NCBI GenBank assembly: GCA_964367375.1
Contig: CAYIXG010000001.1
Location: forward strand, 148,254-212,253
Origin: Candidatus Woesearchaeota archaeon
GTDB lineage: Archaea > Nanobdellota > Nanobdellia > SCGC-AAA011-G17 > UBA489
Reading direction: 5' to 3'
DNA: 64,000 nucleotides
The translations under genes and the position numbers were made by a program. How positions within the stretch are numbered: position 1 is the stretch's first letter; each line of letters opens with the position of its first letter. A model generated the notes under the pieces. It worked only from the letters and a program-made list of their open reading frames with translations. It did no database searches and had not been told where the DNA came from. Positions 1 through 64,000 of the stretch are shown here, piece after piece.

Positions 1-1
1 G

Positions 2-727
2 CGTTTTCGGGTGCATTATTATAATCCCACACTGTTGGACAAGGATGACAATAAGTGCACATCCTATTTAGCATATCTTGTGGCAGATGAGTGGGAGTGG
101 ATTGCAGCCATCGGTATTATTGGGGATTGGCAGCTGCCGTCGTTTATGAAGACGTTTAAATACAAGCGCTTGTTCAACAACCAGAAGACTCCTCCTTCTC
201 TTTTGTTTGATTCTGACTTTGGAAAGCTGATTCGCATTTTTTCGTTTGCGTTGAAAGGAGAGACAAAGGAGGTGAGGAAGGCAATTGATGCTGCGCAGAA
301 GGTGAATACTCCTCAAGAGGTGTTGCAGCAGGAGTCTGAGGCAGGAAAATGGTTGTATAGGAAGTATGAGAAGGTGAATAAGGGTTATCTAAAGTTATTA
401 GAAAAGGCGCGTGCGCTTGAGCCGAAAGCAAAGAAAGAGCCATTGGTATTTGTCTACACTGATGCAGAAACAAGTTTTACGAGCGAGTTGAGCAATGAGT
501 TGTTGCACCGAACAAAATCAGAAGTCATCATTGTTGCCAGAGAAAAGGGTGATGAGTATCGCATTTCTATTCGCGGAAGAACAATACCTATACGCCCCAT
601 AGTGAAGAAGGCGTTGGTGAAAGTGCATGGCTATGGTGGTGGTCACCCATTGGCATGCGGCGCAACAGTGCATAAGCATGATTTTGAGACGTTTATCAGT
701 GTGTTTCGGGAAGAATTGAGCAACTAG
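2..727 (+). CDS. DHH/DHHA1 phosphoesterase (RecJ/NrnA-like), C-terminal part; 5' end lies outside the window
   Basis: The frame is open back to the window edge. The C-terminal GGGH motif (HGYGGGHPLACGA) is the DHHA1 signature. Confidence 0.45.
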   Translation, partial: RFRVHYYNPTLLDKDDNKCTSYLAYLVADEWEWIAAIGIIGDWQLPSFMKTFKYKRLFNNQKTPPSLLFDSDFGKLIRIFSFALKGETKEVRKAIDAAQKVNTPQEVLQQESEAGKWLYRKYEKVNKGYLKLLEKARALEPKAKKEPLVFVYTDAETSFTSELSNELLHRTKSEVIIVAREKGDEYRISIRGRTIPIRPIVKKALVKVHGYGGGHPLACGATVHKHDFETFISVFREELSN

Positions 728-1344
728 TTCAAAACGATTCTGGCGTCAACGATTCTGATGTCTGTTGCTGTCAAGAGTAAGGGATTAATGTCAAGTTCAG
801 CGATTTGGGGATATGTGGCAGCGAGTGCAGAAAGCTTGAGTATGATCGTGATCACGCTTTTCACCTTATTAGTATGTCCTCGCGTTCCGGCAATGATAGG
901 ATAAACTTTCAGTTCATGGAGCATGTCTGCTGCATCTGCAGCGGTGACAGGGCACGCGCGGAAGCTGACATCTTTGAGTATTTCGGTGTAAATGCCGCCT
1001 GCGCCAACTGCAACAGTATGTCCGAACACAGAGTCGCGTTTGAGTCCGAGGAGCAGCGCATCCGCTTCAACATACTCTTGAATCAAGACGCCGCGAAATC
1101 CGTTGAGGCGTTTCATGCGGGTGAAATGCTTCATAACTGCCGTGTCAGTGATGAGGTTGAGTGCAACGCCGCCAACGTCACTTTTGTGGATGATAGTGGG
1201 AGAAACGACTTTCATCGCAACAGGGTAGCCGATGCGCTTGGCAGCTGCAATTGCAGTGGATGAACTCGTGCAGTACATTTGGTGTACCACAGGGAATCCT
1301 TCTTTTTTGAGAAATGCTTCTGCCTCTTTTTCAGGAAGGATCAT
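724..1344 (-). CDS. ADP-forming acetyl-CoA synthetase beta/ATP-grasp domain protein
   Basis: KSDVGGVALNL and ELDINPL motifs are typical of the ACD beta-subunit ATP-grasp domain. Length is 206 aa. Confidence 0.5.
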   Translation of the reverse strand: MILPEKEAEAFLKKEGFPVVHQMYCTSSSTAIAAAKRIGYPVAMKVVSPTIIHKSDVGGVALNLITDTAVMKHFTRMKRLNGFRGVLIQEYVEADALLLGLKRDSVFGHTVAVGAGGIYTEILKDVSFRACPVTAADAADMLHELKVYPIIAGTRGHTNKVKSVITIILKLSALAATYPQIAELDINPLLLTATDIRIVDARIVLN

Positions 1345-1353
1345 GATTGAAAA

Positions 1354-3327
1354 ATGATAAATAAGTATTTAAACTTTCTTTTTTTGAGATTGATGATGAA
1401 AAAAGGAGTGTGGATGTTTTTGTTGATCCTTCTTTCTGCGTTTGCATCGAGCGCGCAGGAAGAGTCTCCAGTGGAAAATTATCATGAGTACGAATCAGTA
1501 GATGTTTCATTTGCTCTGAATTCTTCTGTAGAAATGCAAGGAGGGCCAGTATCTGAGCTAAAGGTTGATCTGAGTTTCTTTCCGAAGCAGGAATCTGGGC
1601 AGTCAATTATAAGCAGTGAGGATGTGTCCACTCCACCGGCAGAGATAACAACAGATGAAAGCAGCAAGCGTTTTGTGTGGAGGAATATAGATACAAATAG
1701 GGTGGATTTTGGAGCGCGTGCAAAGATGAAAATTTCGAGGCAAATGCCAAGGGTGTTGAAAAAGATCGAGTTTCCGGTACATAATCTTGATTCTGAGTTA
1801 AGTCAGTACACGAAAGCAACGCAGTTTATTGACCTGAATGCTGCAATTGAATCGCAAGCACTCGCCTTGGCAGGGTCTGAAAATGATGTGTATCGCGTTA
1901 TCTTCAAGCTTGCGGATTGGACAAAGCAGAATATTGAGTATGATTTATCAACATTGACTGCGGATGTGGTGCAGAAGAGCAGCTGGGTGTTGGAGCAGAA
2001 GCAGGGGGTGTGTGATGAGCTCACAAACCTATTTATTTCATTAGTGCGGTCATTGGGTGTTCCTGCGCGGTTCGTGTCTGGGATGGTGTATTCAAATATA
2101 GGATATGATTTTGGTCCGCATGGATGGGCGGAAGTGTTTTTTCCAGGTGTGGGCTGGGTTCCGTTTGATATTACCTTTGGTCAGTTTGGGTGGATTGATG
2201 CGTCACATGTGAAATTGAAGGATCATGAGGATTCGGGGAGTCCTGCAACAGAGTATCAGTGGCAGCCTGCAGATGTGGAGATGGATGTGGGTGAGATTGT
2301 GATGCATACGCAGCTTCTGAGTACAGGGCCTCGTGCAGAGCCAATGGTTGAAATAACTGCTGAGCCAAAGAGGAAGGCAGTGCGTCAGGGAAGTGTTGTT
2401 CCCTTGTTTGTCACAGTGGAGAATAAGAAGCCGTTTTACGTTTCTCCTATTCTTGTCATGACAAAGGCTCCGGGAGTTCGCGGGAGTAATACAAGGGAAG
2501 TGCTTCTCGGTCCTGGAGAGACAAAGACGGTTGCATGGGCGTTGGAAATTCCTGAGGAAGTGAAGGAAGGTTATATTTACACTTCAACAATTGAGGTTGT
2601 GTCTCCGTTTGGTGAGCCAGCGCGTGCGCAAGTGCGCTATGGGGAAGATTTTGAGTTCTTTAATGAGATAATTGCATTAAAGATGGTGGATGAGGTGAAT
2701 GAGCAGTCTGCAAAGCAGCAGTTGGACGGCGTTTCATTTACGTGTCAGACTGCAAACCAGTTGTATTATGTTGATGAGGTGGTAAGCATTTCCTGCAGGT
2801 TGACAAATCAACGCGTATCTTCTCTTGATGGAAGGGTGTGCAGTGCAGCGCAGTGCAAGCAGTTGAGTCTTGCACCAGGAGGCACGGAAAGTATCTCCTT
2901 TGAGATAAAGGCAGTGCAGTCAGGAAGAACGTCTGCAGTTGTTGAGGTGGATGAGGGTGTGGTGTATGCGTTTTTTGATCTGAATGTGGTGAAGATTCCT
3001 GAGGTGACTATCCAGAATGTGCAGCCGCAAAAGGTAAATTATAAGGATAATGTTGAGGTGTCATTTGATGTGGTGAGTGATGAGGTGATTCAGGATGTGG
3101 TGATGCAGTTTGATTTTAAAGAGCTTGAGTTAGGAAGCATTGAGGGCGAGAAAAATATTCGGGTGACGACTGCAGGAAGATTTATAGTGGAGGGATTAAA
3201 ATTTAATTTATTTTATAAGGATGCGAAAGGAAAATCATATGAGTCAAAGGAAATTGTGCAGATTGAAGTGGTGAACATTCTGTGGTATGCGAAAGCGTTG
3301 TACTGGGTGAAAAACTTATTTGGATGA
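1354..3327 (+). CDS. secreted/membrane-anchored transglutaminase-like cysteine protease domain protein with C-terminal beta-rich domains
   Basis: N-terminal hydrophobic signal/anchor. Transglutaminase core triad context: GVCDE (Cys), HGWAEV (His), WVPFD (Asp). The true start may be the downstream Met (MMKKGVW). Confidence 0.6.
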   Translation: MINKYLNFLFLRLMMKKGVWMFLLILLSAFASSAQEESPVENYHEYESVDVSFALNSSVEMQGGPVSELKVDLSFFPKQESGQSIISSEDVSTPPAEITTDESSKRFVWRNIDTNRVDFGARAKMKISRQMPRVLKKIEFPVHNLDSELSQYTKATQFIDLNAAIESQALALAGSENDVYRVIFKLADWTKQNIEYDLSTLTADVVQKSSWVLEQKQGVCDELTNLFISLVRSLGVPARFVSGMVYSNIGYDFGPHGWAEVFFPGVGWVPFDITFGQFGWIDASHVKLKDHEDSGSPATEYQWQPADVEMDVGEIVMHTQLLSTGPRAEPMVEITAEPKRKAVRQGSVVPLFVTVENKKPFYVSPILVMTKAPGVRGSNTREVLLGPGETKTVAWALEIPEEVKEGYIYTSTIEVVSPFGEPARAQVRYGEDFEFFNEIIALKMVDEVNEQSAKQQLDGVSFTCQTANQLYYVDEVVSISCRLTNQRVSSLDGRVCSAAQCKQLSLAPGGTESISFEIKAVQSGRTSAVVEVDEGVVYAFFDLNVVKIPEVTIQNVQPQKVNYKDNVEVSFDVVSDEVIQDVVMQFDFKELELGSIEGEKNIRVTTAGRFIVEGLKFNLFYKDAKGKSYESKEIVQIEVVNILWYAKALYWVKNLFG

Positions 3328-4560
3328 AGCGTGCTTTTTTTGATCGCTGTCGACGCGCGTTAACGCAATAACTCCCAAGATAATGAAGAAGGTGACAGCA
3401 ATGATGGCAATGCGGTATCGTGTGCTTCCAAGAGAAACAAGATTGGACACAATCAATCCCCATACAATAGGTCCAATGAATGAGGAGGCGCGTTCTGCCA
3501 GTCCAAAATAGGCAAAGGTGAGGTTATGTCTTCCAGGAGGTGCAATATATGCCATGACAGAGCGTGATACTGTCCATGTTGCGCCAAACCAGAATCCCAT
3601 GAGTGTTGTGGCAATAACAAAAAGAGTGAAATTGGTGATGAGTCCGACTAATGGGAGGAGGAAAACCCATCCGATAAGAATGCACAAAAGTGTTTTTTTG
3701 TGGCCAATTCGATCTGCAATTAATCCAGAGAGAAGTCCGCCAATGGCGCACGTGATTAAAACGCCGAGTAGGAGGTATGTTTTAACAGTGTCTGAGACGT
3801 GCCAGACTTGTTCAAGGAAGATGGGGAAATTATTGGAGGCAGTGAGAACAGCATCATTGAACAAGAAGTAAGCAAGAAGGAAGAAAGCAACGCTTGAGGA
3901 TGCGAGTAAATGTTTGGTGGCAGTAAATGTGTGTTTGACATGTGCCCAGAAGGAGAATGGCATTTTTTTCTTGTGAGGTTCGATGAAAAAGAGGAGCATG
4001 GGAAGCGAGAAAAGAAAGAAGACAATGACAGACGGCAAAAGAGTTTCAGCTCGCTGAGCGGATCCAAAAAGGCTAATGCTTCCATTAGAGAAGGGAAGCG
4101 CTATTAAGAGTCCTGCAAATTGGCCGAGGTAGTTTGCAGTGATGCCTAAGCCAGAGACGAATCCTCGTTTCTGAGGATGTGAGATGTCAGTAATGAGGGG
4201 AGTGTAGAAGGTAAAGGAAAGGAGATAGGAATACAGTCCAAGGGTGAAGAAGATGAGTGCAAGCATATCTTTGTTATATACAGCTGAGAGTGCGCATAGG
4301 CCGTAAAAGAGCACAGTGAAAAGTGTGCTGTATCTCAATCCAGTAATTCTTCTTAAGAAGGTGTCAAGCAGGCAGCCAGTCAGCGGAACAGTAAAGAGGA
4401 GGAGGATTGCAGAAATGGTGAAGGTTAAGTTAAAGGTGAGGTCAGATACGCCTCTGTCAACAACGATCCATTGGGAAAAATAGAGGAAGAAGACGACAGA
4501 AACGATGGAGTTTGCAAAATCATAGAGAATCCAGAGGAACGTGTTTCGTTTGGTGTTCAT
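3316..4560 (-). CDS. MFS-type transporter
   Basis: About 12 predicted TM helices and a GxLaDRxGrkk-like loop (GLIADRIGHKK). 414 aa. Confidence 0.55.
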   Translation of the reverse strand: MNTKRNTFLWILYDFANSIVSVVFFLYFSQWIVVDRGVSDLTFNLTFTISAILLLFTVPLTGCLLDTFLRRITGLRYSTLFTVLFYGLCALSAVYNKDMLALIFFTLGLYSYLLSFTFYTPLITDISHPQKRGFVSGLGITANYLGQFAGLLIALPFSNGSISLFGSAQRAETLLPSVIVFFLFSLPMLLFFIEPHKKKMPFSFWAHVKHTFTATKHLLASSSVAFFLLAYFLFNDAVLTASNNFPIFLEQVWHVSDTVKTYLLLGVLITCAIGGLLSGLIADRIGHKKTLLCILIGWVFLLPLVGLITNFTLFVIATTLMGFWFGATWTVSRSVMAYIAPPGRHNLTFAYFGLAERASSFIGPIVWGLIVSNLVSLGSTRYRIAIIAVTFFIILGVIALTRVDSDQKKHASSK

Positions 4561-4569
4561 ATGTAAAAA

Positions 4570-6054
4570 TTAGTAGCTTTTTGCAACGTACACAAGATGA
4601 TTGGCTTCTTTCTTGCAGATAATACAAATTTGTCCTTGTTTCACACGATCTTCCTCTGGGTAGAGTGTGCCGCACACGTTTCCTCCGTCAGTTTCCGCTT
4701 TCAAAACATCGCTGCATTTTTCTCCGTCGAAGTCAACAGAGCAGAAAGGAACAGTAACAAATCCTCTATGAGTGTGCAAGGTTTTTTTAAGAGTGTCCAG
4801 TGTGTCAACGGATCGCACATTGTGCGCGAAGTATGCCTCTGCGCGTGCGTGAATGTCTTTGTCAATAGTGGCTGCTGCATGGGCTATTTCTATGGTAAGG
4901 TCAGCAAGAACAAAGCTGGTGCGTTTCTCTTTTGTGCGGAGCGCTGCTGATACTGTTTTTGCTTTGGTTTCCTTTGGTCCAATTTCAAGGCGAACAGGAA
5001 CTCCTTTCATTTCCCACTTGTTGTATTTGTAGCCAGGGCTTTCACTGCTGTCATCTAATGTCACGCGGTATCCTTTGTTTGTGAGCGTTTTCACAACCTG
5101 TCTGCAAAAGCTGAGGACTTCTTTTCCTTCGTCTGCTTTGCCTGCAAAGAGAATAGGAATGACAACAATTTGTACAGGTGCCATATCAAAGGGAATGATC
5201 AATCCTTTATCATCTCCATGGATGCCGATGAGTGCTGCCATGATTCTCCACACTCCTGGTCCAAAGCAGGTTTGCCAGGCAAACTGGTCTTTCTCGTCTT
5301 TTCCCTTCACTTTGATGGTAAATGCTTTGGAGAAGTTTTGTCCGAGGTCATGGGTGGATGCAAGCTGGTTTCGTTTGCCGTCAGGCATGATCGTGTCTGG
5401 AGTGTAAGTGTTGTCAGCTCCTTTGAACTTGTCCCATTGGGGTCGTTGAAAGTAGAAAAAAGGAATATGAACCTTTTCTTCAATCACGTGTTTGCATGTT
5501 GCCAAGTCTTGTTCTATTTGCTCGAGTGCTTCCTCGTGCGTGTTGAACACATCATGGGTTTCAAAGAACATAAATTCTCTTCCTCTGAGGAAGGGGCGTG
5601 TGGTCATTTCGTTTCTGAATGCGGGAATCCTGCTTTGGTAGCCTTTGAAGGGCAAGTCTTTATGGCTTCTGAACCAGAGTGCATACAAGGGATAGATTTG
5701 TGCCTCTCCCGTTGGTCGTAAGGCAAAGCGCTCTTCTATTTTCTTGTCTCCTGCTTCACTTACCCAGAAGACATTGGGGGTGAATCCGGCATGCTCTTTT
5801 TCTTTGTGCAGGTTTTCTTCCTTTACAACACTAGGGAAGAGAAAGGGAAGATGTCCTTGCGCTTCAACTGCTGCTTCTAAGTATTCGTAAATCTTCTTGA
5901 TGAGGAAAAATCCCCACGGACGATGGACAATGAATCCTTGGATGCCGAAGCGGATGTCTGCAAGCTCTGCTTTATTCACTATTTGTGTGTACCATTCGGA
6001 GAAGTTCTCTTTTTTGGTGACAGTAATTCCTTCGTCTGGTTCTTTTGCTCTCAT
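4570..6054 (-). CDS. proS: prolyl-tRNA synthetase, archaeal/eukaryotic type
   Basis: Class II aaRS motifs, 494 aa. The C-terminus ends in Tyr (…VAKSY), as in archaeal-type ProRS. Confidence 0.85.
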   Translation of the reverse strand: MRAKEPDEGITVTKKENFSEWYTQIVNKAELADIRFGIQGFIVHRPWGFFLIKKIYEYLEAAVEAQGHLPFLFPSVVKEENLHKEKEHAGFTPNVFWVSEAGDKKIEERFALRPTGEAQIYPLYALWFRSHKDLPFKGYQSRIPAFRNEMTTRPFLRGREFMFFETHDVFNTHEEALEQIEQDLATCKHVIEEKVHIPFFYFQRPQWDKFKGADNTYTPDTIMPDGKRNQLASTHDLGQNFSKAFTIKVKGKDEKDQFAWQTCFGPGVWRIMAALIGIHGDDKGLIIPFDMAPVQIVVIPILFAGKADEGKEVLSFCRQVVKTLTNKGYRVTLDDSSESPGYKYNKWEMKGVPVRLEIGPKETKAKTVSAALRTKEKRTSFVLADLTIEIAHAAATIDKDIHARAEAYFAHNVRSVDTLDTLKKTLHTHRGFVTVPFCSVDFDGEKCSDVLKAETDGGNVCGTLYPEEDRVKQGQICIICKKEANHLVYVAKSY

Positions 6055-6157
6055 TCAAAAAAAGTGAAGGTTGTTCTTTTTAAATGTTTAGTCATTGCGG
6101 AAGGGTTTCGGTTGAAGGAAGAAAAGGCTTATTAAGAATAAGATAAAGAAAGAAGGG

Positions 6158-6361
6158 ATGTTTATTCATAAGAGATATGTAACAATAGCAACGATAGTGT
6201 CCGCATTGCTTACAGTGATAGGAACTGCTGCAGCCTTAGTTTATTATCTTTATCTCACTCCATATAATACCTCACTCAATTTTAGTATTCTTTTGGGAGG
6301 ATACATGTTTATGGTGAGCGCTACAGTATATGATGTGAACAGGAGGTTGAAGCGTGTCTGA
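6158..6361 (+). CDS. small membrane protein (hypothetical)
   Basis: 67 aa with two hydrophobic helices. Sits in an otherwise non-coding 570 nt gap. Confidence 0.25.
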   Translation: MFIHKRYVTIATIVSALLTVIGTAAALVYYLYLTPYNTSLNFSILLGGYMFMVSATVYDVNRRLKRV

Positions 6362-6626
6362 AAAAAGTAAGGATTGGATAATGTTTGTGCTTATTGGTAT
6401 TGCAATCCTCTTATTTTTGTATATTATTTTTAAGATATCTCCAGGGCCTGTTTCCTAATAAAGAAGAAGATGCACAGGTGAGAATAAATGCGTGTAAGAC
6501 TATATACGCTTGTTCATTGTATTCATAATCTAAGAGATGAAATGCAATAATGTTTATAAACACATGCGCAGTTTCTGCACCAGAAGAGGTGAACACGAGA
6601 AGAATAGGTATATATGAGACTAAGGA

Positions 6627-7226
6627 ATGGGTGTGTTTTTTCTGTTGACGAAGCGCGAACGTTTTGTCATGTATAGTGTGCTGGGAATAGGCATGGTCAT
6701 GTGTGGAGTAACAGCTTTTTTGGCATATAATTATATTGCAGAAGGAAAGGAATCTTCTTCTCCAGCGCTTCCCAATCTTACTGATGTGATGTTTATGCTG
6801 GACCGTGAACCTGAAGTGATTGAGAAGGAAGTGGTTGTGCAGGTGCCTGCAGCATATCTTGAGGTGAACGGGAGGAATTATACGTCTGCAAATGTTTTGG
6901 AAATCTTAGAGGTGAAAGGATATAACGCTCTTTCGTTTGATAAGTGGATCAAGCATCTCTTTAACATTGCAGAGGGGCAGATGAGCTTTCACTTTAATGC
7001 GCAGACATATGGTCCGGGAGAATATGAGGTTGAGGATGTGGAGTCAAACGAGTGTATTATCCGATTTGAGCATATCGGTTTTGATGAAGGAGTCATATTA
7101 TGTGGGGATGTGGAAATTGAGACAGATGATGCTGAGGATTTGGAGTGCAGTGTGGAGATCTTTTTTGAGCGGAATAACAAATATGAGCTCGGAAAGGTAA
7201 GAAGCTGCGAGATTGATATTGGGTAA
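6627..7226 (+). CDS. hypothetical protein with N-terminal TM anchor
   Basis: 199-aa ORF with an N-terminal hydrophobic helix and an acidic C-terminal domain. No recognisable motifs. Confidence 0.3.
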   Translation: MGVFFLLTKRERFVMYSVLGIGMVMCGVTAFLAYNYIAEGKESSSPALPNLTDVMFMLDREPEVIEKEVVVQVPAAYLEVNGRNYTSANVLEILEVKGYNALSFDKWIKHLFNIAEGQMSFHFNAQTYGPGEYEVEDVESNECIIRFEHIGFDEGVILCGDVEIETDDAEDLECSVEIFFERNNKYELGKVRSCEIDIG

Positions 7227-7244
7227 TCTTTGTATTGTTAGATA

Positions 7245-7961
7245 TTATGGTTTGGCAATGTTCCAGAGCAACGTAAAATAGTTAGTATACAGTTGTGCCA
7301 TTTTTTTACTTTTGATGACTACCATGTACAATTCATCTTCAGGAAGAAAAAGGACTGTGGTATCTCCATACACCCACATCCCGCTCGGGCTTTGATATGC
7401 TGCAGGAATAAATCGTGTGTGGGTCAATGGTTCTTGAAGCAAGGGCGAGTCTTTTAAGGTGGAGTCTGCAAGGATTTTTCGTTTGATTCCGAGTTTGATT
7501 CGTTTTCTCTGGAAATGGGAGTAATAAAATTGGAGCTTTTTTGCGACTGTTCCAGTAAATCCGAAGATAAGAATATCCTTTCGTGCAGCAAGGTAGTCTT
7601 GCAAGACAGATTTTAAGCCATTTTTTCCTTGATAGACTTCAATGTCTACGTGCTTTTTCTGTTTTCCAAGGTGAGAGAGGTGGGGTAGGATTGCTCTGAA
7701 GTGAGCTTCTTTTTCCTTGATTTTTGCAAGGAGCTTATCAGGGCTTATCGCGTGGAAGTATTTTTTTCCTGATTGAATGGTGTAGGATACAACTCCTTTC
7801 TGAATGAGCTTATACAGCCGATCATAAATATGGGTTCTATTAATATGTGTTTCTTTGACAATCTGGCTCACAAGGGAGGGGCCAAGCGTGAGGAGCGCGG
7901 TGTAAATGGTTGCTTCATTTTCTGACAAGCCAGTGTCTTGGAGGACTTTGTTGATGTTCAT
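7245..7961 (-). CDS. TrmB-family transcriptional regulator
   Basis: N-terminal wHTH (LSENEATIYTALLTLGPSLVSQIVKETHINRTHIYDRLYKLIQKGVV) typical of TrmB. Confidence 0.6.
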   Translation of the reverse strand: MNINKVLQDTGLSENEATIYTALLTLGPSLVSQIVKETHINRTHIYDRLYKLIQKGVVSYTIQSGKKYFHAISPDKLLAKIKEKEAHFRAILPHLSHLGKQKKHVDIEVYQGKNGLKSVLQDYLAARKDILIFGFTGTVAKKLQFYYSHFQRKRIKLGIKRKILADSTLKDSPLLQEPLTHTRFIPAAYQSPSGMWVYGDTTVLFLPEDELYMVVIKSKKMAQLYTNYFTLLWNIAKP

Positions 7962-8054
7962 CGAGAAACGGGAAGATATGCTCCTTTTTAAAAGTTTTGT
8001 CTCATATGAAACAACAAAAGTTTTTATAGCTCGTTTCCAGAAAGAGTTGAAAGG

Positions 8055-9182
8055 ATGAAAACCAGCACAAAGATCAGTATAGGAGTGATTTTACTAGCTG
8101 CTATTATAGGGGTAACATGGATTGTAGTCATGCAAGAGCCACAATCGAAAGCTCCTATGAAGATTGGAGTCATTGCTCCCTTAACAGGGCCAGTAGGCGT
8201 TATTGGTCAATACATGCAAGAAGGCCTGCTGTTAGCACAAAGAGAGATTAACGAGAGGGGAGGTATCCAAGGGAGGTCTCTTGAGCTCGTTTTTGAAGAC
8301 ACGATTGTTGACCCAAAACTCTCAGTAAGTGCGATGCAGAAATTTATCGATATTGATAACATAAAAGTGGTTATTGGTGACTATCGTTCTTCAAATACGC
8401 TCGCTGTAGCGCCAATAGCAGAAGAGAAAAAGGTTATTTTGATAAGTCCTGGGTCTCAAGCAGATTCCTTATCAGAGGCAGGAGACTATATTTTTAGAAC
8501 GCAAGTAACTGCTGAGGTGGAGGCTGAAAAGCTCGCTGATGTTATCAAGAATCAATTAGAAGAGACGCAAGTCTCCACAATAGTAACCAATCAAGATTAT
8601 GGAATTAGTTTTGAGGAAAAGTTTACAATATTTTTCAAGGAAAAGGGTGGAAGAGTATTACTCAACAATCGTGCAGAGACACAAGAAACGGATTACAGAA
8701 CAATGCTTCTGAAAAGCAAGGAGAAGGGCATTGATATGATTGTGTTAGCTGTTGGAGGGCTGGCTGGGGGATTGATTGCAAACCAAGCAAAGGAATTAGG
8801 ATTATCATTCACATTTGTCGCCTCTTCAATTATTCAGACAGGTGAGTTGCTTGAGGTGGGTAAAGGCAATGTTGAAGGATTTTTGTACGTCTACCCTTAT
8901 GCGCATATGACAAAGGAACAAGAGGTATTTACGCAGAACTACAAGAAAGCATACGGGAGAGAAAATGAAGTGATCGCTGCAAATAGTTATGATGCGCTAA
9001 TGCTCGCTGCTGAAGCGATAGAAATGTGTGAAGAAGATACTTCTTGTATCAAAGATGAGCTGTATGAAGTGAAAAACTATTCCGGTGCGAGCGGAGTCTT
9101 AAGCTTCGACGAAAATGGAGATGTGATAAAACCATTAATAATAAAAACAGTGAAGGATGGAAAATTTGTAAGTGTTATGTAA
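8055..9182 (+). CDS. LivJ/LivK-like (type 1 periplasmic binding fold) ligand-binding protein, membrane anchored
   Basis: IGVIAPLTGPVGVIGQ…GGIQGRSLELVFEDT is the classic Leu/Ile/Val-binding protein N-terminus. One N-terminal TM helix. No permease or ATPase genes nearby. Confidence 0.7.
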   Translation: MKTSTKISIGVILLAAIIGVTWIVVMQEPQSKAPMKIGVIAPLTGPVGVIGQYMQEGLLLAQREINERGGIQGRSLELVFEDTIVDPKLSVSAMQKFIDIDNIKVVIGDYRSSNTLAVAPIAEEKKVILISPGSQADSLSEAGDYIFRTQVTAEVEAEKLADVIKNQLEETQVSTIVTNQDYGISFEEKFTIFFKEKGGRVLLNNRAETQETDYRTMLLKSKEKGIDMIVLAVGGLAGGLIANQAKELGLSFTFVASSIIQTGELLEVGKGNVEGFLYVYPYAHMTKEQEVFTQNYKKAYGRENEVIAANSYDALMLAAEAIEMCEEDTSCIKDELYEVKNYSGASGVLSFDENGDVIKPLIIKTVKDGKFVSVM

Positions 9183-9245
9183 TAATATAATATATTCTCC
9201 ATATAAATAAACAAAGAAGAAACAGTTCTTTATTATTATATTCTC

Positions 9246-10319
9246 TCAGCATTTTTTTCTTTTGGAGTCTTTTTTCTTTGGGTAGTCTAATAAAGTTAAG
9301 ATTGTTCTCAATAATTCTCCAATGAATAAACTAACTCCTGCTAAAATAAATCCAATTCCAAGATTTGTATTTATTTCTTTTTTGTCTTTTTTGCGCTGTG
9401 AGTAAGAACTAATTGTAAACTCTTGATGTAAGTATTTCGAACTTTTATCATCAATATTTTCGTAATAATCAGGAGGATAACGTATTTTGATAATATTTCC
9501 ATACGCTTCTGGTTCAACATTAATCATCTTTCCAAAATTATGCACGTCTTGTCTATAATGACCTAAATCAAATATTATAGTTTCTCTTGCATTAGTTCCG
9601 TATGCACGATAAGCAAATATTAGAAGTCTAAAAATTCCATTCGGATAGAACTCTTCTGGTTCATTAAGCAAAATATTAACCTTAACATTATTTAAAGTTT
9701 GATTAAATTTATCAAATATTATATAATTTCGATCTGTTTTGTTTAATTGGTTTATTTCTACTTCATATTCAACACTTTTTATTAGAGTTATACCATTACT
9801 CTCCAAGGTTATATTTGTAATGTTAATCTCTTTTGGTATATTAATACTTAATGAACTAAGGGGTTCATCTTCAATCATCTCAAAACTTAAATTACCATTC
9901 GAATCTTTAAAATTAAAATTAATGTTAAAGTCTCTCACAACAAGTTTTCCATTCGGGCTGGGATATAATTCAAATTCGTAAGTTTTAAAAGGAAGTGAAG
10001 TATCCATTTTTAAACCAGAATATAATAAAGAGAACCCAAAATAAAAACTAAAGTATATAGTTATGCATATCAAAAAAGTATCTCTTAAATTTTTTCTAAA
10101 ATCTTTATTAAGATAATGTTCTTTCTTAGATTCTACGAGAAAATATAAACCAAAAAGTATAGTAATAAAAATAAAGATAATCAATGATTTCTTAAAGCTA
10201 CCTTCTATTAATAAGAGTACAAGAAAAAATATTATGATTACATAAACAAAAGAAAAAATCTTTTTCCATTTATAGCGATTCGGTTCTTCTTTATTATAAG
10301 ATGCATTCGGTTTTTTCAT
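9246..10319 (-). CDS. hypothetical membrane protein in a low-GC island
   Basis: 357 aa, rich in K/N/I/F/Y, with 3-4 TM helices. Local GC is about 25% against about 42% elsewhere. Confidence 0.4.
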   Translation of the reverse strand: MKKPNASYNKEEPNRYKWKKIFSFVYVIIIFFLVLLLIEGSFKKSLIIFIFITILFGLYFLVESKKEHYLNKDFRKNLRDTFLICITIYFSFYFGFSLLYSGLKMDTSLPFKTYEFELYPSPNGKLVVRDFNINFNFKDSNGNLSFEMIEDEPLSSLSINIPKEINITNITLESNGITLIKSVEYEVEINQLNKTDRNYIIFDKFNQTLNNVKVNILLNEPEEFYPNGIFRLLIFAYRAYGTNARETIIFDLGHYRQDVHNFGKMINVEPEAYGNIIKIRYPPDYYENIDDKSSKYLHQEFTISSYSQRKKDKKEINTNLGIGFILAGVSLFIGELLRTILTLLDYPKKKDSKRKKC

Positions 10320-10415
10320 TTTCCATCCGAGGAGTATATCTTAGCAATAGTATATAATATTTCTGGTAAGAGAATTACTGACAAAATATTAAGCACTCTA
10401 TAAAACATAAAAGAG

Positions 10416-10544
10416 TGAGCCCGTGAGGATTTGAACCCCAATCAGCTGGTTGCTCCTTGTCACTCATCAAAGGAGTGGATGATCCGAAGCCAACCGCACT
10501 TACTGGTACTTATTGAAAGTAAATCCAGGTTATGCTACGGGCCC
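10416..10544 (-). tRNA. tRNA-Arg(UCG), apparently with two introns (D-loop and anticodon loop, 37/38 region)
   Basis: Acceptor stem GGGCCCG/CGGGCTC with discriminator A. U8, A14, G18G19 and A21 are present. T-arm is TGGGG-TTCAAAT-CCTCA. Anticodon stem GTTGG/CCAGC with loop CTTCGGA gives anticodon TCG at plus 10485-10487. About 22 nt and about 33 nt intervening sequences sit at roughly 10501-10523 and 10450-10482. Confidence 0.5.
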
Positions 10545-10587
10545 GCTAATAAAAAACTAATGCATTTCCTTATAAAAGGTTTCGGTT

Positions 10588-11352
10588 TTATCTCTTTTCA
10601 GAAAAGGTATGAAGTGCTTGTATTATAGTATAAAATTGGGTGTTTGAGAGTGTATCAACAGATTTCTCCAGGAGGGTAGGAGATAAGGTAAATGTGTCAA
10701 CAGCATTTTTTGCTTGATTCTGAGTGAGAGAATACATTTTATGAAGAGAAGAAACAAGAGCATTTTTCACTTTCTTGTCTGTTTGCAGGATGAACGTTTT
10801 GATGAGCTCCTCATCTTTTGAGAGGAAAATTGTCCTTTTTTCAAGAACAAAAAGCACTGAATCTGTTCGTGGTTTCGGTGTGAAAGCCTCTCGAGAGACA
10901 TCTGCTATTTTTTTCACAGTAAAGAAGAGTTTACCTATAGTGGACCATTTGCTTTTCGTATCAGAGAGGAGCTGGTAAAATTGTTTTCCTGTGAGCAGCA
11001 CTCCGCGTGCAAAGGAATGGTGTGTTATTTTTTTAAAGAGCGGTTCGGTGATGGAATAGGGAATGTTAGAAACGATTTTCGTGAAAGAGAAGGTGTCAAT
11101 TAAGGTGAGTGCATTCCCATAAATAACATGAACAGATGAGGGAAGTTTTTCTAAATAAGGGCGCATGTTCGTGTCTATTTCAATGGTAATCACTTTTTTC
11201 GCATGGTGCGCAAGTGCTTCAGTTAAGACTCCAGTGCCTGCTCCTATTTCAAGGATAACATCATCTGGAGTGATGTCAGCAGCAGCGATAATTTTCTGTA
11301 AAACAGTTTTATCAGTGAGAAAATGTTGGTCTAAGTGTTTAGTCATTTTCAT
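10588..11352 (-). CDS. ksgA: 16S rRNA (adenine1518/1519-N6)-dimethyltransferase KsgA/Dim1
   Basis: DQHFL motif, EIGAGTGVLT SAM-binding motif, and NIPYSIT catalytic motif. Confidence 0.85.
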   Translation of the reverse strand: MKMTKHLDQHFLTDKTVLQKIIAAADITPDDVILEIGAGTGVLTEALAHHAKKVITIEIDTNMRPYLEKLPSSVHVIYGNALTLIDTFSFTKIVSNIPYSITEPLFKKITHHSFARGVLLTGKQFYQLLSDTKSKWSTIGKLFFTVKKIADVSREAFTPKPRTDSVLFVLEKRTIFLSKDEELIKTFILQTDKKVKNALVSSLHKMYSLTQNQAKNAVDTFTLSPTLLEKSVDTLSNTQFYTIIQALHTFSEKR

Positions 11353-11356
11353 AAGT

Positions 11357-12403
11357 TTATTTCACAATGAGGAGAGATCGTGGAGTGTGTGAAAGAACCG
11401 TTACTTTTGTGTTTCCAACAACAACATCATCTTCGATGCGAATGCCATACTTTCCAGGAAAGTACAATCCAGGTTCAATAGTAATAACATTTCCAGTGTG
11501 AAGGATGGTATCTTTTTTTGGTCGAATGTATTCGTGCACGTCAATGCCTAATCCATGACCAATGCCATGAATGTAATATTTTCCAAGTTTTTCTCGCGCA
11601 TATTCTTGAATCTTTCCATAATTCACTCCATCTTTTACCATAGCAATGCATGCTTCTTGCACATCATGCACCTTTCCATAGGTGAGGAGTTCTTTCTGTG
11701 TAGGTGTACCAAAATAAAGAGTTCTAGTTAAATCAGAGCAATATCCTTTATACACAACACCCATATCAATGACAGTCATTCCTTTGAGCTTATTGTTTCC
11801 AGAGGTGTGGTGCGGTGTTGCCCCGTTCTTTCCTGATGCAACAATGGTTGGAAAGCTTTCTCTCACGCCATGGTCAAGCATGGTTTTTCTGATAAATGTT
11901 TGCAGCGCAAGTTCAGTGCGGAAGGTGTGTGCATGAGAAAATATTGCAGTAAATAGAGAATCAGTAATAGCGCACGCCTTTTTGATCGTGCTTATTTCTG
12001 TAGTGTCTTTCACAGTTCGAAGCTGTTCAATCAAAGGAGATGCATCACAAAACGATTTTTTCGTCTGTTTCTTGAATTGACTCACAAAAGTGTGAGGAAG
12101 AAAGTGTAAATGCAATCCTACTTTTTTTCCTAAATGTGGTTTAATGTCTTTGAAAAACGTTTTCTGCATTGCTTTTACAGGAGTGATAGTAGAGTGGTGT
12201 TGTGCGTATCCCAGTTCTAAAGGAGATACATAGACAACGTTCTTTTTTTTGGTTGCAATAAAGCATCCAGTCACGTCCTGTAATCCAGTAAAATAGAAGA
12301 ATGCAGGATCTTGTCGTTCAATCCAGGTGAAAACTGCAATACTGTCCAGAGAATGATGAAGAAGCTGCTGGTGCAGTTTTTTGAAGCGCATGACCGTAAA
12401 CAT
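11357..12403 (-). CDS. M24 family Xaa-Pro aminopeptidase/prolidase
   Basis: HGIGHGLGIDVHE metal-binding motif. The N-terminal extension of the ORF to 12502 overlaps the divergent gene, so the start is placed at MFTVMRFKK (12403, or 12391). Confidence 0.7.
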   Translation of the reverse strand: MFTVMRFKKLHQQLLHHSLDSIAVFTWIERQDPAFFYFTGLQDVTGCFIATKKKNVVYVSPLELGYAQHHSTITPVKAMQKTFFKDIKPHLGKKVGLHLHFLPHTFVSQFKKQTKKSFCDASPLIEQLRTVKDTTEISTIKKACAITDSLFTAIFSHAHTFRTELALQTFIRKTMLDHGVRESFPTIVASGKNGATPHHTSGNNKLKGMTVIDMGVVYKGYCSDLTRTLYFGTPTQKELLTYGKVHDVQEACIAMVKDGVNYGKIQEYAREKLGKYYIHGIGHGLGIDVHEYIRPKKDTILHTGNVITIEPGLYFPGKYGIRIEDDVVVGNTKVTVLSHTPRSLLIVK

Positions 12404-12431
12404 TATATAGATCTTTATATAGGTATCGTCA
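12404..12431. promoter_or_regulatory. divergent AT-rich promoter region (TATA-like tttatata) between the M24 and M16 peptidase genes
   Basis: 28-nt spacer tatatagatctttatataggtatcgtca sits between the two start codons. TATA-like boxes lie about -25 from each start. Confidence 0.3.
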
Positions 12432-13625
12432 ATGTTGCGGCGAAAACTCAAGAATGGGATGACACTTCTTGTGGATAGTCGAAAAACGGATTCTGTTGCC
12501 ATTGGTGTTCATGTGGGCGTCGGTTCAAATAATGAAAACAAGGAGCAGGCCGGTCTTTCACACATGCTTGAGCACATGCTCTTTGAAGGGACGAAAGAAA
12601 AGACTGCGCGGGAGTTATCCAATGCCATTGAATCTGTAGGTGGGGAATGTAATGCACATACCACACAGGAGCGCACGTATTATTATGTGGTGGTGCCGAA
12701 AAAGTATGTGGATCGTGCAATTGCAATGCTGTTTGATATTATGGTGAATGCAGCATTTGACAGCACATCTTTGAGGAAGGAGAAGAATGTGGTCATAAAT
12801 GAAATTCGAGTGGTTGATGATGATCCCAAATCATATCAGTGGATTGTTTTGTTTAAGAAGTTGTTTCAAAAGCATCCTGCAAAAAACCCGGTGTATGGGA
12901 ATGTGTCTGCAATTGTGAAGTCTTCAAGGAAGAACATGGTTTCCTATTTCAAAAAATATTATGTGCCGAATAATATAATTATATCGGTGAGTGGCGGTGC
13001 AGGAAACGCTGGACACATGATTGAAAAAGCATTTGCATCTCTCAAACAGAGAAAGATACAGCAGGTGAAAGAAGTGAAGGAAAAGCCGTTGCAAAAAGTG
13101 GTTGCTGTAAAGGTGAAGAGGAAAGTAGAGCATTCGTATTTGGTTATCGGCTTTCGTGCGCCGCCGCGCACGCATAAGGATTCCTATACATTTGATGTGA
13201 TTCGCGCCATATTAAGCAGGGGTCAAAGTTCTCGCTTGTTTGACGAAATTCGGAACAAGAGGGGCATTGCATATACTGTAGGTGCGGATTATGAGGGTGG
13301 CAAGACCTTTGGCATCTTTGTTGCGTTTGTCAGCACCAGAAAAAAGCATGTGGATGAGGCAAGAAAGATCTTGTTAACGCAAGTGCATCTGCCGAATCTT
13401 TCCGCTCAGGAAGTAGCGGATGCAAAGAGGTATCTTGAGGGTAATTTTATGTTGATTAATGAGGACAACAAAGAACGTGCAGAGCAAAACGCGTTATGGG
13501 AGTTTTTGGGAAAAAAGAGAGATGCGTATGTAAAAAATATTAGGAAAGTGACGCGTGCGGATGTGATGCGGGTTATTAAGAAATATGTGCGTCAAAAGTA
13601 TGTGGAAGTGTTAATTCAAAAGTAA
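12432..13625 (+). CDS. M16 family (pitrilysin/insulinase-like) zinc peptidase
   Basis: Inverted zinc motif HxxEH (HMLEHMLFEGT). 397 aa. Confidence 0.75.
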   Translation: MLRRKLKNGMTLLVDSRKTDSVAIGVHVGVGSNNENKEQAGLSHMLEHMLFEGTKEKTARELSNAIESVGGECNAHTTQERTYYYVVVPKKYVDRAIAMLFDIMVNAAFDSTSLRKEKNVVINEIRVVDDDPKSYQWIVLFKKLFQKHPAKNPVYGNVSAIVKSSRKNMVSYFKKYYVPNNIIISVSGGAGNAGHMIEKAFASLKQRKIQQVKEVKEKPLQKVVAVKVKRKVEHSYLVIGFRAPPRTHKDSYTFDVIRAILSRGQSSRLFDEIRNKRGIAYTVGADYEGGKTFGIFVAFVSTRKKHVDEARKILLTQVHLPNLSAQEVADAKRYLEGNFMLINEDNKERAEQNALWEFLGKKRDAYVKNIRKVTRADVMRVIKKYVRQKYVEVLIQK

Positions 13626-13627
13626 AT

Positions 13628-14362
13628 TCAAAAGGAACGGAGTGTTTTTTGCTGTTTTTTGTGTTTTTCGAAGTATTTGGGTGGCTCAATGCATTTATAT
13701 GCAAATCCTTGTGTTTCAAGGAAGTCTTTCACTCCAGGAGAAAGTTTTTGGCAAGCCAGAATGCCGCGCACAGTGGAAAGTCCTTTGCTTTGTTTGATGC
13801 GTTCGACATATCGTGCAAGCTGCGCAACAGCGTCAAAATCTCCCGCGTAGCGCTTGCATTCTACCACAACCAAAACATTGTTCTTGTCGTATCCAAACAC
13901 GTCGATGAATCCATATGTGGTGTGTTCTTCTCTGCTTAAGGGCGTGAATCCTTCTTCAATCAGCTGTGGATTGGTATAGATCATGTCTGACATGTCTTTT
14001 TCATTTCCCAGGAGAGTGATGGTTTCTGCATCAATAAGAGGCGCTGCATTGAAGAAATAAATGGTGTAAAGGGTGATGAAAAGGTCTTCTTTGTGCAAGG
14101 GATGGTGGATGTGTATGTGGGTAACGTCTCCAGAAGTAAGGGTGTGAATGGCTCCTTCTTTCATGTAGTTGACAGGTGCTGCTCCAGTGGGTTGGTGGAT
14201 GAGGATGGTTTTGTCTGGTTTGATGATAATGACGCGGTCACCTTTCTCAAGGTGGCTTTCTGCTCGCCCATGGTAGGTGACTGTACATTCCGCTGCAAAG
14301 ACGATGAAATGGTTTTTGGCAAGATGCTCGTGAAGCTGTTGAGAAAAGGGAGATAAATCCAT
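13628..14362 (-). CDS. nucS: endonuclease NucS/EndoMS (mismatch-specific RecB-like nuclease)
   Basis: 244 aa. C-terminal RecB-like nuclease motifs GFIDVFGYD…VVVECKRY (D…E.K). Confidence 0.7.
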   Translation of the reverse strand: MDLSPFSQQLHEHLAKNHFIVFAAECTVTYHGRAESHLEKGDRVIIIKPDKTILIHQPTGAAPVNYMKEGAIHTLTSGDVTHIHIHHPLHKEDLFITLYTIYFFNAAPLIDAETITLLGNEKDMSDMIYTNPQLIEEGFTPLSREEHTTYGFIDVFGYDKNNVLVVVECKRYAGDFDAVAQLARYVERIKQSKGLSTVRGILACQKLSPGVKDFLETQGFAYKCIEPPKYFEKHKKQQKTLRSF

Positions 14363-14426
14363 AAAGGGTATTTGATATGATGCTATAAAAGCATTCTGAT
14401 GCTAGAAATAGAATGTAGTAAAATTA

Positions 14427-15185
14427 TCATGTTCCAATAGGTTTTGTTTTTTTCCAGAGTGCTTGAAAATATGCTTTAAAGGAGTCTGCTACTTCTTGTC
14501 TCATAATTTCAATATTAATTGGTTTTTTTCCAGGTATACCAATAACTGCAATGTTTTTGTATCCACAAAACCATACAGGTGTGTCTATTTGAAGTGGCAT
14601 ATAACGAGCATCACAACCCTTGTATGAGTTTCTGTTTTGTAATACAGTTTTATCAGTGTTTGGATGAAAGAGGAGCTTGCATTTGATTCCTGCGTTGACT
14701 CTTCTGCGATGATCCTTTTTCCAGTAGGCATGAAAGTGTTTTGGTTGGTCTGGAATAATCCCTTGATAGAAATATTCTTCTCCAGGTTGTAATCTTTTGT
14801 AGGTGTGTTCATGAACCTCAATCATTCCTTTAAATCCTTCAAAGACCCTCACTTCGCTTTTTTCTTCGGGTTGTTTTTGGAGTAATTGAGGGAGGAAGTG
14901 TTCTACTTTTTCTTTGATAGCATGAAGTTTTTGCTCTCGTTCTTCGATATAATCAATAATGCGTTCTGGTTGTGCTGCTTGGAAGTATTTTGTTTGTTCT
15001 TTGATGATATAAGAAACAAGCCCTTTTTGGATGAGATTCTCGAGGATCTGGTAAATGATTGATCGAGAGATGGTTGATTTTTCAACAATTGGTCCTGTTG
15101 TTGAATCACCAAGTTCGAGGAGAGCTAAATACACTTTGATTTCTCCATCAGTAAGTCCTGCTTCACGAAGAAGTGCAAGTTCCAT
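14427..15185 (-). CDS. TrmB-family transcriptional regulator
   Basis: wHTH (LTDGEIKVYLALLELGDSTTGPIVEKSTISRSIIYQILENLIQKGLVS). Confidence 0.6.
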   Translation of the reverse strand: MELALLREAGLTDGEIKVYLALLELGDSTTGPIVEKSTISRSIIYQILENLIQKGLVSYIIKEQTKYFQAAQPERIIDYIEEREQKLHAIKEKVEHFLPQLLQKQPEEKSEVRVFEGFKGMIEVHEHTYKRLQPGEEYFYQGIIPDQPKHFHAYWKKDHRRRVNAGIKCKLLFHPNTDKTVLQNRNSYKGCDARYMPLQIDTPVWFCGYKNIAVIGIPGKKPINIEIMRQEVADSFKAYFQALWKKTKPIGT

Positions 15186-15302
15186 ATGATAGATACGTGA
15201 AGGACCTATTTAACTCTTTCTTTTAGCATACCAATACTGGTATGTTCAATTTAATAAATATTTTACTACTTAACAAAAGTTAAAATATGGAGAATAATAC
15301 TC

Positions 15303-16412
15303 ATGGTCAACAAAAAAACAACAATCATTCTAAGTGTATGCATGCTTATAGTGATAGGTGCAGTCATAGGATTTTCCCTAACTAGTCGTGCAATTACTGC
15401 AAATACAATTGATATAGGTGCCATTTTCATGTTGACAGGAACAGGAGCAACATGGGGGATCAATTCACAACGAGGTGTTGAACTTGCAGTTGAAGAAATA
15501 AATGATAATGGAGGAGTGAATGGGAGGCAGATACGTGTAGTATATGAAGATAATCAAGGAGACAATCCAAAGATAGCAGTGACAGCATTACATAAGCTCT
15601 CTAATCAAGGTATTAACATTATTCTCGGACCAAATTGGTCTCCCTCAGGAAATGCAGTTGCACCAATAGCATGTGAAAAAGGAATTGTAATGATATCTCC
15701 TTCATTGGGAGTTGCTGATTTTAATGAGGAATGTGATTTTTTGTTTAATTTATGGCCACATGATGATGTATCATCAGAAAAGCTTGGAGAGTATCTTTAT
15801 GAAAAAGGATATAAAAAAATCGCAGTACTTGGCTCTTTGCAGGTATGGGAGCAAACGCAAGCATATGCAGTAAAAAAAGGATTTGAAGGAAAAGGTGGAA
15901 AAGTAGTTTCATTCATTCTTACGCAACCAGAAGAAACAGATTTTGGTGGAGAAGTTGTTAAAATAAAAAATGTAGACCCAGACGCAATTGTATTTACAAA
16001 TTATGCAGGTGAACATATAAGTGCAAAGCGATTACGAGAAATAAATGTTCAAGTTCCATTCTTTTCGATATTAATTGATGATGAAAAGATAAAGAGTGCA
16101 CAAGGAGCACTTGAAGATGCAATTATTATTACTTCATTTACTCCATCAGAAAAATTCATGAACAAGTTTAAAGAAAAATATAAAGAGCAACCAGATATTG
16201 GTTCAGATACATCATATGATGCAGTGATGCTTCTTGCACAAGCGATGAGAGAAACACAGTCAACAAATCCAGAAATCCTCAAAAAGTATATGAATGGATT
16301 AAAAAAATATGAAGGAACTTCTGGGCGTTTGGTATTTGATAGGAAAGGAGGAGTAACAAAGGAGCCAGAGCTAATGATTGTGAAAGAAGGGAAACTCATA
16401 CCTTTTGAATAA
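15303..16412 (+). CDS. LivJ/LivK-like ligand-binding protein, membrane anchored (paralog of 8055..9182)
   Basis: IGAIFMLTGTGATWGINSQRGVELAVEEINDNGGVNGRQIRVVYEDNQGD. One N-terminal TM helix. Divergent from a TrmB gene. Confidence 0.7.
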   Translation: MVNKKTTIILSVCMLIVIGAVIGFSLTSRAITANTIDIGAIFMLTGTGATWGINSQRGVELAVEEINDNGGVNGRQIRVVYEDNQGDNPKIAVTALHKLSNQGINIILGPNWSPSGNAVAPIACEKGIVMISPSLGVADFNEECDFLFNLWPHDDVSSEKLGEYLYEKGYKKIAVLGSLQVWEQTQAYAVKKGFEGKGGKVVSFILTQPEETDFGGEVVKIKNVDPDAIVFTNYAGEHISAKRLREINVQVPFFSILIDDEKIKSAQGALEDAIIITSFTPSEKFMNKFKEKYKEQPDIGSDTSYDAVMLLAQAMRETQSTNPEILKKYMNGLKKYEGTSGRLVFDRKGGVTKEPELMIVKEGKLIPFE

Positions 16413-16456
16413 AGATTCCAGAAACCTTTAAATAACGCTTATGATCTCTTAGGTAC

Positions 16457-16660
16457 ATGAAGCTCGCAACAGCAATCATCATTCTCTTGTTAATCTTAGG
16501 GTTGTATTATTATACTGCAGAAACGTATGATATTGCGAAGGTTGTGGGAAAATATGCCTATGAGTTCATTTCAAATGTGTATCAGGAATTAAAGGAAAAA
16601 AGCGAAAAGGGTGACTTTGATAAGCCTGTTGAGGATATCAAAGAACGGTTTGAAGACTAA
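16457..16660 (+). CDS. small membrane protein (hypothetical)
   Basis: 67 aa with an N-terminal TM helix. Confidence 0.25.
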   Translation: MKLATAIIILLLILGLYYYTAETYDIAKVVGKYAYEFISNVYQELKEKSEKGDFDKPVEDIKERFED

Positions 16661-16664
16661 ACTT

Positions 16665-17594
16665 TTACGCGCTAGTATTGCTCTGGTTTTGAATGATGGG
16701 GGGGTTCACGCTAAACTTCAAGAGTCGTGATTTCTTGGTTTCTCCAAGGGGATCATGCTCGTCGCAGAGCAAGTCAAGGCAGTAGTAGCATCGTACTTCA
16801 TATTCTACAGTCACCTTTCCAATACCGTTGTATTCGCCTTGTTCAAAGGTTCCGGGTGCAGTGTCTTTGATGATTTCCTGGCTTTTCTTGTCAACTTCCT
16901 CAATGAACATGTCTAAGTTGTAGTCTTCAAGTTCAGGATTGTTGTCAAAGTTTTCATCCACAGTGACATGTCTGTCAATGAAGCAGACCATGGTTGAAGA
17001 GTCTTCATTGAAGATTTTGAGTATAATGTCCTGGTAATAAGGACTATTAAGGACAAGATGTTCGCCGCCAATGTTTCCAGTGGGCTGTTCAAAAGGGCCG
17101 AGCTCTTCATCTTCAAGGCTGATTTTGAAGTCTGGTCCGGGATAATTTTGTTTTTTTGTGGGTTGTGTTGTTTGGTTTGGTGATGGTGATTGGGATGGTG
17201 AAGGTGTAGTATTTTGTGCAGAGGCAATATTCGCGATTGCAGCGCCGGTAATAGGGTTATTTTTTGAATCACTAGGAGTGGCTCCTGAATCATCTTTAAG
17301 GAACAAGAAGGCTCCTGCAGCGCCAACAACGATGACAAGAATGATCATGTTCCACATGACAAGGCGTCGAAACAGGGTTTCTGTGGAAGCAGGAATTTCT
17401 CGTTTGAAGGAGTCATCCCGTTCTGGTCGTTGTGGTTTTTGGTCTTTAGGAGCGTCATCATCGCGGGAAATGGTTTCTTTGCTTGCAGGCGGCTCGCGTC
17501 GTCGTTCCTGCTTTTGCAATCTGTCTTTTGCTTCAAGAAGCTCTTTCTTGGCTTCAAGTGACCTTTTTTGGCGTAAATATTCTTCAATGTCCAT
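16665..17594 (-). CDS. hypothetical single-pass membrane protein with S/P/T-rich linker
   Basis: N-terminal charged coiled-coil region, then a TM helix, then a Ser/Pro/Thr/Gln-rich low-complexity segment, then a C-terminal globular domain. Confidence 0.4.
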   Translation of the reverse strand: MDIEEYLRQKRSLEAKKELLEAKDRLQKQERRREPPASKETISRDDDAPKDQKPQRPERDDSFKREIPASTETLFRRLVMWNMIILVIVVGAAGAFLFLKDDSGATPSDSKNNPITGAAIANIASAQNTTPSPSQSPSPNQTTQPTKKQNYPGPDFKISLEDEELGPFEQPTGNIGGEHLVLNSPYYQDIILKIFNEDSSTMVCFIDRHVTVDENFDNNPELEDYNLDMFIEEVDKKSQEIIKDTAPGTFEQGEYNGIGKVTVEYEVRCYYCLDLLCDEHDPLGETKKSRLLKFSVNPPIIQNQSNTSA

Positions 17595-17970
17595 AAGACG
17601 TTCCCTGCACGGCGTGCTTTATTAACTGAGATGTGGTGGCTCTTTTTAAATATTTCTGCAATTCAATCTATACTGGAGAAAACAGCGTCTCAAGACGTGG
17701 AAACTTAGTTTTGTGCAGCATAATCATCAAGAAGGTCAAAGATGCAGGTGGTGTGGAAGCCGTAACTTTCGTGTCCTTTTGGAGTGGGAAGAGTAATGAG
17801 TACTGCAGCTTCCTCTGGATCACGATGGCATGCGGTATAATAGCACTTATTGAGAAGTTTGTTTTCGCTAGTGGTAACTCTTCCTTCATGGAGAAGAGAT
17901 TCCCTTAAGATAAGAGCAGCAAGTCTATTGCTGTTTGCAGTGTACGTTTTGCCAATGAGAGAGTGAGAAG

Positions 17971-19263
17971 TCATGGAGTGTACCGTAACATGGTTCTTGG
18001 GAATGGAATGGCATCTTTGATGTTGTCCAAGCCGCAAATCCAGTTGACAACGCGTTCAACGCCCATGCCAAATCCCGCGTGAGGGACGCTGCCATATGTT
18101 CTTGTGTCAAGATACCATTTGTAGTTTTCTATTTTCTCTCCTTCTTTTTTGAGCGCTTTCTTCAGTTCCTCAATGTCTGTGTCTCGTTGTGATCCTCCGA
18201 TGATTTCTCCATATCCTTCTGGCGCGAGCATGTCAAAGCAGAGTGCTGTTTCTGGATGCTTCGGATCTTTGGGTTTGTAGAATGCCATGATTTCTTTTGG
18301 ATAGTGAGTAACAATGACTGGCTTGTCAAAGTGCTTCATGATCAAGTCTTCTTCAATGGTGCGCAGGTCTTTGCCGAAAGGAATATTTATCTTTTCTTTT
18401 TCTTTCAAGAGTTTCAGCGCATCAGCGTAGGTGATGCGGGTGAACGGTGCTGTCACTGTTCTCAGTTTTTCAACGTCTCGTTCAAGAATGACAAGCTCTT
18501 TTTCATTCTTCTTGATCACTTCCTGCACGATGAATGAAACGCACTCTTCCGCGATGGTTGCAAGCTGATCCAGTCCAATCCATGCTGCTTCCATTTCTGC
18601 CATCCAGAACTCGCTCAAGTGGCGGGAAGTCTTGCTTTTTTCTGCTCTGAAGCATGGACTAATACAAAAGATTTTTTCAAGTGCAAAGACAGCTGATTCT
18701 GCGTAGAGCTGCCAGGATTGGGTAAGATAGAGCTTGTGCTTGTAGTAATTAATGGAGAAAAGTGTGGAGCCTCCCTCGCACGCGTTGGGAGTGAGGATGG
18801 GAGGAGCCATTTCATAATATCCACTGGTTTTGAAGAAGGTCCTAAATGCATCCATCACTGTTGATCGTATTTTCATGACTGCTGTTAAGCGTCTGCTGCG
18901 AATTGCTAAGTGTCTCACATCAAGTAAAAATTCGGTGCTTTGGTCTTTGGTGATGGGAAAGGTGTCTGCGCGTTGGATGACCTGAAAAGTCTTCACGTGC
19001 AGTTCATAGCCGGTTGGCGCGCGCTTGTCGGGGTGCAATGTTCCTTCAAGCTCGATTGAGCTTTCAATGGTAAGCTTGTCAAGCTCATCCCATTCGTTGG
19101 CAGAAAAGTCTGTTTTTTTGCAGACGCATTGGATAATATTGCTACTATCACGGAGAACGATAAACTTGAGCTCGTTGCTGCCGCGCTCGCGGTACACCCA
19201 GCCATGAAGGTGCACATTTCCTTTGCCCTTGTCGAGTGCTTCTTGAATGGAAATGAATGCCAT
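17971..19263 (-). CDS. asnS: asparaginyl-tRNA synthetase (class IIb)
   Basis: LTQSWQLYAE…CFRAEKSKTSRHLSEFWMAEMEAAW closely matches AsnRS motif 2. C-terminal GMGVERVV…PFPR. Confidence 0.65.
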   Translation of the reverse strand: MAFISIQEALDKGKGNVHLHGWVYRERGSNELKFIVLRDSSNIIQCVCKKTDFSANEWDELDKLTIESSIELEGTLHPDKRAPTGYELHVKTFQVIQRADTFPITKDQSTEFLLDVRHLAIRSRRLTAVMKIRSTVMDAFRTFFKTSGYYEMAPPILTPNACEGGSTLFSINYYKHKLYLTQSWQLYAESAVFALEKIFCISPCFRAEKSKTSRHLSEFWMAEMEAAWIGLDQLATIAEECVSFIVQEVIKKNEKELVILERDVEKLRTVTAPFTRITYADALKLLKEKEKINIPFGKDLRTIEEDLIMKHFDKPVIVTHYPKEIMAFYKPKDPKHPETALCFDMLAPEGYGEIIGGSQRDTDIEELKKALKKEGEKIENYKWYLDTRTYGSVPHAGFGMGVERVVNWICGLDNIKDAIPFPRTMLRYTP

Positions 19264-19301
19264 CCAGTAAGGGCAGGAATCCTGTTTTATATAGGTTATG
19301 G

Positions 19302-19778
19302 TTAAAGAGAGAAGTCGTCGAGTTGCCCGTCAACAACGTTTAAGTAATCTGTTGTCTGCATCAAGATGCTTTTGGTTTGGAGTCCTGCGTTGAAGTTAAT
19401 CTTTGCGCTTCGGAGTACGCTTCTGTCAATATACAAGGGAATATGAAAGAGGTTGCCAAAGGGTGGCACGCCCCCGATAACGCATCCTGTTATGTCTTTG
19501 ACTTCTTCCGGTGTTGCAAGGCTCACGCTTTTTGTTTGCAAAATCTTTTTGACTTTGGAAAAATCTATCTTCTTGTCCGCGCTTAACACGCACATGAAAA
19601 AGCGTCCCGAGCTCCGCAGCACCATGGCTTTTGCTCCTTCGGATAAGGGTGTTTTCCTTATACGTGCAGAGTCTGCAGAGGTGGGTGTTGGCTCATGCTC
19701 AAGTGCAGTGTATTGCATATGATGTGTGTCAAGGAGTGCAATGATTTTTTCAAAGGTATGCATATAAGGAGTTCTCAA
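19302..19778 (-). CDS. YbaK/ProX-family aminoacyl-tRNA deacylase (trans-editing domain)
   Basis: 158 aa with the GGVPPFG motif of the YbaK/ProX deacylase fold. Confidence 0.55.
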   Translation of the reverse strand: MRTPYMHTFEKIIALLDTHHMQYTALEHEPTPTSADSARIRKTPLSEGAKAMVLRSSGRFFMCVLSADKKIDFSKVKKILQTKSVSLATPEEVKDITGCVIGGVPPFGNLFHIPLYIDRSVLRSAKINFNAGLQTKSILMQTTDYLNVVDGQLDDFSL

Positions 19779-19918
19779 TAAATGTCTGCTATTTAAACCA
19801 ATCTTTTTGGGTGCATCGGATCGTTTTCGTAAAAGAAGGGAAATCCTTTTTTAAGGATAATATGCTTCAAAAAAAAGACCATCAGTCTTATATATAAGTA
19901 ATATATAACTAATTATAT

Positions 19919-20146
19919 ATGGATGCGGTGTCAACAATACAATTGAAGAAAGACGTGATAAAGCAACTAAAGAAGGCAAAGGAGTACCAAAGGCAGACCT
20001 ATAATGAGCTGATTGAAAGAATGACAAAAGTATTCATAAAACTTAAGGAAAGGAATCAATATGATGAATTCCTGCATAAAGTCCAGCAAGAAAAAATGAA
20101 AGAGCTCTGGAATAACAAGGAAGATGAGGAGTGGGAGAATGCATAA
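19919..20146 (+). CDS. putative antitoxin (small coiled-coil/DNA-binding protein) of MazF/PemK pair
   Basis: 75-aa ORF overlapping the downstream toxin gene by about 20 nt. AT-rich palindromic promoter upstream. Confidence 0.4.
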   Translation: MDAVSTIQLKKDVIKQLKKAKEYQRQTYNELIERMTKVFIKLKERNQYDEFLHKVQQEKMKELWNNKEDEEWENA

Positions 20147-20468
20147 GTGTGGTAATGTGATTCTCACTCAAGTGCAGTTTGTTGACACGTTTGAGGTTAA
20201 AAAGCGGCCTGCAGTGGTATTATTTGAAGAGTATGGAAATATTGTGGTTGCGGGAATAACAAGCAATAGAGAAATGAAAGGAATACCACTCACAAAAAAA
20301 GAAGGAGCGATCAAAGAAAGTGTTATTAAATTAAACTACATTTTTACCATATCTGAAAAAATGGTTGAAAAAAGCTTGTTTTCAGTGTCTGCAGAAAAGA
20401 GGAATAAGATAATAGCAGAGTTGATGAAGAAGTTGACATGCGAAGAAAATAAAAGAGCATCTTTATAA
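20124..20468 (+). CDS. MazF/PemK-family endoribonuclease toxin
   Basis: About 110 aa. VILTQVQFVDT…KKRPAVVL resembles the MazF N-terminal strand/RPAVVLS motif. Confidence 0.55.
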   Translation: MRSGRMHKCGNVILTQVQFVDTFEVKKRPAVVLFEEYGNIVVAGITSNREMKGIPLTKKEGAIKESVIKLNYIFTISEKMVEKSLFSVSAEKRNKIIAELMKKLTCEENKRASL

Positions 20469-20501
20469 ATATAAAGAATTCAAAAATATCAAAGAAGAGG
20501 T

Positions 20502-21719
20502 GTGTGCATGCATTTCCTTGGAATGTTTCTGGTAAAAATGATTGCAGGAATTGCTGTTGTTTTGGTAATACTAACTCTTCTTCTTTCCTATGAGTGTGCT
20601 GCATGGAGAAAGAGGGTGAAGAAACACAGGAAGCAGGTAGTTTTCTTTGGAGTTCTTTTCATATTCATCTTTTTCTTTATTGGACATTCAATGAGTAAGG
20701 TGCCGAGTTTTGATTATTTTGTGCAAACAGTAGGGCCGGGAATTGGCCCGCAATTATCAATGGAGAGCGCGGTGAAATTTCTTGTTAATCTTGATAAAAT
20801 AAGAGAAGTAGCAAACATTGCTCGTGATCCTGCAGACGTTCCTGCGCTTTCTGAGTCGCGTGAAGTTGCGTACGTTATTGATGTTGAGGAGGTAATAAAT
20901 GAGGTTGCCCCAGGGGTGATAGTAAGCTCGTGGGTGTACAATGGAAAGGTTCCTGGGCCGTTGTTGCGTGCGAAAGTAGGTGATAAGGTTTCTATTCTCT
21001 TAAAGAATAGTAAGAAGAGCTTGCACACGCATAGCATTGATTTTCATGCAGTAACTGGTCCGGGGGGTGGAGCTGCGGTGCTCCAAGTTCCTCCGGGAGA
21101 AGAAAGATCATTAACATTTAAAGCAGTGAATCCGGGAGTGTATGTGTATCACTGTGCGACGCCAAATGTGGGTGCGCACATGACGCATGGTCTGTATGGA
21201 CTTATTCTCATTGAGCCGGAAGAGGGTTTGCCGATTGCAGATAAGGAATTTTATGTCATGCAGGGTGAGGTCTACACGTCAGGTCATATTGGGAAAAAAG
21301 GACTGCAAATATTTGATGCAAAGAAGTTTTTATCAGGAGACCCGACATATGTCATCTTTAATGGAAGGATAGGAAGTCTTGAAGGGAAAATGAAAGCAAG
21401 GGTTGGTGATAAGGTAAGGATATATGTAGGAAATGGCGGAGTAAATCTTGCAAGCAATTTTCATGTGATTGGGGAAATTTTTGACACGGTGTATCCAGAA
21501 GGTGGAACGCCAGTGCAGCAGAATATTCAAACAACGCTTGTTCCTGCAGGTGGTGCAACCATTGTTGAGTTTACAGTGGATCTTCCAGGAAAGTATATTT
21601 TGGTTGATCACGCATTAGCGCGGTTAGACAAGGGTGCATGGGGAACTCTCGAAGTAGAAGGCGCGTGGGATGATACCTTGTATTTTCCACAACCTTTGAC
21701 ATCTTCATTGAATCATTAA
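20502..21719 (+). CDS. NirK-like copper-containing nitrite reductase / two-domain multicopper protein with N-terminal TM anchors
   Basis: HTHSIDFHAVTGPGG (compare NirK HNIDFHAATG), YVYHCATP…H…M (type-1 Cu ligand context), and FHVIGEIFD. Two N-terminal TM helices. Confidence 0.55.
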   Translation: MCMHFLGMFLVKMIAGIAVVLVILTLLLSYECAAWRKRVKKHRKQVVFFGVLFIFIFFFIGHSMSKVPSFDYFVQTVGPGIGPQLSMESAVKFLVNLDKIREVANIARDPADVPALSESREVAYVIDVEEVINEVAPGVIVSSWVYNGKVPGPLLRAKVGDKVSILLKNSKKSLHTHSIDFHAVTGPGGGAAVLQVPPGEERSLTFKAVNPGVYVYHCATPNVGAHMTHGLYGLILIEPEEGLPIADKEFYVMQGEVYTSGHIGKKGLQIFDAKKFLSGDPTYVIFNGRIGSLEGKMKARVGDKVRIYVGNGGVNLASNFHVIGEIFDTVYPEGGTPVQQNIQTTLVPAGGATIVEFTVDLPGKYILVDHALARLDKGAWGTLEVEGAWDDTLYFPQPLTSSLNH

Positions 21720-21734
21720 GAATAGAGAAGTTCT

Positions 21735-22121
21735 TTACTTTTTTCCATCTGTTATTTTTGTAACTTCTTTCCATAAAAAGTATGATGCAAACATTACTGC
21801 AAGGAAGATGAGAGGAAAGATAATGGCAATGGGAGCTCCTTTGATGAAATAAAAGGAGGCTGAAGCGCTTACATAGTCAATGAAGAAGCCAGCATACGCC
21901 CATTCTTTTATCGTTCGAAATTTTGTCTGAATGATGGAAATGGAGCCAAGGATCTTTGCAATGCCTAAAATGATGAGAAAATATGTAGGATAGCCTAATT
22001 GTCGCATAACCTCTAAGCCTTTCTCATTCGGGAAAAATTCAGAAATTCCTGATGCGAAATTGGCAAGACAGAAAAGAATGGTGACAATCCAATAGATGAT
22101 CTTTGTCGTTTGTGGCTTCAT
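21735..22121 (-). CDS. DoxX-family membrane protein
   Basis: Four TM helices. Start placed at the internal Met (MKPQTT) because the longer ORF to 22364 overlaps aspS. Confidence 0.45.
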   Translation of the reverse strand: MKPQTTKIIYWIVTILFCLANFASGISEFFPNEKGLEVMRQLGYPTYFLIILGIAKILGSISIIQTKFRTIKEWAYAGFFIDYVSASASFYFIKGAPIAIIFPLIFLAVMFASYFLWKEVTKITDGKK

Positions 22122-22161
22122 GATGGTATTTTCCTTTTTTACAAATGAATGGGAAGCTGTG

Positions 22162-23475
22162 TTAAGGAACGACTCGTTCTGGGTCTCTGGGAAATAAGCA
22201 GCATTCTTTGATGTTGGGCATGTGTAATACTGCTTGGGTAATCCGTTCAATGCCGACTGCATATCCTCCCATTGGAGGCGCTCCATATTTGAAGTGGTCA
22301 ATAAACCACTGCAGCTTTTCTGGATTGAGTCCTTTCTGTTTGATTTGTGCAACAAGAGTCTCATAGCGGTGTTCTCTCTGTCCTCCGGAGCTGAGTTCGA
22401 GCTCGCGGAAATTCAAGTCAACGCTTCGTGCAAATTGCGGGTTTTTGTTGTCATACATGACATAAAAGGGTTTGATGGCGCTGGGAAATTTGTTGATAAA
22501 ATAGAAGTCTGATTGGTATTTCTTTTTCACGTAATCTGCAAGGAGCTTCATGGCATCGTTGTCTAAATCTTCGTCCTGCTTGATCTTTTTGCCAAGTTCT
22601 TTCAGAATGTCCCACACATGAGGAAATTCAAGCACAGGAAAGGGTGTTTTGGGAATCACTGGAGTGATCTTGAGTGTGGCAAAGTCAGCTGCGCTTTCTG
22701 TGGCTGCATGCGTGATGCTTGCAGCGATCATTTCTTCTTCCACTTTCATCACATCATATTCATCATTGATGAATGCCATTTCTGGTGCGATGGCTCGGTG
22801 TTCGCAGAGGTGTCTGGTAGTATGACTTTTCTCTGCTCTCCAGTTTGGTCCGAGGTCATACAGTTTCTCAATGCCTCCGAGGATGGCAAGTTCCCGATGC
22901 AGCTGAGGGTCTTGGCGGAGAAATGCGGGTTTTCCATAGTAGTCAATAGTGAACACGTCTGCTCCGGATTCTGAGGGCACTCCCATGATGCAGGGCGTGA
23001 ATACTTTCAAGAATCCTTTTTTTAAGAGATATGCTTCCATGCCTTCAACGAGGCGTGCTTGGATTTTGAAAACTGCAAGAACCTCTGGCTTGCGTAAATC
23101 AATACATCGATGATCAAAGCGTGTAGACAAATCTGTCTGAATAGTCTTGTCTTTTTCAAAGACTTGAATGGGAAGTTTTGCTGCTTTTGTTTCGACAGAA
23201 AACGTTTTCACAATAACTTCATATCCTTGGCGTGCTTCCTTGTTTTTGTGCACAACTCCCTGCACAGAAATCACGCTTTCCAAGGGAATCTTCCCAAAGG
23301 AATCAAAAGTGTTTCCAAGCTCTGGTTTTGCAACGAGTTGGGTAATTCCTGTCCAGTCTCTTAAGAGGATGAACTTGACTTTGCTGAGATCTCGAACTTC
23401 ATGAGCCCATCCTTGAAGAAATACTTCTTTTTCGTGAAGCGCTGGAGAAAGGTCTTTGATGGGGGTGCGGTGCAT
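22162..23475 (-). CDS. aspS: aspartyl-tRNA synthetase, archaeal type (class IIb)
   Basis: QDPQLHRE (QSPQ-like), WRAEKSHTTRHL…APEMAFIN, C-terminal GIERI…LFPRDPERVVP. Confidence 0.7.
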   Translation of the reverse strand: MHRTPIKDLSPALHEKEVFLQGWAHEVRDLSKVKFILLRDWTGITQLVAKPELGNTFDSFGKIPLESVISVQGVVHKNKEARQGYEVIVKTFSVETKAAKLPIQVFEKDKTIQTDLSTRFDHRCIDLRKPEVLAVFKIQARLVEGMEAYLLKKGFLKVFTPCIMGVPSESGADVFTIDYYGKPAFLRQDPQLHRELAILGGIEKLYDLGPNWRAEKSHTTRHLCEHRAIAPEMAFINDEYDVMKVEEEMIAASITHAATESAADFATLKITPVIPKTPFPVLEFPHVWDILKELGKKIKQDEDLDNDAMKLLADYVKKKYQSDFYFINKFPSAIKPFYVMYDNKNPQFARSVDLNFRELELSSGGQREHRYETLVAQIKQKGLNPEKLQWFIDHFKYGAPPMGGYAVGIERITQAVLHMPNIKECCLFPRDPERVVP

Positions 23476-23542
23476 AATTGCTGTACTTTCGCTGTCATAT
23501 ATAAAAGTATCTCAGGAGATGAGAAAAAAGTGATTGAACTGT

Positions 23543-23710
23543 TTAATCACGCATATTTCCTTTCTGTTGCAGAAGGAGCATGACGAGAAATCCAAGGCCA
23601 ATACCAATAAAGATTCCTTCAACGACCTTGTCAAAGAGCATGCCTATGCCCATACCAAGAAACATGAATGCAGCATATATAATCCAGGAAGAAAATGGGC
23701 TCTTTTTCAT
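23543..23710 (-). CDS. unannotated 55-aa small membrane protein (hypothetical)
   Basis: Minus-strand ATG at 23710 and TAA at 23543-23545 encode MKKSPFSSWIIYAAFMFLGMGIGMLFDKVVEGIFIGIGLGFLVMLLLQQKGNMRD. Two TM helices. Below the 60-aa cutoff of the ORF track. Confidence 0.25.
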   Translation of the reverse strand: MKKSPFSSWIIYAAFMFLGMGIGMLFDKVVEGIFIGIGLGFLVMLLLQQKGNMRD

Positions 23711-23800
23711 AATAAAAAAAAGAGGTAAGTCTATTTAAATTTTTTCTTTTTTTAATAGAAAAGAGAAACCTTTTTAATTTCCATTGCCTTCCAAAAGAGG

Positions 23801-24061
23801 ATGAGATTTGAAAAAAAGGCATGGCCAAAGTTCTTTCAAAAAGTGCTTGACGGAGAGAAGACCTGTGATGTGCGTCTTGCAGACGTTGCATGCAAGCCAG
23901 GAGACATTCTTGTGTTAAAGGAGTGGGATCCTGAAAAGGAAAAGTACACAGGAAGAGTTGTGGAAAAGAAAATAACATATGTGATGAAGACGAAAGAGAT
24001 GCAGTTTTGGTCTGAGGAAGAAATCGAGAAGCACGGGTTGCAGATTATTTCGTTTAAGTAA
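23801..24061 (+). CDS. ASCH/PUA-like domain protein
   Basis: 86 aa. RLADVACKPGDILVLKEW resembles the ASCH beta-barrel core. Confidence 0.4.
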   Translation: MRFEKKAWPKFFQKVLDGEKTCDVRLADVACKPGDILVLKEWDPEKEKYTGRVVEKKITYVMKTKEMQFWSEEEIEKHGLQIISFK

Positions 24062-25472
24062 GTTTTTCTTTGATGAATTCCATCACTTTTTTGCCTTCTA
24101 TTTTTCCCTTGTACTTGTTCATGACCATTCCCATGAGTGCATTGGGAGTAATATTTGCATTTTGAGAGATGAGTGTGTCAATGTCTTTTTCTATTTTTTC
24201 GAGAGATACAGGTTTGTACATATCAATATGAACTATTTTTCCTTGTGCGAGTTCTGCAAGGATGTCAAGTGCAGCTTCTTTGGTGATTGTTTTGTTGTGG
24301 ATATGTTCAATGACAAAAGTGAAGTCTTTCTCGCGCAGTTTTTCTGGATCGATTTTAAATCTCGTTTTAAGTTCTTTCGGTGTTTCGATGAGGATGTGTG
24401 CGATGAGCGATGGTTCTAATGGAAATGCTCTGGCGCAGTGTTCAAAGAGGTTCAGTTTCTCGCTCTCAAGGAGTTCTCGTGCAAGTTGGCTTGGTAATTT
24501 ATACCTCTGTTCAAGCGAGACTGTTTTTTCAGTGAGGAGCTCGGGAATAGTAAGAGATGTATATAATTGGTGAACTGAAAACGCGTGATGGTCTGTTTCA
24601 ACATACATGCGCGAAGATCCAGGCATGGGTCGTAAGAAAGTGGTGCTGCCGTCTGGTTGTGCTTGTCGTACTTCACTCTTTCCTTGAGAAAGGAGTTGTT
24701 GCTGTCTGTCAATTTCCAGTTCGATGATTTTGGGAATCATGCGCAGTTCTTGCACGCCCTTGATTTCTACTCGTGGATGTCTGGTGATGCTCACATTGAG
24801 GTCTTGTCTAATGGTTCCAATGCCTGATTTGAATCTGCCGGTGCTTTTCAGGATCATTCCTAAATATTCAGCTACTTCCTTTGCATGTTCGGGGCTTTTC
24901 ATGTCTGGCGCGGTTGCAATTTCGATAAGAGGTATGCCGAGTCGATCAAGACGGAAAACAACATGCTCTTTTTCTGTTGTCATTCTTCGTGCAGAGTCTT
25001 CTTCGATGCACACACTGTCAATGCCTACTTTTCCTGAAGGAGTCTGTACATATCCGTGAACTCCTATAAGAGCTGTTCTCTGGAAGCCGGAGGTGTTGCT
25101 GTAGTCAATGACTTGTTTGCGCATCACCTGGATTTCATCGACAACATGCATGTGCAGGAGCTTGCACACTTGGAGGACAATGGCAAGTGCATCCTGGTTT
25201 ATTGGATGAATGGGTTCTTCATCAAGCTCAACCAGGCAGGTGGTGTCTTCATATCCTTGGTAGAGCGCGTGTCTCTTTTTTCCGAGTTCAAATTTGGCAA
25301 CTGTATCATGCTCTCCCATCTCGCTTGCAACAGACCGGAGTTCTCGTTTCGTGATGGTGTCAGGTTGTCTTTCTTGGAGTTCTGAAGCGCAATGACAAAA
25401 AAGTTTATGGCTTTCAATTTGTCTATGAATTTCTAATCCTATTTTCAATCCGAGTTGCGCATAGTCAACCAT
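24054..25472 (-). CDS. gatE: Glu-tRNA(Gln) amidotransferase subunit E (GatB/GatE family; unusually short at 472 aa)
   Basis: N-terminus LGLKIGLEIHRQIESHKLFCHC matches the GatE/GatB start. C-terminal GatB/YqeY-like tail. Sits downstream of gatD. Confidence 0.6.
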   Translation of the reverse strand: MVDYAQLGLKIGLEIHRQIESHKLFCHCASELQERQPDTITKRELRSVASEMGEHDTVAKFELGKKRHALYQGYEDTTCLVELDEEPIHPINQDALAIVLQVCKLLHMHVVDEIQVMRKQVIDYSNTSGFQRTALIGVHGYVQTPSGKVGIDSVCIEEDSARRMTTEKEHVVFRLDRLGIPLIEIATAPDMKSPEHAKEVAEYLGMILKSTGRFKSGIGTIRQDLNVSITRHPRVEIKGVQELRMIPKIIELEIDRQQQLLSQGKSEVRQAQPDGSTTFLRPMPGSSRMYVETDHHAFSVHQLYTSLTIPELLTEKTVSLEQRYKLPSQLARELLESEKLNLFEHCARAFPLEPSLIAHILIETPKELKTRFKIDPEKLREKDFTFVIEHIHNKTITKEAALDILAELAQGKIVHIDMYKPVSLEKIEKDIDTLISQNANITPNALMGMVMNKYKGKIEGKKVMEFIKEKLT

Positions 25473-25515
25473 AGAGAAGAAAAGAAATTGCTCCTATTTA
25501 TAGGTTTGGATGGCA

Positions 25516-25752
25516 TTATCGTTCCCACACGACTTTTCCGTTTTTTTTGACTTGACGAATACGATGGAGAGGGATATGGACTTTTGTGTCGCCTCGTTTG
25601 ATGACAATAAAATTGCCTATTCTTCCAATTTTGGTGAAGGATATTTCAAAAGTTTTTTCTGCGATTCTGTCAAAGTAGAGGAGAGTGTACTCTTCTGGTT
25701 TTAATTGTTTGTCCCAGCGGATCCTGTTAAGAAGATCGCCAATATAAGTCAT
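25516..25752 (-). CDS. small conserved hypothetical protein
   Basis: The 112-aa ORF overlaps the gatD 3' end. An internal Met (MTYIGDLL) gives a 78-aa product between gatD and gatE. Confidence 0.25.
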   Translation of the reverse strand: MTYIGDLLNRIRWDKQLKPEEYTLLYFDRIAEKTFEISFTKIGRIGNFIVIKRGDTKVHIPLHRIRQVKKNGKVVWER

Positions 25753-27077
25753 GGGGTAAAAGTGGAGAGTGTGCTTCTTTTGCTCAGTTCGCCGCGAAGG
25801 TTTTCTGCCATGATATAAGGAATATCCTTCTTTGGATAATTGCTCAATGCCCATGCGAGCTTAATAAACGTTGTTTCAGGGAGCATGTCTGAATAGTCTC
25901 CCAAGATGCCAAGGGCCTTGATTTTCCTTCCTGTTTCATAGACATTCATATTGACTCGCCCATACAGCGGTTGGGGTGCAATAACAACAGGAATTTTTAC
26001 TGCAAGTTTCTTCATGAATGTGTAAATGGTTGCGTGCTCTTTCGTTTCCTTATCTATCTGATTAATAGGAAAATTGCAAAGTCCCAGTCCTTCAATAACA
26101 AGTCCATGAAACTTTTCATACAGTTTGAATTCTTGTACAGACATGTGGGGATGCGCCTTGAGGATGCCAATATGAAGTTTTTCGTTGAATGGTTTCACTA
26201 CCAGTTTCCGGGAAGCATCCTTTTTCTTATATTCATGGTGGAGGATGTCTATTGCTCCTTCTTTGGTGACGCGGGCAAAGGGTTTTCCGTTGATGACTTT
26301 GAAGGCGTCTCTGCGTGAGGTATGCATTTTGCGTGTTTTGCATGCAGGAAGAATGATGCAGGAATCATCTGCGCTTGTTTCGTGCATGCAGATCCCAACT
26401 TCCCCAAAATCGCTGTGTGCAATGAACTGGGCAGCGCAAATGAGATTGAGGAAGGCATCACTACTTCCGCGGTCGCTGCTGCGTTGTGCAGCAACTAAGA
26501 TAACTGGTATAGGTACGTGTTCAAGTGCAAAGCTGAGTGCTGCTGCGGTGTATGCTAAAGTATCAGTGCCGTGGGTGATGATAATCCCATCAACGCCATG
26601 CGCTATCTCTTTCTTAATTTCATGTGCAATGATATTGTAATGGCTAAATCGCATGTCTTCAGACCACATATTTCTGACAAGGCGTGATCGGATGGATGCA
26701 ACGTGCGTGAGCTCAGGAAACATGGCTATCATGTCTTCAGGAGTGAATTTCGGGATCGTGCCTCCTGTTTCGTAATCGACTTCAGAAGCGATAGTGCCTC
26801 CGGTGTGGAGGATTGAGATAACAGGAAGTCCTTGCTTTTTCTGTGATACTTTTTGAAGGGGAATGCGTTGCGTTGTCTCGCATGCTTTTGCGCTTTTTGT
26901 AAAGTGTTTCGCAACAGTGATCTTTTTGATATTCTTTTGTGTAATGCCTATATTGTACCCGCTCTGCAGTTTGAGAACAAGGGTGTGGGGAGTGCTGCTC
27001 GGCATCACCATGCCTGTATATTCAATGTTGTCTGTGGTAAGAATAGTGACAGTGTCGCAGGCGTTGTGGCGAGGCAT
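25749..27077 (-). CDS. gatD: Glu-tRNA(Gln) amidotransferase subunit D (asparaginase-like)
   Basis: N-terminal GatD domain (VLKLQSGYNIGI) and asparaginase motif ILHTGGTIAS. 442 aa. Confidence 0.8.
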   Translation of the reverse strand: MPRHNACDTVTILTTDNIEYTGMVMPSSTPHTLVLKLQSGYNIGITQKNIKKITVAKHFTKSAKACETTQRIPLQKVSQKKQGLPVISILHTGGTIASEVDYETGGTIPKFTPEDMIAMFPELTHVASIRSRLVRNMWSEDMRFSHYNIIAHEIKKEIAHGVDGIIITHGTDTLAYTAAALSFALEHVPIPVILVAAQRSSDRGSSDAFLNLICAAQFIAHSDFGEVGICMHETSADDSCIILPACKTRKMHTSRRDAFKVINGKPFARVTKEGAIDILHHEYKKKDASRKLVVKPFNEKLHIGILKAHPHMSVQEFKLYEKFHGLVIEGLGLCNFPINQIDKETKEHATIYTFMKKLAVKIPVVIAPQPLYGRVNMNVYETGRKIKALGILGDYSDMLPETTFIKLAWALSNYPKKDIPYIMAENLRGELSKRSTLSTFTP

Positions 27078-27524
27078 AGGGAAAAAAGAGACATGAAATA
27101 TAAAAAGCTATGGTTAGAAATGAAAAGAGCGTCATGCATGACGAAAAAGAGGGAAAGAAGTGTGCAAAAAGGAGAGGAAAAAGAAGTGAAAGAGTAAATG
27201 TAGTAACTATAATATCTATATTGGAAGAAAAAAATATTTATATATATGGAGTGAGTAAAAAAAGAATTAGAGCTTTAGTTTGTTCAAAGTAATCAAAGTA
27301 AAAGAAAATGTTTCATTTCAATTGGCGTTGAAATGAAGTGAGCTTTTACTCGTAATCGGATCGTAGTTAGACGTTTGTTCTCAAAGTTTAAATCATGAAT
27401 CATTAAACTTGGTAGTGCCTAACTTCTTTAAAAAAGTATAAACACAAGCTACAATATAAGTATTGTGGTCTTGGAGAATATACAACATGCAAAATCAAAA
27501 ACAGACCAGGGGGGGAAAAGAACA

Positions 27525-28622
27525 ATGGAAAGCTTGTTGAATAATGCATTGCAAACACAAAAACAATTTAATCAGAATATGATGGATAGGCCTGCAGAGG
27601 CAAACATCATTGTTGTCGGATGCGGAGGCGGCGGAAACAATATGGTTTCATGGCTGCACAAGAAAGGCATCCAGGGAGCAAAGGTATTCGCGCTCAACAC
27701 AGATCAGCAGCACTTGAATATTAGTGAGGCTGATGTCAAGCTCTTAATTGGTCGTGAGCTGACTCGTGGTCTTGGCTGTGGAGGATTTCCAGACAAGGGA
27801 CGAGAGGCAGCAAAGGAGAGCTTGCACGAATTAAAGAACATGATGAAGGATGCAGACATGGTCTTTGTCTGCGCCGGCCTTGGTGGAGGAACTGGTACTG
27901 GTTCTGCTCCAGAAGTGGCGCGCATTGCACGTGAAGTAGGAGCGATTGTGATTGGAACAGTCACGATGCCCTTTGATATTGAGCGTGCGCGTGTCGATAA
28001 GGCTGAATTTGGCTTGCAGCAACTGCGAGATGTCTGTGATACAGTAATTGTGATTGATAACAACAGACTGGTCAGCATTGCAGGAAACTTGCCTATTCAA
28101 CAAGCATTTGCCGTGGCAAACGAGCTTGTAAGCACCATGATTAAGGGTATTGTGGAAACGATTGCTATTCCTTCCTTAGTCAACCTGGACTACGCAGACG
28201 TTCGCGCCATCATGGCAAACGGTGACGTGTCTGTCATTGGCATTGGCGAGTCTGATACTGAATCTCGAGTGGAAGAGGCAACGCGAAGAGCCTTGACAAA
28301 TCCCCTCCTCGATGTGAGTTATGAAGGTGCGACAGGAGCACTCATTCACATTAGTGGCGGCGATGATCTGACGCTTGAAGAGGTCAATAGGGTCGGTGAA
28401 ATTATTACCGAGTCGCTCGAAGCAGATGCAAATGTCATCTGGGGAGCACGTATTGATCCGAAGATGGCTGGTCGTTTACGAGTGATGACTATTGTGACTG
28501 GTGTCAATTCCCCATACATCTTGGGAAGAAACACCAAGCAGAAGAAGGAATCTGACGTGGCCATGCAAATCGGAGAGGACCTCGGCATCGACATGGTTGG
28601 CTTTACCTCGAAAAAGAGGTAA
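27525..28622 (+). CDS. ftsZ: cell division GTPase FtsZ
   Basis: GCGGGGNN and GLGGGTGTGSAP tubulin/FtsZ motifs. Start may be 27465 or 27525. Confidence 0.9.
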   Translation: MESLLNNALQTQKQFNQNMMDRPAEANIIVVGCGGGGNNMVSWLHKKGIQGAKVFALNTDQQHLNISEADVKLLIGRELTRGLGCGGFPDKGREAAKESLHELKNMMKDADMVFVCAGLGGGTGTGSAPEVARIAREVGAIVIGTVTMPFDIERARVDKAEFGLQQLRDVCDTVIVIDNNRLVSIAGNLPIQQAFAVANELVSTMIKGIVETIAIPSLVNLDYADVRAIMANGDVSVIGIGESDTESRVEEATRRALTNPLLDVSYEGATGALIHISGGDDLTLEEVNRVGEIITESLEADANVIWGARIDPKMAGRLRVMTIVTGVNSPYILGRNTKQKKESDVAMQIGEDLGIDMVGFTSKKR

Positions 28623-28672
28623 GGCATTTCCTACTCAAGGGCAAAACCCCCAAAACCAATTAGCCCTTGCTT

Positions 28673-28724
28673 GCTGATGCCATCTCCTTCTATTATAATG
28701 GCATCAGCTCTTTTTTCTTTTTTC
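28673..28724 (+). terminator. hairpin plus oligo-T terminator after ftsZ
   Basis: Perfect 11-bp inverted repeat gctgatgccat…atggcatcagc followed by tcttttttcttttttc. Confidence 0.4.
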
Positions 28725-28760
28725 ATTCATAATATTTAAAAAGAAGTGCATTTCTTGTTG

Positions 28761-29747
28761 ATGATGACTGAGAGCAATGTTATAGAAATAAATCATCTGA
28801 CAAAAGAATTTGTGTTAAAGATAAAGAAGCCTGGATTTCTGAATGGGATTAAATCGATCGTTCGTGCAGAGAAAAAGAAAGTAAAGGCAGTAAATGCAAT
28901 TTCGTTCACAGTGAAGAAGGGGGAAATTATTGGGTTTATTGGCCCTAACGGTGCGGGAAAATCAACAACAATTAAGATGATGACGGGAATTCTTTTTCCG
29001 ACAAAAGGAAGTATATCTGTGCTTGGCTATAATCCTCAGGAGCAAAGAAAGGAATTAGCATATCATATTGGAACAGTATTTGGACAAAAACCACAGTTGT
29101 GGCAGCACTTGCCTCCGATTGACACGTTTTATTTGTTTGCGCAGATCTACGAGGTGGACAAGGCTGATTTTGAGAGGAGATTGCATAAGCTGATAGAGCT
29201 GTTTGATATTCAAGATTTTTTATATACGCCTGTGCGCAAGCTTTCATTAGGGCAAAGGATGAGGTGCGAGATCGTTGCTGCTCTCTTGCATAATCCTGAA
29301 GTTATTTTTCTTGATGAACCAACCATTGGTCTTGACATTATTGCAAAAAAAAAGATCAGAGAGCTTCTCAAAAAACTCAATGAGGAAGAAGGCACAACTA
29401 TTATTCTTACTTCTCACGACATGGAAGATATAGAAAAAATCTGTAAGCGAATCATTATCATCAATAAAGGATGTATTGTTTTTGACGGCTCTATTGAAAA
29501 GGTCAAGAGGCTCATGAAGAATAAGATTGTCTCGCTGTATTTTAATGATAAAATTGCAGACATCATAATTCCAAAAGGAGTAAAGGTTATTGAAAAGAGT
29601 GTGTTTAAGGTGGCTCTTGAAGTAGATACGTCAAAGGTGAGTATCACTAAATTGCTGAATTTCTTCTTCACAAAATATGAAATTGCAGATATTGTCATAA
29701 AAGAGATTCCTATTGAGGAAATTATTGAAGATATATACAAAAGATGA
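28761..29747 (+). CDS. ABC transporter ATP-binding protein (ABC-2 type)
   Basis: Walker A GPNGAGKSTT, signature LSLGQRMR, Walker B IIFLDEPTIGLD. Confidence 0.8.
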   Translation: MMTESNVIEINHLTKEFVLKIKKPGFLNGIKSIVRAEKKKVKAVNAISFTVKKGEIIGFIGPNGAGKSTTIKMMTGILFPTKGSISVLGYNPQEQRKELAYHIGTVFGQKPQLWQHLPPIDTFYLFAQIYEVDKADFERRLHKLIELFDIQDFLYTPVRKLSLGQRMRCEIVAALLHNPEVIFLDEPTIGLDIIAKKKIRELLKKLNEEEGTTIILTSHDMEDIEKICKRIIIINKGCIVFDGSIEKVKRLMKNKIVSLYFNDKIADIIIPKGVKVIEKSVFKVALEVDTSKVSITKLLNFFFTKYEIADIVIKEIPIEEIIEDIYKR

Positions 29748-30553
29748 TACAGAAAAAATTGTGGTTATCTAAATACTGGTGGATCTTTAAGCTAGATTGG
29801 AAGCAAAGTGTCCATTATTTTTCTGACTATCTCCTTTCAGCGCTCTTTATTGCGATCATTTTGTTCATATTTACTCATTTATGGCAGACGATTTTTGCAG
29901 GGAATAGAAGTGTTGAAGGTCTCACAATCACCCAACTTATTTGGTATTTGACGTTAACAGAGTCAATTGCATTAAGTATTGGGTGGCGGTCAATGTTTGA
30001 TAATGTTGCTGATGACATAAAATCTGGGTCTATTGCAAATTATCTGACCAAGCCTCTTTCGTACATGGGATGGTATTTTAGCAGTAATTTGAGTAAATTC
30101 TTTAATTACTTTGCAACATTCATCGTAATTGGAGGTATTGTGACCTATGCTCTTGTTGGTCCATTGCACTTTTCCTTGCTTAATTTATTACCATTAGTAT
30201 TTCTCTTGATTCTCTCATTTATCTTGAGTTTTTTTGTGGGTATGGCCTTTGTATCATTAGCCTTCTGGTTTGAGGATGTAACAGCTTTTTATTGGATATT
30301 ACAAAAAGCGCTCTTTATTCTTGGGGGAATGCTTGTTCCTATAGATGTGTATCCTGAATTCGTGCAGCAATATTTGTATTATTTGCCAGTGAGTTTTATT
30401 ACATATTGGCCGGCAAAATATTTTGTTACTGGAAGTGCTGATATATTATATACTGCAGTTCTTGGTCAAGTGATATGGGGTGTCATATTTTTTGGAATTG
30501 CAGTTTCTATTTACAAAATAGGCATACGAAAGGTGAATATTCATGGTGGTTAA
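29744..30553 (+). CDS. ABC-2 family transporter permease
   Basis: Six TM helices. Translationally coupled to the upstream ATPase. Confidence 0.55.
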   Translation: MIQKKLWLSKYWWIFKLDWKQSVHYFSDYLLSALFIAIILFIFTHLWQTIFAGNRSVEGLTITQLIWYLTLTESIALSIGWRSMFDNVADDIKSGSIANYLTKPLSYMGWYFSSNLSKFFNYFATFIVIGGIVTYALVGPLHFSLLNLLPLVFLLILSFILSFFVGMAFVSLAFWFEDVTAFYWILQKALFILGGMLVPIDVYPEFVQQYLYYLPVSFITYWPAKYFVTGSADILYTAVLGQVIWGVIFFGIAVSIYKIGIRKVNIHGG

Positions 30554-31349
30554 TACAAAGAGAAAGAACACATTCCTAGCGCACCTAGGTTTATTTCTTG
30601 AAAACACGAAGTTATCACTTCTTTCTGCGATGGAATACAAGTTTAATTTTATAATGCAGACAGTAGGGATGTTTGTGAATGATATATTCTGGCTGTTATT
30701 GTGGTGGTTGTTGTTTACTCGCTTTGAAGCGATTAATGATTGGGTGTTTAAGGACATGCTTGTATTATATTCTATAGCAACTGTTTCTTTTGGAGTATCA
30801 ACTGCATTCTTTTACGGAGCAAGAAGATTGTATAAAACAATTGCTGAGGGAAGATTAGACTATTATTTGGCATTGCCAAAAAATGTTCTCTTTCACTCAT
30901 CATTAAGAACGAGTTATTCTGCATGTGGAGATATCTTATTTGGCCTTATGCTTGTGCCATTCAGCATCAGTCTTTCGCAAGTGCCGTTGTATGTGTATTT
31001 TGTGATATGTGGAAGTGTGTTATTCACTGCTATAACAATTATTTTTAATTCGCTAGCATTTTATATAGGAAATGCCGAGCGTGCGCGGCAAACAGGGGAC
31101 GAAGCGTTCATGAGTTTTGCGATGTATCCCTTCTCTGCATTTGGAGGGGCAACGAAGTTTTTCTTGTTAACGATTTTTCCTGCAGGGTTTGTGACAGGAA
31201 TTCCTGTTGAGGTGATGAGAGAATTTAATTGGATGTGGTTTTCGTTGACAGGAATAGTGGCATTTCTATTCTTAGGAATTGCGATTGTGCTGTTCTATAA
31301 AGGATTAAAGAGGTATGAATCAGGCAATTTGATGTATGCTAAGGATTGA
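30543..31349 (+). CDS. ABC-2 family transporter permease (second subunit)
   Basis: Six TM helices. Overlaps the preceding permease gene. Confidence 0.55.
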   Translation: MVVNTKRKNTFLAHLGLFLENTKLSLLSAMEYKFNFIMQTVGMFVNDIFWLLLWWLLFTRFEAINDWVFKDMLVLYSIATVSFGVSTAFFYGARRLYKTIAEGRLDYYLALPKNVLFHSSLRTSYSACGDILFGLMLVPFSISLSQVPLYVYFVICGSVLFTAITIIFNSLAFYIGNAERARQTGDEAFMSFAMYPFSAFGGATKFFLLTIFPAGFVTGIPVEVMREFNWMWFSLTGIVAFLFLGIAIVLFYKGLKRYESGNLMYAKD

Positions 31350-31387
31350 ACAGATGCCTATCAAGAAGTTTAATAGAATAAGAGAGT

Positions 31388-32038
31388 TTATTTCTTGAAC
31401 AAGAAGTGTTTGAGTTTTTTGATGCCTTGTTCAATGCCTTGTTCTGCGTTCGCAGTTGCTTTCGTCACATTTTTTCCATATTTAGAAAGAGGAAGAAAAC
31501 TAACGTCTCGCCTTTTTTCGCCATATCTGTTAAAATAAGTGACAAGGTCAAAACTTTTTCTCGGAATTTCCTTGTCAAGGATGTCAGGATACCCGAGGGT
31601 AAGGATCATCTCTGGAATGATAGTGTCAGGAATGTATAAAAGTCTCTGAATGGCGCGTTCGTCAAAGCTCCCGATCCAGCAGGTTGCGAGGCCGAGTGAT
31701 TCTGCTTTGAGCATCATGTGTCCTGCGGCAATGGCGCAGCTTTGGGTTGCGTACATTTTTCCTCTGGTGGAGAAGCGTTTGGTAACCTTATCTTGGTCGT
31801 TGCATATGACGATAAGAATGGGTGCTTGTGCCATCCAGATTTGGTTGAGGCAGATGTTTGCAATTTCTTTCTTTAATGCTTCGTTATCCACAATAACAAA
31901 GAACCAGTTTTGCAGGTTTCCTGCGGATGGCGCGTGAGTGGCTGCATCAATGATTTCGCCAACAGCATCCCACTGCACTTTTTTGTTTTTGTATGTTCTG
32001 CAGCTGCGTCTATCGGTGATGCATGCATCAATGTCCAT
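31388..32038 (-). CDS. nitroreductase-family flavoprotein
   Basis: RRSCRTY…PSAGNLQNW motifs of the nitroreductase fold. Confidence 0.7.
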   Translation of the reverse strand: MDIDACITDRRSCRTYKNKKVQWDAVGEIIDAATHAPSAGNLQNWFFVIVDNEALKKEIANICLNQIWMAQAPILIVICNDQDKVTKRFSTRGKMYATQSCAIAAGHMMLKAESLGLATCWIGSFDERAIQRLLYIPDTIIPEMILTLGYPDILDKEIPRKSFDLVTYFNRYGEKRRDVSFLPLSKYGKNVTKATANAEQGIEQGIKKLKHFLFKK

Positions 32039-32091
32039 GCAGAAAAAGAGGAAAAGCAGCTATATATTGTTTTCGATGAAAATAAAGAGCA

Positions 32092-33174
32092 TCATTTTCG
32101 TTTGACTCTGCCAACATCAGCATCGTGTTCGCCCTTCTCATTTTCAAACACTGTAACAAAATAGATCCATGTTCCATCTGCTGGTAATGTTGCTTCTCCT
32201 ATTCCCCAGACGCCGTAGCCAGGACTTTTTGGTGGTCCAATAACCTTTGTTGGTTCAGTCCACGAGTTTTTGCCGGTGCGTGTGCTTTTCCAGACAGACA
32301 AAGTGCTGTCGCGTGCAGAAGTGAAATAGAGTGTGCCTTCTGTAGTGAGAAACGGCTGGTTGTCTGCAGGGAACTGAAGAGGTGGTGCGAGTGCTTCAGG
32401 TTCTGTCCATGCTCCATCAACATATCGTGTAACCCAGAGGCCGCCTCGCGAGGTGGGATCGCCTTTTTCGTCATCGAGGCTGTCAAAAAACAATTCCTTT
32501 CCGTACGCAGTTTCGATGGAGTGGGGGTTGTCTTCTTTGTATTGGTCAGCTCCAGGAATGGGGAGTCGTTCTCCATTCTTGTAAAGATCCATGTTATCTT
32601 GGGTGTGGGAAACAGAGTACCAATCGCCATTGGCTGCTTGCATCAGCCCCCATTCGTTCTCTCCATCTTTGGAGTATGTGAATTTCTCGACGTTGCAGAA
32701 TGTATCTCCTATTTTTTGTGCATGAAAGGAGTCGCTTGTGTAAAGAGGAGTAACTCCTCGAGATGGTCCGCGATGATATGTGGAGAATTGTCTAGGGTCG
32801 CCACCAAGTCCTCCTTGGTCTACAGGAGTATAATACTTGAGAATTCCTGCAATGTTCAACAAATCTCCGCGGAGGTAGAAGAAGGAGAGTGTTTCTCCAT
32901 CTGCAGAAATATATGCACTATCTTCCCAGCCAATGGTATTCACATCTCCTTCAATAAGCTCGGGGTTTTCCCATTCGTCAGCAACGTAAATGTTTGGGAA
33001 GGTTTCTTGTTTTACCTGTTTCCAAGCAGCGACAGTTGCAGGGTCATCTTCTGCATCAATAGATGTATTGCATGCAGTAATATCTCTGCGTTCTTCAGGA
33101 GCATTGTCTGGTGTGCTGGAATTGCATCCGCTGAGGAAAAGAAGGATAAAAAAGAGTCCAATAAAATATTTCAT
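32092..33174 (-). CDS. predicted lipoprotein with BNR/sialidase-like repeats
   Basis: Lipobox-like LFLSGCNSS. Repeated S/T-x-D/T-G-x-x-W motifs (YSKDGENEWG, TRTGKNSWTEP, VDGAWTEP). Confidence 0.4.
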   Translation of the reverse strand: MKYFIGLFFILLFLSGCNSSTPDNAPEERRDITACNTSIDAEDDPATVAAWKQVKQETFPNIYVADEWENPELIEGDVNTIGWEDSAYISADGETLSFFYLRGDLLNIAGILKYYTPVDQGGLGGDPRQFSTYHRGPSRGVTPLYTSDSFHAQKIGDTFCNVEKFTYSKDGENEWGLMQAANGDWYSVSHTQDNMDLYKNGERLPIPGADQYKEDNPHSIETAYGKELFFDSLDDEKGDPTSRGGLWVTRYVDGAWTEPEALAPPLQFPADNQPFLTTEGTLYFTSARDSTLSVWKSTRTGKNSWTEPTKVIGPPKSPGYGVWGIGEATLPADGTWIYFVTVFENEKGEHDADVGRVKRK

Positions 33175-33263
33175 CAGAGTAAATTTGTTGTCGTATTTTT
33201 AAAACTTTCTTGAGAAAAAACAGAGAATATTTAAAGAGAAGGCATTTCCTCTTCTTTTTGAGA

Positions 33264-34202
33264 ATGAAGATCAATCACGTGATTTCTACAGCGCAGTTTC
33301 TGGAGAGAGATGTGTTGCAAGAGCTGTTCCATCAGGCAGATGAGATGGAAATGCGTGATAAGAAAAAGAGTCTTCCAGAGCTGTTTAAGGGGAAGGTAAT
33401 GACTTGTGTTTTTTATGAGCCAAGTACAAGAACGAGATTTTCATTTGAGGCCGCAATGCAGAAGTTGGGAGGAAAAGTGATTACGACAGAAAGCGCTGGC
33501 CAATTTTCTTCAGCAACAAAAGGAGAGTCTCTGCAGGATACAATAAAGATCATGGGTGGGTATGCGGATGTGATTGTATTGCGTCATTCAGAGCAGGGTT
33601 CCGCTGCAATTGCGGCAGAAGTGTCTACTGTTCCTGTGATTAACGCAGGTGATGGTCCAGGAGAACATCCAACGCAAGCGTTGCTCGATTTGTACACAAT
33701 TCAAAAGGAGTGCAAAAAGATTGATGGAATAACGATTGCAATGGTGGGTGATTTGGTGCATGGAAGAACGATTCATTCTCTCGTGAAGCTCATTGCAATA
33801 TATAGAGATATCAAGATTTATTTCGTTGCTCCGGAGCAATTGAGATTGCCTGAAGAGTATAAAAGATATCTCAGAGAAAAGAATGTTTCCTTTGAGGAAG
33901 TTTCGAATTTGAAAGAGGTTGTAAAGAAAGTAGATGTATTGTACATGACAAGGGTGCAGAAGGAGCGGTTTACGAGTATCGAAGAGTATAACCAAGTAAA
34001 GGATGAATATATTATTAATAAGGACATTGTTAGTGTGTTGAAAAAAACTGCCATGATCATGCATCCATTGCCTCGAGTGAATGAGATTGATCCAGAAATA
34101 GATAGTGACCCGAGAGCCGCGTATTTCCGGCAGGCAAAGAATGGATTGTACATTCGCATGGCTCTCTTGCAGATGATCTTCAAAGGGAAGGAAGAGCAAT
34201 GA
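33264..34202 (+). CDS. pyrB: aspartate carbamoyltransferase catalytic subunit
   Basis: STRTRFSFE, HPLP, and carbamoyl-phosphate/aspartate binding motifs. The ORF extends to 33210, but MKINHVIS is the more typical start. Confidence 0.85.
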   Translation: MKINHVISTAQFLERDVLQELFHQADEMEMRDKKKSLPELFKGKVMTCVFYEPSTRTRFSFEAAMQKLGGKVITTESAGQFSSATKGESLQDTIKIMGGYADVIVLRHSEQGSAAIAAEVSTVPVINAGDGPGEHPTQALLDLYTIQKECKKIDGITIAMVGDLVHGRTIHSLVKLIAIYRDIKIYFVAPEQLRLPEEYKRYLREKNVSFEEVSNLKEVVKKVDVLYMTRVQKERFTSIEEYNQVKDEYIINKDIVSVLKKTAMIMHPLPRVNEIDPEIDSDPRAAYFRQAKNGLYIRMALLQMIFKGKEEQ

Positions 34203-34666
34203 TTGATGTTGACACAAAAGCACCTGAATTTGAATTGGAAAGTGATCAAAGAACAACAGTGAGTTTGAAAGAATTGAAAGGAAAAAAAGTGGTCTTGTAT
34301 TTTTATCCAAAAGATAGCACGCCAGGCTGCACGATAGAGGCTGTTGATTTTTCAGCTTACACATAGGAGTTACGTAAGCTCAATACCATTGTTATAGGAG
34401 TGAGTAAGGATTCTATTAATGCGCATCGCAAGTTTAGGGAGTCTCAAAAACTGACCATCACGCTGCTCTCTGATCCTGATGCGAAGGTGCAGAAAGTATA
34501 TGGTGTGTGGAGAAAGAAGAAGTTCATGGGAAAGGAGTTTCTTGGCACAGTACGAAGCACGTTCTTGATTGATGAGCAAGGAATGGTTGTAAAGGTGTGG
34601 GATGCAGTAAAAGCAGAGGGCCATGCAGCAGAAGTGCTCAAAGAAGTGCGGAAAAGGAACCTTTAA
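34199..34666 (+). pseudogene. bcp: Bcp-type peroxiredoxin interrupted by one in-frame TAG (34364-34366)
   Basis: ATG overlaps the pyrB stop (ATGA). FYPKDSTPGCTIEA is the peroxidatic Cys motif. The downstream ORF 34400..34666 is in the same frame and completes a 155-aa Bcp (VIGVSKDSINAHRKF…TFLIDEQG). Confidence 0.55.
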
Positions 34667-34679
34667 TAAGTTCTGCTGA

Positions 34680-36368
34680 TTGAAAGAGTGCATGGAGTAC
34701 AAGGCGTTAGTTGCTGTGTATCTTAATCTGGAAAAGACAACAAAGCGGTTGGAAAAAACTGCCATCATCGCTGAGTTCTTGAAGAAAGTGGCAGCGGGGG
34801 ATCTGCCAATGATTATTCAATTAGTAGAAGGTCGCGTATTTCCAGAGAATGAAGATCAGAAAATAGGGTTTAGTTCTCGGTTGATATTAAAGGCGATTGC
34901 CAGTTCTTCTGGTGTCGATGAAGAAAAAGTGGAGAATGTCTGGAGTAAAGTTGGTGATCTGGGAACTGTTGCAGAGCAATTGCTTGAAAAAAGAGTGCAG
35001 ATGACTTTATTGCAAAGGAAAGTGTCTGTGGAGAAAGTGTATAAAAATATAAGGAATCTTGCAGAGTTGGAGGGTGCAGGGACAGTGTCGAGAAAGGTGG
35101 CTCTTGTTGCAGAGCTTCTGACATCTTCGTCTCCGATAGAAGCTCGCTTTATTGTGCGAACGATTCTGGAAACGTTGCGCATTGGTACTGCTGCAGGAAT
35201 TATTCGGGATGCGATTGCGTCTGCATTTGAGAAAGATGTGAATGAAGTAGAAGCAGCGTTTGATGTAATTGTGGATTATGGAGAAGTGGCGCAACGAGCG
35301 AAGAACAATAAGTTGCATACCATTACATTAAATCCAGGAAAACCGATGAAAGTCATGCTTGCATTGCTCGTAAAGGATGTTGCAGATGCATTTATTGCAG
35401 TGGGAAAGCCAGCCTTATTTGAGTATAAGCTTGATGGGTTTCGCCTACAGATTCATAAGAGTAAAGAAAAAATAATGTTGTTCACGAGGCGGATGGAGAA
35501 TGTGACGAAGCAGTTTCCTGATGTGGTTGCAGTGGTAAAGAAGCAAGTGAAAGGGTCTTCGTTTATTATTGATTGCGAAGCAGTAGGTATTGACATGAAG
35601 ACTGGTCGTCATTTGCCTTTTCAGATGGTATCGCAGCGCATTAAGAGGAAGTATACCATTGAAGAAATGGCAAGGAAGTTTCCTGTGGAGCTGAACGTGT
35701 TTGATGTTATGTATTATAATGAAAAGAGTTTGTTGCACACATCTCAGGCAGAGCGAAGAAAACTTTTAGAAACAATTGTTCTTCCGCAAAAGTGTAAGGT
35801 GAAGGTGACCACAAAAATGGTGACTGCAAATGTAAAGGATGCGGAAACATTTTACAAAAAATCTTTGGAAAAAGGAAACGAGGGTCTTATTGGGAAAAAT
35901 CTTGCTGCAGTGTATCGTCCAGGAAGGTATGTGGAGGGGTGGGTGAAGTTGAAGCCGACATTAGAACCATTAGATGTAGTCATTGTGAAGGCAGAGTATG
36001 GTGAGGGAAAGCGAGCAACGTGGCTAAGTTCATTTACAATTGCATGCGCAAGCAATGGTGATCTTCTAGAGATAGGAAAAGTATCTACTGGTTTAAAAGA
36101 GAAGGAAGACGCGGGAGTTTCTTTTAAGGAAATGACGTCTTTGTTAAAGCCGTTAATCATAAGCAAAAAGGGAAAAGGAGTTGAGGTGAAACCGAAGGTC
36201 GTGATTGAAGTGGGGTATGAGGAAATTCAAAAAAGTCCGACATACACATCAGGATATGCCTTGCGTTTCCCGCGCGTGCTAAGGTTGCGTGAGGATAAGT
36301 CAGTGAAAGAGATATCTAATTTGGAAATGGTGGAATCGATTTACCATTCACAAAAGGGGAAGAAATAG
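34680..36368 (+). CDS. lig: ATP-dependent DNA ligase
   Basis: Adenylation motif I KLDGFR (EYKLDGFRLQIHK). 562 aa. Confidence 0.85.
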   Translation: MKECMEYKALVAVYLNLEKTTKRLEKTAIIAEFLKKVAAGDLPMIIQLVEGRVFPENEDQKIGFSSRLILKAIASSSGVDEEKVENVWSKVGDLGTVAEQLLEKRVQMTLLQRKVSVEKVYKNIRNLAELEGAGTVSRKVALVAELLTSSSPIEARFIVRTILETLRIGTAAGIIRDAIASAFEKDVNEVEAAFDVIVDYGEVAQRAKNNKLHTITLNPGKPMKVMLALLVKDVADAFIAVGKPALFEYKLDGFRLQIHKSKEKIMLFTRRMENVTKQFPDVVAVVKKQVKGSSFIIDCEAVGIDMKTGRHLPFQMVSQRIKRKYTIEEMARKFPVELNVFDVMYYNEKSLLHTSQAERRKLLETIVLPQKCKVKVTTKMVTANVKDAETFYKKSLEKGNEGLIGKNLAAVYRPGRYVEGWVKLKPTLEPLDVVIVKAEYGEGKRATWLSSFTIACASNGDLLEIGKVSTGLKEKEDAGVSFKEMTSLLKPLIISKKGKGVEVKPKVVIEVGYEEIQKSPTYTSGYALRFPRVLRLREDKSVKEISNLEMVESIYHSQKGKK

Positions 36369-36499
36369 CAGTTACTCATAAAAGAAGAATGTATATAATG
36401 ACTGAATGATAACAATGTTTATATAGGAGTTGTTGATAGTATTAACTCATAGTAAAAAAATGCATATTGTAGTTCAGAAGAGGTGAAGGAAGCAAAAAA

Positions 36500-37336
36500 G
36501 TGGGTGAAAGGGAGGCGCGTGGCATGATTGTGAAAGAAGAGTTTTTGAATAAGCTCAGAAATTTGTTTAGTCTTAATCTGTATGAAGTCAGGATCTGGAC
36601 GTCGTTGTTGTCTCGCGGTGTTTCAACTGCAGGTGAATTGTCTGATATCGGGAATGTGCCTCGCTCTCGTGCGTATGATGTTCTTGAATCGTTAGAGAAG
36701 AAGGGCTTCGTGATTATGAAGCTCGGAAAGCCCATTAAGTACATTGCAGTTGAGCCGAAAGAAGTGGTAGAGCGGGTGAAGAAATATGTCAGCACAAATA
36801 CAAATGAACGCTTGAAGAAGTTGGAGAACTTGAAGGGGAGTGATGTGCTTGCTGAGCTGAATCAGCTGCATAAAGATGGCGTCGAATTTATTGAGCCGTC
36901 TGATCTTTCTGGTGCAATTCGGGGCAGGCATAATATTTACACGCACTTGGAGATGATGATTAAGAACGCACAGAAGTCTGTTGTCTTGGTGACAACATCA
37001 AAGGGTGTGATGCGGAAGATTGAGGCGTTAAAGCCAGAGCTGGAGCGCTTGAAGAAGAAGGGTGTTTCGATTCGAATTGCAGCGCCATTGACAAAGGAGA
37101 GCACGTCATTAGTTGCTGATGTGACCAAGTTTGCGCAGATTAAGCATGCAAATAAGCTTGATGCGCGCTTTTGCATTGTGGATGGAAAAGAGTTGATGTT
37201 TATGGTGTTAAATGATGAAGAAGTGCACCCGACGTATGATGTGGGTGTCTGGGTGAAAACACCCTATTTTGCCACAGCAATGGAAGAGATGTTTAATTTT
37301 TCGTGGAAAAACATGAGTGATGCAGCCTCGGATTAG
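36500..37336 (+). CDS. TrmB-family transcriptional regulator (full length with C-terminal effector domain)
   Basis: N-terminal wHTH LNLYEVRIWTSLLSRGVSTAGELSDIGNVPRSRAYDVLESLEKKGFV. Confidence 0.65.
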   Translation: MGEREARGMIVKEEFLNKLRNLFSLNLYEVRIWTSLLSRGVSTAGELSDIGNVPRSRAYDVLESLEKKGFVIMKLGKPIKYIAVEPKEVVERVKKYVSTNTNERLKKLENLKGSDVLAELNQLHKDGVEFIEPSDLSGAIRGRHNIYTHLEMMIKNAQKSVVLVTTSKGVMRKIEALKPELERLKKKGVSIRIAAPLTKESTSLVADVTKFAQIKHANKLDARFCIVDGKELMFMVLNDEEVHPTYDVGVWVKTPYFATAMEEMFNFSWKNMSDAASD

Positions 37337-37425
37337 ATATTTCTCTTTGGTATACTGTTAAGTGTTTGTGACGAGGAAGCCAGGGGAGAAGAAGATTTAT
37401 ATAAATTGAGGGTGTCTGAAAAGGT

Positions 37426-39240
37426 ATGGGAAAGAGAGGGAAACGATATGAATTAGTAGTGGTTGTGCTTCTGATAGGTCTTTTTGCAGTTTTTTTGCGG
37501 GAAACAAGTCTTCCTTCGCCGACAGGATATCAAACACTTCCCACACAGCCCGGTCAGCCATTGCCTCGTATTGCAGCGGCGACGTTAGCAAGTGCGGGTA
37601 TATCAGCAAATCCGGTGTTGTCTCGTGACTCTTCCTCTGGAGATTTGACATGTACATTGCCTCTTCCTTCATCAGTTGCGCAAAGTCCGAATCTTGATAT
37701 GACATACAATTTTGTGAAGAATGGGCAGTCAACAACGAGGCTGATTCTTGATTTTAATGCGCAGGTGTTAGCAGGATTATCGACAACAACAACTGTGGTT
37801 ACACCAACGTTTTATGACAATTCAGGGTATCAGAATGATGTGTATAATGCGCAGGCGATGCCTGTTGATAGCTCGGGAGAATTTGGGTGGGCAGTCACGT
37901 TTAATGGGCAAACAGTATACATGGGAATTCCGCATTCGAGCTCGCTGAATCTTGGTGGTGAGTACACTATTGAGTTGTTTGCGCAGCCGCAAGCGCGGGT
38001 GCCTGCGGGAGCAGGAGGAGAGAACTGGAAAACGTTGCTTGCAAAGACGCAGCTCGCGCCAGGGGATCCAAACCAAGGGTTTTTCTTGCGGACAGGGACA
38101 AGTGTTCCTATCACAACACTTCCAGGGGTAAATTCAAGTAATGATGAGCTTGAGTTTGGGTATTATGATGGGAATGAATGGCATATTCTAGTGACAAACA
38201 ATGTCAATCTTCAGAATGGGTATATCTATTACATTGTTGTGGTGAAGCGTCAGAATGAAATGGTGAAAATATTTGTGAATGGGGTGCAAGCAGCAACATC
38301 ATGTGAGATTGGAAACTGTGTGGACACGATGACGGATACGAATGCAGGGTTGGCGATTGGTGCAGATCCAAGAAACTTGGGCTTGCTGACAGGGCAAAAT
38401 TATTTCCAGTATGCTGGTGGTGTTGAGGAGGTGAGGATGTGGAACAGGGCGTTGTCTCCTGAGCAAATCACAAAAGTTAAGCAGACATATTCGTATAAGG
38501 TGATGGTGGGTGAAGAAACGTTGCCGGGTGAGACGTGGAAGTGTCAGGTTATTTTGAGTTATAATGAGGCGGTGAATGGAACGAGGACCGTGTCTTTAGA
38601 GGCGTATCCCTTGCAGTCAAATGAGATTGTGATTCCTTCTTCAAGTCCGGGAAGCAGTGGAAGTGGTGGAAGCGGGATCAGCACCTTTGAGTTTAATGTT
38701 GCAACAACTGCATCTCGAGTATTTGTGATGGAGGAAGATGACAAGATTAATGTGCGTGGCGTTTCTTCTCGGGTGTATCGCTTGAAGTTGACAGATATTG
38801 ATTCAAGTGACATTGAGTTTATGATCTTCCCGGGTGATGAGGAGTTTGCAGTTGATGAGGAGAGCAGCATCAATCTTGATTTGAATGATGATGGTGATGA
38901 TGATATTACTCTTGAGTATCAGGATGAGCTGTCAAACTCTCGGGTGAGGGTGAAGCTGATAAGAATTTCTGCTGCGCCACCAATAACGCAGACGCCTTCT
39001 CCCGCTCCTCCGCAGCAGACGAAGCAGACAAAGAAGCAGCCTCCTGCGCCTCCGCAGCCAGTTCCTCAGCCTCCGGTGGTGACGCGAACAGTGGTGGAAG
39101 AGGAAGACACGACGCTGTATAAGGTGGTCTTGTTCATGTTGAGTGTGGGGATTCTTGTTCTTGTTATTATTGGGATAATGCTGGGGAAGAGATATGCGAG
39201 AAAGTCACGATATACAAATCCGATCATTGGAAGAAAGTAA
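37426..39240 (+). CDS. cell-surface protein with LamG/concanavalin-like domain, Pro-rich stalk and C-terminal TM anchor
   Basis: N-terminal signal/TM. VEEVRMWNRALSPEQI is the hallmark Laminin_G_3 motif. PAPPQQTKQTKKQPPAPPQPVPQPP linker, then a C-terminal hydrophobic helix plus basic tail. Confidence 0.55.
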   Translation: MGKRGKRYELVVVVLLIGLFAVFLRETSLPSPTGYQTLPTQPGQPLPRIAAATLASAGISANPVLSRDSSSGDLTCTLPLPSSVAQSPNLDMTYNFVKNGQSTTRLILDFNAQVLAGLSTTTTVVTPTFYDNSGYQNDVYNAQAMPVDSSGEFGWAVTFNGQTVYMGIPHSSSLNLGGEYTIELFAQPQARVPAGAGGENWKTLLAKTQLAPGDPNQGFFLRTGTSVPITTLPGVNSSNDELEFGYYDGNEWHILVTNNVNLQNGYIYYIVVVKRQNEMVKIFVNGVQAATSCEIGNCVDTMTDTNAGLAIGADPRNLGLLTGQNYFQYAGGVEEVRMWNRALSPEQITKVKQTYSYKVMVGEETLPGETWKCQVILSYNEAVNGTRTVSLEAYPLQSNEIVIPSSSPGSSGSGGSGISTFEFNVATTASRVFVMEEDDKINVRGVSSRVYRLKLTDIDSSDIEFMIFPGDEEFAVDEESSINLDLNDDGDDDITLEYQDELSNSRVRVKLIRISAAPPITQTPSPAPPQQTKQTKKQPPAPPQPVPQPPVVTRTVVEEEDTTLYKVVLFMLSVGILVLVIIGIMLGKRYARKSRYTNPIIGRK

Positions 39241-39295
39241 GGTTTCTGAGGGAAAGGAATAATATTTATATAGAGTGTTCCAGTGTGGATGAGAT

Positions 39296-40969
39296 ATGAG
39301 CATGAAGGAAGAGCTTGCTGTTGTGTTGCGCAAGGAATTGGGAGAAGAGGTTTTTGACATTCTTGAAGTTCCTCCTGATGATAATCTAGGTGATGTTGCG
39401 TTGCCGTGTTTTTCGCTTGCGAAGAAGTGGAGGAAATCTCCGCAGGCAATTGCAGATGATGTTGCAGGGAGGGTGAAGGCATCTTTTCTCGATAAAGTTG
39501 TGGTGGTGGGTGCGTATGTGAATTTTTTTGTGAAGAAGGAGTATGTTGCAGAGCATATTTTAGAAGAAATTCTAGCGAAGAAGGAGAAATTTGGCAGCCA
39601 GCAGATAAGGAAGGAAAAGATTGTGATTGAGTATCCGTCTCCGAATACGAACAAGCCCTTACATTTGGGTCATTTGAGGAATATTTTTCTCGCGCAGGCA
39701 GTTGCAAACCTTCTACGTTTTTGTGGGAATAAAATAATTCACGTGAATTTGAATAATGATCGGGGGGTGCATATTTGCAAGTCCATGTATGCATATCAGA
39801 AGTTTGGGAATAATAAGCAGCCAGATAAGAAGACAGATCACTTTGTGGGTGATTTTTATGTGTTGTATAGCAAGCAAGTTCCTGAAGGTGGTGAGAGTGA
39901 AATTCAGGAGATGTTGCAGAAGTGGGAGAGTGGTGATAGGCAGGTGCTTGCATTGTGGAAGAAGATGAATGACTGGGCGATGCAGGGGTTTGCTGAAACG
40001 TATGCGCGATTAGAAGTGAAGCATGATAAGACGTATAACGAGCACGAGTTTTATGATAAGGGAAAAGCGCTTGTTGCAGCTGGATTAAAGAAAGGGGTTT
40101 TTTATAGGAATGATGAGGGTGCTGTTGAGGTGGATCTGGAGAAGTATGGATTGGGAAAGAAGGTGTTGTTGCGTCCTGATGGAACGTCTATTTACATCAC
40201 GCAGGATATGTATTTGGCGAAGAAGAAGTTTGATGATTTTAAGATGGATCGTTCATTATATGTTGTGGGTTCTGAGCAGAATCATCATTTCAAAGTCTTG
40301 TTTAAAATATTAGAATTGTTAGGCATGCCGTTTGCGGAGAAGTGTGTGCATCTAAGTTATGGAATGGTGCATTTGCCTGAAGGCAGAATGAAGTCTCGCG
40401 AAGGAACAGTAGTTGATGCTGATGACATCTTGGATGAAGTTGAAGGTCTTGCTTTGGAAGAAATTGAGAAAAGGCATAAGCTATCAAAGGAAGAAGCTGT
40501 GTCTCGGGCAAAGAGTATTGGTCAAGGAGCCTTGCGCTTTTTTGTGTTGAAGTTTGATCCTGCGAAGGACATGGTGTATAATCCTCGAGAGTCATTATCG
40601 TTTGAGGGAGAAACAGGGCCCTATGTGCAGTATACGCACGCGCGGATTTGTTCTATTTTGAGGAAAGTGAACGAAAAACTGAAGAAGGTTGATTGTGCAA
40701 TATATGGTGATGAGGAAATAGTGCTTCTGAAGATGCTTGGTCGATTTCCTGAGGTGGTGAAGGATGCGGCAGTGCATTATAAGCCTTCTGTTGTGGCGCA
40801 TTATGTGATAAAGTTGTGTCAGGAGTTCAACACATTTTATACCCAATGTCCAGTGTTGAAGGCAGAGCCAAAGTTGAGGAATGCACGTCTGGTGTTGATA
40901 GATGCAGTGCGGTTGGTGGTGAAAAACAGCTTGGCATTGGTGCAGATGGATGCGCCTGAGGAGATGTGA
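39296..40969 (+). CDS. argS: arginyl-tRNA synthetase
   Basis: HIGH-region PSPNTNKPLHLGHLRN. 557 aa. Confidence 0.9.
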   Translation: MSMKEELAVVLRKELGEEVFDILEVPPDDNLGDVALPCFSLAKKWRKSPQAIADDVAGRVKASFLDKVVVVGAYVNFFVKKEYVAEHILEEILAKKEKFGSQQIRKEKIVIEYPSPNTNKPLHLGHLRNIFLAQAVANLLRFCGNKIIHVNLNNDRGVHICKSMYAYQKFGNNKQPDKKTDHFVGDFYVLYSKQVPEGGESEIQEMLQKWESGDRQVLALWKKMNDWAMQGFAETYARLEVKHDKTYNEHEFYDKGKALVAAGLKKGVFYRNDEGAVEVDLEKYGLGKKVLLRPDGTSIYITQDMYLAKKKFDDFKMDRSLYVVGSEQNHHFKVLFKILELLGMPFAEKCVHLSYGMVHLPEGRMKSREGTVVDADDILDEVEGLALEEIEKRHKLSKEEAVSRAKSIGQGALRFFVLKFDPAKDMVYNPRESLSFEGETGPYVQYTHARICSILRKVNEKLKKVDCAIYGDEEIVLLKMLGRFPEVVKDAAVHYKPSVVAHYVIKLCQEFNTFYTQCPVLKAEPKLRNARLVLIDAVRLVVKNSLALVQMDAPEEM

Positions 40970-41063
40970 TTGTACTGATTCATTTCTGAAACAGATAATA
41001 AGTATGAGAATAGAAAATTTTATAATGGAAGAGGTTATTATATTAAGATAAAAAGAGATCAAA

Positions 41064-41486
41064 ATGGAAAAAGAAAAAACGAAAACTCCTGCAGGAATTA
41101 TATGGATAGCTATTCTTGATTTTATTGTTGGATTTGTAATAGTGGGAATTCTGCTGTTGATTTATACACTTTCAAATGCATTGTTTGCAAGTCCTGGTCC
41201 TGGATTAGGGAAATTCTTATTCTTTCCTGTGATAATAGGAATTTTATTAATAGGAACAGGGATAAGTATTCTTCTGAGAAAGAAAATTTTCAGAACAGTG
41301 CAGATTGTTGTTTCAATAATCTTATTGGGAGTTTCTGGATGGTTTGTAATTGCATCTATTGCTTCACCTCATGGTGAGGAAAAATTCTGGATACTGCCTG
41401 GATTATGTATAGCATTGATAAATGCCTTTATTATCGTGTATTTAACATTGAACAAAAAAGCAAAGGATCATTTCGAGATTTTGTAA
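41064..41486 (+). CDS. hypothetical four-TM membrane protein
   Basis: 140 aa with four hydrophobic helices. An oligo-T tract follows the stop. Confidence 0.35.
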   Translation: MEKEKTKTPAGIIWIAILDFIVGFVIVGILLLIYTLSNALFASPGPGLGKFLFFPVIIGILLIGTGISILLRKKIFRTVQIVVSIILLGVSGWFVIASIASPHGEEKFWILPGLCIALINAFIIVYLTLNKKAKDHFEIL

Positions 41487-41581
41487 CGAGCTCTATTTTT
41501 TCCTTGTCCTTGGTTTGAATGATGATGGTGTTGAAAACTAGGTTCCTGTTGCTACACATAGAAGCTCCGGAAGAAATGTAA

Positions 41582-43522
41582 TCAGCCATGTTCAGTAACA
41601 AATGATTCAACAACAAACGGTAGTTGCCTCGGGTCACGAATGGATTGCGCAAATGTGCAATGCCTGCTGAGGATAGGAAAGTAATCTGATGCATGATTGT
41701 CCACGTTTAAGTACACTGTTCTGATGCCACTTGCTTCTGCTTCCATGAACGCCATCGAAGTGTCAATAACAGGGTCTCCGGAAGATCCGCTGCCCACTGG
41801 TCTTCCATCAGAGATGACATACAATGTTTTTTGCTTTGCGTCATGCTGAAGGAGTTCTGCAGTGACGCCTCTGATTGCCACTCCATCTGCGTTTGCGTGT
41901 TCTGGTCTGAGCGCTCCAAGGTTTTCAATTGAAGTGAGAGGGTACAGTGTCGTTCCTCTACCATTAGTGGAGAATGCATACAACAAAACAGTGTCTCCAA
42001 TTGCAGTTAGTCCTTGAGAGATGAGTGCTGCCGCTATTTTTTCCACTTCAATGACTTGCATACCATGGTTAAGGGTGCTGCCAGTGGAGCCACTAATATC
42101 AAGGAGAACTGCTTCAAGAGCATCACGCCGGTGAATGTGAAAGCTGTCAAAAATGGCTGCGGTAGTGCGGAGTGCTGGTGCTGCAAGCACTTCAAGCACT
42201 GCTTCGATGTTAAGATCATGAGGTTCACGCGATTGGAAGACGCGTTGTATCTGGTTTAACCGAAGCCGTTCGAAGTGGCTGATGATGTCATCTCGTTGGG
42301 ATGCATATTTGTCAAGTGCAGCGACAAACGTAGGATTAGAAGAGGTATAAGGCCGAATGTAAACAGTATGAAGGTGCAGGTACGCTTTTCGTAAGTCATC
42401 GTAAGTGATGACTGTGACGCTTCGTTCTTCTTCCACGCGTCCTTCTCCATCAGGGCCAACTCCTGGAAATCTAGGTGTTTCTTGCGAAGGGAGAAGAGTG
42501 TTATCGAGAGATGATCGAGGTGTTTGCGAAGGATCTCTCGTCTTCTTTGAAATATACTTCTTTTCTTCTTTAGGTGTATGTGCTGCTTTTTGTGTGTCTT
42601 TTTTTGGGAGTTTGTAATCGCCAACAAGATCTGTAACAGTTTTTCCTTTTCGTTCTCCCTGGGAGAAGTCGTGTGCATCGCCTCGAAATCCAAGATAAAT
42701 TTTAACTTGGGGTTGCTGCGGAGGATTGTCTGAAGCACTTCCAGATGTTTGAAGAGGGGCGAAAGGTGAAAGTGGGCTAGGAAATTGGGTAAGGAGTTGA
42801 GGGAATGCCTTGCTGAGGAGATCGTATAATTCCGGAAGAACTGCGATGCTTGCCTCGACTGGCTGAGTGTAGACGCGTGAAGTGATGGTGGTAAGTTTCT
42901 TAACAAGTTGGTGAACAGTAGTGATGCCTTGTTGCTGAAGTTGAGGGTTTGAAATAACTGTTGCAAGTGTTTCGCGTTCTGCGTTTTTGATATTCTTGTT
43001 GAATCGTGAGGGTAGTGCGTTGAGGAGGACGTGTGAAAGATATAAATCCATGACGCGCTCGTGCAGTGCTTCGGGAAAAGGTCTTTTGCGTGTAAGATAC
43101 TGGTTTGATTTTGATAAAAGAGTAATGTCTGCTTCTCGTGCAAAGGATGCGGCGTTGTGTTCTATGCGTCCATCTTCAGTGATGTTAAAAATGGAATGTG
43201 CAAGTGCTGGTTGACTAAACTGAGCAAAATAATTTCTCGGATCGAGTAGAAAGGTTCCGCAGCGAATGTGCAGTATTTCGTGAAAAAGGTCTGCTAAATA
43301 CAAGCTCAAGTTTCTGTTGTTAGAGAGGTCTTCTTTTTCATCAGGGAAATCGCTCTTTGCAACAGGTAACATAATGCATTTTCCATCTGTTTGTGGGCGT
43401 TCTCCCTTAACAAGCGGGAAGCTGCCGAGGTAGCTAAAGATGAAGCGGTGAAGATGGGGAAGCGCTTCTTCGAAAGTGACTGTATGCCAGTTGTTTTGGG
43501 AAAAAAGGTGATCGAGGCTCAT
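41582..43522 (-). CDS. VWA-domain protein (NorD/CobT-like architecture) with N-terminal HExxH motif
   Basis: C-terminal MIDAS DISGST. N-terminal LFHEILHIRCG (HExxH). 646 aa. Last gene of the MoxR operon. Confidence 0.5.
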   Translation of the reverse strand: MSLDHLFSQNNWHTVTFEEALPHLHRFIFSYLGSFPLVKGERPQTDGKCIMLPVAKSDFPDEKEDLSNNRNLSLYLADLFHEILHIRCGTFLLDPRNYFAQFSQPALAHSIFNITEDGRIEHNAASFAREADITLLSKSNQYLTRKRPFPEALHERVMDLYLSHVLLNALPSRFNKNIKNAERETLATVISNPQLQQQGITTVHQLVKKLTTITSRVYTQPVEASIAVLPELYDLLSKAFPQLLTQFPSPLSPFAPLQTSGSASDNPPQQPQVKIYLGFRGDAHDFSQGERKGKTVTDLVGDYKLPKKDTQKAAHTPKEEKKYISKKTRDPSQTPRSSLDNTLLPSQETPRFPGVGPDGEGRVEEERSVTVITYDDLRKAYLHLHTVYIRPYTSSNPTFVAALDKYASQRDDIISHFERLRLNQIQRVFQSREPHDLNIEAVLEVLAAPALRTTAAIFDSFHIHRRDALEAVLLDISGSTGSTLNHGMQVIEVEKIAAALISQGLTAIGDTVLLYAFSTNGRGTTLYPLTSIENLGALRPEHANADGVAIRGVTAELLQHDAKQKTLYVISDGRPVGSGSSGDPVIDTSMAFMEAEASGIRTVYLNVDNHASDYFPILSRHCTFAQSIRDPRQLPFVVESFVTEHG

Positions 43523-44859
43523 GGTACTTTTTTTCCGGTGTTTGCTGTCTGGTTTCTGAAGTAGTCAACAATTGTTTTTGCCCAGTTTCGCGTAGTCCCA
43601 GCAGCAAGTGTTTCTTGTAATCCTGTCAGAAACTGAGATTGATGCTGTGCTTCAGTGGCGAAATGATATGCTTGAGCAACTACAAAAAAGTCTGCAGCGC
43701 TGAGTGTTGTTAGTAATCTTGGATTAGGGATTTTTGTTGCGAGTTCGATCCAAGTAGGCTTATCTGCAGGATGAATGTAACTGTAAACATCTTTTCTGCC
43801 TATTTTTTCAGCAAGGGTAAATGCGGTTTCTCTGGGAACTCCTCCTTGTTCAAATCCGGAGGCAAGAGGAAAATAAGCAGGATTTCTGCGAAAGATGCCT
43901 GTTGCTTGATCAATGAGTGTCGAGAGAGAAAGACGAGGAAGTATTTTGGTGGCAAAGGCAAAGTAATGGAATGCACGAATGATATCTTTCTGTTCATGTT
44001 CATCTAGTTTCTTAAAAAATGGAGCAAACGTTTTGATGCGTTCTTCAGCGCCTTCGATGCATGTATGCAAAGAACTGCCTGTTTCCGCCTTCCATGCAGT
44101 AGCAAGTGTTTTGTAAGCTCTGCTATAAGAAGTTCCAAAGGTACGTAAAACAATTCCTGCTTCTAGAGGGTCTTGGTAATTCCTGAAAAGAGTGCGCCGT
44201 TTAGTTCGGGTGAGCTGCTCGTAAGCGTTAATTGTTTGTTCAGGATCATTGCCAAGGAATTGGGTAAATTCATTCATAGTCTGGGTGTGGTTTGCTGGTT
44301 TTGTTCTTTGAGAGATATAGGATGCAATCTCTGCGCGCACCCAAAGGGTAGAAATTGGTTTTGCACTAGCAATAAGTTGGTTTCGAAGATGTTCTGGAAG
44401 AATGAAAATAGTGCGTTCTGCTTCTGTCGTGCAGCTTGTAACTAAAGTATCTAAGGTTTTTTTCACTGTTTCTGGAGAATTTTTCCAAGCCACTTTCCAA
44501 AGGTAATCAAGAACTAAATGTCCTATGCCTGGAGGTACAGTTGCGAGGCTGCGAGCAAAGCGAACTGCTTCTACAGCTCCGTCAGCGAGCGTGGCTCCAA
44601 TCCTGTCCATAACCATTGGCAATTGTTCGCCGTATTTTCTGAGTTCTGGTTTGATATGGGATAATAATTCTTGGAATTCGTTGTACGTTGGACTGAGAGA
44701 TGTTGGTGGAGTATGTTTTGATCTGGTAATTTCCTGCATCGTTTCATGCACTTCTTGCATGGCTTCGTCTACCTTTTCTTCAAGTTCATCATCTTCAGAG
44801 TTTTCAGTATCAAATGGTTCGTTACCAAAGCCGAGAGAAAGGCCAAGTCTCATGTGCAT
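43519..44859 (-). CDS. hypothetical alpha-helical protein (MoxR/VWA operon member)
   Basis: 446 aa with an acidic N-terminus. Overlaps both neighbours by 4 nt. Confidence 0.35.
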   Translation of the reverse strand: MHMRLGLSLGFGNEPFDTENSEDDELEEKVDEAMQEVHETMQEITRSKHTPPTSLSPTYNEFQELLSHIKPELRKYGEQLPMVMDRIGATLADGAVEAVRFARSLATVPPGIGHLVLDYLWKVAWKNSPETVKKTLDTLVTSCTTEAERTIFILPEHLRNQLIASAKPISTLWVRAEIASYISQRTKPANHTQTMNEFTQFLGNDPEQTINAYEQLTRTKRRTLFRNYQDPLEAGIVLRTFGTSYSRAYKTLATAWKAETGSSLHTCIEGAEERIKTFAPFFKKLDEHEQKDIIRAFHYFAFATKILPRLSLSTLIDQATGIFRRNPAYFPLASGFEQGGVPRETAFTLAEKIGRKDVYSYIHPADKPTWIELATKIPNPRLLTTLSAADFFVVAQAYHFATEAQHQSQFLTGLQETLAAGTTRNWAKTIVDYFRNQTANTGKKVP

Positions 44860-44865
44860 GCCTCG

Positions 44866-46002
44866 TTAAAAATCAGTGCGCGCTGCTGCGCTTCCGATGA
44901 GGTTGTGGAATTGGGCGAGTGAGGTGACTGCGTCTCGGGTGGTGATGCTTCCCAGTGGTTTCAAGCCGAATTTGCCGTAGCAGATTTGGTCAATAACAAC
45001 ACGGCTGGCGTATACTTGGGCATATTGTGGTTCCATACCTTCGCGGACAAGAAAAGTGTACTGATCAAGTGCTGCTTTTGCAATTCTCAGTGACGGTTTG
45101 TGTAAGGGAACACGAGTAATTTCTCCGATGTCTCGCAAGTAGGTTTTGATTTCTTGTTCAAGCGCTGTCGTGCCGTGGTCTGCAAATGATCGAACAACGG
45201 TAAAGAATCTGGTGAGTGCGTGTGCAAACTCCTTTTGAGTAAGGGAGCGTGGGGGTGTTTCTCGTGCTTTTTCTGGTTTATGAAAAACAGAGTAGGTGGT
45301 AACTTCATCAGTGAGTTCGACTGGTACTATTGGTGGAAGGAAAGAGTTCCAGCGAGAGCCGTTATGGCGGAAAAGCTTTGGGAGCTTTGTTTTTGGATCA
45401 TAAGCTATTGCTCTCTTTTCAAGTTGGAGTGCTTCAGTGTTCCGTAAAGCGAGTGCTGCTTCAAGTGGAGAAGGAAGATAATCAAGATAGAGGTGTACAA
45501 ATCTGTCTGCAACGGATTCTTCAAGTTCTCGGTGGCTGAGCTTGTCGCTCGGGTTATATGATAAAACAGTCATGAAGCCGTCTGCTGCAGGAATGACAGT
45601 GCCATCTCGTCTTGTTATTCGTCTTCGGTCATCAAAGAGGGAGTTCAGTCGTTTTTGCATGCTCCCGCTTAATCGGTCAACTTCGTCTAAGTAGAGGATG
45701 CCTCCTTGCTCTGCTGCTGTTGTTGCGATTGTTGTTGTCCATCGGGTGACAGTACTTCCATTTGCGGATGCAAGTTCTGGTGCGCCAACTAAGGCAGCGT
45801 CAGTCATGTATTCGTCACAGGTGATTTCGCTGAGGGGTCTTCTGAGTAAGGTCTCGAGGCTGGTGACGAGCTCTGTCTTTCCTTGCCCAGGTGGACCTGC
45901 GAGGGCAACGTGCTGTCCGAGACTGTGCGCTAAGACAATACGTTGCACTTCATCAAGTCCTTCAGGAGTGACCTGATTCGCGATGTAACTGATGCTCTGC
46001 AT
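44866..46002 (-). CDS. MoxR/CbbQ/NorQ-like AAA+ ATPase (AAA_5)
   Basis: Walker A GPPGQGKTELV, Walker B ILYLDEVDRL. Confidence 0.7.
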   Translation of the reverse strand: MQSISYIANQVTPEGLDEVQRIVLAHSLGQHVALAGPPGQGKTELVTSLETLLRRPLSEITCDEYMTDAALVGAPELASANGSTVTRWTTTIATTAAEQGGILYLDEVDRLSGSMQKRLNSLFDDRRRITRRDGTVIPAADGFMTVLSYNPSDKLSHRELEESVADRFVHLYLDYLPSPLEAALALRNTEALQLEKRAIAYDPKTKLPKLFRHNGSRWNSFLPPIVPVELTDEVTTYSVFHKPEKARETPPRSLTQKEFAHALTRFFTVVRSFADHGTTALEQEIKTYLRDIGEITRVPLHKPSLRIAKAALDQYTFLVREGMEPQYAQVYASRVVIDQICYGKFGLKPLGSITTRDAVTSLAQFHNLIGSAAARTDF

Positions 46003-46014
46003 AAGACGCTCCTT

Positions 46015-46257
46015 TTACCAGCTTCCTTGTCTCAGTCGTTCGTACAAGGATTTTCCGTCTTGGTATTGCAGTGCTTGTCGAAGCCAGGGTACTACCATCT
46101 GCTTGACGTGTGTGGATTCTGCAATAGGACAGGGTCGCAAGCCTGCGTACACGAGCATGAAAGGGTGCTTAGTTCCTTCTCTGACAATAATGCCTTGAAA
46201 CCCATCAAGCATGCTGATGAGGCTGCGGATCTTGATGCCGTCTGCTGTTTTTGCCAT
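46015..46257 (-). CDS. small hypothetical protein, first gene of MoxR/VWA operon
   Basis: 80-aa ORF 12 nt upstream of the AAA+ gene. Confidence 0.3.
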   Translation of the reverse strand: MAKTADGIKIRSLISMLDGFQGIIVREGTKHPFMLVYAGLRPCPIAESTHVKQMVVPWLRQALQYQDGKSLYERLRQGSW

Positions 46258-46400
46258 GGTGTTCCTCCAATGATTTTTTCACCTCCAGAGCAAATGACAA
46301 AAAACATAACATTTATATATAACTGATATAAAGAATATGCTTAATATGCATAATAAAAATAAGGGAGTATAGTGATGAATAGGAGAAATAGGAGACAATC

Positions 46401-47339
46401 ATGAGACGAAAAATAATCAAGCAAGGAAACAATTCCTACACATTAACCATTCCTATTCACTGGATTAAGGAGCATAATCTGGACGGCAGCCAGGATGTGG
46501 AGGTGAATGAGGAAGATGGAAAACTAATGGTTGCAGTGCCATCAGAGATGAAACGGCCGGAAGTGTCATTAAATGTGGATATTAGCAAGTATAATGAGAG
46601 GACAATTAAGGTTGTGGTATTTCAAGCGTATCGGAAGGGATTTGATAAAATGATAGTGACCTATGGTGAGATGAAGCAGCTTGAGGTTGTGCGCTCTCTT
46701 GTTACCAATAGCTTGCTTGGCTTTGAGATTGTGAGCGAGGAGCAAAACAAGTGTGTCATCCAGAATATTGCAGAGCCTTCCTCTGAGAAGTTTGATATTA
46801 TTTTGAGGAAGGAAATGTTGTTGTTGAAGGAAGAAAGTCAAGAGATTTTGCAGCATCTGGAGAAGAACAAGTATGATATCAGAAGAAGGGAAGATATGAA
46901 GGTGATGTTTGACAAGTTAAACAATTTTACGAGAAGGGTGATTGTTCGGGACAAAATAGGAGGCACAAAAAATTCGTATTTTCTCTTTTATTTCACGTCA
47001 AAATTGTCATTGTTGTATCATGCCTATTTCTATTTCTACAAGGCGTATGCGCAAGAGAAGATGAAGAATGTGGACAAAGATATTAAGGAATTGCTCATTA
47101 AGGTGAATGAAAATTATGGGTTGTTATATGATGCTTTTTACAAGAAGAATTTGGATATTGCGCATCAAGTAAAGACAGGCTCTGAGGAGGCCATAAAAAG
47201 GGTTTTTGAGCTGATTGGAGAGAAAAAGGGGATGCAAAATAAGTTACTTATACATATTGCAAACATTGCGCGGGTGACTGCAATGGCATCTACCATTCTC
47301 TTTGGAATTTACTTTGCTGGTGAAGACTCAAGTAAGTAG
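46401..47339 (+). CDS. AbrB/SpoVT-domain plus PhoU-like helical domain regulator
   Basis: N-terminal swapped-hairpin motif KQGNNSYTLTIPIHWIKEHNLDGSQDVEVNEEDGKLMV. Helical C-terminal region typical of archaeal PhoU homologs. Confidence 0.5.
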   Translation: MRRKIIKQGNNSYTLTIPIHWIKEHNLDGSQDVEVNEEDGKLMVAVPSEMKRPEVSLNVDISKYNERTIKVVVFQAYRKGFDKMIVTYGEMKQLEVVRSLVTNSLLGFEIVSEEQNKCVIQNIAEPSSEKFDIILRKEMLLLKEESQEILQHLEKNKYDIRRREDMKVMFDKLNNFTRRVIVRDKIGGTKNSYFLFYFTSKLSLLYHAYFYFYKAYAQEKMKNVDKDIKELLIKVNENYGLLYDAFYKKNLDIAHQVKTGSEEAIKRVFELIGEKKGMQNKLLIHIANIARVTAMASTILFGIYFAGEDSSK

Positions 47340-47980
47340 GCGAGTTTTTTCGAGAGAGGGACAGCATCGCCTATTTTATGTTGAAGGGTGCGAATGCCTA
47401 GCGCGGCAGCAGCAGTAAGATTTCGTTCTTGGTCGTCAATAAATAAGCAGTCTTCTGGAGACAATCCGTGATCTTGAAGAATTCGTTGATATGCGTTTGG
47501 TTCTGGTTTGCGATGGCCAATTTCACAGGAGAAATAACTTCCATCAAAGAAGTCCATGTAATTATATCGTTCTCTATTTCCTCGAAGAATATCAGGATTG
47601 GTATTAGAAAGGATAAACACGCGATATCCTTCAGCTTTTAATTTTTGTGCAACATCAAGAGCATCAGGGTCTACATCAGTAATCAGCATTTCAAGCGCTG
47701 CTTGCATCGCTTTGATATTCTTTGGAGTAGGTTGCATTTTATGATGTTTCAAGACGCGAGACCAGAAATCAGTTGCTGATAATTCTCCTCGGGCGTATTG
47801 GTAGAGGGGGTTATCTGGAGCGTCTGTATAGAGGCGGAATGAGACAACAAGCTCTTCGGGTTTCAGAGCAGGATATCCAATGGATTGTGCAGCTCGGGCA
47901 ACCCGTTCCCAGTCGCTGTCTACCAAAACCTGCTCATTATCAAAAATGATCGCTTTTGGCTTGTTGTTGGTGTTTTTCAT
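47309..47980 (-). CDS. HAD-superfamily hydrolase (subfamily IA-like)
   Basis: Motif I AIIFDNEQVLVD, motif II ILSNT, motif IV FIDDQERN. Start placed at MKNTNNKPKAIIFD. Confidence 0.5.
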   Translation of the reverse strand: MKNTNNKPKAIIFDNEQVLVDSDWERVARAAQSIGYPALKPEELVVSFRLYTDAPDNPLYQYARGELSATDFWSRVLKHHKMQPTPKNIKAMQAALEMLITDVDPDALDVAQKLKAEGYRVFILSNTNPDILRGNRERYNYMDFFDGSYFSCEIGHRKPEPNAYQRILQDHGLSPEDCLFIDDQERNLTAAAALGIRTLQHKIGDAVPLSKKLAYLLESSPAK

Positions 47981-48245
47981 GGTCTTTTTACGAAAAGGCA
48001 TTTTATATGCCTTGCCGCTATAGAGAATATGCATGTTGGCTGTGTAAAATCATCAAGAAGGAAAAAGGGGAGTTTTCTCCTTTATAAGGCTTCCTATATT
48101 TTGTTACTAATAAGTGGTTACAATTAGAAAGGTTTAAAAGTAAGAAAAACCGCCAAAAAATAGACCAAACCGTGAAAATAGGAATATATTGAATAGCGGG
48201 AAGGTTTTAGTAAAAAAGGATTGAAAGTTACGTGAAAAATATTAT

Positions 48246-50171
48246 ATGGAAGCTCCTATACATCCATCGGAAGAAGAAAGATCTGGATTGTTAGCAAGAC
48301 TCAGAAACACAGGGAAGAAACTGTGGGAAAACGTTGAGCTGTATGTGGAGCAAAGAAGGCGGAAGCAAAAAGAGATGCGATTTCAAAGAGGAAGGGTAGA
48401 TTACGCATTATCATCCCTTGCAAATAGGATGCGAGTTGCAGTGTGGAACCATCCCACATTATTTACCTTAGCCACTGCAGTAACTACTGCGTTTACAAGA
48501 AAAGAGACAAATGATGAACAGATAGGCGTTGCTTTAGCATACGCTGTAGGTGCAGATTGTTTAAAATATATTATTAACAGAAATGTGCAAAAGGAGTCAA
48601 GAACTGCTGCAGAAAAAACTAATTTAGCAAAAATTATGGAGGTTGAATACTTAAACGAAATAATTCACCTTGTAAGAGAATATTACGGCCACAGAGGAGA
48701 AGTAGTGAGCATTGAGGAAGATACAGGGAAGCAGGATGGCACAGGTATTTTCAAGAGTGGCTATTCATCAAAAGTGCGGTTTAGATTTGCCGATGGAAAT
48801 ACTGCAGAAGTGTTCTATAAATATTCAGAAAAGCACGATCCAGGAAATGTAACAGCGGAGCGTGAAGGACGTTTCACAAATCTTTTACACGCTGCAGGGT
48901 TTGAATTTGTTCCACACGTGTTTATTCCATTTATGTCTAATTCAAGATTCATTAGATGGCTGAGAGGGGGCTGGAGCGATGAAGTGGAAGAAAAAGCTTC
49001 GCAACCAAATAGGGGTGTAGTATACGAATACATTGATGGAGAGACATTAGAAATGCGAGTTCGGGGAGAACACTCAAATGTTGATCAAAGAAAAATAATT
49101 CCTACAGCTACCGTATGCGAAACGTTTAGGCAGTTAGGGCAATTATACATGTTTGCAGGACAAGATAATGTGATTGGAGAGAAAGGGTTGTTTGGAGCAA
49201 GAGATGATGTTCCTCTTGAAGAGTACAGGTTCCACCATTCGCTTGTTTCTAAATTAGAAGGGGTTGGAGAAAAAGATTTTGCAAGAAGATTGAGGTTGGC
49301 GCATTTGCATACATTTAATGGTATTCCACTCACGATAGTACACGGTGATTTGCATCAAGGCAACATCATTGAAACCAGAAAAGGAAGTGTAAAGATTATT
49401 GACTGGGATAATGCAGCATTTGGCGTTCCATATGAAGATTTCTTCCATTTCGCAGTCATTTCCGATTTTGAAAGGAGCACGGATTTTGAAAAAGAAAGAA
49501 CTGCATTTGTGAAAGCGCAAGAAAAACAAGGAATTCACCTTTCTGAAGAACACTTAAAATTAATAGAGTTTGAGACATATCTGAGTTTATTCGCTCGATA
49601 TCAGCATGCGATAGTGAATGAAGAGATAAATGAAGAGTTTTGGGAGAACATGCATACTTCATGTAGGTATCTCTTAGAAGGTGCAAGAAAGTCAGTAACG
49701 CAATATGCGGATCTCACGGGAAATAGAGAATTAGCAGATAATTTTGAAAAGTTTGCTGAGAAAACTTTAGTAGAATCTATCACATCTTATAACCCATTAG
49801 CAAGCATTGCGTATGCGCACCGAGTGAATGCAAATGAAAGAAAGCTTGACAAAAGAGAAGCTGCGGTGGTAAACTTCACACGACACGCAGCCAGATTGGA
49901 AACAAGTTTACGCGCTGATCAAACATTGCGTGCAGTAGGAAGATTCGTGAAAGCAGGATTTGATATTGGATTACATTATGGCGCATATCACTTAATCAAA
50001 ACATGGGCTGAGTTGAATGCTGCAGGAAATTTGGATGGAGATGATATGAGTTTCACGACAAGGACTGTAGCAACACTAGGAGCTTTAGGAGTGTATGATT
50101 ATTTCTTCACTCCAATTCCTCGATGGATAAAGGCAGGTGTGCAGCGAGTATTCGGGAGAGAGGAGCATTAA
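48246..50171 (+). CDS. protein-kinase-like fold (APH/ChoK/CotS-type) kinase with N- and C-terminal hydrophobic extensions
   Basis: Brenner motif IVHGDLHQGNII and DWDNAAFGVPYEDF (DxD). 641 aa. Confidence 0.5.
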   Translation: MEAPIHPSEEERSGLLARLRNTGKKLWENVELYVEQRRRKQKEMRFQRGRVDYALSSLANRMRVAVWNHPTLFTLATAVTTAFTRKETNDEQIGVALAYAVGADCLKYIINRNVQKESRTAAEKTNLAKIMEVEYLNEIIHLVREYYGHRGEVVSIEEDTGKQDGTGIFKSGYSSKVRFRFADGNTAEVFYKYSEKHDPGNVTAEREGRFTNLLHAAGFEFVPHVFIPFMSNSRFIRWLRGGWSDEVEEKASQPNRGVVYEYIDGETLEMRVRGEHSNVDQRKIIPTATVCETFRQLGQLYMFAGQDNVIGEKGLFGARDDVPLEEYRFHHSLVSKLEGVGEKDFARRLRLAHLHTFNGIPLTIVHGDLHQGNIIETRKGSVKIIDWDNAAFGVPYEDFFHFAVISDFERSTDFEKERTAFVKAQEKQGIHLSEEHLKLIEFETYLSLFARYQHAIVNEEINEEFWENMHTSCRYLLEGARKSVTQYADLTGNRELADNFEKFAEKTLVESITSYNPLASIAYAHRVNANERKLDKREAAVVNFTRHAARLETSLRADQTLRAVGRFVKAGFDIGLHYGAYHLIKTWAELNAAGNLDGDDMSFTTRTVATLGALGVYDYFFTPIPRWIKAGVQRVFGREEH

Positions 50172-52067
50172 ATGACAAGAAGAAGACACACGTGGGCAGA
50201 TGAGCTGGGTGAAGAAAAAAAGAATCTGGTTCTTGATACTCTTTTATCAAAAATAGGAAGTGCTTCAAGAAAGTTTCATGAAGGACGATTTACCTTCACT
50301 ACAATAGGAGCAACATTGGGTGGATTAGATACGTTACTTTCTGGAGAGCTTGATTGGAAAGGTTTGGCATGGTTATTGGGTGGTGGATTAGCTTTCGATG
50401 CGTTAAAGGCAGGTGTTTATTACGTGAGAAACCAAGGGCAGATCAAAAAAATTAGAAACGAAAAAACAACAATTGGAAGGGTGATGGGCTCTGATTATTT
50501 AGAAGCGCTCATCACGAACATTCGAGAGTATGGATGTGCGCGAGGGGAGTGTGTGGCAATTGAAGAGCAGGTAAGCAACACAGAAGGTACAAACTTGCAC
50601 AGGGAGGGTTATACAATCTCGCTTATGTTCACGTTCGCAGATGGAACGCAAGTGCCAGCTTTTTTCAAGTACAACTACAGGCAGGGCAATGATGAGCATC
50701 CAGAGAATAATGGAAGAATAACGAGATTTTTGAGTGACAGAGGTCATTCGTTTGTGCCAAAAGTATTGAGTCCTGATATAGATGTATTAATGCAAGAACA
50801 GTTGTTTACTCTTGATAGGGAAAGAGGAACTGCTTCTCCAATAGAAGGTACAACAAACCGAGGATTGGTGTATGAATGGGTCAACGGTGCAAACTTGGAA
50901 TGGTTATTATACACGGAAAAAAATGTTGTGGTGAAAGGGAGCTTCAGGCAGAATACATTAAGTGTGAATGATATTCCTGTGGATGCACTTTTTGAGAATA
51001 TGTGGGAGGTGTATGAAGATGACTTGCGAGGATTTTTTTTACCTGCGAAAACAAGAACGTTTCACAATAGTTTAGTTGCAAAAATACAGCAAGCTTCACC
51101 AGAATTTGCATCTATAGTAGATAAGGTGCATAAAGAAACGATTACAGATGATGCATTGCTGTTGAAAGCGAGAATAATTCATGGTGATTTGCATCAAGGC
51201 AACATCATGGTAAATACAGGAGAAGTCATGACACACGGAATGTTTGGAACGCAGTTCACCGCAGCAGGGATTAAAGTATTTGATTGGGACAATGCGGAGA
51301 TTGGCATTCCTTATCAGGATTTCTTCCATTTTGCAGTTATTTCAGATTTTGAGAGAAGTGATGCATTTCCTGAAGCAAGAGCTAAATTCTTAAAAAAGCA
51401 GAAGAAAGTACTTCCTGGAGTGACTGAGGCGCAGACGAGATTGATCGAATTTGAAACCTATGTAAGTTTGCTCATGCGATATCATGCAGCAGTCGCAGAA
51501 AAAACGCTGAAGCCAGAGTTTGAGCAGAACATATTGACCTCATGCAGGTATTTGCTTGAGAAATCAAGAGCTGCAGTAGATGCGTTTGCTGCGACAACTG
51601 GAAATGATGGCATACGCACTGCATACGATCAATTTGTCAGGGAAAATCTGAGTGAAGTGGAAGCAACGCCATTTGATCAAAGTGCGAGCGTTGGCTATGC
51701 GCACACAGTTAATCATAAAGAGCGACGGATTAAAAATGGAGATTCATTAGCAGATGTGGTGCGGAAGAATCAGCAGGTCCATCAAAGAAGAATAGAGAGA
51801 AGAGTCAAGCAGACAAACCTTTATGGAAATATGCTATGGTTTGCAGCTGCATTAAACACGGCAGTCTACGCATATATAATGGGAGCGACATATGTTGGCA
51901 TGCAGGCAGGAAAGGTAAGTCAGGAGCACTTTTCTGAGGCTGCAGTGGATGGTGGGAAAGGTCTTCTTGCTATTTATGGATTGGCGTTACTTGGAAACAA
52001 CATTGATAGAATAGTAAGATGTGGGAAGCGAATGTATCACTGGTTTGCAGGGCAACGCAAATCATAG
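50172..52067 (+). CDS. protein-kinase-like fold (APH/ChoK-type) kinase, tandem paralog
   Basis: IIHGDLHQGNIM and FDWDNAEIGIPYQDFFHFAVISDFERS. Start directly abuts the upstream paralog's stop. Confidence 0.5.
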   Translation: MTRRRHTWADELGEEKKNLVLDTLLSKIGSASRKFHEGRFTFTTIGATLGGLDTLLSGELDWKGLAWLLGGGLAFDALKAGVYYVRNQGQIKKIRNEKTTIGRVMGSDYLEALITNIREYGCARGECVAIEEQVSNTEGTNLHREGYTISLMFTFADGTQVPAFFKYNYRQGNDEHPENNGRITRFLSDRGHSFVPKVLSPDIDVLMQEQLFTLDRERGTASPIEGTTNRGLVYEWVNGANLEWLLYTEKNVVVKGSFRQNTLSVNDIPVDALFENMWEVYEDDLRGFFLPAKTRTFHNSLVAKIQQASPEFASIVDKVHKETITDDALLLKARIIHGDLHQGNIMVNTGEVMTHGMFGTQFTAAGIKVFDWDNAEIGIPYQDFFHFAVISDFERSDAFPEARAKFLKKQKKVLPGVTEAQTRLIEFETYVSLLMRYHAAVAEKTLKPEFEQNILTSCRYLLEKSRAAVDAFAATTGNDGIRTAYDQFVRENLSEVEATPFDQSASVGYAHTVNHKERRIKNGDSLADVVRKNQQVHQRRIERRVKQTNLYGNMLWFAAALNTAVYAYIMGATYVGMQAGKVSQEHFSEAAVDGGKGLLAIYGLALLGNNIDRIVRCGKRMYHWFAGQRKS

Positions 52068-52117
52068 TGTGAAAGGTTTCAATAAAAGAAGAATTCTAAA
52101 CAGGAGTTATAAGCAAT

Positions 52118-53077
52118 ATGGTCATCATTTATCGTGGTAAAATTGAGGAAGTTGCACGAGAGTTGCAGAAGCATAAAGATGTGTTAGATGCGCAGTATGT
52201 GAAGATTCTCGGCAGTGAACGTGCGAAGAAGGTAGCAATAGGAGCAGAGAGATTGCTTCCTTCAGAAAGCTTTTTTGACACTCCAGAACAAGTAAAACAA
52301 GCAACTGGTGCTAATATTGAAGCGAATACACCGAATAAGATGTTGTTGGCGAGCGACACAAATATGGTGATTGGGGAAGATGGAAGAATAAGCAATAGAA
52401 AAATAAGGACTGCACCCGGATTTTATATTTCAGCAGCAGGGTTTGAACATTCTGGTTCTAAGCAGTTTACAGAGAATCCTCTAGCATCATATGTGCATGA
52501 GTTTGATCATTTTATATGGTATGCATTGCAAGAGAAGCCGTTTGCATTAATAAACATGGCTTTAGATGAAGCGTTGCAACCAAAACGAAAACCGCTTCAT
52601 CTTCCGAATTATGTTGAAGAACTGTTAGCAGCTCACCTTTCACAGGAAGAAATGTTACGGCGATTAGTCTTAGCAGTGTTTTCTGAGATAACTGAGGATG
52701 CGCATGAAAAATCAAATAGGATACTTGATCAATGGGTGTTAAGGTCAATAGGAGTGAACGTGCCTCTCGACTGGCGGGGAAAGGAAAAGGAGTATGCAGG
52801 ATTTCAGCTTCCAACAGGGCAGATCATCGGTTTGCCGGTTGGTGGAGATCAATTTAAAGGATTCAAGGATGAAGAGGTGCTTGAACGAATGATTAAATGG
52901 CAGGATCATTTTGCACCATCTCTTTCTGCGTATCGGTTTGGAGATAGAAGAGGCGTTTCTGGCAGCCCTCCCTATCTGCACAATCTTATTGAATCCTTCG
53001 GGAGCGTGAAGATATCTCGCGTGTCGCTTGTAGAGTTAAAAAGGTTATCCGCAAGAAAAAAGAAGCGGAGGGATTAG
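52118..53077 (+). CDS. hypothetical protein with HExxH (HEFDH) zincin-like motif
   Basis: 319 aa. YVHEFDHFIWYAL. Downstream of the kinase pair. Confidence 0.3.
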   Translation: MVIIYRGKIEEVARELQKHKDVLDAQYVKILGSERAKKVAIGAERLLPSESFFDTPEQVKQATGANIEANTPNKMLLASDTNMVIGEDGRISNRKIRTAPGFYISAAGFEHSGSKQFTENPLASYVHEFDHFIWYALQEKPFALINMALDEALQPKRKPLHLPNYVEELLAAHLSQEEMLRRLVLAVFSEITEDAHEKSNRILDQWVLRSIGVNVPLDWRGKEKEYAGFQLPTGQIIGLPVGGDQFKGFKDEEVLERMIKWQDHFAPSLSAYRFGDRRGVSGSPPYLHNLIESFGSVKISRVSLVELKRLSARKKKRRD

Positions 53078-53141
53078 TAAATGTGGTTTATACATATTGG
53101 ATAATAGTAATCTATTAAAACTGGTTCTTGTTCCTCTCGGA

Positions 53142-54872
53142 ATGCACCAACCAGCGCAAAAAACGAAGTATATAGTTGTTCTCGGTGGAGTGTTATCAGG
53201 CGTTGGGAAAGGTGTTGCAACGGCTTCTATTGGAAAGATTTTGAAGGAATACGGCTTGTCAGTCACTGCAATGAAGATTGATCCGTATCTGAATTTGAAT
53301 GCTGGCACCTTAAGACCTACAGAGCATGGGGAAGTCTGGGTGACTGATGATGGCGGTGAGATTGATCAGGATCTTGGCAATTATGAACGATTTCTCGGGG
53401 TTGACATTCCGAAGAAGAATTGTATCACCTCTGGGCAGATTTACAAGACAATTATTGATAAGGAGATTGCTGGCGGGTATCTAGGAAAGACAGTGCAGTT
53501 TATTCCGCACGTGCCGGATGAGGTGAAGCGCAGGATAAATGATGCTGCCGATGGATTTGAGGTGTGCTTGATTGAAGTTGGCGGAACAGTGGGCGATTAC
53601 GAGAACATTCCCTTTTTGTTTGCGGTAAAAAGTTTGGAGCGAGAGTTAGGAAAGGAAAACATGATGTATGTGCTTGTGTCTTATTTGCCTGTGCCATCTC
53701 ATGTGGGTGAGATGAAAACCAAGCCAACACAAATGGCAGTGAAGTTGTTGTCTGAGCAGGGTATTTTCCCTGATTTTATTTTGTGCCGTGCGGCAAAGCC
53801 GTTAGATGAGATACGGAGGAAGAAGATCGAGCAGTATGCAAACATTCCTGCAGAGCATGTCATTTCTGCTCCGGATGTGGATACTATTTATTCCATTCCA
53901 TTAAATTTTGAGAAGGAAAATCTGGGTGAGAAGATTATGAATCAGTTGAAGGTAACGCCAAAAAAGAAGCTGTCGTGGGATAAGTGGAAGGTGCTTGTGG
54001 ATATTTTGAGGAGCGCGCAGAAGAAGGTGCATATTGCGATGATCGGGAAATATGTGGAGAGTGGTGATTTTGTACTTTCTGATTCATACATTTCTGTGAA
54101 TGAATCATTGAAGCACGCTGCTGCAGCAATTGGGATGGGCATCACAATTTCCTGGGTGGATGCAAAGGCATTGGAGCAAGAAGAGGATATCAACCAAATG
54201 CTTGAAAAGTTTGATGGGATTGTTGTTCCTGGAGGATTTGGAGCGACAGGCGTTGAGGGGAAAATAAATGCAATTCAGTATGCACGGGAGCACAAAGTGC
54301 CCTATTTGGGGTTGTGTTATGGGATGCAGCTTGCGGTTGTTGAATTTGCGAGAAATGTGTGTAATTTGAAAGATGCGCACACAACAGAAATTAGTAAAGG
54401 CTGTGCATCTCCGGTGATTGACCTTCTTCCGGAGCAGCAGCAGGTGAAGGAGATGAGTGGCACGATGCGTCTGGGTGCGTTTGCTGCTGTGTTGAAGGAA
54501 GGCACGCAAATTGCGCGTCTGTATCAAGAGACGAAACGTGTGGAGAAAGATCAGGTGCGGTTAGAAACGCTTCGCGAGAATGGTGAAACATTGAGATTAG
54601 GGAAACTTCCAGAAAAAGGGATAGTGATCTTAGAAAGGCACAGGCATCGGTTTGAGCAAAATCCGAAGTTTGTCAAGGCATTGGAAGATAAGGGTATGGT
54701 TTTTTCTGGCTATCACGAGCGTCAGGATGGCACAAGATTGATGGAGTTTATTGAGCTTCCCGGACAAACCTTTTTGGGAACGCAAGCGCATCCGGAGTTC
54801 AAGTCGCGGTTGGAAGATCCATCGCCGTTATTTCTGGGATTTGTGGAGGCTGCTGCCAAGCAGAAAGCTTAA
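53142..54872 (+). CDS. pyrG: CTP synthase
   Basis: KYIVVLGGVLSGVGKG N-terminus. GATase catalytic GLCYGMQ. Start placed at MHQPAQK (the ORF opens at 53097). Confidence 0.9.
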   Translation: MHQPAQKTKYIVVLGGVLSGVGKGVATASIGKILKEYGLSVTAMKIDPYLNLNAGTLRPTEHGEVWVTDDGGEIDQDLGNYERFLGVDIPKKNCITSGQIYKTIIDKEIAGGYLGKTVQFIPHVPDEVKRRINDAADGFEVCLIEVGGTVGDYENIPFLFAVKSLERELGKENMMYVLVSYLPVPSHVGEMKTKPTQMAVKLLSEQGIFPDFILCRAAKPLDEIRRKKIEQYANIPAEHVISAPDVDTIYSIPLNFEKENLGEKIMNQLKVTPKKKLSWDKWKVLVDILRSAQKKVHIAMIGKYVESGDFVLSDSYISVNESLKHAAAAIGMGITISWVDAKALEQEEDINQMLEKFDGIVVPGGFGATGVEGKINAIQYAREHKVPYLGLCYGMQLAVVEFARNVCNLKDAHTTEISKGCASPVIDLLPEQQQVKEMSGTMRLGAFAAVLKEGTQIARLYQETKRVEKDQVRLETLRENGETLRLGKLPEKGIVILERHRHRFEQNPKFVKALEDKGMVFSGYHERQDGTRLMEFIELPGQTFLGTQAHPEFKSRLEDPSPLFLGFVEAAAKQKA

Positions 54873-54898
54873 AAAGAGGTCATGAAGCATTTGAGAAT

Positions 54899-55258
54899 AT
54901 GTCACCATCAGAGCAGATTATTTATGAAGTAACAAATGGAGCAGTTCCTCCTTTGTACGAGCCGCGAAATCTGGAGCGTGTTGTTTTAAGCCAAAATGGA
55001 TGGCCTAATCAGGATGGGTTTTCGAGTGATAGAAGAGGAGCATTGATATGGGCGCATCGTGAAGGAGGAGTCACGATGCTTGGGTTTCATTTGTGTGGTG
55101 TGTCCTTGCAATATGTGCATCGTCCGCATAATGGAAGTGCATCTGTGTTGTTCAAAGCGATTGGTGAGCCTGAGTACATAGATCCTGTTGTGAACAGGTT
55201 TAGAGTGTTGGAAGAGACGTTTGTGGATCTTCCAGTAATGAAAAAGGCACGAGCATAA
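54899..55258 (+). CDS. hypothetical protein
   Basis: 119-aa ORF between pyrG and dut. Confidence 0.3.
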   Translation: MSPSEQIIYEVTNGAVPPLYEPRNLERVVLSQNGWPNQDGFSSDRRGALIWAHREGGVTMLGFHLCGVSLQYVHRPHNGSASVLFKAIGEPEYIDPVVNRFRVLEETFVDLPVMKKARA

Positions 55259-55696
55259 TCATCCGGTGCTGCCAAATCCGCCGCGTGTTTTTTTTGTGAT
55301 TTCATCCACTTCTTCAAAGTCAACTTTGGTTATCTTGACGAAAACTGCTTGCGCGATGCGTTCTCCTTTTTCGATGATGACGGGCTGGTCTGCGAAGTTG
55401 TATACTTGCAGTTGTAAAACATCGTCTGGGCCGCAGTAATCCTGGTCGATGATGCCAATGCCATGAGGAATGAGCAGGTTTTTCTTTCGGGGTGTGGAGG
55501 ATCTGGGAACAAGCACAAGCATATGATCTGGTGGTGTTTCAATGATGGTGTTTAAGGGAACAAGGGCAACTGTTTTAGGAGGAATAATTACTTCTTTCCC
55601 GCTCGTGAGGTCAAATGCTGCCGCTCCTTTTGTGTGGTATTGGGGTAAAGGAATGGTTTTGTCGATGCGTTTAATGGCGGCTTTCATGGATATCAA
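55259..55696 (-). CDS. dut: dUTP diphosphatase (trimeric dUTPase)
   Basis: All five dUTPase motifs: AAAFDL, RSSTPRK, GIIDQDYCG, GERIAQ, RGGFGSTG. Confidence 0.85.
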   Translation of the reverse strand: MISMKAAIKRIDKTIPLPQYHTKGAAAFDLTSGKEVIIPPKTVALVPLNTIIETPPDHMLVLVPRSSTPRKKNLLIPHGIGIIDQDYCGPDDVLQLQVYNFADQPVIIEKGERIAQAVFVKITKVDFEEVDEITKKTRGGFGSTG

Positions 55697-55853
55697 TTGA
55701 AGTGTGAAGAATAATAAATTTTGAATTGAAGTTTATAAAGATTATGGGAATGAAAGAGTGGCAATAAATATATGCACTTTGTTGGTCGTGTTGGAAATGA
55801 TATAATTACAAAGAAGATGTGTTTAAATAGGTAAGAAAGGTGATAGAAAAAAG

Positions 55854-57605
55854 ATGCCGTTAAAAAATTTTTCTGAGGAAGAAGCAGAGAAGATTCGCGC
55901 GTTTTTGTTTACCAATCCTCATGGAGACACGAGTTTTGTGTATCCACAGCAATTAGTTGCAGGGGAAGAGCTTTCTCCATTAATGGCTGCGTATTCGCGC
56001 ACGCATATTCCTTTTCAAGACAGAGTATTGCAATTTCTTGATGTTGAGAAGCCTGAGCAAACGCGGGGTTTTCTTCCCTTCATTGATCCGCTGGTGCAGC
56101 TGTTTCGGAATGCTGATGGGTCGCTTGTTGTCTCTCGGAAGACGCGGGGGTTTAATGAGGAGTGGGTGTTGAAGCATGGGCATAGTTCAATTAAGGAGGA
56201 GACTGCCTTGTTTGGATATTGTGAAGATGTTTCTGACATCACAGGGAAGCAAATCACCGGCCATCCATTAATAAAGCCGCAGGTGAAGTCAACGCGCTAT
56301 CTTTCCTATGGGAAAGTGTTGGAGCGTTCGCTTGATGATCCAGACATACGTTCTTTACCGAATGCAGATCGTATTCTTGAGCACATTGTTTTTCTGAATA
56401 AAAGATATCTTGAAGTTGCAGAGCAGCTTGCAACATTGGTGTGGGAGCATGCAGATACGAGAGAAGCAGTTGCGTTTCTCAGAAGTCCAGCAGTGGTAGA
56501 AAGGGAAGTGAGGCGGCGTTTTGAAAAAGCAGGAAAAAGTAACCCTTCAGAAGAAGAATGGAAAAAAGAATATAGATCTGTAGAGAAAGGGGTAGCTGAT
56601 GAGGGAATAAGGAAGGATGTTGCAAAAGGCGTTCTTGATGATGCGCGGGTGTATCTTCCTGCAGTGACACGAACGTCTATCGGATTCTCTGTTGATGCGA
56701 GAACCTTAGAAGATGTTATCATAAATCTTATTTCAAGTGAAAGACAGGAAGATCAAGAAAGAGGAAATGTGCTCTGGAGAGAGGCGAGAAAGATAGCTCC
56801 AGTGCTTCTTGGAGAGAGAAGTCATGTGAAAAGGGATGAGTGGAGAAGGGCAACAGAGAAGGAGCTGAGGGTGTATGTGGAGCGTAATCTTGGCCATTGT
56901 GATAGTGAAGAGAAAAGAAGAGTGCGTTTAATCACGCCGCGAGGGATTGATATAGATTCTGATATATGGAGCGCGACGGTGGTTGCGTTCCAGTATGCTG
57001 ATGCGTCTGTGTTGGATATATATACGCTAATGACAGAGGAGCATGCTGCTGACATTCTTGAGTTGGCACATAAGCACAGATCAGATCATGATGTGCTGCA
57101 TCCTGCGATTGCGCATAGTGGGTTTATGGTTGAGTTTTTGATGGGATATCATGCGTATCGTGATGTGTTTCGTCACAGAAGAGGTTCGAGAACGAATCAG
57201 CGGTTGACAACAATGCATGGGTTTGAGGTTCCGGAAATATTCAAGGTTTTTGGGATAGATGAAAGATACAAAGAGGATATGGAGAAAGCGGCGCAGGTCT
57301 ATGAAATGGTCAGGAGACAGGCAGGGATGCAGGTTGCGGAGAAGCTCGTTCCGTTTGGAGCATTGTGTCGGTCGTTGCATTCCTGGCAGGTCAATCAGAT
57401 GGGATATGTAGGAAGGTTGAGAAGTGACATTGCAAAGGGGAATCGGTCGTATGTGGAAGTAACACGAGAGCTCATGGCTGAAGTGGGAAAAGTGCTTCCG
57501 GAGACTGCAAAATATTTGAGGTATGATACGCGAGAATATCCTTCACACCTCTGGAAGGGTGCATATGAATGGTATGATGCGACGCAACGAGGGAAGGGAA
57601 AATGA
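55854..57605 (+). CDS. ThyX-like (flavin-dependent thymidylate synthase family) protein, long tandem/degenerate form
   Basis: The C-terminal half carries FRHRRGSRTNQ (RHRxxS). The N-terminal half carries KSTRY (SxRY-like). 583 aa against about 220-250 for canonical ThyX. Confidence 0.5.
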   Translation: MPLKNFSEEEAEKIRAFLFTNPHGDTSFVYPQQLVAGEELSPLMAAYSRTHIPFQDRVLQFLDVEKPEQTRGFLPFIDPLVQLFRNADGSLVVSRKTRGFNEEWVLKHGHSSIKEETALFGYCEDVSDITGKQITGHPLIKPQVKSTRYLSYGKVLERSLDDPDIRSLPNADRILEHIVFLNKRYLEVAEQLATLVWEHADTREAVAFLRSPAVVEREVRRRFEKAGKSNPSEEEWKKEYRSVEKGVADEGIRKDVAKGVLDDARVYLPAVTRTSIGFSVDARTLEDVIINLISSERQEDQERGNVLWREARKIAPVLLGERSHVKRDEWRRATEKELRVYVERNLGHCDSEEKRRVRLITPRGIDIDSDIWSATVVAFQYADASVLDIYTLMTEEHAADILELAHKHRSDHDVLHPAIAHSGFMVEFLMGYHAYRDVFRHRRGSRTNQRLTTMHGFEVPEIFKVFGIDERYKEDMEKAAQVYEMVRRQAGMQVAEKLVPFGALCRSLHSWQVNQMGYVGRLRSDIAKGNRSYVEVTRELMAEVGKVLPETAKYLRYDTREYPSHLWKGAYEWYDATQRGKGK

Positions 57606-58252
57606 AGATAGAAATCTTGCGAAGAATTCCTTTTTCTGAATTGGAAGATATGATAAGGCGTGTGCCGTTGAAGGGAAAGACTCCTGAGGGAAAAGATATC
57701 TTGGTATATCAGCATGCGCGGATTGCGCTGAAACAGCTTGAGGCTGGTGAGGTGAATCCGACAACGTTTTATCTGGTAAGAAAGAATATGGATGTGCAAA
57801 GAGAGATACGTGCATGCTTGCGTGCAGAGCATGGCATTGACAGTCTTCAGCTTGATGGCGCGTTGGAGATTCAGAATGATCAAGGAGAGGTGTGGACATT
57901 AACGCCTCCGATTGTTGAATTCACTTCAAGGATTGTGCACTATGTTGCGCAGCAGGGGGAGAAAGAGTGTGAAAGAAATGTAAAGATTGCAATTCCTATC
58001 GTTAATGATGGTGCGCATCGGGTTGCGCTCGCAAGGGATTTAGGAGTTCCTTTTAATGCAGTGGTTATTTCTGGCGCATTGGAGGCATTTCTCTTTTATG
58101 CGCATCCGAATGCGTGGGATGAAGTGCGTTTAGTTGATGCAGTTCCTGCACAAAGAGAGGAGAAGAAGTTATACATAAGAGACGACTGTTATTTCTTGTA
58201 TCGTGATTTTGGTGTATTGGGATGCGGAGCTCCGCGGAGTCCTCACAAATAA
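57602..58252 (+). CDS. ParB/sulfiredoxin-like (ParB N-terminal NTP-binding/nuclease fold) protein
   Basis: IPIVNDGAHRVALARDLGVPFNAVVI matches the DGhHR…ArelG core of the ParB/Srx fold. Stop overlaps the next gene. Confidence 0.45.
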   Translation: MKIEILRRIPFSELEDMIRRVPLKGKTPEGKDILVYQHARIALKQLEAGEVNPTTFYLVRKNMDVQREIRACLRAEHGIDSLQLDGALEIQNDQGEVWTLTPPIVEFTSRIVHYVAQQGEKECERNVKIAIPIVNDGAHRVALARDLGVPFNAVVISGALEAFLFYAHPNAWDEVRLVDAVPAQREEKKLYIRDDCYFLYRDFGVLGCGAPRSPHK

Positions 58253-58253
58253 A

Positions 58254-58871
58254 ATGGCAAAGCTCATTCATATTGTGGGAACATCAGGGTCTGGAAAGCA
58301 AACATTGCAGCAAGACCTTCGGCAAAGAGTTGAGCGTGCAGGTTTTGCTGTTGAGGAGATTGTTGAGCCTGGTCCGTTAGCGAGGTTCATTAAGGAATAT
58401 CGTCTCTCTCCAGAGAAAGACCCGTGGGTTGAAGTTGCATTGTTTACTGCAGATCGAACGATGACTTATGCACAAAAGATTCTTCCAAGAATACATGATC
58501 CAAATAGGGTGTTTGTGAGCGCTCGGGGATTGCCAGACACGATTGTCTATCAAGGGTTGATTGGAGGTGTGGATATTCCAATCATTATGAGGATGAATAG
58601 GCATATTCCTGAGTCTGATCTGTATCTTGTGCTTGTTGTGAGTGGAAATGTGGGTCATGAGAGGATACGGGCAAGATATTGTTCGAGTGGAAGAGATGAG
58701 CATAGGATAAGTCCGAACGAGCAGCCTGCTGCGATTGATAAATTAGCAGCAGAGTATCGAACGCTTCCTGATTTTTTTCATAATGTGCATGTGATTGATA
58801 CAACCTCTCTTTCTCCTGAGGAAGTGGGAGAAGCAGCGTGGAAAGAAGTTGAGAGTGTGTTGAAAAAATGA
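58254..58871 (+). CDS. divergent thymidylate-kinase-fold P-loop (d)NMP kinase
   Basis: P-loop IHIVGTSGSGKQT, ALFTADRTMTYAQ (Tmk FaaDR-like motif), lid region. Distinct from the canonical tmk at 63567. Confidence 0.5.
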   Translation: MAKLIHIVGTSGSGKQTLQQDLRQRVERAGFAVEEIVEPGPLARFIKEYRLSPEKDPWVEVALFTADRTMTYAQKILPRIHDPNRVFVSARGLPDTIVYQGLIGGVDIPIIMRMNRHIPESDLYLVLVVSGNVGHERIRARYCSSGRDEHRISPNEQPAAIDKLAAEYRTLPDFFHNVHVIDTTSLSPEEVGEAAWKEVESVLKK

Positions 58872-59521
58872 GTGAAAAAGAAGTGGATGTTGTTGGTTTT
58901 GATCTGGATAATACATTGTATACGCTTACAGAGGAAATGCAGTCCTGGATAAGGCAGAGGGTGTGTGTAGTTACAAGTGAAAGGTTGAGGAGAGATAGTG
59001 GTGAAGTGCAAAGGGAATTTGAAGAAAGGTATAAAGAGTTGCAGAGTGCGCGACGATCCCTCATGGCCTTAGGATTGCCAGAGGATGAATCTATAGACAT
59101 TGTGCAGCGTTGTTTAGAAGAGGAAGAAATAGTAGGATTCATCAAGAGGGATGAGCAGCTTGCTGCATTAATAGGTAAATTGCGAAAAGAATATGGGCTT
59201 TTTTTGATTACAGGAAGTAATGAAAAGCTCACAGGAGAAAAATTAAGAAGGTTGGGTGTGGAGAAAGAAGTTTTTTCAGTAATGGTGTGTGCAAACACTC
59301 AATACAGAAGGGAAGATGGCTCTGCATTTCACTATGTGTCTGCAGCGCTGCAAGTTCCTCATCAGCGGATGCTTTTTGTGGGTGATAGAGAAGCAGTTGA
59401 CATTCTTCCCGCAGCGCGATTAGGAATCAAAACAGCAATAGTAAATGGGCGTTCTGCGCATGCAACGTATAATTTGAGCACTCTTTATGATCTTGAAGGG
59501 ATTCTTTTAGCAAGAAGGTGA
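58868..59521 (+). CDS. HAD-superfamily phosphatase (nucleotidase-like)
   Basis: Motif I VVGFDLDNTLY (DxDxT). Confidence 0.6.
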   Translation: MSEKEVDVVGFDLDNTLYTLTEEMQSWIRQRVCVVTSERLRRDSGEVQREFEERYKELQSARRSLMALGLPEDESIDIVQRCLEEEEIVGFIKRDEQLAALIGKLRKEYGLFLITGSNEKLTGEKLRRLGVEKEVFSVMVCANTQYRREDGSAFHYVSAALQVPHQRMLFVGDREAVDILPAARLGIKTAIVNGRSAHATYNLSTLYDLEGILLARR

Positions 59522-59525
59522 ATGG

Positions 59526-60086
59526 TTAATCTTGGCTGATTTTGCTTGCCCCTGGCCCGACAGATTTCAGATATTTTGAATCTGGTCGTTTATCATAGGG
59601 TGTGCTGGTGGGAGTGCTGAGTTTGTCAAATGTGATTCTGCAGATGCGTGATCCTGGCCAGAGCTTGATGGGAACTTTTGCAATGTTCACAATTTCCAGG
59701 GTAATATTGCCTTCGAATCCGGGGTCAATGGATCCGGCTGTGGAGTGAATCACCAATCCTAATCGTGCGAGTGAGCTTCTTCCATCGAGCCGTCCGACAA
59801 GGTCATAGGGGAGCTTGACGTATTCCTTTGTGCTTCCGAGGACAAGTTCTCCAGGATGGATGACAATAGAGTTACCTTCGTCAATAAGGAAGCTGTGCAT
59901 GTGGTGGTCTTTCACGCCTTCTTTGGTGTCGATGTGGGTTAAGTCATTGTATTTGTACATCTTAAATTGGGAGCTTAAATGGAGATCAACAGATGCCATG
60001 GAGATGCATTCGGGCAGGTGATCTTTAATTAACAGAGCTCCAGAAGAAAGGTATTTTTTGATGTCAATGTCGCTTAAGACTACCAT
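59526..60086 (-). CDS. dcd: dCTP deaminase
   Basis: 186 aa. LPYDLVGRLDGRSSLARLGL…AGSIDPGF matches the Dcd/dUTPase-like jelly-roll motifs. Confidence 0.8.
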   Translation of the reverse strand: MVVLSDIDIKKYLSSGALLIKDHLPECISMASVDLHLSSQFKMYKYNDLTHIDTKEGVKDHHMHSFLIDEGNSIVIHPGELVLGSTKEYVKLPYDLVGRLDGRSSLARLGLVIHSTAGSIDPGFEGNITLEIVNIAKVPIKLWPGSRICRITFDKLSTPTSTPYDKRPDSKYLKSVGPGASKISQD

Positions 60087-60222
60087 AGGTATTATGAATG
60101 AGGAGAGTTTAAATGGTTTTTATCACTTGAATATAGATGTTGAAAATGAATGAAAGAAAAAAGAGAACTATTCCTAATAATAATAAGGCAATGTTTATAA
60201 AAAGGAGTTTTCTATCTGAAAT

Positions 60223-61236
60223 ATGCAGCGTTTAAAAGCAGCAGTGATTGGTTTAGGGCGTCAAGCAATAGAAGATCATATCCCTGGCTTGAAGGATTCT
60301 CAATTTGGTCAATTAGAGGCAGTCTGCGATCTTGATGAAAGAAAGGTTGCAGAATGGAGTGAGAAGACAGGCGTGCGGGGATTTAAGGATTATAATGAAC
60401 TATTTGATAGTGTAGAACTTGATTTTATTGTAGCTGTAACGCCTCATAATGTGTATCCTGGAATTATTGAAGAGGCAGCGAAGAGACGTTTGCATGTGTT
60501 GAAAGAGAAACCATTTGCACGAAATTTGCAGGAAGCTTCTCATTTTAGAAGTATATGTGAGAAGAATGGTATTCAAGTAATGACGACATTGCAAAGGAGG
60601 TTTAATCCGGTGTATAGCACATTTTTTCAGCTTATAGATCAAATTGGAAATCCCTTTTTTGTGGATATTAAATACACTCTTTTTGTAGAAAATCCTCATG
60701 AAGGATGGAGAGCAAGCAAAGAAAAAGCAGGTGGGGGGTGTATTATTGATATGGGATATCATATGGTTGATATGATTATATGGTATTTTGGTCTTCCTGA
60801 TAAAGTCCATGCAGAATGCTCGTCGCTGGCAAAATCAGATGAAAAATATGACGCAGAAGATACTGCAAGCATTCTCTTTTCGTATGATACAGGATTGCAT
60901 GGTTCGCTATTAGTATCGCGATCTCTGCCTCCGAAAACAGAACAAATGAGGGTTGTGGGAAGTAGAGGTATTATTGAGGTTGAAAGAGGTCATATTCGAA
61001 AGTTGAGAAGTAATGGAGAAGTAGCTGAATCATTAACAAGAGAGCACGCGTGGCCTGTTGCTGCAGCAAACCAAATTGATTATTTTTGTAGAGTAATCAA
61101 AGGAGAAAGAGAAAATATAGGTGGTCCTCAGTATCACATGCAGCACGTGAGTTTTGTAGATGCATGTTATCAATCAAAGGCAGAAGGAAGATATGTCAAT
61201 CCAAAGGAGTTGTTAGCACGATGCCAAACGTCTTAG
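60223..61236 (+). CDS. Gfo/Idh/MocA-family NAD(P)-dependent oxidoreductase (inositol/sugar dehydrogenase-like)
   Basis: N-terminal Rossmann fold KAAVIGLGRQAIEDH. C-terminal alpha/beta dimerisation domain. Confidence 0.7.
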   Translation: MQRLKAAVIGLGRQAIEDHIPGLKDSQFGQLEAVCDLDERKVAEWSEKTGVRGFKDYNELFDSVELDFIVAVTPHNVYPGIIEEAAKRRLHVLKEKPFARNLQEASHFRSICEKNGIQVMTTLQRRFNPVYSTFFQLIDQIGNPFFVDIKYTLFVENPHEGWRASKEKAGGGCIIDMGYHMVDMIIWYFGLPDKVHAECSSLAKSDEKYDAEDTASILFSYDTGLHGSLLVSRSLPPKTEQMRVVGSRGIIEVERGHIRKLRSNGEVAESLTREHAWPVAAANQIDYFCRVIKGERENIGGPQYHMQHVSFVDACYQSKAEGRYVNPKELLARCQTS

Positions 61237-62471
61237 CAATTCATGGTGGTGAAAAAAGAGTATCGATAGAGAGACCGCATTATGTGTGGCCACCAATAAC
61301 GGAAAGAACAAGAGAAGCAGTGTTGAGGCAACTTGAGGAAAGCATTTCTATTTATGACAGGTCTGGAATTATAGAAAGGTTAGAAAACCGATGTGCTGAG
61401 TATCATGGAAAAAAACATGCACTTCTGACAAGTTCTGGGACTGCGGGATTACATAGCATGTTTGTTGGTGCTGATGTGAAGGAAGGTGATGAGGTAATTT
61501 GTCCTGCATATACTTTTTATGCAACAGTCACTCCTTTATTTTTTACAGGAGCTGTTCCGGTACTCGCTGATTGTACAGAGGAAGGAAATATTGATCCGAA
61601 AGATATTGAGAAAAAAATCACCGGTCGTACAAAAGCAATAGTGGTGACGCATATGTGGGGGATACCAGGAGATATGGAAGCAATAAAAAAAATTGCAAAG
61701 GAGTATCATCTTCTATTGTTTGAGGATGGGTCACATGCGCATGGGGCTCTTTATAAAGGAGAAAAAGTAGGAACATGTGGCGATGCTGCTGTATTGAGTT
61801 TACAAGGACAAAAAACAATAACTGGAGGAGAAGGTGGAATATTAGTAACAGATAATGATGAACTCTTTTACAGGGCATTGTTATTTGGTCATTATAATAA
61901 GAGATGCAAAAGAGAAATACCTGTTGATCATCCTCTTCATCTATTTGCTGTCACGGGAATGGGATTGAAGTTACGAATTCATCCTCTTGCAGCTGCCATT
62001 GCAGATGAGCAGTTTGACAACCTGGAAAGTGTTTTGGAAGGACGAAGAAAAACTGCTGGAAGGATGAGAAATGCATTGCAAGGAGTGGCAGGAATTTCAG
62101 TTCCGAAAGTAGGTGAAGGCAAAAGCCCCAGTTGGTATGGGTTTGTCATGCAGTATAATGCAGAAGAGTTAGGGGGGCTTTCTATTGAAAGATTTTTTGA
62201 AGCAGTAGTTGCTGAAGGGTGTAAAGAGTTAGATAGGCCGGGATCAACATGTCCGTTAAATCTGCATCCTCTTTTTCAAACGCCAGAAGCGGTATTTCCT
62301 CAGTATAAGGGAAGAGTAAGGTACAAAAAGGGAGATTTTCCAAGAGCTGAGGAATTTCATGCTCGTTCCTTGAAGTTACCGGTATGGCACGACCCAAATG
62401 ATAATGAAATTGTTGAAGGATATATTGAAGCATTGAAAAAAGTAAGTAAGCATCACGGTGATCTTTTATGA
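61221..62471 (+). CDS. DegT/DnrJ/EryC1/StrS-family PLP-dependent aminotransferase
   Basis: PLP-lysine context SLQGQKTITGGEGG. Start at MPNVLAIHGG overlaps the oxidoreductase stop. Confidence 0.75.
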   Translation: MPNVLAIHGGEKRVSIERPHYVWPPITERTREAVLRQLEESISIYDRSGIIERLENRCAEYHGKKHALLTSSGTAGLHSMFVGADVKEGDEVICPAYTFYATVTPLFFTGAVPVLADCTEEGNIDPKDIEKKITGRTKAIVVTHMWGIPGDMEAIKKIAKEYHLLLFEDGSHAHGALYKGEKVGTCGDAAVLSLQGQKTITGGEGGILVTDNDELFYRALLFGHYNKRCKREIPVDHPLHLFAVTGMGLKLRIHPLAAAIADEQFDNLESVLEGRRKTAGRMRNALQGVAGISVPKVGEGKSPSWYGFVMQYNAEELGGLSIERFFEAVVAEGCKELDRPGSTCPLNLHPLFQTPEAVFPQYKGRVRYKKGDFPRAEEFHARSLKLPVWHDPNDNEIVEGYIEALKKVSKHHGDLL

Positions 62472-63565
62472 AAACGCAGCTTCCTGTAGTTAATGTGTTT
62501 ACAGAATGGGCGCCATTGAAAGAGGTGATTATAGGTTCTTGCGTGAACTTTAATCATCTCAAAATTGATACAACTTTCAGGTTTATGTATGAGAATAGGG
62601 ATGGTCATTTTAAAGACAGGAATTTTCCATGGCAAATCGACCCGAGATATGTTGCAGAGCGACAGGAGGATTTGGATAATTTGCAAGAATTATTAGAGAA
62701 AGAAGGAGTTGTTGTGAGAAGGCCTGAGCGTCTCGATGATGTCACAGAGATTAAAACTCCTTTTTTTGATGCATATACCACAGCATGCGATTCGCCAAGG
62801 GACATGTTTCTTTGTATTGGCGATGAGATTATAGAAACGCCTCCAACAAATACGAAGAGGTTCTTTGAAGGATATTTGTTAAGAGAAATATTTATGGAAT
62901 ATTTCAGAAGAGGAGCACGATGGACAGTTGCTCCGCGGTCAACAGTAGATCAAAAAAGGTTGGATCTCTCATATTGGAAAGATAATGTAGGAAAACCAGT
63001 AGATAAAATGGAAGATATAGAACCAGTTTTTGAAATTGCGATTGATGCTGCAAACTGCTTAAAATTTGGAAAAGATGTGGTAGTAAATGTGGGGACAAAA
63101 AATCAGGAGTTAGGGGCATATTGGTTGCAAAGGCATCTGGAAGGAAGATTGAGAGTGCATATGGTAAGAATGGCGGACAGCCATTTAGATGGTCATCTCG
63201 TTCCTATTGCTCCGGGGAGATTATTAGTAAATGAAGGTGCAATGCACGGGCTCTATGATTGTTTACCTGCACCTCTGAAAAAGTGGGATATTGTTCCTAT
63301 TCTTGATAAGAGCACAAATTTTGATTATCCTAATGATCATTTGCAGATGGCAACAAATGTGGGAATGAGTGTGAACGTATTATCTCTCGATGAAAGAAGA
63401 ATTCTCATTAGGAATACTGCAACGTTAACTATTGAGGCTTTAAAGAAAGCAGGTTTTGAGCCAATTCCTGTACAGTTAAGGCATAGTGAGCTTTTTGGTG
63501 GGGGCATTCATTGTACAACTGTTGATGTGAGAAGAGATGAAGCAATAGATGATTTTTTTAGTTGA
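62468..63565 (+). CDS. amidinotransferase-family enzyme (AGAT/StrB1-like)
   Basis: C-terminal catalytic motif GGGIHCTTVDVRRD (compare HC.T.DVRR of glycine/inosamine-phosphate amidinotransferases). Confidence 0.6.
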   Translation: MKTQLPVVNVFTEWAPLKEVIIGSCVNFNHLKIDTTFRFMYENRDGHFKDRNFPWQIDPRYVAERQEDLDNLQELLEKEGVVVRRPERLDDVTEIKTPFFDAYTTACDSPRDMFLCIGDEIIETPPTNTKRFFEGYLLREIFMEYFRRGARWTVAPRSTVDQKRLDLSYWKDNVGKPVDKMEDIEPVFEIAIDAANCLKFGKDVVVNVGTKNQELGAYWLQRHLEGRLRVHMVRMADSHLDGHLVPIAPGRLLVNEGAMHGLYDCLPAPLKKWDIVPILDKSTNFDYPNDHLQMATNVGMSVNVLSLDERRILIRNTATLTIEALKKAGFEPIPVQLRHSELFGGGIHCTTVDVRRDEAIDDFFS

Positions 63566-63566
63566 A

Positions 63567-64000
63567 TATGAAAATTGTTTCTTTTGAAGGAATTGATGGT
63601 GCTGGTAAAACAACGCAAACGAGACTGCAATACGATCGTTTAGAACAAGAAGGTCTATCTGTTGGTGTATATTCGTATAGTAATAAAAATAATAGATGGG
63701 GAAGGATCATTAGAAGAATGTATACATTGGATGCGCCGACACCGTTTGACTGGTTTTTTCGGAGGAGAGGAGTGCAAGAGGTATTATACTCCCTTTCTGC
63801 TCGACATAATTTGAAAGAATCTGGTTTATCTGGAAGAGACGTTGTTATATCAGATAGAAGTATTGTGACTGCATATGCAAGCCATATAGATCAAGTGCCA
63901 GAATGGTTCATATCTTTTGTGGAGCCTTCTTTCGTGCCTAATTTAGTTGTTTTTTTAGATGTTCAACCTCAAGTAGGTTTAGAGAGAATAAGCGGAAGGG
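63567..64000 (+). CDS. tmk: thymidylate kinase (3' end outside window)
   Basis: MKIVSFEGIDGAGKTTQ P-loop, ISDRSIVT, VVFLDV. Confidence 0.8.

What the first reader, a model, noticed from the sequence alone, without database searches (positions are those of the whole stretch)
48246..53077. Tandem about 640-aa APH/choline-kinase-fold paralogs followed by an HExxH protein, immediately upstream of pyrG
Two adjacent paralogous genes (the second begins the base after the first ends) encode kinase-fold proteins with intact HGDLHQGNI catalytic loops and DxD motifs, and with extra N- and C-terminal regions containing hydrophobic helices. They share the identical string FHFAVISDFERS but are diverged at the nucleotide level, so this is an old duplication rather than an assembly artefact. 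APH-fold kinases of this type phosphorylate small molecules such as aminocyclitols, choline, sugars or MTR, which fits the downstream amidino-cyclitol-like cassette. Next is a 319-aa protein with a zincin-like HEFDH motif.
Basis: partly seen in the sequence, partly recalled or inferred. Interest (0 to 1): 0.6.

Follow-up and report, generated by a model that had tools for sequence, protein, structure and literature searches.

The report
Twin archaeal kinases with partner phosphatase
Two adjacent, anciently duplicated kinase genes in a tiny groundwater archaeon belong to a very rare, uncharacterised branch of the antibiotic/choline-kinase fold whose constant partners are a phosphatase and a DNA-binding regulator just upstream, not the neighbouring HExxH protein, pyrG or the sugar-modifying genes downstream.

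Summary
K1 (48246-50171) and K2 (50172-52067) are back-to-back paralogs, 35% identical (E 3e-77). Both have an intact HGDLHQGNI loop, an IDWD metal site and a beta-3 lysine. Both pass Pfam APH (PF01636) and no other model. A 319-aa protein with a conserved HEFDH motif and then pyrG follow.

The organism is a DPANN archaeon: GatD/GatE are present and all relatives come from Woese-/Pacearchaeota.

The kinase family is tiny: 7 clusters among 5.8 billion proteins, and 38 clusters at E<=1e-30 among 1.84 billion representatives. It has no characterised ortholog.

Across 8 loci its recurring neighbours lie upstream of the reported coordinates:
- a HAD-IA phosphatase (47309-48034, minus strand), adjacent in 5 loci and fused to the kinase in one protein;
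- a 312-aa AbrB/'phosphate uptake regulator'-like protein (46401-47339), adjacent in 6 loci.

pyrG, the HExxH protein and the dehydrogenase/aminotransferase cassette never recur beside the kinase, so the aminocyclitol link is not supported.

The HExxH protein is a separate orphan family of 8 proteins. Its predicted structure is confident but matches nothing.

Best reading: a kinase/phosphatase pair, membrane-tethered in many members, acting on an unknown hydroxyl substrate. It is a new variant of a known fold and of moderate interest.

The parts
46401..47339 (+). 312-aa regulator-like protein: N-terminal AbrB/SpoVT/MazE DNA-binding domain plus a roughly 250-aa helical domain (JGI name 'phosphate uptake regulator', COG0704). 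It is the most constant neighbour of the kinase family.
   Evidence: PF04014 31 bits against a cutoff of 24.7. Orthologs 39-46% identical sit beside the kinase in the window, L004, L010, L011, L013 and L097. The family has more than 250 members in Woese-/Pace-/Nanoarchaeota, several named 'phosphate uptake regulator' by JGI. Pfam PhoU reaches only E 0.35, in 1 of 5 members.
47309..48034 (-). HAD-IA phosphatase, divergently transcribed from K1. It is the conserved enzymatic partner of the kinase. Motif I reads F-D-N-E-W (DxE instead of DxD).
   Evidence: PF00702 73 bits. Best NCBIfam hits are YihX-type glucose-1-phosphatase (84 bits, below cutoff) and HAD-SF-IA-v3 (above cutoff). Orthologs 34-44% identical are adjacent to or overlapping the kinase gene in L004, L008, L010 and L013. 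P0154 is a single 884-aa HAD-kinase fusion.
48035..48245 (.). 211-bp AT-rich intergenic region between the divergent HAD and K1 genes. It is the presumed shared promoter and regulator-binding region.
   Evidence: Sequence read. A/T-rich TATA-like stretches (TTTATAA, TTTAAAA) are present. No statistically supported motif was found. The function is inferred.
48246..50171 (+). K1, a 641-aa APH-fold kinase. Catalytic loop HGDLHQGNI is at nt 49341-49367 and IDWD Asp386-Asp388 at nt 49401-49409. The beta-3 lysine is K192.
   Evidence: AF2 model with core pLDDT 80-98. Foldseek matches to APH/ChoK structures.
50172..52067 (+). K2, a 631-aa paralog of K1 whose start codon abuts the K1 stop codon. Catalytic loop is at nt 51180-51206 and DWD at nt 51282-51290. 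It has a roughly 20-aa insert between the catalytic loop and the DWD motif. Its C-terminal helices are more hydrophobic than those of K1.
52118..53077 (+). 319-aa orphan protein with an invariant HEFxH motif (nt 52496-52510) and invariant E197 and D204. It is a neighbour but not part of the kinase module.
   Evidence: Only 8 homologs among 5.8 billion proteins. Alignment A3. Confident AF2 model, pLDDT 87, with no structural match. Its neighbours elsewhere are all different.
53097..54872 (+). pyrG (CTP synthase). The likely true start is the ATG at 53144. It is housekeeping and not a conserved neighbour of the kinases.
   Evidence: It is absent from the flanks of all other kinase loci.

Best explanation
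K1 and K2 are tandem paralogs of a small clade of APH/choline-kinase-fold phosphotransferases restricted to DPANN archaea. Both keep every residue needed for ATP-dependent phosphoryl transfer to a hydroxyl group. Back-to-back stop and start codons point to co-expression, and a K1-K2 hetero-oligomer is an inference from that. The kinase domain is flanked by family-specific N- and C-terminal helical extensions. In many members the C-terminal pair is hydrophobic enough to anchor the enzyme to the membrane. In this window K2 is marginal and K1 is weak by that measure. The functional unit is the kinase(s) plus the HAD-IA phosphatase encoded divergently upstream. The adjacent AbrB/PhoU-like DNA-binding protein probably controls them. 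Together they would set the phosphorylation state of a small substrate, or of a membrane-proximal one such as a sugar, amino-alcohol or lipid/glycan head-group. The substrate is unknown. Shown: fold, catalytic integrity, paralogy, rarity, archaeal origin, conserved gene neighbourhood, and a HAD-kinase fusion. Inferred: membrane tethering, hetero-oligomer, small-molecule substrate, and control by the AbrB-like protein. The HExxH protein, pyrG and the downstream dehydrogenase/aminotransferase genes are bystanders.
For: Fold and catalytic residues: PF01636 is above cutoff for both proteins. K192, H366-G-D368, N373 and D386-W-D388 are invariant in 7 family members, and the HGDLHQGN/IDWD pattern is kept in nearly all of 30 members. 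Foldseek gives probability 1.0 to APH(9), LicA, ChoK, Mph, HSK2 and others at 12-16% identity. Distinct clade: there are 7 clusters among 5.8e9 proteins. At E<=1e-30 there are 38 of 1.84e9 representatives, followed by a sharp fall to generic APH hits. Only two GTDB species carry true members, both Woesearchaeota. HAD coupling: the HAD is adjacent or overlapping in the window, L004, L008, L010 and L013. The HADs form one ortholog group. P0154 is a HAD-kinase fusion. Regulator link: the AbrB-like protein is adjacent in 6 of 8 loci. Tandem duplication recurs in L013. The nearest out-group proteins carry two APH domains in one chain. C-terminal hydrophobic peaks of 1.6 or more occur in about 16 of 30 members. 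Archaeal host: GatD/GatE, ATP-dependent DNA ligase and archaeal-type ProRS are present.
Against: No substrate can be deduced. The structural neighbours cover antibiotics, choline, sugars, steroids, amino acids and peptides about equally. A kinase plus a phosphatase acting on the same group would be a futile cycle, so either they act on different positions or molecules, or the pair is regulatory. K1's own terminal helices are not convincingly transmembrane, and AF2 confidence in both termini is below 60. Two kinase loci (L011, L097) show no HAD in the flanks available, and one locus (L008) shows no regulator. The PhoU identity of the regulator's C-terminal domain rests on JGI names, not on a significant HMM hit.
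Confidence: 0.5

Rival explanations
1. Protein-kinase signalling module. The APH-fold kinases phosphorylate Ser/Thr on a protein, for example the neighbouring AbrB/PhoU-like regulator. The HAD enzyme is the cognate protein phosphatase. The terminal helices serve as a membrane sensor.
For: The regulator is the most constant neighbour (6 of 8 loci). Weak hits occur to SrkA/YihE-type Ser/Thr kinase (NF008738) and to Pkinase/RIO models. The structural neighbours include the peptide kinase LxmK and CotS-like YtaA. Other copies of the regulator gene sit next to a second family of large proteins with an ePK-like HxDxKxxN...DFG motif. From general knowledge, archaeal AbrB-type regulators are known phosphorylation targets in Sulfolobus.
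Against: The HAD belongs to the capped IA subfamily, and its best hits are small-molecule phosphatases such as YihX and nucleotidases. No protein-kinase model reaches its cutoff. All top structural matches but one are small-molecule kinases.
Confidence: 0.2
2. The kinases, with a phosphatase, phosphorylate an aminocyclitol intermediate of a streptidine-like amidino-cyclitol pathway encoded downstream (dehydrogenase, aminotransferase, amidinotransferase-like protein).
For: The window contains a GFO/IDH/MocA dehydrogenase whose best NCBIfam hit is inositol 2-dehydrogenase at 103 bits, below cutoff. It also contains a DegT/StrS-type aminotransferase and a 365-aa protein with a weak DDAH-like C-terminus, E 1.7e-5. 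From general knowledge, streptidine synthesis uses kinase and phosphatase steps.
Against: The cassette is 8 kb away. It is separated from the kinases by pyrG, dut (minus strand), thyX-like, ParB-CE, tmk, a HAD gene and dcd (minus strand). None of its genes occurs in the flanks of seven other kinase loci. The dehydrogenase/aminotransferase pair fits nucleotide-sugar modification equally well (UDP-GlcNAc 3-dehydrogenase 88 bits, PseC 177 bits).
Confidence: 0.06
3. Nucleoside or nucleotide salvage. The kinase/HAD pair acts on pyrimidine nucleosides or nucleotides, which would explain the position beside pyrG and the pyrimidine cluster.
For: pyrG, dut, thyX-like, tmk and dcd all lie within 8 kb. 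The HAD has sub-threshold hits to pyrimidine 5'-nucleotidases. A MazG gene follows the HAD in L004.
Against: Apart from the MazG gene in L004 noted above, no nucleotide-metabolism gene lies next to the kinase in the other loci. To my knowledge APH-fold nucleoside kinases are not a known class.
Confidence: 0.07
4. Antibiotic-resistance phosphotransferases (aminoglycoside or macrolide), or a component of an anti-virus defence system.
For: The Pfam family is named APH. There are weak Mph, APH(9) and capreomycin-kinase hits. Weak TCAD9 and PD-T4-6 hits cover the catalytic loop only.
Against: Every resistance model scores 13-21 bits against cutoffs of 390-680. The 640-aa architecture with terminal helices is unlike the roughly 300-aa resistance enzymes. 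No PADLOC model matches beyond 25 residues. No viral contig carries the family.
Confidence: 0.03

Closest known systems
APH / choline-kinase (eukaryotic-like kinase) superfamily, Pfam PF01636; structures such as APH(9)-Ia (3i1a), LicA (4r7b), Reut_A1007 (3dxp)
   Same: Bilobal kinase fold, beta-3 lysine, HxDxxxxN catalytic loop, a metal-binding Asp in the IDW-D motif, and a helical C-terminal substrate subdomain.
   Different: About twice the length. It has family-specific N-terminal (about 125 aa) and C-terminal (about 100 aa) helical or hydrophobic extensions. Identity to any solved structure is only 12-16%. It is restricted to DPANN archaea and is coupled to a HAD phosphatase.
Membrane-associated sugar or lipid head-group kinases of the same superfold (Kdo kinase KdkA, LicA choline kinase, 25-hydroxysteroid kinase)
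   Same: Kinase fold, and probable action at or near the membrane on a hydroxyl group. There is a weak KdkA hit at E 0.027, and Foldseek hits to LicA and 25-HSK.
   Different: No model reaches its cutoff, and the substrate context (LPS, teichoic acid, steroid) is absent in DPANN archaea. The resemblance is one of mechanism only.
Bifunctional kinase/phosphatase pairs (for example PFK-2/FBPase-2; FN3K with the HAD phosphatase MDP-1), cited from general knowledge
   Same: A kinase and a phosphatase are genetically coupled, and once fused (P0154).
   Different: The folds or families differ, and no shared substrate is known. The FN3K Pfam model does not hit K1 or K2.
Archaeal AbrB-PhoU 'phosphate uptake regulator' transcription factors (COG0704)
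   Same: The 312-aa neighbour has the AbrB/SpoVT N-terminal domain, a helical C-terminal domain of the right size, and the JGI name. PhoU-family transcription factors are common in archaea (PMC6316755).
   Different: The Pfam PhoU model is not significantly matched, and there is no link to pst genes in these loci.
Zincin (HExxH) metallopeptidases, for the 319-aa protein
   Same: HEFxH is invariant and lies within predicted helix H121-137. An invariant Glu lies 66 residues downstream in the next long helix, and beta-strands precede the motif helix.
   Different: There is no Pfam, NCBIfam, PDB-sequence, Foldseek-PDB or BFVD match to any zincin.

Membership tests
APH phosphotransferase family (Pfam PF01636) | HMM score above the gathering cutoff | tested here: met
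   K1 scores 43 bits and K2 31 bits against a cutoff of 23.2.
APH phosphotransferase family (Pfam PF01636) | Catalytic loop HxDxxxxN, a downstream metal-binding Asp, and a beta-3 Lys | tested here: met
   HGDLHQGN, IDWD and K192 are invariant in alignment A1 and kept in nearly all of 30 members.
APH phosphotransferase family (Pfam PF01636) | Bilobal kinase fold | tested here: met
   The AF2 core has pLDDT 80-98. Foldseek gives probability 1.0 and TM 0.5-0.59 (normalised to target) to APH, ChoK, Mph and CcrZ structures.
Choline/ethanolamine kinase (PF01633) | HMM above cutoff | tested here: not met
   K1 scores 20.8 bits against a cutoff of 29. K2 has no hit.
Methylthioribose kinase MtnK (TIGR01767) | Equivalog HMM above cutoff | tested here: not met
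   16.3 and 13.4 bits against a cutoff of 275.
Homoserine kinase II / FN3K / CotS-CotI | Family HMM above cutoff | tested here: not met
   No Fructosamin_kin or ThrB2 hit. CotI scores 13.6 bits against 550. These families appear only as low-rank structural neighbours.
Aminoglycoside/macrolide resistance kinases (NCBIfam APH(9), Mph, Cph) | Exception or equivalog HMM above cutoff | tested here: not met
   13-21 bits against cutoffs of 390-680.
HAD-IA phosphatase (neighbour 47309-48034) | HAD HMM above cutoff, plus motifs I-IV | tested here: met
   PF00702 scores 73 bits and TIGR01509 63.6 bits against 29.4. Motifs LSN(T/S), RKPE and FIDD are present. Motif I is the variant D-N-E.
AbrB-PhoU phosphate uptake regulator (neighbour 46401-47339) | AbrB/SpoVT domain | tested here: met
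   PF04014 scores 31 bits against a cutoff of 24.7, and all 5 aligned orthologs hit it.
AbrB-PhoU phosphate uptake regulator (neighbour 46401-47339) | PhoU domain (PF01895) | tested here: inconclusive
   Only E 0.35 in 1 of 5 members, and no PDB sequence hit. JGI names several homologs 'phosphate uptake regulator', and one homolog carries a COG0704/K02039 label in another source, metaclust.
Zincin metallopeptidase (319-aa protein) | Conserved HExxH motif | tested here: met
   H127, E128 and H131 are invariant in 8 homologs.
Zincin metallopeptidase (319-aa protein) | Zincin fold or HMM similarity to a peptidase family | tested here: not met
Known anti-phage defence systems (PADLOC) | Match to a defence protein model | tested here: not met
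   Only 25-residue catalytic-loop matches, E about 1e-3.

The most novel reading that the evidence does not exclude
The conserved trio is the AbrB/PhoU-like regulator, the HAD phosphatase and one to three large kinase-like proteins. The kinases belong either to this APH-type family or to a second, unannotated family with an ePK-like HxDxKxxN...DFG motif. The trio could be a previously unrecognised DPANN-specific phospho-relay or metabolite-sensing system at the membrane. It might sense or process a host-derived compound or phosphate status and control transcription through the regulator. That would be a new archaeal signalling architecture rather than an ordinary metabolic kinase.
Probability: 0.15. 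Interest if true: 0.65.

Novelty: new variant of a known kind. Interest (0 to 1): 0.4.

Why it matters
DPANN archaea have minimal genomes and depend on hosts, so genes they keep, duplicate in tandem and fuse are likely to matter for that lifestyle. This finding defines a very rare, uncharacterised kinase clade with a fixed phosphatase partner and a fixed regulator neighbour. That gives a concrete three-gene module to test biochemically. It also corrects the annotation logic: the kinases should not be read as part of pyrimidine metabolism or an aminocyclitol pathway. Separately, the HExxH protein is a confidently foldable orphan with no structural relative in the libraries searched, which makes it a candidate new metal-dependent fold.

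Tried and rejected
- The 590-aa gene upstream of the kinase in L004 is not a detectable paralog of the kinase by BLAST or by the family HMM. It belongs to a second family ('family B'). Profile-profile comparison with the kinase family aligns only the catalytic loop, at E 0.01 and probability 4%.
- The 232-aa genes near the kinase in L008 and L010 are not related to the HExxH protein or to each other.
- A metagenome scan added only one partial member, L097. A scan of viral contigs found no member of the kinase family and no member of the regulator family.
- A putative shared promoter motif, AAAGGTTT, occurs upstream of K1 and of the HExxH gene. It is not enriched: 8 occurrences against 4.8 expected.
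- Profile searches of the regulator and of family B against PDB sequences returned nothing.
- The PADLOC defence search was negative.
- A literature search found no description of this family.
- No tRNA or Rfam element is present in the window.
Full report
**1. What is in the sequence**

The window carries ORFs at exactly the reported coordinates (translations):
- K1, 48246-50171, 641 aa.
- K2, 50172-52067, 631 aa.
- A 319-aa ORF, 52118-53077.
- pyrG, from 53097.

K2's ATG follows K1's TAA with no gap (TAAATG). A purine-rich GGGAGAGAGGAG stretch lies just upstream, inside the K1 3' end.

Both kinases contain HGDLHQGNI (aa 366 in K1, aa 337 in K2) and DWD (aa 386 in K1, aa 371 in K2). They share the 14-residue string DFFHFAVISDFERS. 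The DNA encoding it is identical at 36 of 42 positions, and the longest exact nucleotide match between the two genes is 26 nt.

Overall K1 and K2 are 35% identical over 465 residues, E 3e-77. The same three-gene arrangement occurs on three independent assemblies of Hainich groundwater 0.1-µm-filtrate samples.

**2. Host**

The window encodes GatD and GatE, an ATP-dependent DNA ligase and a ProRS with the archaeal/eukaryotic C-terminal domain. Every named relative of the kinases, of the regulator and of the HExxH protein comes from Woesearchaeota, Pacearchaeota or Nanoarchaeota. This is a DPANN archaeon.

**3. Classification of K1 and K2**

Pfam APH (PF01636) is the only model above its cutoff: 43 and 31 bits against 23.2. 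Choline_kinase, EcKL, Pkinase, RIO1, ABC1 and TCAD9 are all below cutoff.

No NCBIfam equivalog comes near its cutoff. This covers ThiK, CcrZ, Mph, SrkA, APH(9), MtnK, glucosamine kinase, Cph, CotI and KdkA. All these hits cover only the catalytic loop.

An alignment of the seven clusters found among 5.8 billion proteins shows these positions invariant:
- the Gly-rich QEGTG turn;
- K192;
- H366-G-D368-x-H-x-G-N373;
- D386-W-D388;
- a strongly conserved C-terminal helical subdomain (PYxDFFHF, LIEFETY, SC[KR]YLLE).

An AF2 model has a confident core, pLDDT 80-98 for residues about 130-560. The termini are low-confidence.

Foldseek places the core in the APH/ChoK fold with probability 1.0, but at only 12-16% identity. 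The neighbours are a putative APH (3dxp), LicA, APH(9), YtaA, Rv3168, LxmK, choline and ethanolamine kinases, Mph, homoserine kinase II, maltokinase, 25-hydroxysteroid kinase and others. None stands out. A profile search of PDB sequences gives the same picture.

Both proteins are therefore predicted to be active ATP-dependent phosphotransferases of the APH superfamily, without a characterised ortholog.

**4. Rarity and shape of the family**

An exhaustive HMM search of 1.84 billion representatives found 38 clusters at E<=1e-30 and 49 at E<=1e-10. Below that come only generic APH catalytic-loop matches.

Among 185,579 GTDB species, only two Woesearchaeota carry true members. A scan of JGI metagenomes added one partial member. 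Viral contigs have none.

Across 30 members the HGDLHQGN/IDWD pattern is almost universal.

The regions flanking the kinase core are family-specific:
- The N-terminal region contains two short Gly/Ala-rich helices. The second carries an invariant Asp.
- The C-terminal region contains two hydrophobic helices.

Kyte-Doolittle 19-residue maxima reach 1.6-2.1 in the C-terminal region of about 16 of 30 members. K2 reaches only 1.35 and K1 only 0.92. Membrane anchoring is therefore plausible for the family, marginal for K2 and doubtful for K1. If K1 and K2 associate, K2 might supply the anchor, but that is inference.

The nearest out-group proteins are single chains with two APH domains. Tandem duplication also recurs in L013, with genes of 663 and 699 aa. 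Paired kinase domains thus appear to be a recurring theme.

**5. Gene neighbourhood, the decisive evidence**

I compared the window with seven other loci: L004, L007/L012, L008, L010, L011, L013 and L097.

A HAD-IA hydrolase is adjacent to the kinase or overlaps it by a few bases in L004, L008, L010 and L013. In the window it is the divergent upstream gene, 47309-48034 on the minus strand.
- These HADs are 34-44% identical to one another.
- They share the unusual motif I, F-D-N-E-W.
- The window's second HAD (58868-59521) is unrelated, at 20% identity.
- One family member, P0154 (884 aa), has this HAD fused to the N-terminus of the kinase. This Rosetta-stone fusion argues that the two enzymes work together.

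A 312-aa protein with an AbrB/SpoVT N-terminal domain lies next to the kinase(s) in 6 of 8 loci. In the window it is at 46401-47339.
- Its family is much larger, with more than 250 clusters, all from DPANN-type archaea.
- Several members are named 'phosphate uptake regulator' by JGI, and one homolog carries the COG0704/K02039 label in the metaclust source.
- The Pfam PhoU model is not significantly matched.

Two further copies of this regulator gene were inspected (L095, L096). There it sits beside one to three large proteins (581-669 aa) with no Pfam annotation, and in L095 also beside a HAD gene. These large proteins belong to a second family, of which L004 has one directly upstream of its kinase. 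Family B ends in an invariant HxDxKxDNW ... DFGS motif. That looks like a protein-kinase catalytic core, but it aligns to the APH family only weakly.

By contrast, pyrG, the HExxH protein and the GFO/IDH/MocA, DegT and DDAH-like genes occur in none of the other loci' flanks. Those flanks reach 8-10 kb in L004, L008 and L013.

**6. The HExxH protein**

It has 8 homologs among 5.8 billion proteins, one of them from a Pacearchaeota MAG. HEFxH, E197, D204 and a GFYIS strand are invariant.

AF2 gives a confident model: pLDDT 87, pTM 0.87. Beta-strands precede the helix that carries HEFDH, and a long helix carries E197. That order is compatible with a minimal gluzincin.

However, nothing matches:
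- no Pfam or NCBIfam hit;
- no PDB sequence hit;
- no Foldseek hit against PDB or BFVD, best E 0.37 and 0.49;

Its neighbours elsewhere are dCMP deaminase, RpiB, ThrRS and another class-II aaRS. It is never next to a kinase. It is an independent orphan family, and its zincin nature is unproven.

**7. The downstream region**

After pyrG come these genes:
- a dUTPase, on the minus strand;
- a 583-aa ThyX-like protein;
- a ParB-CE-domain protein;
- thymidylate kinase;
- a second HAD;
- dCTP deaminase, on the minus strand.

Only then come three further genes:
- a GFO/IDH/MocA dehydrogenase, with sub-threshold hits to both iolG and UDP-GlcNAc 3-dehydrogenase;
- a PseC-like aminotransferase;
- a 365-aa protein with a weak DDAH-like C-terminus.

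But this cassette fits nucleotide-sugar modification equally well. It is 8 kb from the kinases, beyond genes on the opposite strand, and it is not syntenic with the kinase anywhere else.

**8. Mechanism**

These steps are shown:
- two intact APH-fold kinases with contiguous stop and start codons;
- a dedicated, orthologous HAD-IA phosphatase, once fused to the kinase;
- a constant AbrB-type DNA-binding neighbour;
- C-terminal hydrophobic helices in much of the family.

These steps are inferred. The kinases, possibly as a K1-K2 pair at the membrane, phosphorylate a hydroxyl group on a small or membrane-proximal molecule. The capped HAD removes a phosphate from the same compound or a derived one. 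The AbrB-like protein controls the divergent promoter.

The capped IA-type HAD and the dominance of small-molecule kinases among the structural neighbours favour a metabolite substrate over a protein substrate. The protein-kinase/regulator reading remains a serious rival, at about 0.2.

Antibiotic-resistance and defence-system readings are poorly supported.

**9. Verdict**

This is an uncharacterised, DPANN-restricted variant of the APH fold with a new architecture and a conserved phosphatase/regulator partnership. Interest is moderate. No paper in the searchable library describes it.

Noticed in passing
L004:8207-9979, L096:6915-8660, L095:7696-12933: This is a second, Pfam-blank family of 580-670-aa proteins ('family B'). 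They start with M-x-LE-x-L and end with an invariant H-x-D-x-K-x-D-N-W ... D-F-G-S motif that looks like a protein-kinase catalytic core. They sit next to the same AbrB/PhoU-like regulator, with up to three tandem copies, and next to a HAD gene in L095.
   Followed up: partly
P0154 (884 aa; no window coordinates): A natural fusion protein: a DNE-type HAD phosphatase at the N-terminus and a kinase of the K1/K2 family at the C-terminus.
   Followed up: partly
window 53097-60086: A dense pyrimidine-nucleotide cluster: pyrG, dUTPase (55259-55696, minus), a ThyX-like protein (55854-57605), a ParB-CE-domain protein (57602-58252), thymidylate kinase, a HAD gene and dCTP deaminase (minus). The ThyX-like protein is unusually long at 583 aa and matches the Thy1 model in two stretches.
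   Followed up: no
window 60223-63565: Three genes in a row: a GFO/IDH/MocA dehydrogenase (iolG-like or UDP-GlcNAc 3-dehydrogenase-like), a PseC/DegT-type aminotransferase, and a 365-aa protein. The last has only a weak DDAH (guanidino-modifying) C-terminal match, E 1.7e-5. This is either a sugar/cyclitol amination cassette or glycan modification.
   Followed up: partly
window 41582-46002 (minus strand): An apparent operon: a MoxR-like AAA_5 ATPase (378 aa) followed by two orphan proteins (446 and 646 aa) with no Pfam, NCBIfam or PADLOC match.
   Followed up: no
window 47309-48034 and orthologs (alignment A4): The kinase-linked HADs have motif I as D-N-E (Glu at the +2 position) instead of the canonical DxD. 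This is conserved in all six orthologs.
   Followed up: partly
window 52118-53077; L092:7395-8906: The HExxH orphan lies next to pyrG in the window and next to a dCMP/cytidine deaminase in a Pacearchaeota genome. The other three contexts (RpiB, ThrRS, a class-II aaRS) do not involve pyrimidine genes, so this is probably coincidence.
   Followed up: yes
P0173, P0174, P0178, P0184, P0187, P0188: The closest relatives outside the family are 620-1000-aa proteins with two APH domains in one chain, several with sub-threshold TCAD9 hits.
   Followed up: partly
window 24054-27077 (minus strand): GatE and GatD (the archaeal Glu-tRNA(Gln) amidotransferase) are adjacent. They were useful as a domain-of-life marker for the contig.
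   Followed up: yes

Follow-up and report, generated by a model that had tools for sequence, protein, structure and literature searches.

The 583-aa protein encoded in the window (the whole 64,000-nucleotide stretch of DNA analysed here) is very probably a flavin-dependent thymidylate synthase of the tandem-duplicated, long ThyX type, which would work as a homodimeric pseudo-tetramer and convert dUMP to dTMP by unchanged chemistry. Its two halves are ThyX domains that, as judged from the residues each retains, have degenerated in complementary fashion, along the lines on which three chains share the canonical site. This split-site form is not rare but typical of a very large enzyme class that is annotated already and still uncharacterised; by alignment, the window protein falls in a divergent DPANN-archaeal subfamily of that class.

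Domains and active-site residues

The gene is a single ORF with an ATG start and a stop codon (Table 1), and its start matches homologue N-termini (MKNFS...). The earlier note had described a 583-aa ThyX-like protein with KSTRY in its N-terminal half and RHRRGS in its C-terminal half, and this reading is correct; the motifs are residues 145-149 and 440-445, and both were checked in the nucleotides as QVKSTRY and YRDVFRHRRGS, as were the positions given for HSSIKE, GHP, and QRLT (Table 1). Pfam Thy1 (PF02511) matches the protein at 58.7 bits (cut-off 24.8) in two stretches, with a better fit for the N-half (residues 94-316, 43.7 bits) than for the C-half (19 bits alone). Against TIGR02170, the thyX equivalog, which is a model built on single-domain ThyX, the protein scores 27.2 bits, below the cut-off of 87.9. 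The AlphaFold (AF2) monomer model is compact (pLDDT 92.1, pTM 0.89), and the comparison with known structures suggested in the earlier note gave a uniform answer: all 50 of the 50 PDB matches listed by Foldseek with this model are ThyX (TM 0.52-0.62 per domain). By sequence, neither the protein nor the family profile had a significant match in the PDB, the best being PBCV-1 ThyX (2cfa, E=0.21), and no tandem ThyX is among the solved structures matched by sequence or fold.

Table 1. Coordinates of the long ThyX gene, its parts, and its neighbours in the window
Feature	Position	Strand	Basis and remarks
Tandem (duplicated) ThyX gene	55854..57605	+	ORF; Thy1 in two stretches; AlphaFold model
N-terminal ThyX domain, residues 1-316	55854..56801	+	Thy1, HMM, residue map; chain-B/chain-C residues kept; without RHR, R174
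Enlarged helical insertion of the N-domain, residues 150-261	56301..56636	+	Model helices 152-267; HMM alignment gap
Inter-domain linker, residues 317-356, helix 329-346	56802..56921	+	Model secondary structure; between the two Thy1 stretches
C-terminal ThyX domain, residues 357-583	56922..57602	+	Thy1, HMM, residue map; chain-A residues kept; without SxRY, R147, H53/T55 region
HSSIKE, H110-E115 (T. maritima H53-E58)	56181..56198	+	S112 = T. maritima T55 / M. tuberculosis Ser71; class S 99%, H 84%
GHP, G136-P138, degenerate RHR remnant of the N-half	56259..56267	+	Residue map
QVKSTRY, Q143-Y149 (S146/R148/Y149 = T. maritima S88/R90/Y91)	56280..56300	+	99-100% in 211 long ThyX
R265 (T. maritima R147)	56646..56648	+	Residue map
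R283 (T. maritima R165 / M. tuberculosis Arg190), chain-B FAD contact	56700..56702	+	Residue map
YRDVFRHRRGS, Y435-S445 (R440/H441/R442 = T. maritima R78/H79/R80)	57156..57188	+	Residue map
QRLT, Q449-T452, degenerate SxRY remnant of the C-half	57198..57209	+	Residue map
R523 (T. maritima R174 / M. tuberculosis Arg199), chain-A dUMP-activating residue	57420..57422	+	Residue map
dUTPase	55259..55696	-	Pfam dUTPase E=4.6e-25; divergent from ThyX
ParB-CE (PF24392) protein, 216 aa	57602..58252	+	Pfam E=3.9e-14; start overlaps the ThyX stop (ATGA)
dTMP kinase (Tmk)-like gene	58203..58871	+	Pfam Thymidylate_kin E=4.4e-16; TIGR00041 69.6 bits, below cut-off 83.25
HAD-superfamily hydrolase	58868..59521	+	Conserved fourth gene of the module
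dCTP deaminase	59526..60086	-	Pfam DCD E=8.1e-42

A profile-profile comparison of the N-half with the C-half (hhalign) gave E=0.1 with the alignment out of register, and the halves are thus not detectably similar to each other. For this reason, the duplication was shown instead through the separate match of each half to canonical ThyX. HMMs of the N-half and the C-half, each built from 211 long ThyX sequences, match T. maritima ThyX (reference sequence verified 100% against PDB 1kq4) at 44.5 and 33.6 bits, respectively. The N-half is therefore a ThyX domain in its own right, and it is also the better Thy1 match; since neither half is intact, an unrelated N-terminal domain joined to one intact ThyX domain is ruled out.

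Canonical ThyX is an obligate homotetramer in which three chains contribute to every site (PMC6514825). Chain A provides the RHR motif and R174, which contact the FAD phosphates, ribityl, and flavin as well as dUMP; chain B provides T55 and R165, which contact FAD; and chain C provides S88, R90, and Y91, with dUMP contacts and a tyrosine lid (PMC6514825). Catalytic roles have been described for R174, S88, R90, and Y91, with R174 activating dUMP (PMC8316439). Our map of these positions onto the two halves (Table 2) rests on HMM alignments at ∼16-19% identity, in which the anchor motifs are unambiguous. It also covers T. maritima R147 (R265 in the window protein), which we take to be a dUMP phosphate contact.

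Table 2. Equivalents of T. maritima ThyX active-site residues in the two halves, with conservation or class residues in parentheses
T. maritima	N-half	C-half
R78	G136 (class: D or G)	R440 (R 100%)
H79	H137 (34%)	H441 (93%)
R80	P138 (class: R or P)	R442 (100%)
R174	N291 (class variable)	R523 (99%)
T55	S112 (99%)	unaligned
R165	R283 (89%)	N514
S88	S146 (100%)	Q449
R90	R148 (100%)	L451
Y91	Y149 (99%)	T452
R147	R265 (100%)	E496 (class: Q or E)

The equivalents of R78, H79, R80, R174, T55, R165, S88, R90, Y91, and R147 each occur once in the composite site and are 89-100% conserved. In canonical ThyX, the RHRxxSxxxxSxRY signature is contiguous within each chain, as the earlier note had it (T. maritima residues 78-91, RHRIASYNELSGRY). 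The contiguous RHRxxSxxxxSxR(Y) signature is found in neither half of the window protein (N-half, GHPLIKPQVKSTRY; C-half, RHRRGSRTNQRLTT) and is completed solely by combining both. At the residue level, this bears out the earlier suggestion of a fused pseudo-dimer with complementary degenerate sites, in that each half keeps residues that the other has lost. The QRLT replacement in the C-half is itself conserved in the long ThyX class (Q 81%, L 71%, T 68%). Second-shell differences from T. maritima are E86 to V144 and Q75 to D437. Across 30 homologues at 31-58% identity, Q143, S146, R148, Y149, Y435, R436, D437, R440, R442, and G444 are invariant, which argues that the KSTRY/RHRRGS split is no chance pattern. 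The absence of a self-match from the homologue search is an artefact of clustering, as a 40-aa fragment represents the 90% cluster of the window protein.

Genomic neighbourhood and the ParB-CE gene

The genes at this locus are CTP synthase, dUTPase, ThyX, ParB-CE, Tmk, HAD, and dCTP deaminase. The dUTPase neighbour supplies dUMP, and a dUTPase gene adjoins long ThyX in 7 unrelated loci. Neither a second ThyX nor any tRNA gene or Rfam match was found within the window. The claim that the window holds no thyA stands at the level of tblastn over these 64 kb, where an approximate E. coli ThyA query returned no ThyA-like sequence.

The ParB-CE gene adjoins ThyX in 6 of the 7 subfamily loci sampled, the window counted, and its product has a ParB/Srx fold with an invariant DGxHR motif. 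In two relatives (L002 and L084), the HAD protein is fused to Tmk. We tentatively suggest, and ourselves consider doubtful, that the DPANN long ThyX belongs to a dedicated four-gene thymidylate module with ParB-CE, Tmk, and the HAD phosphatase, in which ParB-CE may be a new nucleotide-dependent enzyme or else an accessory subunit with a regulatory or supporting part in a two-site ThyX. As an enzyme, it might be a phosphotransferase of ParB/Srx type with a thymidine or deoxyuridine nucleotide as its substrate. As a gene strongly linked to thymidylate metabolism in DPANN archaea, ParB-CE is the most novel loose end of this analysis.

Proposed assembly and chemistry

We propose that duplication and fusion of an ancestral ThyX came first and that each copy then lost the portion of the active site that the other kept. 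The C-domain would take the role of chain A with R440, H441, R442, and R523, and the N-domain would take the roles of both chain B (S112, R283) and chain C (S146, R148, Y149) and contribute R265. A homodimer of 583-aa chains would form a pseudo-tetramer in which each C-domain, together with the N-domains of both chains, makes one intact site, giving two such sites and two FAD per dimer. The two reciprocal sites are predicted to be dead, with neither FAD nor dUMP bound. When the residue split is taken with D2 symmetry, the homodimeric pseudo-tetramer appears to be the sole arrangement that yields complete sites. The carbon donor would be CH2-folate and the reductant NAD(P)H, with the chemistry unchanged.

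The earlier note had also raised altered chemistry such as hydroxymethylation. In its broader form, this reading has a ThyX-fold enzyme with a changed reaction or substrate (for instance hydroxymethylation, dCMP or UMP methylation, or a one-carbon donor other than folate), the modified nucleotide being processed by ParB-CE and HAD, and we regard it as unlikely. The DPANN subfamily stands far apart from other long ThyX (22-25% identity in alignment A2), lies under the TIGR02170 cut-off, and has its helical insertion enlarged by ∼60 residues; however, the equivalents of S88, R90, Y91, R147, R174, and R78, which serve dUMP binding and activation and methylene transfer, are invariant. The replacement of E86 by V144 might also suggest a change at the site, but V occupies this position in 30% of the long ThyX class and is not peculiar to the window protein. 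Subfamily ThyX genes are almost always followed by the uncharacterised ParB/Srx-fold gene and the HAD phosphatase, which could be read as processing functions; against this, the dUTPase, dCTP deaminase, and dTMP kinase neighbours flank the dTMP synthesis step directly. There is no PADLOC match, and in PHROG the protein matches a single family, weakly, whose name is thymidylate synthase; a role in defence or phage modification was dropped on the same results. Hydroxymethylation thus finds no support, and with no catalytic residue missing from the composite site and with dUTPase, dCTP deaminase, and dTMP kinase as neighbours, the conversion of dUMP to dTMP by ordinary chemistry is, from sequence and context, the most likely reaction.

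A stand-alone monomer, in which an intramolecular pseudo-dimer would form just one composite site without assembling into a pseudo-tetramer, is improbable. A domain fusion might in principle dispense with the higher assembly, and the AF2 monomer model is both compact and confident. The canonical enzyme, however, is an obligate homotetramer with a three-chain site, and it is the N-half alone that retains the residues of chain B as well as those of chain C; with its single N-domain, a monomer could not serve in both places without a rebuilt geometry. That the protein is a ThyX-like pseudoenzyme which has lost catalysis and serves in regulation or nucleotide binding, as the lack of a complete ThyX motif in either half and the TIGR02170 score below cut-off might hint, is extremely improbable in view of the exact complementarity of the halves, the 99-100% conservation of catalytic residues across thousands of proteins, and the service of the duplicated form as the only thymidylate synthase in reported Chloroflexi genomes.

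The long ThyX class and known ThyX systems

The family profile search retrieved 2,511 representatives at 50% identity, and at least 2,352 protein clusters from bacteria and archaea at E<=1e-10. Nearly all of the best 150 representatives are 470-620 aa long with at least two Thy1 stretches, and the source-given names among the 120 clusters listed are all ThyX or FAD-dependent thymidylate synthase. The same motif split was found by regex in 179 of 201 class proteins sampled and in all 80 of 80 named-genome loci, among them those of Sorangium, Chloroflexus, and cyanobacteria. The family profile detects long ThyX from both bacteria and archaea at E ∼1e-40 to 1e-75, and the window protein aligns with them (alignment A2). 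No long ThyX among those examined has a fully canonical contiguous motif; apparent cases at two loci (L049 and L068) are in fact an unrelated NRRHRPGRAFERTSYRF element. The description of the protein as unusually long, with the rarity that this implied, was mistaken: the class is large and annotated as ThyX, and the duplication has been in print since 2009. In that year, Valas and Bourne noted the ThyX duplication, called it uncharacterised, and reported that Chloroflexi other than Dehalococcoides have the duplicated ThyX as their sole ThyX (PMC3224940), so that it must supply dTMP there. Their remark is the only one found in the literature on tandem, fused, or pseudo-tetramer ThyX.

For annotation, the gene may be called thymidylate synthase, and no special flag is needed. 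The proposed assignment offers a residue rule for a very large class, in which the C-domain would stand for chain A and the N-domain for chains B and C, with two live and two dead sites per dimer. Long ThyX may then be viewed as a natural experiment on the sharing of ThyX sites between chains; it is relevant to the question of whether the canonical tetramer requires all four of its sites and, should pathogens have long ThyX, to the design of ThyX inhibitors. The ThyX of Chlamydia trachomatis (CT632), which we take to be ∼529 aa, was reportedly found by Griffin et al. in 2005 to be a biochemically active flavin-dependent thymidylate synthase; should it prove a member of the long ThyX class, that class would have its experimental anchor. 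Chlamydia is absent among the best 80 genome loci and the best 120 proteins listed, and in the literature no statement was found on the domain structure of chlamydial ThyX, which was omitted from a 2002 phylogeny for lack of identity (PMC6171736).

The window protein shares its fold with canonical ThyX, as represented by T. maritima TM0449 (PDB 1o26/4gt9) and M. tuberculosis Rv2754c (PDB 2af6/3gwc). The FAD, dUMP, and catalytic residues are the same, and the same metabolic place and reaction are predicted. The canonical enzyme is a 209-270 aa chain that assembles into a homotetramer with four identical sites, whereas the window protein is a 583-aa chain of two diverged domains at 15-19% identity to it, for which two live and two dead sites are predicted. 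The T. maritima insertion spans ∼52 residues (92-143), in contrast to residues 150-261 in the N-domain of the window protein.

Long ThyX proteins are known from Chloroflexi, cyanobacteria, Myxococcota, Acidimicrobiia, NC10, Armatimonadota, Patescibacteria, and DPANN, and share the two-domain architecture of the window protein, with SxRY, R147, and T55 in the N-half and RHR and R174 in the C-half. Beyond its low identity to the rest of the class, the window subfamily differs in length (560-615 aa versus ∼500-550 aa for other long ThyX, or ∼70-90 aa longer) and at the degenerate RHR position, which reads GHP in the subfamily and D/ExR in other long ThyX. The window subfamily is also alone among long ThyX in its linkage to a ParB-CE gene.

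Two ThyX domains in one polypeptide

The ThyX gene begins at an ATG matched by the starts of its homologues, and its stop overlaps the next gene's start in an ATGA. The earlier note had described a 583-aa ORF with KSTRY in its N-terminal and RHRRGS in its C-terminal part, and both the ORF call and a nucleotide-level check agree, with KSTRY at residues 145-149 (QVKSTRY encoded by 56280-56300) and RHRRGS at residues 440-445 (YRDVFRHRRGS encoded by 57156-57188). The split motifs are not a product of chance: residues of both (Q143, S146, R148, and Y149; likewise Y435, R436, D437, R440, R442, and G444) are invariant in an alignment of 30 homologues that are 31-58% identical to the protein.

Two stretches of the protein match Pfam Thy1 (PF02511), with 58.7 bits overall; scanned apart, the halves gave 43.7 bits (N-half, residues 94-316) and 19 bits (C-half). 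The protein scores 27.2 bits against the equivalog TIGR02170 (thyX), below its cutoff of 87.9. Sequence searches gave no significant match to solved ThyX structures, and no similarity between the halves is detectable (hhalign E = 0.1). HMMs of each half, built from 211 long ThyX proteins, match T. maritima ThyX at 44.5 bits (N-half) and 33.6 bits (C-half). An AlphaFold2 model computed from the family alignment is confident, with a mean pLDDT of 92.1 and a pTM of 0.89, and all 50 of the PDB matches listed by Foldseek are M. tuberculosis or T. maritima ThyX structures, each spanning about one domain (TM per target 0.52-0.62, identity 15-19%). Both halves are ThyX domains. A single intact ThyX domain preceded by an unrelated N-terminal domain is excluded by these results.

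Active-site roles divided between the halves

The M. tuberculosis (Mtb) and H. pylori enzymes are homotetramers with four sites, each formed by three chains (PMC6514825). Chain A provides Arg199 together with the RHR motif (Mtb 95-97), and these bind both dUMP and FAD, the latter at its phosphates, ribityl, and flavin; chain B provides Ser71 and Arg190 for FAD binding; and chain C provides Gln103 (backbone), Ser105, Arg107, Arg87, and Tyr108, which forms a lid above dUMP (PMC6514825). In T. maritima (Tma), R174 serves dUMP activation, and S88, R90, and Y91 assist methylene transfer (PMC8316439). With three-chain sites, the RHR and SxRY of one normal chain therefore serve different sites, so that complementary loss after duplication is possible. 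The Tma reference sequence used for the residue map is 100% identical to PDB 1kq4/1o26, and its numbering is backed by the S88A, R174K, and Y91F mutant entries.

Canonical ThyX residues and their counterparts in the two halves (bracketed values: conservation across 211 long ThyX proteins)
Role	Tma	N-half	C-half
Chain A	R78	G136 (D or G)	R440 (R 100%)
Chain A	H79	H137 (34%)	H441 (93%)
Chain A	R80	P138 (R 45%, P 42%)	R442 (100%)
Chain A	R174	N291 (variable)	R523 (99%)
Chain B	T55	S112 (S 99%)	unaligned
Chain B	R165	R283 (89%)	N514 (R 49%)
Chain C	S88	S146 (100%)	Q449 (Q 81%)
Chain C	R90	R148 (100%)	L451
Chain C	Y91	Y149 (99%)	T452
Other	R147	R265 (100%)	E496
Other	H53	H110 (84%)	unaligned

By this map, the C-domain retains the chain-A role only and the N-domain the chain-B and chain-C roles, which supports and sharpens the earlier proposal of a fused pseudo-dimer with complementary degenerate sites. 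In a D2 tetramer, the four sites draw on chains (A;B,C), (B;A,D), (C;D,A), and (D;C,B). For any of them to be complete, the C-domains would have to occupy positions A and D and the N-domains positions B and C, leaving two intact sites, each of one C-domain and both N-domains, and two fully dead ones. A homodimer of the 583-aa chain is thus predicted to act as a pseudo-tetramer with two FAD and two dUMP sites, each requiring both polypeptides. Because this composite site would hold every catalytic residue, we infer ordinary dUMP-to-dTMP chemistry, and the altered chemistry once considered is unsupported.

Gene neighborhood and the ParB-CE partner

The genes around ThyX encode the steps immediately preceding and succeeding dTMP synthesis. 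A dUTPase adjoins a long ThyX in seven further, unrelated loci. As the earlier note had stated for thyA, the 64-kb window holds no ThyA-like sequence (by an approximate ThyA query), nor a second ThyX. Pfam, PHROG, and PADLOC give no match for the 119-aa ORF, nor does tblastn against the long-ThyX loci compared. A TTTAAATA box in the divergent intergenic region and a Shine-Dalgarno-like GGTGAT immediately 5' of the ThyX ATG would fit an archaeal promoter. The nucleotide-metabolism cluster is closely preceded by two adjacent paralogues, each with an APH/choline-kinase-type phosphotransferase domain. GC skew is positive in all 2-kb bins of 1-64000 (0.08-0.34), its cumulative value climbing steadily throughout, and the window contains no tRNA genes or Rfam families.

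Features of the window and of related long-ThyX loci (L numbers; positions within each locus)
Sequence	Feature	Position	Strand
Window	Phosphotransferase paralogue, 641 aa	48246-50171	+
Window	Phosphotransferase paralogue, 631 aa	50172-52067	+
Window	CTP synthase	53097-54872	+
Window	119-aa ORF	54899-55258	+
Window	dUTPase	55259-55696	-
Window	Divergent intergenic region	55697-55853	
Window	ThyX, 583 aa	55854-57605	+
Window	ParB-CE (PF24392)	57602-58252	+
Window	dTMP kinase-like (Tmk)	58203-58871	+
Window	HAD hydrolase	58868-59521	+
Window	dCTP deaminase	59526-60086	-
L001	ParB-CE	4287-4937	
L001	ParB-CE	6770-7423	
L002	ParB-CE	6794-7423	
L002	Tmk-HAD fusion	7420-8577	
L002	NrdR and class II ribonucleotide reductase	8882-11761	
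L083	ParB-CE	5782-6435	
L084	ParB-CE	5824-6477	
L084	Tmk-HAD fusion	6517-7671	
L085	ParB-CE	5756-6430	

The nearest relatives (42-58% identity, 560-615 aa) carry the names Pacearchaeota, Woesearchaeota, and Nanoarchaeota, and a further group lies at 31%; their loci have archaeal neighbors such as Spt5-NGN, archease, and FtsZ. This subfamily is 22-25% identical to other long ThyX (alignment A2) and its helical insertion (residues 150-261) is enlarged, as seen in the model and the HMM alignment. A public Logan contig is 100% identical to window 54951-61096, with the same gene calls. The protein itself is P0433 in the public collection; P0434, a fragment of 40 aa, serves as representative of its 90% cluster, and the homologue search therefore gave no self-match, a clustering artefact.

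The order ThyX, ParB-CE, Tmk, HAD, with ParB-CE directly after ThyX, occurs in six of seven subfamily loci sampled (window counted), the 31% branch included. In 80 other long-ThyX loci, no homologue of ParB-CE lies within ~4 kb. This linkage to ThyX argues for a putative role of ParB-CE in thymidylate metabolism. The family comprises ~80 clusters, every source-given name among them being "hypothetical protein" and those with a named organism being nearly all from DPANN archaea; D136-G137-x-H139-R140 (DGxHR) is invariant. NCBIfam, PHROG, and PADLOC gave no match, and we found no literature on it. A ParB/Srx-like fold is predicted from the AF2 model (pLDDT 95.1), whose best 27 PDB matches all belong to that superfamily (Noc, ParB with CDP, sulfiredoxin with ATP, Atu1540, PadC), albeit weakly (E ~0.04, probability <=0.97). 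In L001, whose ThyX is 58% identical, ParB-CE paralogues lie on either side of ThyX. Tmk and HAD are separate genes in the window and fused in some relatives, where one ~385-aa protein carries Tmk and a HAD/PNK3P-like phosphatase domain, a curious union of kinase and phosphatase on the same nucleotide pool. In L002, the NrdR and reductase genes adjoin the module, and the reductase contains an intein with a LAGLIDADG domain.

Distribution of the split form

When 1.84 billion cluster representatives were searched with a profile, 2,511 matched at E<=1e-3, of which 288 reached E<=1e-30, the best 150 being nearly all of 470-620 aa with at least two matching stretches; with a limit of E<=1e-10, a second search gave at least 2,352 clusters. 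All source-given names among 120 clusters listed are ThyX or FAD-dependent thymidylate synthase. A contiguous RHR...SxRY is absent from all 201 full-length long proteins compared; in 179 of them, SxRY lies in the N-half and RHR in the C-half. The same split is found in all 80 named-genome loci, with a spacing of ~245-280 residues among those listed; they include Sorangium cellulosum, Westiellopsis, Calothrix, Prochloron, Chloroflexus, Chloroploca, NC10, Armatimonadota, Acidimicrobiia, Binatia, Patescibacteria, and Woese-, Iain-, and Micrarchaeota. The earlier description of the protein as unusual is not supported: it belongs, as a divergent member, to a very large class that is already annotated but structurally and biochemically uncharacterised.

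Some bacterial members carry an extra conserved C-half element, NRRHRPGRAFE(R/Q)T(S/A)Y(R/Q)F, placed ~25 residues N-terminal to the genuine RDxxRHR motif (P0070-P0072 of Acidimicrobiales; loci L049, ~residue 369, and L068, ~residue 383); in regex searches this element mimics a contiguous ThyX motif. The 491-position profile phrog_36506, "thymidylate synthase", weakly matches residues 402-547 of the window's ThyX, in its C-half (E = 5.5e-4), which suggests that phages may have long tandem ThyX too.

Our literature search found no paper describing a complementary split of ThyX, and no tandem ThyX is among the solved structures matched. Chlamydia ThyX is a long form reported to be active. According to Valas and Bourne 2009 (PMC3224940), Chloroflexi except Dehalococcoides possess only a ThyX whose domain duplication "has not been characterized". 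By implication, free-living bacteria use the long form as a functional thymidylate synthase.

What the first reader, a model, noticed from the sequence alone, without database searches (positions are those of the whole stretch)
57602..58871. ParB/sulfiredoxin-fold protein translationally coupled to a divergent Tmk-fold kinase
The ParB N-terminal fold (DGxHR…A…G) binds CTP or ATP and can have nuclease or phosphotransfer activity. Here a 216-aa ParB-like protein has a stop overlapping the start of a P-loop kinase with the thymidylate-kinase FaaDR motif, and both sit downstream of the ThyX-like gene. Such a pairing is not a known housekeeping arrangement. It could be a nucleotide-modifying or nucleotide-sensing pair.
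Basis: partly seen in the sequence, partly recalled or inferred. Interest (0 to 1): 0.55.

Follow-up and report, generated by a model that had tools for sequence, protein, structure and literature searches.

The report
ParB-like enzyme inside thymidylate operon
In a tiny symbiotic (DPANN) archaeon, a small uncharacterised ParB/sulfiredoxin-fold protein sits in a conserved four-gene operon with a thymidylate synthase, a thymidylate kinase and a phosphatase, and relatives in many bacteria keep the same company, so it is probably an unrecognised enzyme of DNA-precursor (dTMP) metabolism.

Summary
Bases 57602-58252 encode a 216-aa ParB/Srx-fold protein with an invariant NDGAHR motif. It passes the Pfam threshold for PF24392, "ParB-CE" (ParB-like catalytic effector). 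A Tmk-like P-loop kinase follows after a 1-nt spacer, not an overlap.

The real unit is a four-gene operon: tandem ThyX-like synthase, ParB-CE, Tmk-like kinase, HAD phosphatase. ATGA overlaps join genes 1/2 and 3/4.

In 20 DPANN genome loci the module is kept every time the contig reaches far enough. Fusions tie the parts together: Tmk-HAD in 8 loci, Tmk-ThyX in one locus, and ParB-CE-HAD in one protein.

Distant family members in CPR, a gammaproteobacterial symbiont and soil or sediment bacteria lie next to HAD, Tmk, ThyA, a ThyA-like protein, DHFR, dCTP deaminase or dCMP deaminase. The link is therefore to dUMP/dTMP metabolism, not to ThyX itself or to defence.

Best guess, inferred and not shown: ParB-CE and HAD form a phosphohydrolase pair that strips pyrimidine dNTP/dNDP to the dNMP used by the synthase. 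The kinase is probably an ordinary dTMP kinase.

Rivals are a phosphotransferase role, an NTP-gated regulator, and a non-canonical pyrimidine pathway. No ParB-CE protein has been assayed, as far as I could find.

Verdict: new variant of a known, computationally defined family. Interest is moderate to high.

The parts
55822..55829 (+). TTTAAATA, a possible archaeal TATA box about 25-30 nt upstream of the ThyX-like ATG; lies in the 157-nt divergent spacer shared with dut
   Evidence: Read directly from the sequence. Inference only, not tested.
55854..57605 (+). Gene 1: tandem ThyX-like flavin-dependent thymidylate synthase, 583 aa. The N half keeps HGHSSIKE and Q.KSTRY. The C half keeps FRHRRGS.
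   Evidence: Pfam Thy1 E 8.8e-16 with two stretches. Scanned separately, the halves give E 3.4e-11 and 1.3e-3. AF2 pLDDT 91.6 and the top 50 PDB hits are all ThyX. Motifs from the family alignment.
57602..58252 (+). Gene 2: ParB-CE (ParB/Srx-fold 'catalytic effector') protein, 216 aa. Its start overlaps the gene 1 stop (ATGA).
   Evidence: PF24392 E 3.9e-14. AF2 pLDDT 94.2. ParB/Srx fold hits. Invariant D136 G137 H139 R140 E106 P102 P103 Y36 Y57 W172 R201.
58254..58871 (+). Gene 3: Tmk-like P-loop kinase, 205 aa counted from the conserved ATG, 1 nt after the gene 2 stop.
   Evidence: PF02223 E 4.4e-16. TIGR00041 scores 69.5 bits, below its 83.25 cut-off. Tmk structures match at E 2e-10. Start codon fixed by the orthologue alignment.
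58868..59521 (+). Gene 4: HAD-superfamily phosphatase, 217 aa, with the FDLDNT catalytic motif. Its start overlaps the gene 3 stop (ATGA).
   Evidence: PF00702 E 4.7e-12 and PF13419 E 1.8e-9. Weak matches to pyrimidine 5'-nucleotidase models TIGR01993 and YjjG.
55259..55696 (-). Flanking dUTPase (dut), divergent from the operon.
   Evidence: PF00692 E 4.6e-25. NF001862 scores 106.3, above its cut-off of 103.
59526..60086 (-). Flanking dCTP deaminase (dcd), convergent with the operon; ends 4 nt after the HAD stop.
   Evidence: PF22769 E 8e-42. TIGR02274 scores 192.7, above its cut-off of 92.8.
53097..54872 (+). CTP synthase (pyrG), upstream pyrimidine-metabolism neighbour.
   Evidence: NF003792 E 6.5e-202.
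63568..64000 (+). Second Tmk-like gene, which runs off the window (215 aa in L001). P-loop FEGIDGAGKTT.
   Evidence: PF02223 E 2.8e-24.

Best explanation
The window comes from a DPANN archaeon. Genes 55854-59521 form one operon devoted to thymidylate: a tandem ThyX-like synthase (dUMP to dTMP), a ParB-CE protein, a Tmk-like kinase (dTMP to dTDP) and a HAD phosphatase.

Shown:
- The ParB-like protein belongs to Pfam family ParB-CE.
- It has a ParB/Srx fold with an intact, invariant D-G-x-H-R nucleotide-phosphate motif.
- It has no DNA-binding or dimerisation domains.
- It is inherited together with the other three genes.
- Across archaea and bacteria, family members sit next to, or are fused with, HAD phosphatases, Tmk, thymidylate synthases of both unrelated types, and dCTP/dCMP deaminases.

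Inferred:
- ParB-CE is a catalytic nucleotide phosphohydrolase working with HAD as a two-enzyme cascade. The pair removes the outer phosphates from a pyrimidine deoxynucleoside tri- or diphosphate (dUTP/dUDP or dCTP/dCDP).
- This either supplies the monophosphate that the synthase needs, or keeps dUTP/dUDP made by the promiscuous kinase out of DNA.
- The kinase then commits the dTMP product to dTDP.
For: Family and fold:
- Pfam PF24392 above threshold.
- AF2 pLDDT 94 with only ParB/Srx-fold matches in PDB and BFVD.
- Residues P102 P103 E106 D136 G137 H139 R140 W172 R201 are more than 95% conserved over 133 diverse representatives.

Co-inheritance in DPANN (20 loci):
- ThyX-like lies directly upstream in 19 of 19 loci with enough sequence.
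- Tmk is present in 20 of 20: 18 downstream, one fused to ThyX, one after HAD.
- HAD is present in 19 of 20; the remaining contig is truncated.

Fusions:
- Tmk-HAD in 8 loci.
- Canonical Tmk fused to tandem ThyX in L015.
- ParB-CE-HAD, HD-ParB-CE and ParB-CE-NUDIX fusions. All the fused partners are nucleotide phosphohydrolases.

Other clades:
- CPR and other bacteria: Tmk<-DCD<-NUDIX | DHFR->ParB-CE | <-HAD<-ThyA.
- Ca. Kentrum and soil bacteria: ThyA-like+pterin-binding domain -> HAD -> ParB-CE.
- HAD->ParB-CE->DCD.
- dCMP/cytidine deaminase directly upstream of ParB-CE in 13 loci.
- Tmk->ParB-CE and HAD->ParB-CE with overlapping stops and starts.
- 24 of 32 metagenome loci with at least 1.5 kb on both sides have such a neighbour.

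Precedent for a 'CE + HAD' cascade: in PUA-Calcineurin-CE-HAD, HAD converts dNTP to dNDP and the CE domain converts dNDP to dNMP (preprint 10.64898/2026.01.15.699771).
Against: - I found no biochemical data for any ParB-CE protein, so the direction of the chemistry is pure inference.
- This genome already has a bona fide dUTPase and a dCTP deaminase flanking the operon. No step of the textbook route is visibly missing.
- The characterised small-molecule enzymes of this fold transfer phosphate (sulfiredoxin, the serine kinases SerK and SbnI; cited in PMC12704722) or act as NTP switches (ParB). They are not bulk hydrolases.
- A kinase and a phosphatase fused in one protein is odd for a simple linear pathway.
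- The absence of dut beside ParB-CE in the other 106 loci rests on a single tblastn query.
Confidence: 0.45

Rival explanations
1. ParB-CE is a phosphotransferase (kinase) rather than a hydrolase. It would use ATP or CTP to phosphorylate a pyrimidine deoxynucleoside (dU/dC/dT to dNMP, a salvage entry into the synthase) or dTDP (to dTTP, replacing nucleoside-diphosphate kinase). Small symbionts may lack these steps.
For: - The known small-molecule enzymes of the ParB/Srx fold are phosphotransferases: Srx, SerK and SbnI (PMC12704722).
- Many extra invariant basic and aromatic residues lie outside the ParB core: Y36, Y57, Y166, W172, K188/K189, Y191, R201, R212. They could form a second, acceptor-nucleotide site.
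- The hosts are mostly reduced symbionts: DPANN, CPR and Kentrum.
- In this window every other textbook step (Dcd, Dut, ThyX, Tmk) is already covered.
Against: - The partners by fusion are hydrolases (HAD, HD, NUDIX), not kinases.
- A nucleotidase next to a nucleoside kinase would create a futile cycle.
- Family members also occur in free-living soil bacteria that presumably have ndk and tdk.
- There is no sequence similarity to SerK or SbnI chains in the PDB.
Confidence: 0.2
2. ParB-CE is an NTP-gated switch or sensor, as ParB is for CTP. It would bind a pyrimidine (d)NTP and allosterically tune the synthase, kinase or HAD phosphatase to balance the dTTP pool.
For: - The ParB-type nucleotide pocket is conserved.
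- Gene 2 is translationally coupled to the synthase gene by an ATGA overlap.
- It co-occurs with enzymes that are classic allosteric control points, dCMP deaminase and Dcd.
Against: - Acidic and basic catalytic-looking residues (E106, D136, H139, R140) are near-invariant over a very diverse family.
- The protein associates with two structurally unrelated synthases, ThyX and ThyA. A specific protein-protein regulator is therefore less likely.
- Fusions to hydrolases suggest consecutive catalysis.
Confidence: 0.15
3. The module makes and channels a non-canonical pyrimidine deoxynucleotide. This would be like phage T4 gp56 dCTPase + gp42 synthase homologue + gp1 kinase, or the SPO1 dTMPase. The divergent synthase, the kinase with altered sugar-binding residues, an NTP-stripping ParB-CE and a nucleotidase would together replace or modify a base in DPANN DNA.
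For: - The synthase is highly divergent: TIGR02170 scores 27 bits against a cut-off of 88.
- The ThyX motif is split between the two halves.
- The kinase family has Ser for the canonical P-loop Asp and A/D-R-G for DR(Y/F).
- A second Tmk-like gene lies 5 kb away.
- In soil bacteria ParB-CE/HAD sit by a ThyA-like protein while a canonical ThyA lies nearby.
Against: - In L015 the same module carries a fully canonical Tmk (FDGIDGCGKT, DRF) fused to the tandem ThyX.
- In CPR loci ParB-CE/HAD accompany an ordinary ThyA, DHFR and Tmk.
- No second thymidylate synthase was seen in the window.
- The family has no relatives in IMG/VR or PHROGs.
Confidence: 0.07
4. It is a conflict (defence) effector that depletes nucleotides on infection, as the family name suggests.
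For: - The family is named 'catalytic effector'.
- One member lies in a defence island beside QatB/TatD, a PNP_UDP-NB-ARC STAND protein and a DCD-kinase protein.
Against: - No PADLOC match.
- There is no sensor or regulatory partner.
- The position is fixed and syntenic within a metabolic operon in 20 small genomes.
- Most sampled members are in pyrimidine-metabolism or other housekeeping contexts.
Confidence: 0.05

Closest known systems
Pfam PF24392 'ParB-CE' (ParB-like catalytic effector domain). To my knowledge it was defined computationally by Nicastro, Burroughs, Iyer & Aravind, NAR 2023 (gkad879). That paper is not held in the library; the attribution rests on my memory of its abstract and on the neighbouring Pfam entry HD-CE, PF24391.
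   Same: It passes the family threshold. It has the same core motifs (PP..E, D-G-x-H-R) and the same small single-domain size. It shares the partnership with HAD, HD and NUDIX phosphohydrolases.
   Different: The family is presented as nucleotide-degrading effectors of immune systems. Here the gene is a fixed part of a thymidylate operon in reduced archaeal genomes, with no sensor or defence genes. The DPANN subfamily also has an extra hairpin at residues 112-128.
PUA-Calcineurin-CE-HAD anti-phage module (preprint 10.64898/2026.01.15.699771)
   Same: A 'CE' phosphoesterase is paired with a HAD phosphatase. That pair acts on deoxynucleotides as a two-step cascade, dNTP to dNDP to dNMP.
   Different: The CE domain has an unrelated fold (calcineurin-like versus ParB/Srx). 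That module is ligand-triggered, forms filaments, is toxic and lies in defence islands. This one is operonic with biosynthetic enzymes.
Sulfiredoxin and the free serine kinases SerK and SbnI (ParB/Srx-fold phosphotransferases)
   Same: Same fold. They are small proteins without HTH or dimerisation domains. Srx has a PPI..(hairpin)..G-x-H-R layout similar to PPIVE..NDGAHR (Srx sequence from my own memory).
   Different: There is no detectable sequence similarity. Ala replaces the catalytic Cys of Srx. The genomic context is different.
Canonical ParB/Noc CTPase DNA clamps
   Same: Shared N-terminal nucleotide-binding fold, with the best structural matches to Noc, ParB-CDP and PadC.
   Different: No HTH, no C-terminal dimerisation domain, no ParA partner, and no GERRxRA box.
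Phage T4 dNTP toolkit (gp56 dCTPase/dUTPase + gp42/Td synthase + gp1 dNMP kinase); comparison from my own knowledge
   Same: The same logic of an NTP-stripping enzyme, a thymidylate-synthase-family enzyme and a dNMP kinase encoded together.
   Different: The NTPase fold is different (MazG-like). That system is viral and this one is cellular. No evidence here for a modified base.

Membership tests
Pfam PF24392 ParB-CE | Score above the curated gathering threshold over most of the profile | tested here: met
   53.3 bits against a threshold of 23, covering profile positions 14-146 of 147. All 80 close homologues carry the same precomputed Pfam hit.
Pfam PF24392 ParB-CE | Conserved catalytic-looking core (PP..E and D-G-x-H-R) | tested here: met
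   P102 P103 E106 D136 G137 H139 R140 are at least 97% conserved in 133 representatives and invariant in the DPANN subfamily.
Pfam PF24392 ParB-CE | Effector position in a conflict or immune system | tested here: not met
   No PADLOC hits. The neighbours are pyrimidine-metabolism genes. Only 1 of the 8 individually looked-up distant members is in a defence island.
Pfam PF24392 ParB-CE | Nucleotide phosphohydrolase activity | not testable with these tools
   Needs enzyme assays. I found no assay of any family member.
Canonical ParB (partition/Noc CTPase clamp) | HTH DNA-binding domain, C-terminal dimerisation domain and GERRxRA box | tested here: not met
   The protein is 216 aa with a single domain. 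No ParBc or HTH Pfam hit and no NCBIfam hit. The motif is DGAHR.
Sulfiredoxin | Catalytic Cys in the G-C-H-R motif | tested here: not met
   By motif register (no significant alignment supports it), the corresponding position is A138, Ala in at least 90% of sequences. No sequence match.
DndB/DpdB (DGQHR domain) | Match to DGQHR/DndB models and dnd or dpd neighbours | tested here: not met
   No NCBIfam hit at E <= 0.01. No dnd or dpd genes nearby.
SerK/SbnI free serine kinases | Sequence relationship to solved SerK/SbnI chains | tested here: not met
   The family profile finds no PDB sequence at E <= 10. Only the general fold is shared.
Thymidylate kinase (Tmk) | Pfam PF02223 above threshold, P-loop GxxGxGK[ST], LID arginines | tested here: met
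   59.6 bits against a threshold of 27. P-loop GTSGSGKQT. LID region ERIRARY..GRDEHR. Tmk structures match at E 2e-10.
Thymidylate kinase (Tmk) | Equivalog-level score (TIGR00041) and canonical P-loop Asp plus DR(Y/F) motif | tested here: not met
   69.5 bits against a cut-off of 83.25. Ser replaces the P-loop Asp, and SARG replaces DR(Y/F). The Ser is kept across the DPANN kinase family.
Thymidylate kinase (Tmk) | dTMP as preferred substrate | not testable with these tools
   Indirect support only: a canonical Tmk is fused to the ThyX of the same module in L015.
ThyX (flavin-dependent thymidylate synthase) | Thy1 domain and ThyX fold | tested here: met
   PF02511 scores 58.7 bits against a threshold of 24.8. 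The top 50 PDB fold hits are all ThyX, probability 1.0.
ThyX (flavin-dependent thymidylate synthase) | Contiguous RHRxxxxxxxSxRY motif and equivalog score | tested here: not met
   TIGR02170 scores 27.2 against a cut-off of 87.9. The motif is split: the N half has GHP.......STRY and the C half has RHR.......RLTT (family consensus LLTT).
HAD phosphatase | DxDxT nucleophile motif and HAD Pfam match | tested here: met
   FDLDNT at residues 11-16. PF00702 and PF13419 are above threshold.

The most novel reading that the evidence does not exclude
The four genes are not ordinary dTTP synthesis. They would be a cellular counterpart of the phage base-replacement toolkit. A divergent tandem ThyX would make a non-canonical 5-substituted pyrimidine dNMP. 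The Ser-P-loop kinase would phosphorylate it specifically. ParB-CE and HAD would destroy the competing canonical nucleotide. DPANN (and some CPR) DNA would then carry a modified pyrimidine, and ParB-CE would be the first ParB/Srx-fold enzyme of nucleotide-pool editing.
Probability: 0.07. Interest if true: 0.85.

Novelty: new variant of a known kind. Interest (0 to 1): 0.58.

Why it matters
dTMP synthesis is one of the best-studied pathways in biology. Here a conserved protein of unknown activity is locked into the thymidylate operon of an entire archaeal radiation. Its relatives sit beside ThyA, ThyX, Tmk, HAD, DHFR and dCTP/dCMP deaminases in many bacteria.

If ParB-CE and HAD prove to be a dedicated dNTP/dNDP-to-dNMP converter, or a new kinase, three things would follow:
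- An enzyme step would be added to pyrimidine deoxynucleotide metabolism.
- The housekeeping ancestor of a family now annotated as an immune effector would be identified.
- It would help explain how ultra-small symbionts with slow ThyX enzymes manage dUTP and dTTP pools.

The experiment is simple: four small soluble proteins and standard nucleotide LC-MS.

Tried and rejected
Searches that found nothing useful:
- A sequence search of the PDB with the ParB-CE family profile gave no hit at E <= 10.
Residue-by-residue mapping to Srx or ParB is therefore not supported.
- Scanning IMG/VR for relatives gave none. PHROGs gave none. PADLOC gave none for ParB-CE.
- Literature searches for 'ParB-CE', 'PF24392', 'ThyX'+'ParB', 'Calcineurin-CE'+'ParB', 'HD-CE'+'ParB', 'ThyX'+'DPANN' and 'ParB-like catalytic effector' found nothing relevant.
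- The naming paper (NAR 2023, gkad879 / PMC10681802) is not held. I cannot say whether it already mentions the thymidylate-synthase association.

Tools or tests that failed:
- The broad alignment A3 was too divergent for a metagenome scan.
- hhalign of the N half against the C half of the ThyX-like protein was not significant (E 0.11). The duplication rests on Pfam hits to each half and on motif positions.

Ideas considered and rejected:
- A partition ParB: there is no HTH and no ParA.
- A ThyX-specific protein partner or a flavin or NADPH helper: relatives accompany the unrelated ThyA.
- A folate-biosynthesis pyrophosphatase: no fol genes in the neighbourhoods, whereas Dcd, dCMP deaminase and Tmk recur.
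- Simple replacement of dUTPase: this genome has a good dut.


Full report
**1. Observation**

The + strand ORF at 57602-58252 encodes 216 aa containing IVNDGAHRVALARDLG. It matches Pfam PF24392 'Parb-CE' at E 3.9e-14, 53.3 bits against a gathering score of 23.

The next ORF carries the P-loop GTSGSGKQT and the motif LFTADR. It matches Pfam Thymidylate_kin (E 4.4e-16) and solved Tmk structures (Aquifex 2pbr, E 1.9e-10).

The stop is TAA at 58250-58252. The start conserved among orthologues (MAKLIH.VG) is the ATG at 58254, one base later. Only an unconserved GTG at 58203 would overlap.

The true ATGA overlaps join the upstream ThyX-like gene to the ParB-like gene (57602-57605) and the kinase to a downstream HAD hydrolase (58868-58871).

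The transcription unit is therefore four genes, 55854-59521. It is bounded by a divergent dut (55259-55696, minus strand) and a convergent dcd (59526-60086, minus strand). CTP synthase lies further upstream. A TTTAAATA about 25 nt before the first ATG may be the archaeal promoter (inference).

**2. Source organism**

Close homologues are annotated Woesearchaeota, Pacearchaeota or Nanoarchaeota. Identical contigs come from a 0.1-um groundwater fraction. The window has no tRNA or Rfam hit. This is a DPANN archaeon.

**3. The ParB-like protein**

- An AlphaFold2 model built on 21 homologues is confident (pLDDT 94.2, pTM 0.89).
- Foldseek against the PDB returns only ParB/Srx-fold proteins in the top 24. 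These are Noc 7ol9, pNOB8 ParB 5k5d, Atu1540 2hwj, human sulfiredoxin 3cyi/1xw3/7lj1, ParB-CDP 6sdk and PadC 6ryk. The hits are remote: E 0.04-0.5, probability up to 0.96, target-normalised TM about 0.5-0.57 on Srx.
- The viral structure library gives the same answer.
- Sequence methods find no solved relative. hhalign to Srx is not significant.
- The protein is single-domain. It has no HTH, no dimerisation domain, and no NCBIfam or PADLOC match.
- Within the DPANN subfamily, D136 G137 H139 R140 A144, P102 P103 E106, Y36, F56 Y57, Y166 A167 P169 N170 W172, K189 Y191, R201 and R212 are invariant.
- An exhaustive profile search finds 649 cluster representatives, mostly free-standing proteins of 190-230 aa.
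- Over 133 diverse representatives, Y36 Y57 P102 P103 E106 D136 G137 H139 R140 W172 R201 stay at least 96% conserved. Residues 112-128 are a hairpin insertion of the DPANN-type clade.
- UniRef calls members 'ParB-like catalytic effector domain-containing protein'.
- Rare fusions join the domain to HAD, HD or NUDIX domains.

The pocket is intact.

**4. Co-conservation in DPANN**

A scan of one genome per species found 21 loci. In the 20 archaeal loci:
- The ThyX-like gene is directly upstream in all 19 with enough sequence.
- A Tmk-like gene is present in all 20. It is downstream in 18, fused to the N terminus of the tandem ThyX in L015, and placed after the HAD in L023.
- A HAD is present in 19. 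The exception is a contig that ends 328 nt after ParB-CE.
- In eight loci the kinase and the HAD are one polypeptide of 371-394 aa.
- P0162 is a ParB-CE-HAD fusion.

These 'Rosetta stone' fusions link all four activities.

**5. Beyond DPANN**

- The Saccharibacteria locus L024 has a tandem ThyX -> ParB-CE -> HAD, with Tmk and Dcd divergent.
- Two bacterial contigs, one of which also carries ribosomal-protein genes (L027), show Tmk<-DCD(<-NUDIX) | DHFR->ParB-CE | <-HAD<-ThyA.
- Ca. Kentrum and many soil and sediment contigs show a roughly 500-aa ThyA-like protein with a PterinBD-DUF4346 domain -> HAD -> ParB-CE. A 1050-1185-aa protein ending in a second ParB-CE domain often follows, and sometimes a canonical ThyA.
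- Another clade has a dCMP/cytidine-deaminase-family gene immediately upstream.
- Others show HAD->ParB-CE->DCD, Tmk->ParB-CE, or HAD->ParB-CE.
- Of 32 metagenome loci with at least 1.5 kb on both sides, 24 have such a neighbour within 1.5 kb. Six of the other eight sit near ddl (the remaining three neighbourhoods, two of them duplicates, were not annotated), not near defence genes.
- Only one looked-up member lies in a defence island.

The common denominator is the dUMP/dTMP branch of pyrimidine deoxynucleotide metabolism. HAD is the most constant partner. Because ThyA and ThyX are unrelated folds with different cofactors, ParB-CE is unlikely to be a synthase-specific subunit or a flavin helper.

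**6. The kinase**

- It keeps the P-loop lysine, the EPG motif, the F.ADR arginine, the R of the DR(Y/F) motif, YQG and LID arginines.
- It falls below the TIGR00041 equivalog cut-off, 69.5 against 83.25.
- Like all DPANN orthologues, it has Ser in place of the canonical P-loop Asp, and D/A-R-G/S in place of DR(Y/F).
- A second Tmk-like gene starts at 63568.
- These deviations leave room for an altered substrate. However, L015 carries a fully canonical Tmk (FDGIDGCGKT, REPY, TDRF, YQA; Pfam 118 bits) fused to the ThyX of the same module. The simplest reading is therefore a dTMP kinase.

**7. The synthase**

- The 583-aa protein matches Thy1 with two stretches. The halves score E 3.4e-11 and 1.3e-3 separately.
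- The model (pLDDT 91.6) hits only ThyX structures.
- The family alignment shows complementary motif loss. The N half reads GHP-x7-STRY (RHR lost, SxRY kept) and keeps HGHSSIKE. The C half reads RHR-x7-RLTT (family consensus LLTT; RHR kept, SxRY lost).
- In homotetrameric ThyX these two motif parts reach one active site from different subunits (established structural knowledge, from my own memory). The tandem protein would then be a pseudo-heterodimer with half the sites.
- A direct profile comparison of the halves was not significant.

**8. Mechanism**

*Shown:* family membership, fold, conserved pocket, operon structure, co-inheritance and fusions.

*Inferred:* ParB-CE is catalytic and acts on the phosphate chain of a pyrimidine deoxynucleotide together with HAD. 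The closest experimentally supported analogy is the PUA-Calcineurin-CE-HAD defence module. There HAD converts dNTP to dNDP and the CE domain converts dNDP to dNMP. Transposed here, HAD plus ParB-CE would turn dUTP/dUDP (or dCTP/dCDP) into the monophosphate consumed by the synthase. They could also recycle dUDP/dUTP made by the kinase. Tmk would then commit dTMP to dTDP.

*Against:*
- This genome has its own dut and dcd.
- The known small-molecule enzymes of the fold are phosphotransferases or switches.
- Nothing has been assayed.

I put this model at about 0.45. The rivals are a kinase role at 0.2, an NTP-gated regulator at 0.15, a non-canonical-pyrimidine pathway at 0.07 and a defence effector at 0.05.

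**9. Comparison with what is known**

The protein is a member of Pfam ParB-CE by score and motifs. It does not share the family's advertised immune context. It is not a canonical ParB, a sulfiredoxin, a DndB or a SerK (see the membership table).

A 2025 survey of the ParB-CTPase fold does not mention thymidylate or ThyX. My literature searches found no description of this operon. The paper that named the family could not be read, so prior mention there cannot be excluded.

**10. Verdict**

The finding is best described as a housekeeping, thymidylate-linked variant of a computationally defined ParB-fold 'catalytic effector' family. Its chemistry is unknown but readily testable. Interest is 0.58.

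Noticed in passing
window 55854-57605: The ThyX-like synthase is a tandem of two ThyX-like halves. Each half keeps one half of the ThyX motif: the N half has GHP..STRY and the C half has RHR..RLTT (family consensus LLTT). This implies a pseudo-heterodimer with half the usual active sites. The same tandem form occurs in a Saccharibacteria locus (L024, 540 aa).
   Followed up: partly
L015:4992-7286: A 764-aa protein fuses a canonical thymidylate kinase to a tandem ThyX. It lies upstream of ParB-CE and HAD.
   Followed up: partly
window 63568-64000 (continues in L001:8390-9037): A second Tmk-like gene with a canonical P-loop (FEGIDGAGKTT) but without the usual REPGG and YQG motifs. It follows GFO/IDH/MocA oxidoreductase, DegT aminotransferase and an unknown 365-aa gene. 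Two NUDIX genes follow it. It may belong to a sugar-nucleotide cluster.
   Followed up: partly
L056:3657-10828 and L064:3519-9677 (soil/sediment metagenome contigs): A ThyA-like protein with a PterinBD-DUF4346 domain -> HAD -> ParB-CE -> a 1050-1185-aa protein whose C terminus is a second ParB-CE domain -> canonical ThyA. The large protein has no other Pfam match.
   Followed up: partly
L025:7976-8752: In Ca. Kentrum a calcineurin-like (Metallophos, weak hit) gene follows ParB-CE. The cluster therefore holds three different phosphoesterase types.
   Followed up: no
L029:127-9624: One ParB-CE member sits in a defence island. Its neighbours are a KAP NTPase, QatB, TatD, a PNP_UDP-NB-ARC STAND protein and a protein with DCD plus kinase domains.
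   Followed up: no
window 47309-48034 (-): A second HAD hydrolase in the window. It is 33% identical to the HAD that sits between ThyA and ParB-CE in the bacterial locus L027.
   Followed up: no
window 48246-52067: Two adjacent large genes (641 and 631 aa) with APH/choline-kinase-like phosphotransferase domains. A 319-aa ORF with no family match follows them.
   Followed up: no
window 1-64000: GC skew (G-C)/(G+C) is positive in every 2-kb bin (0.08-0.34), including stretches that code on the minus strand. This is unusually strong and one-sided for 64 kb.
   Followed up: no
L001 (identical to window 55.2-64 kb): The public gene calls for this contig list small plus-strand ORFs where the minus-strand dut and dcd genes lie. 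Those two genes would be missed by annotation-based surveys.
   Followed up: no
window 54899-55258: A 119-aa ORF between CTP synthase and dut has no Pfam or NCBIfam match.
   Followed up: no
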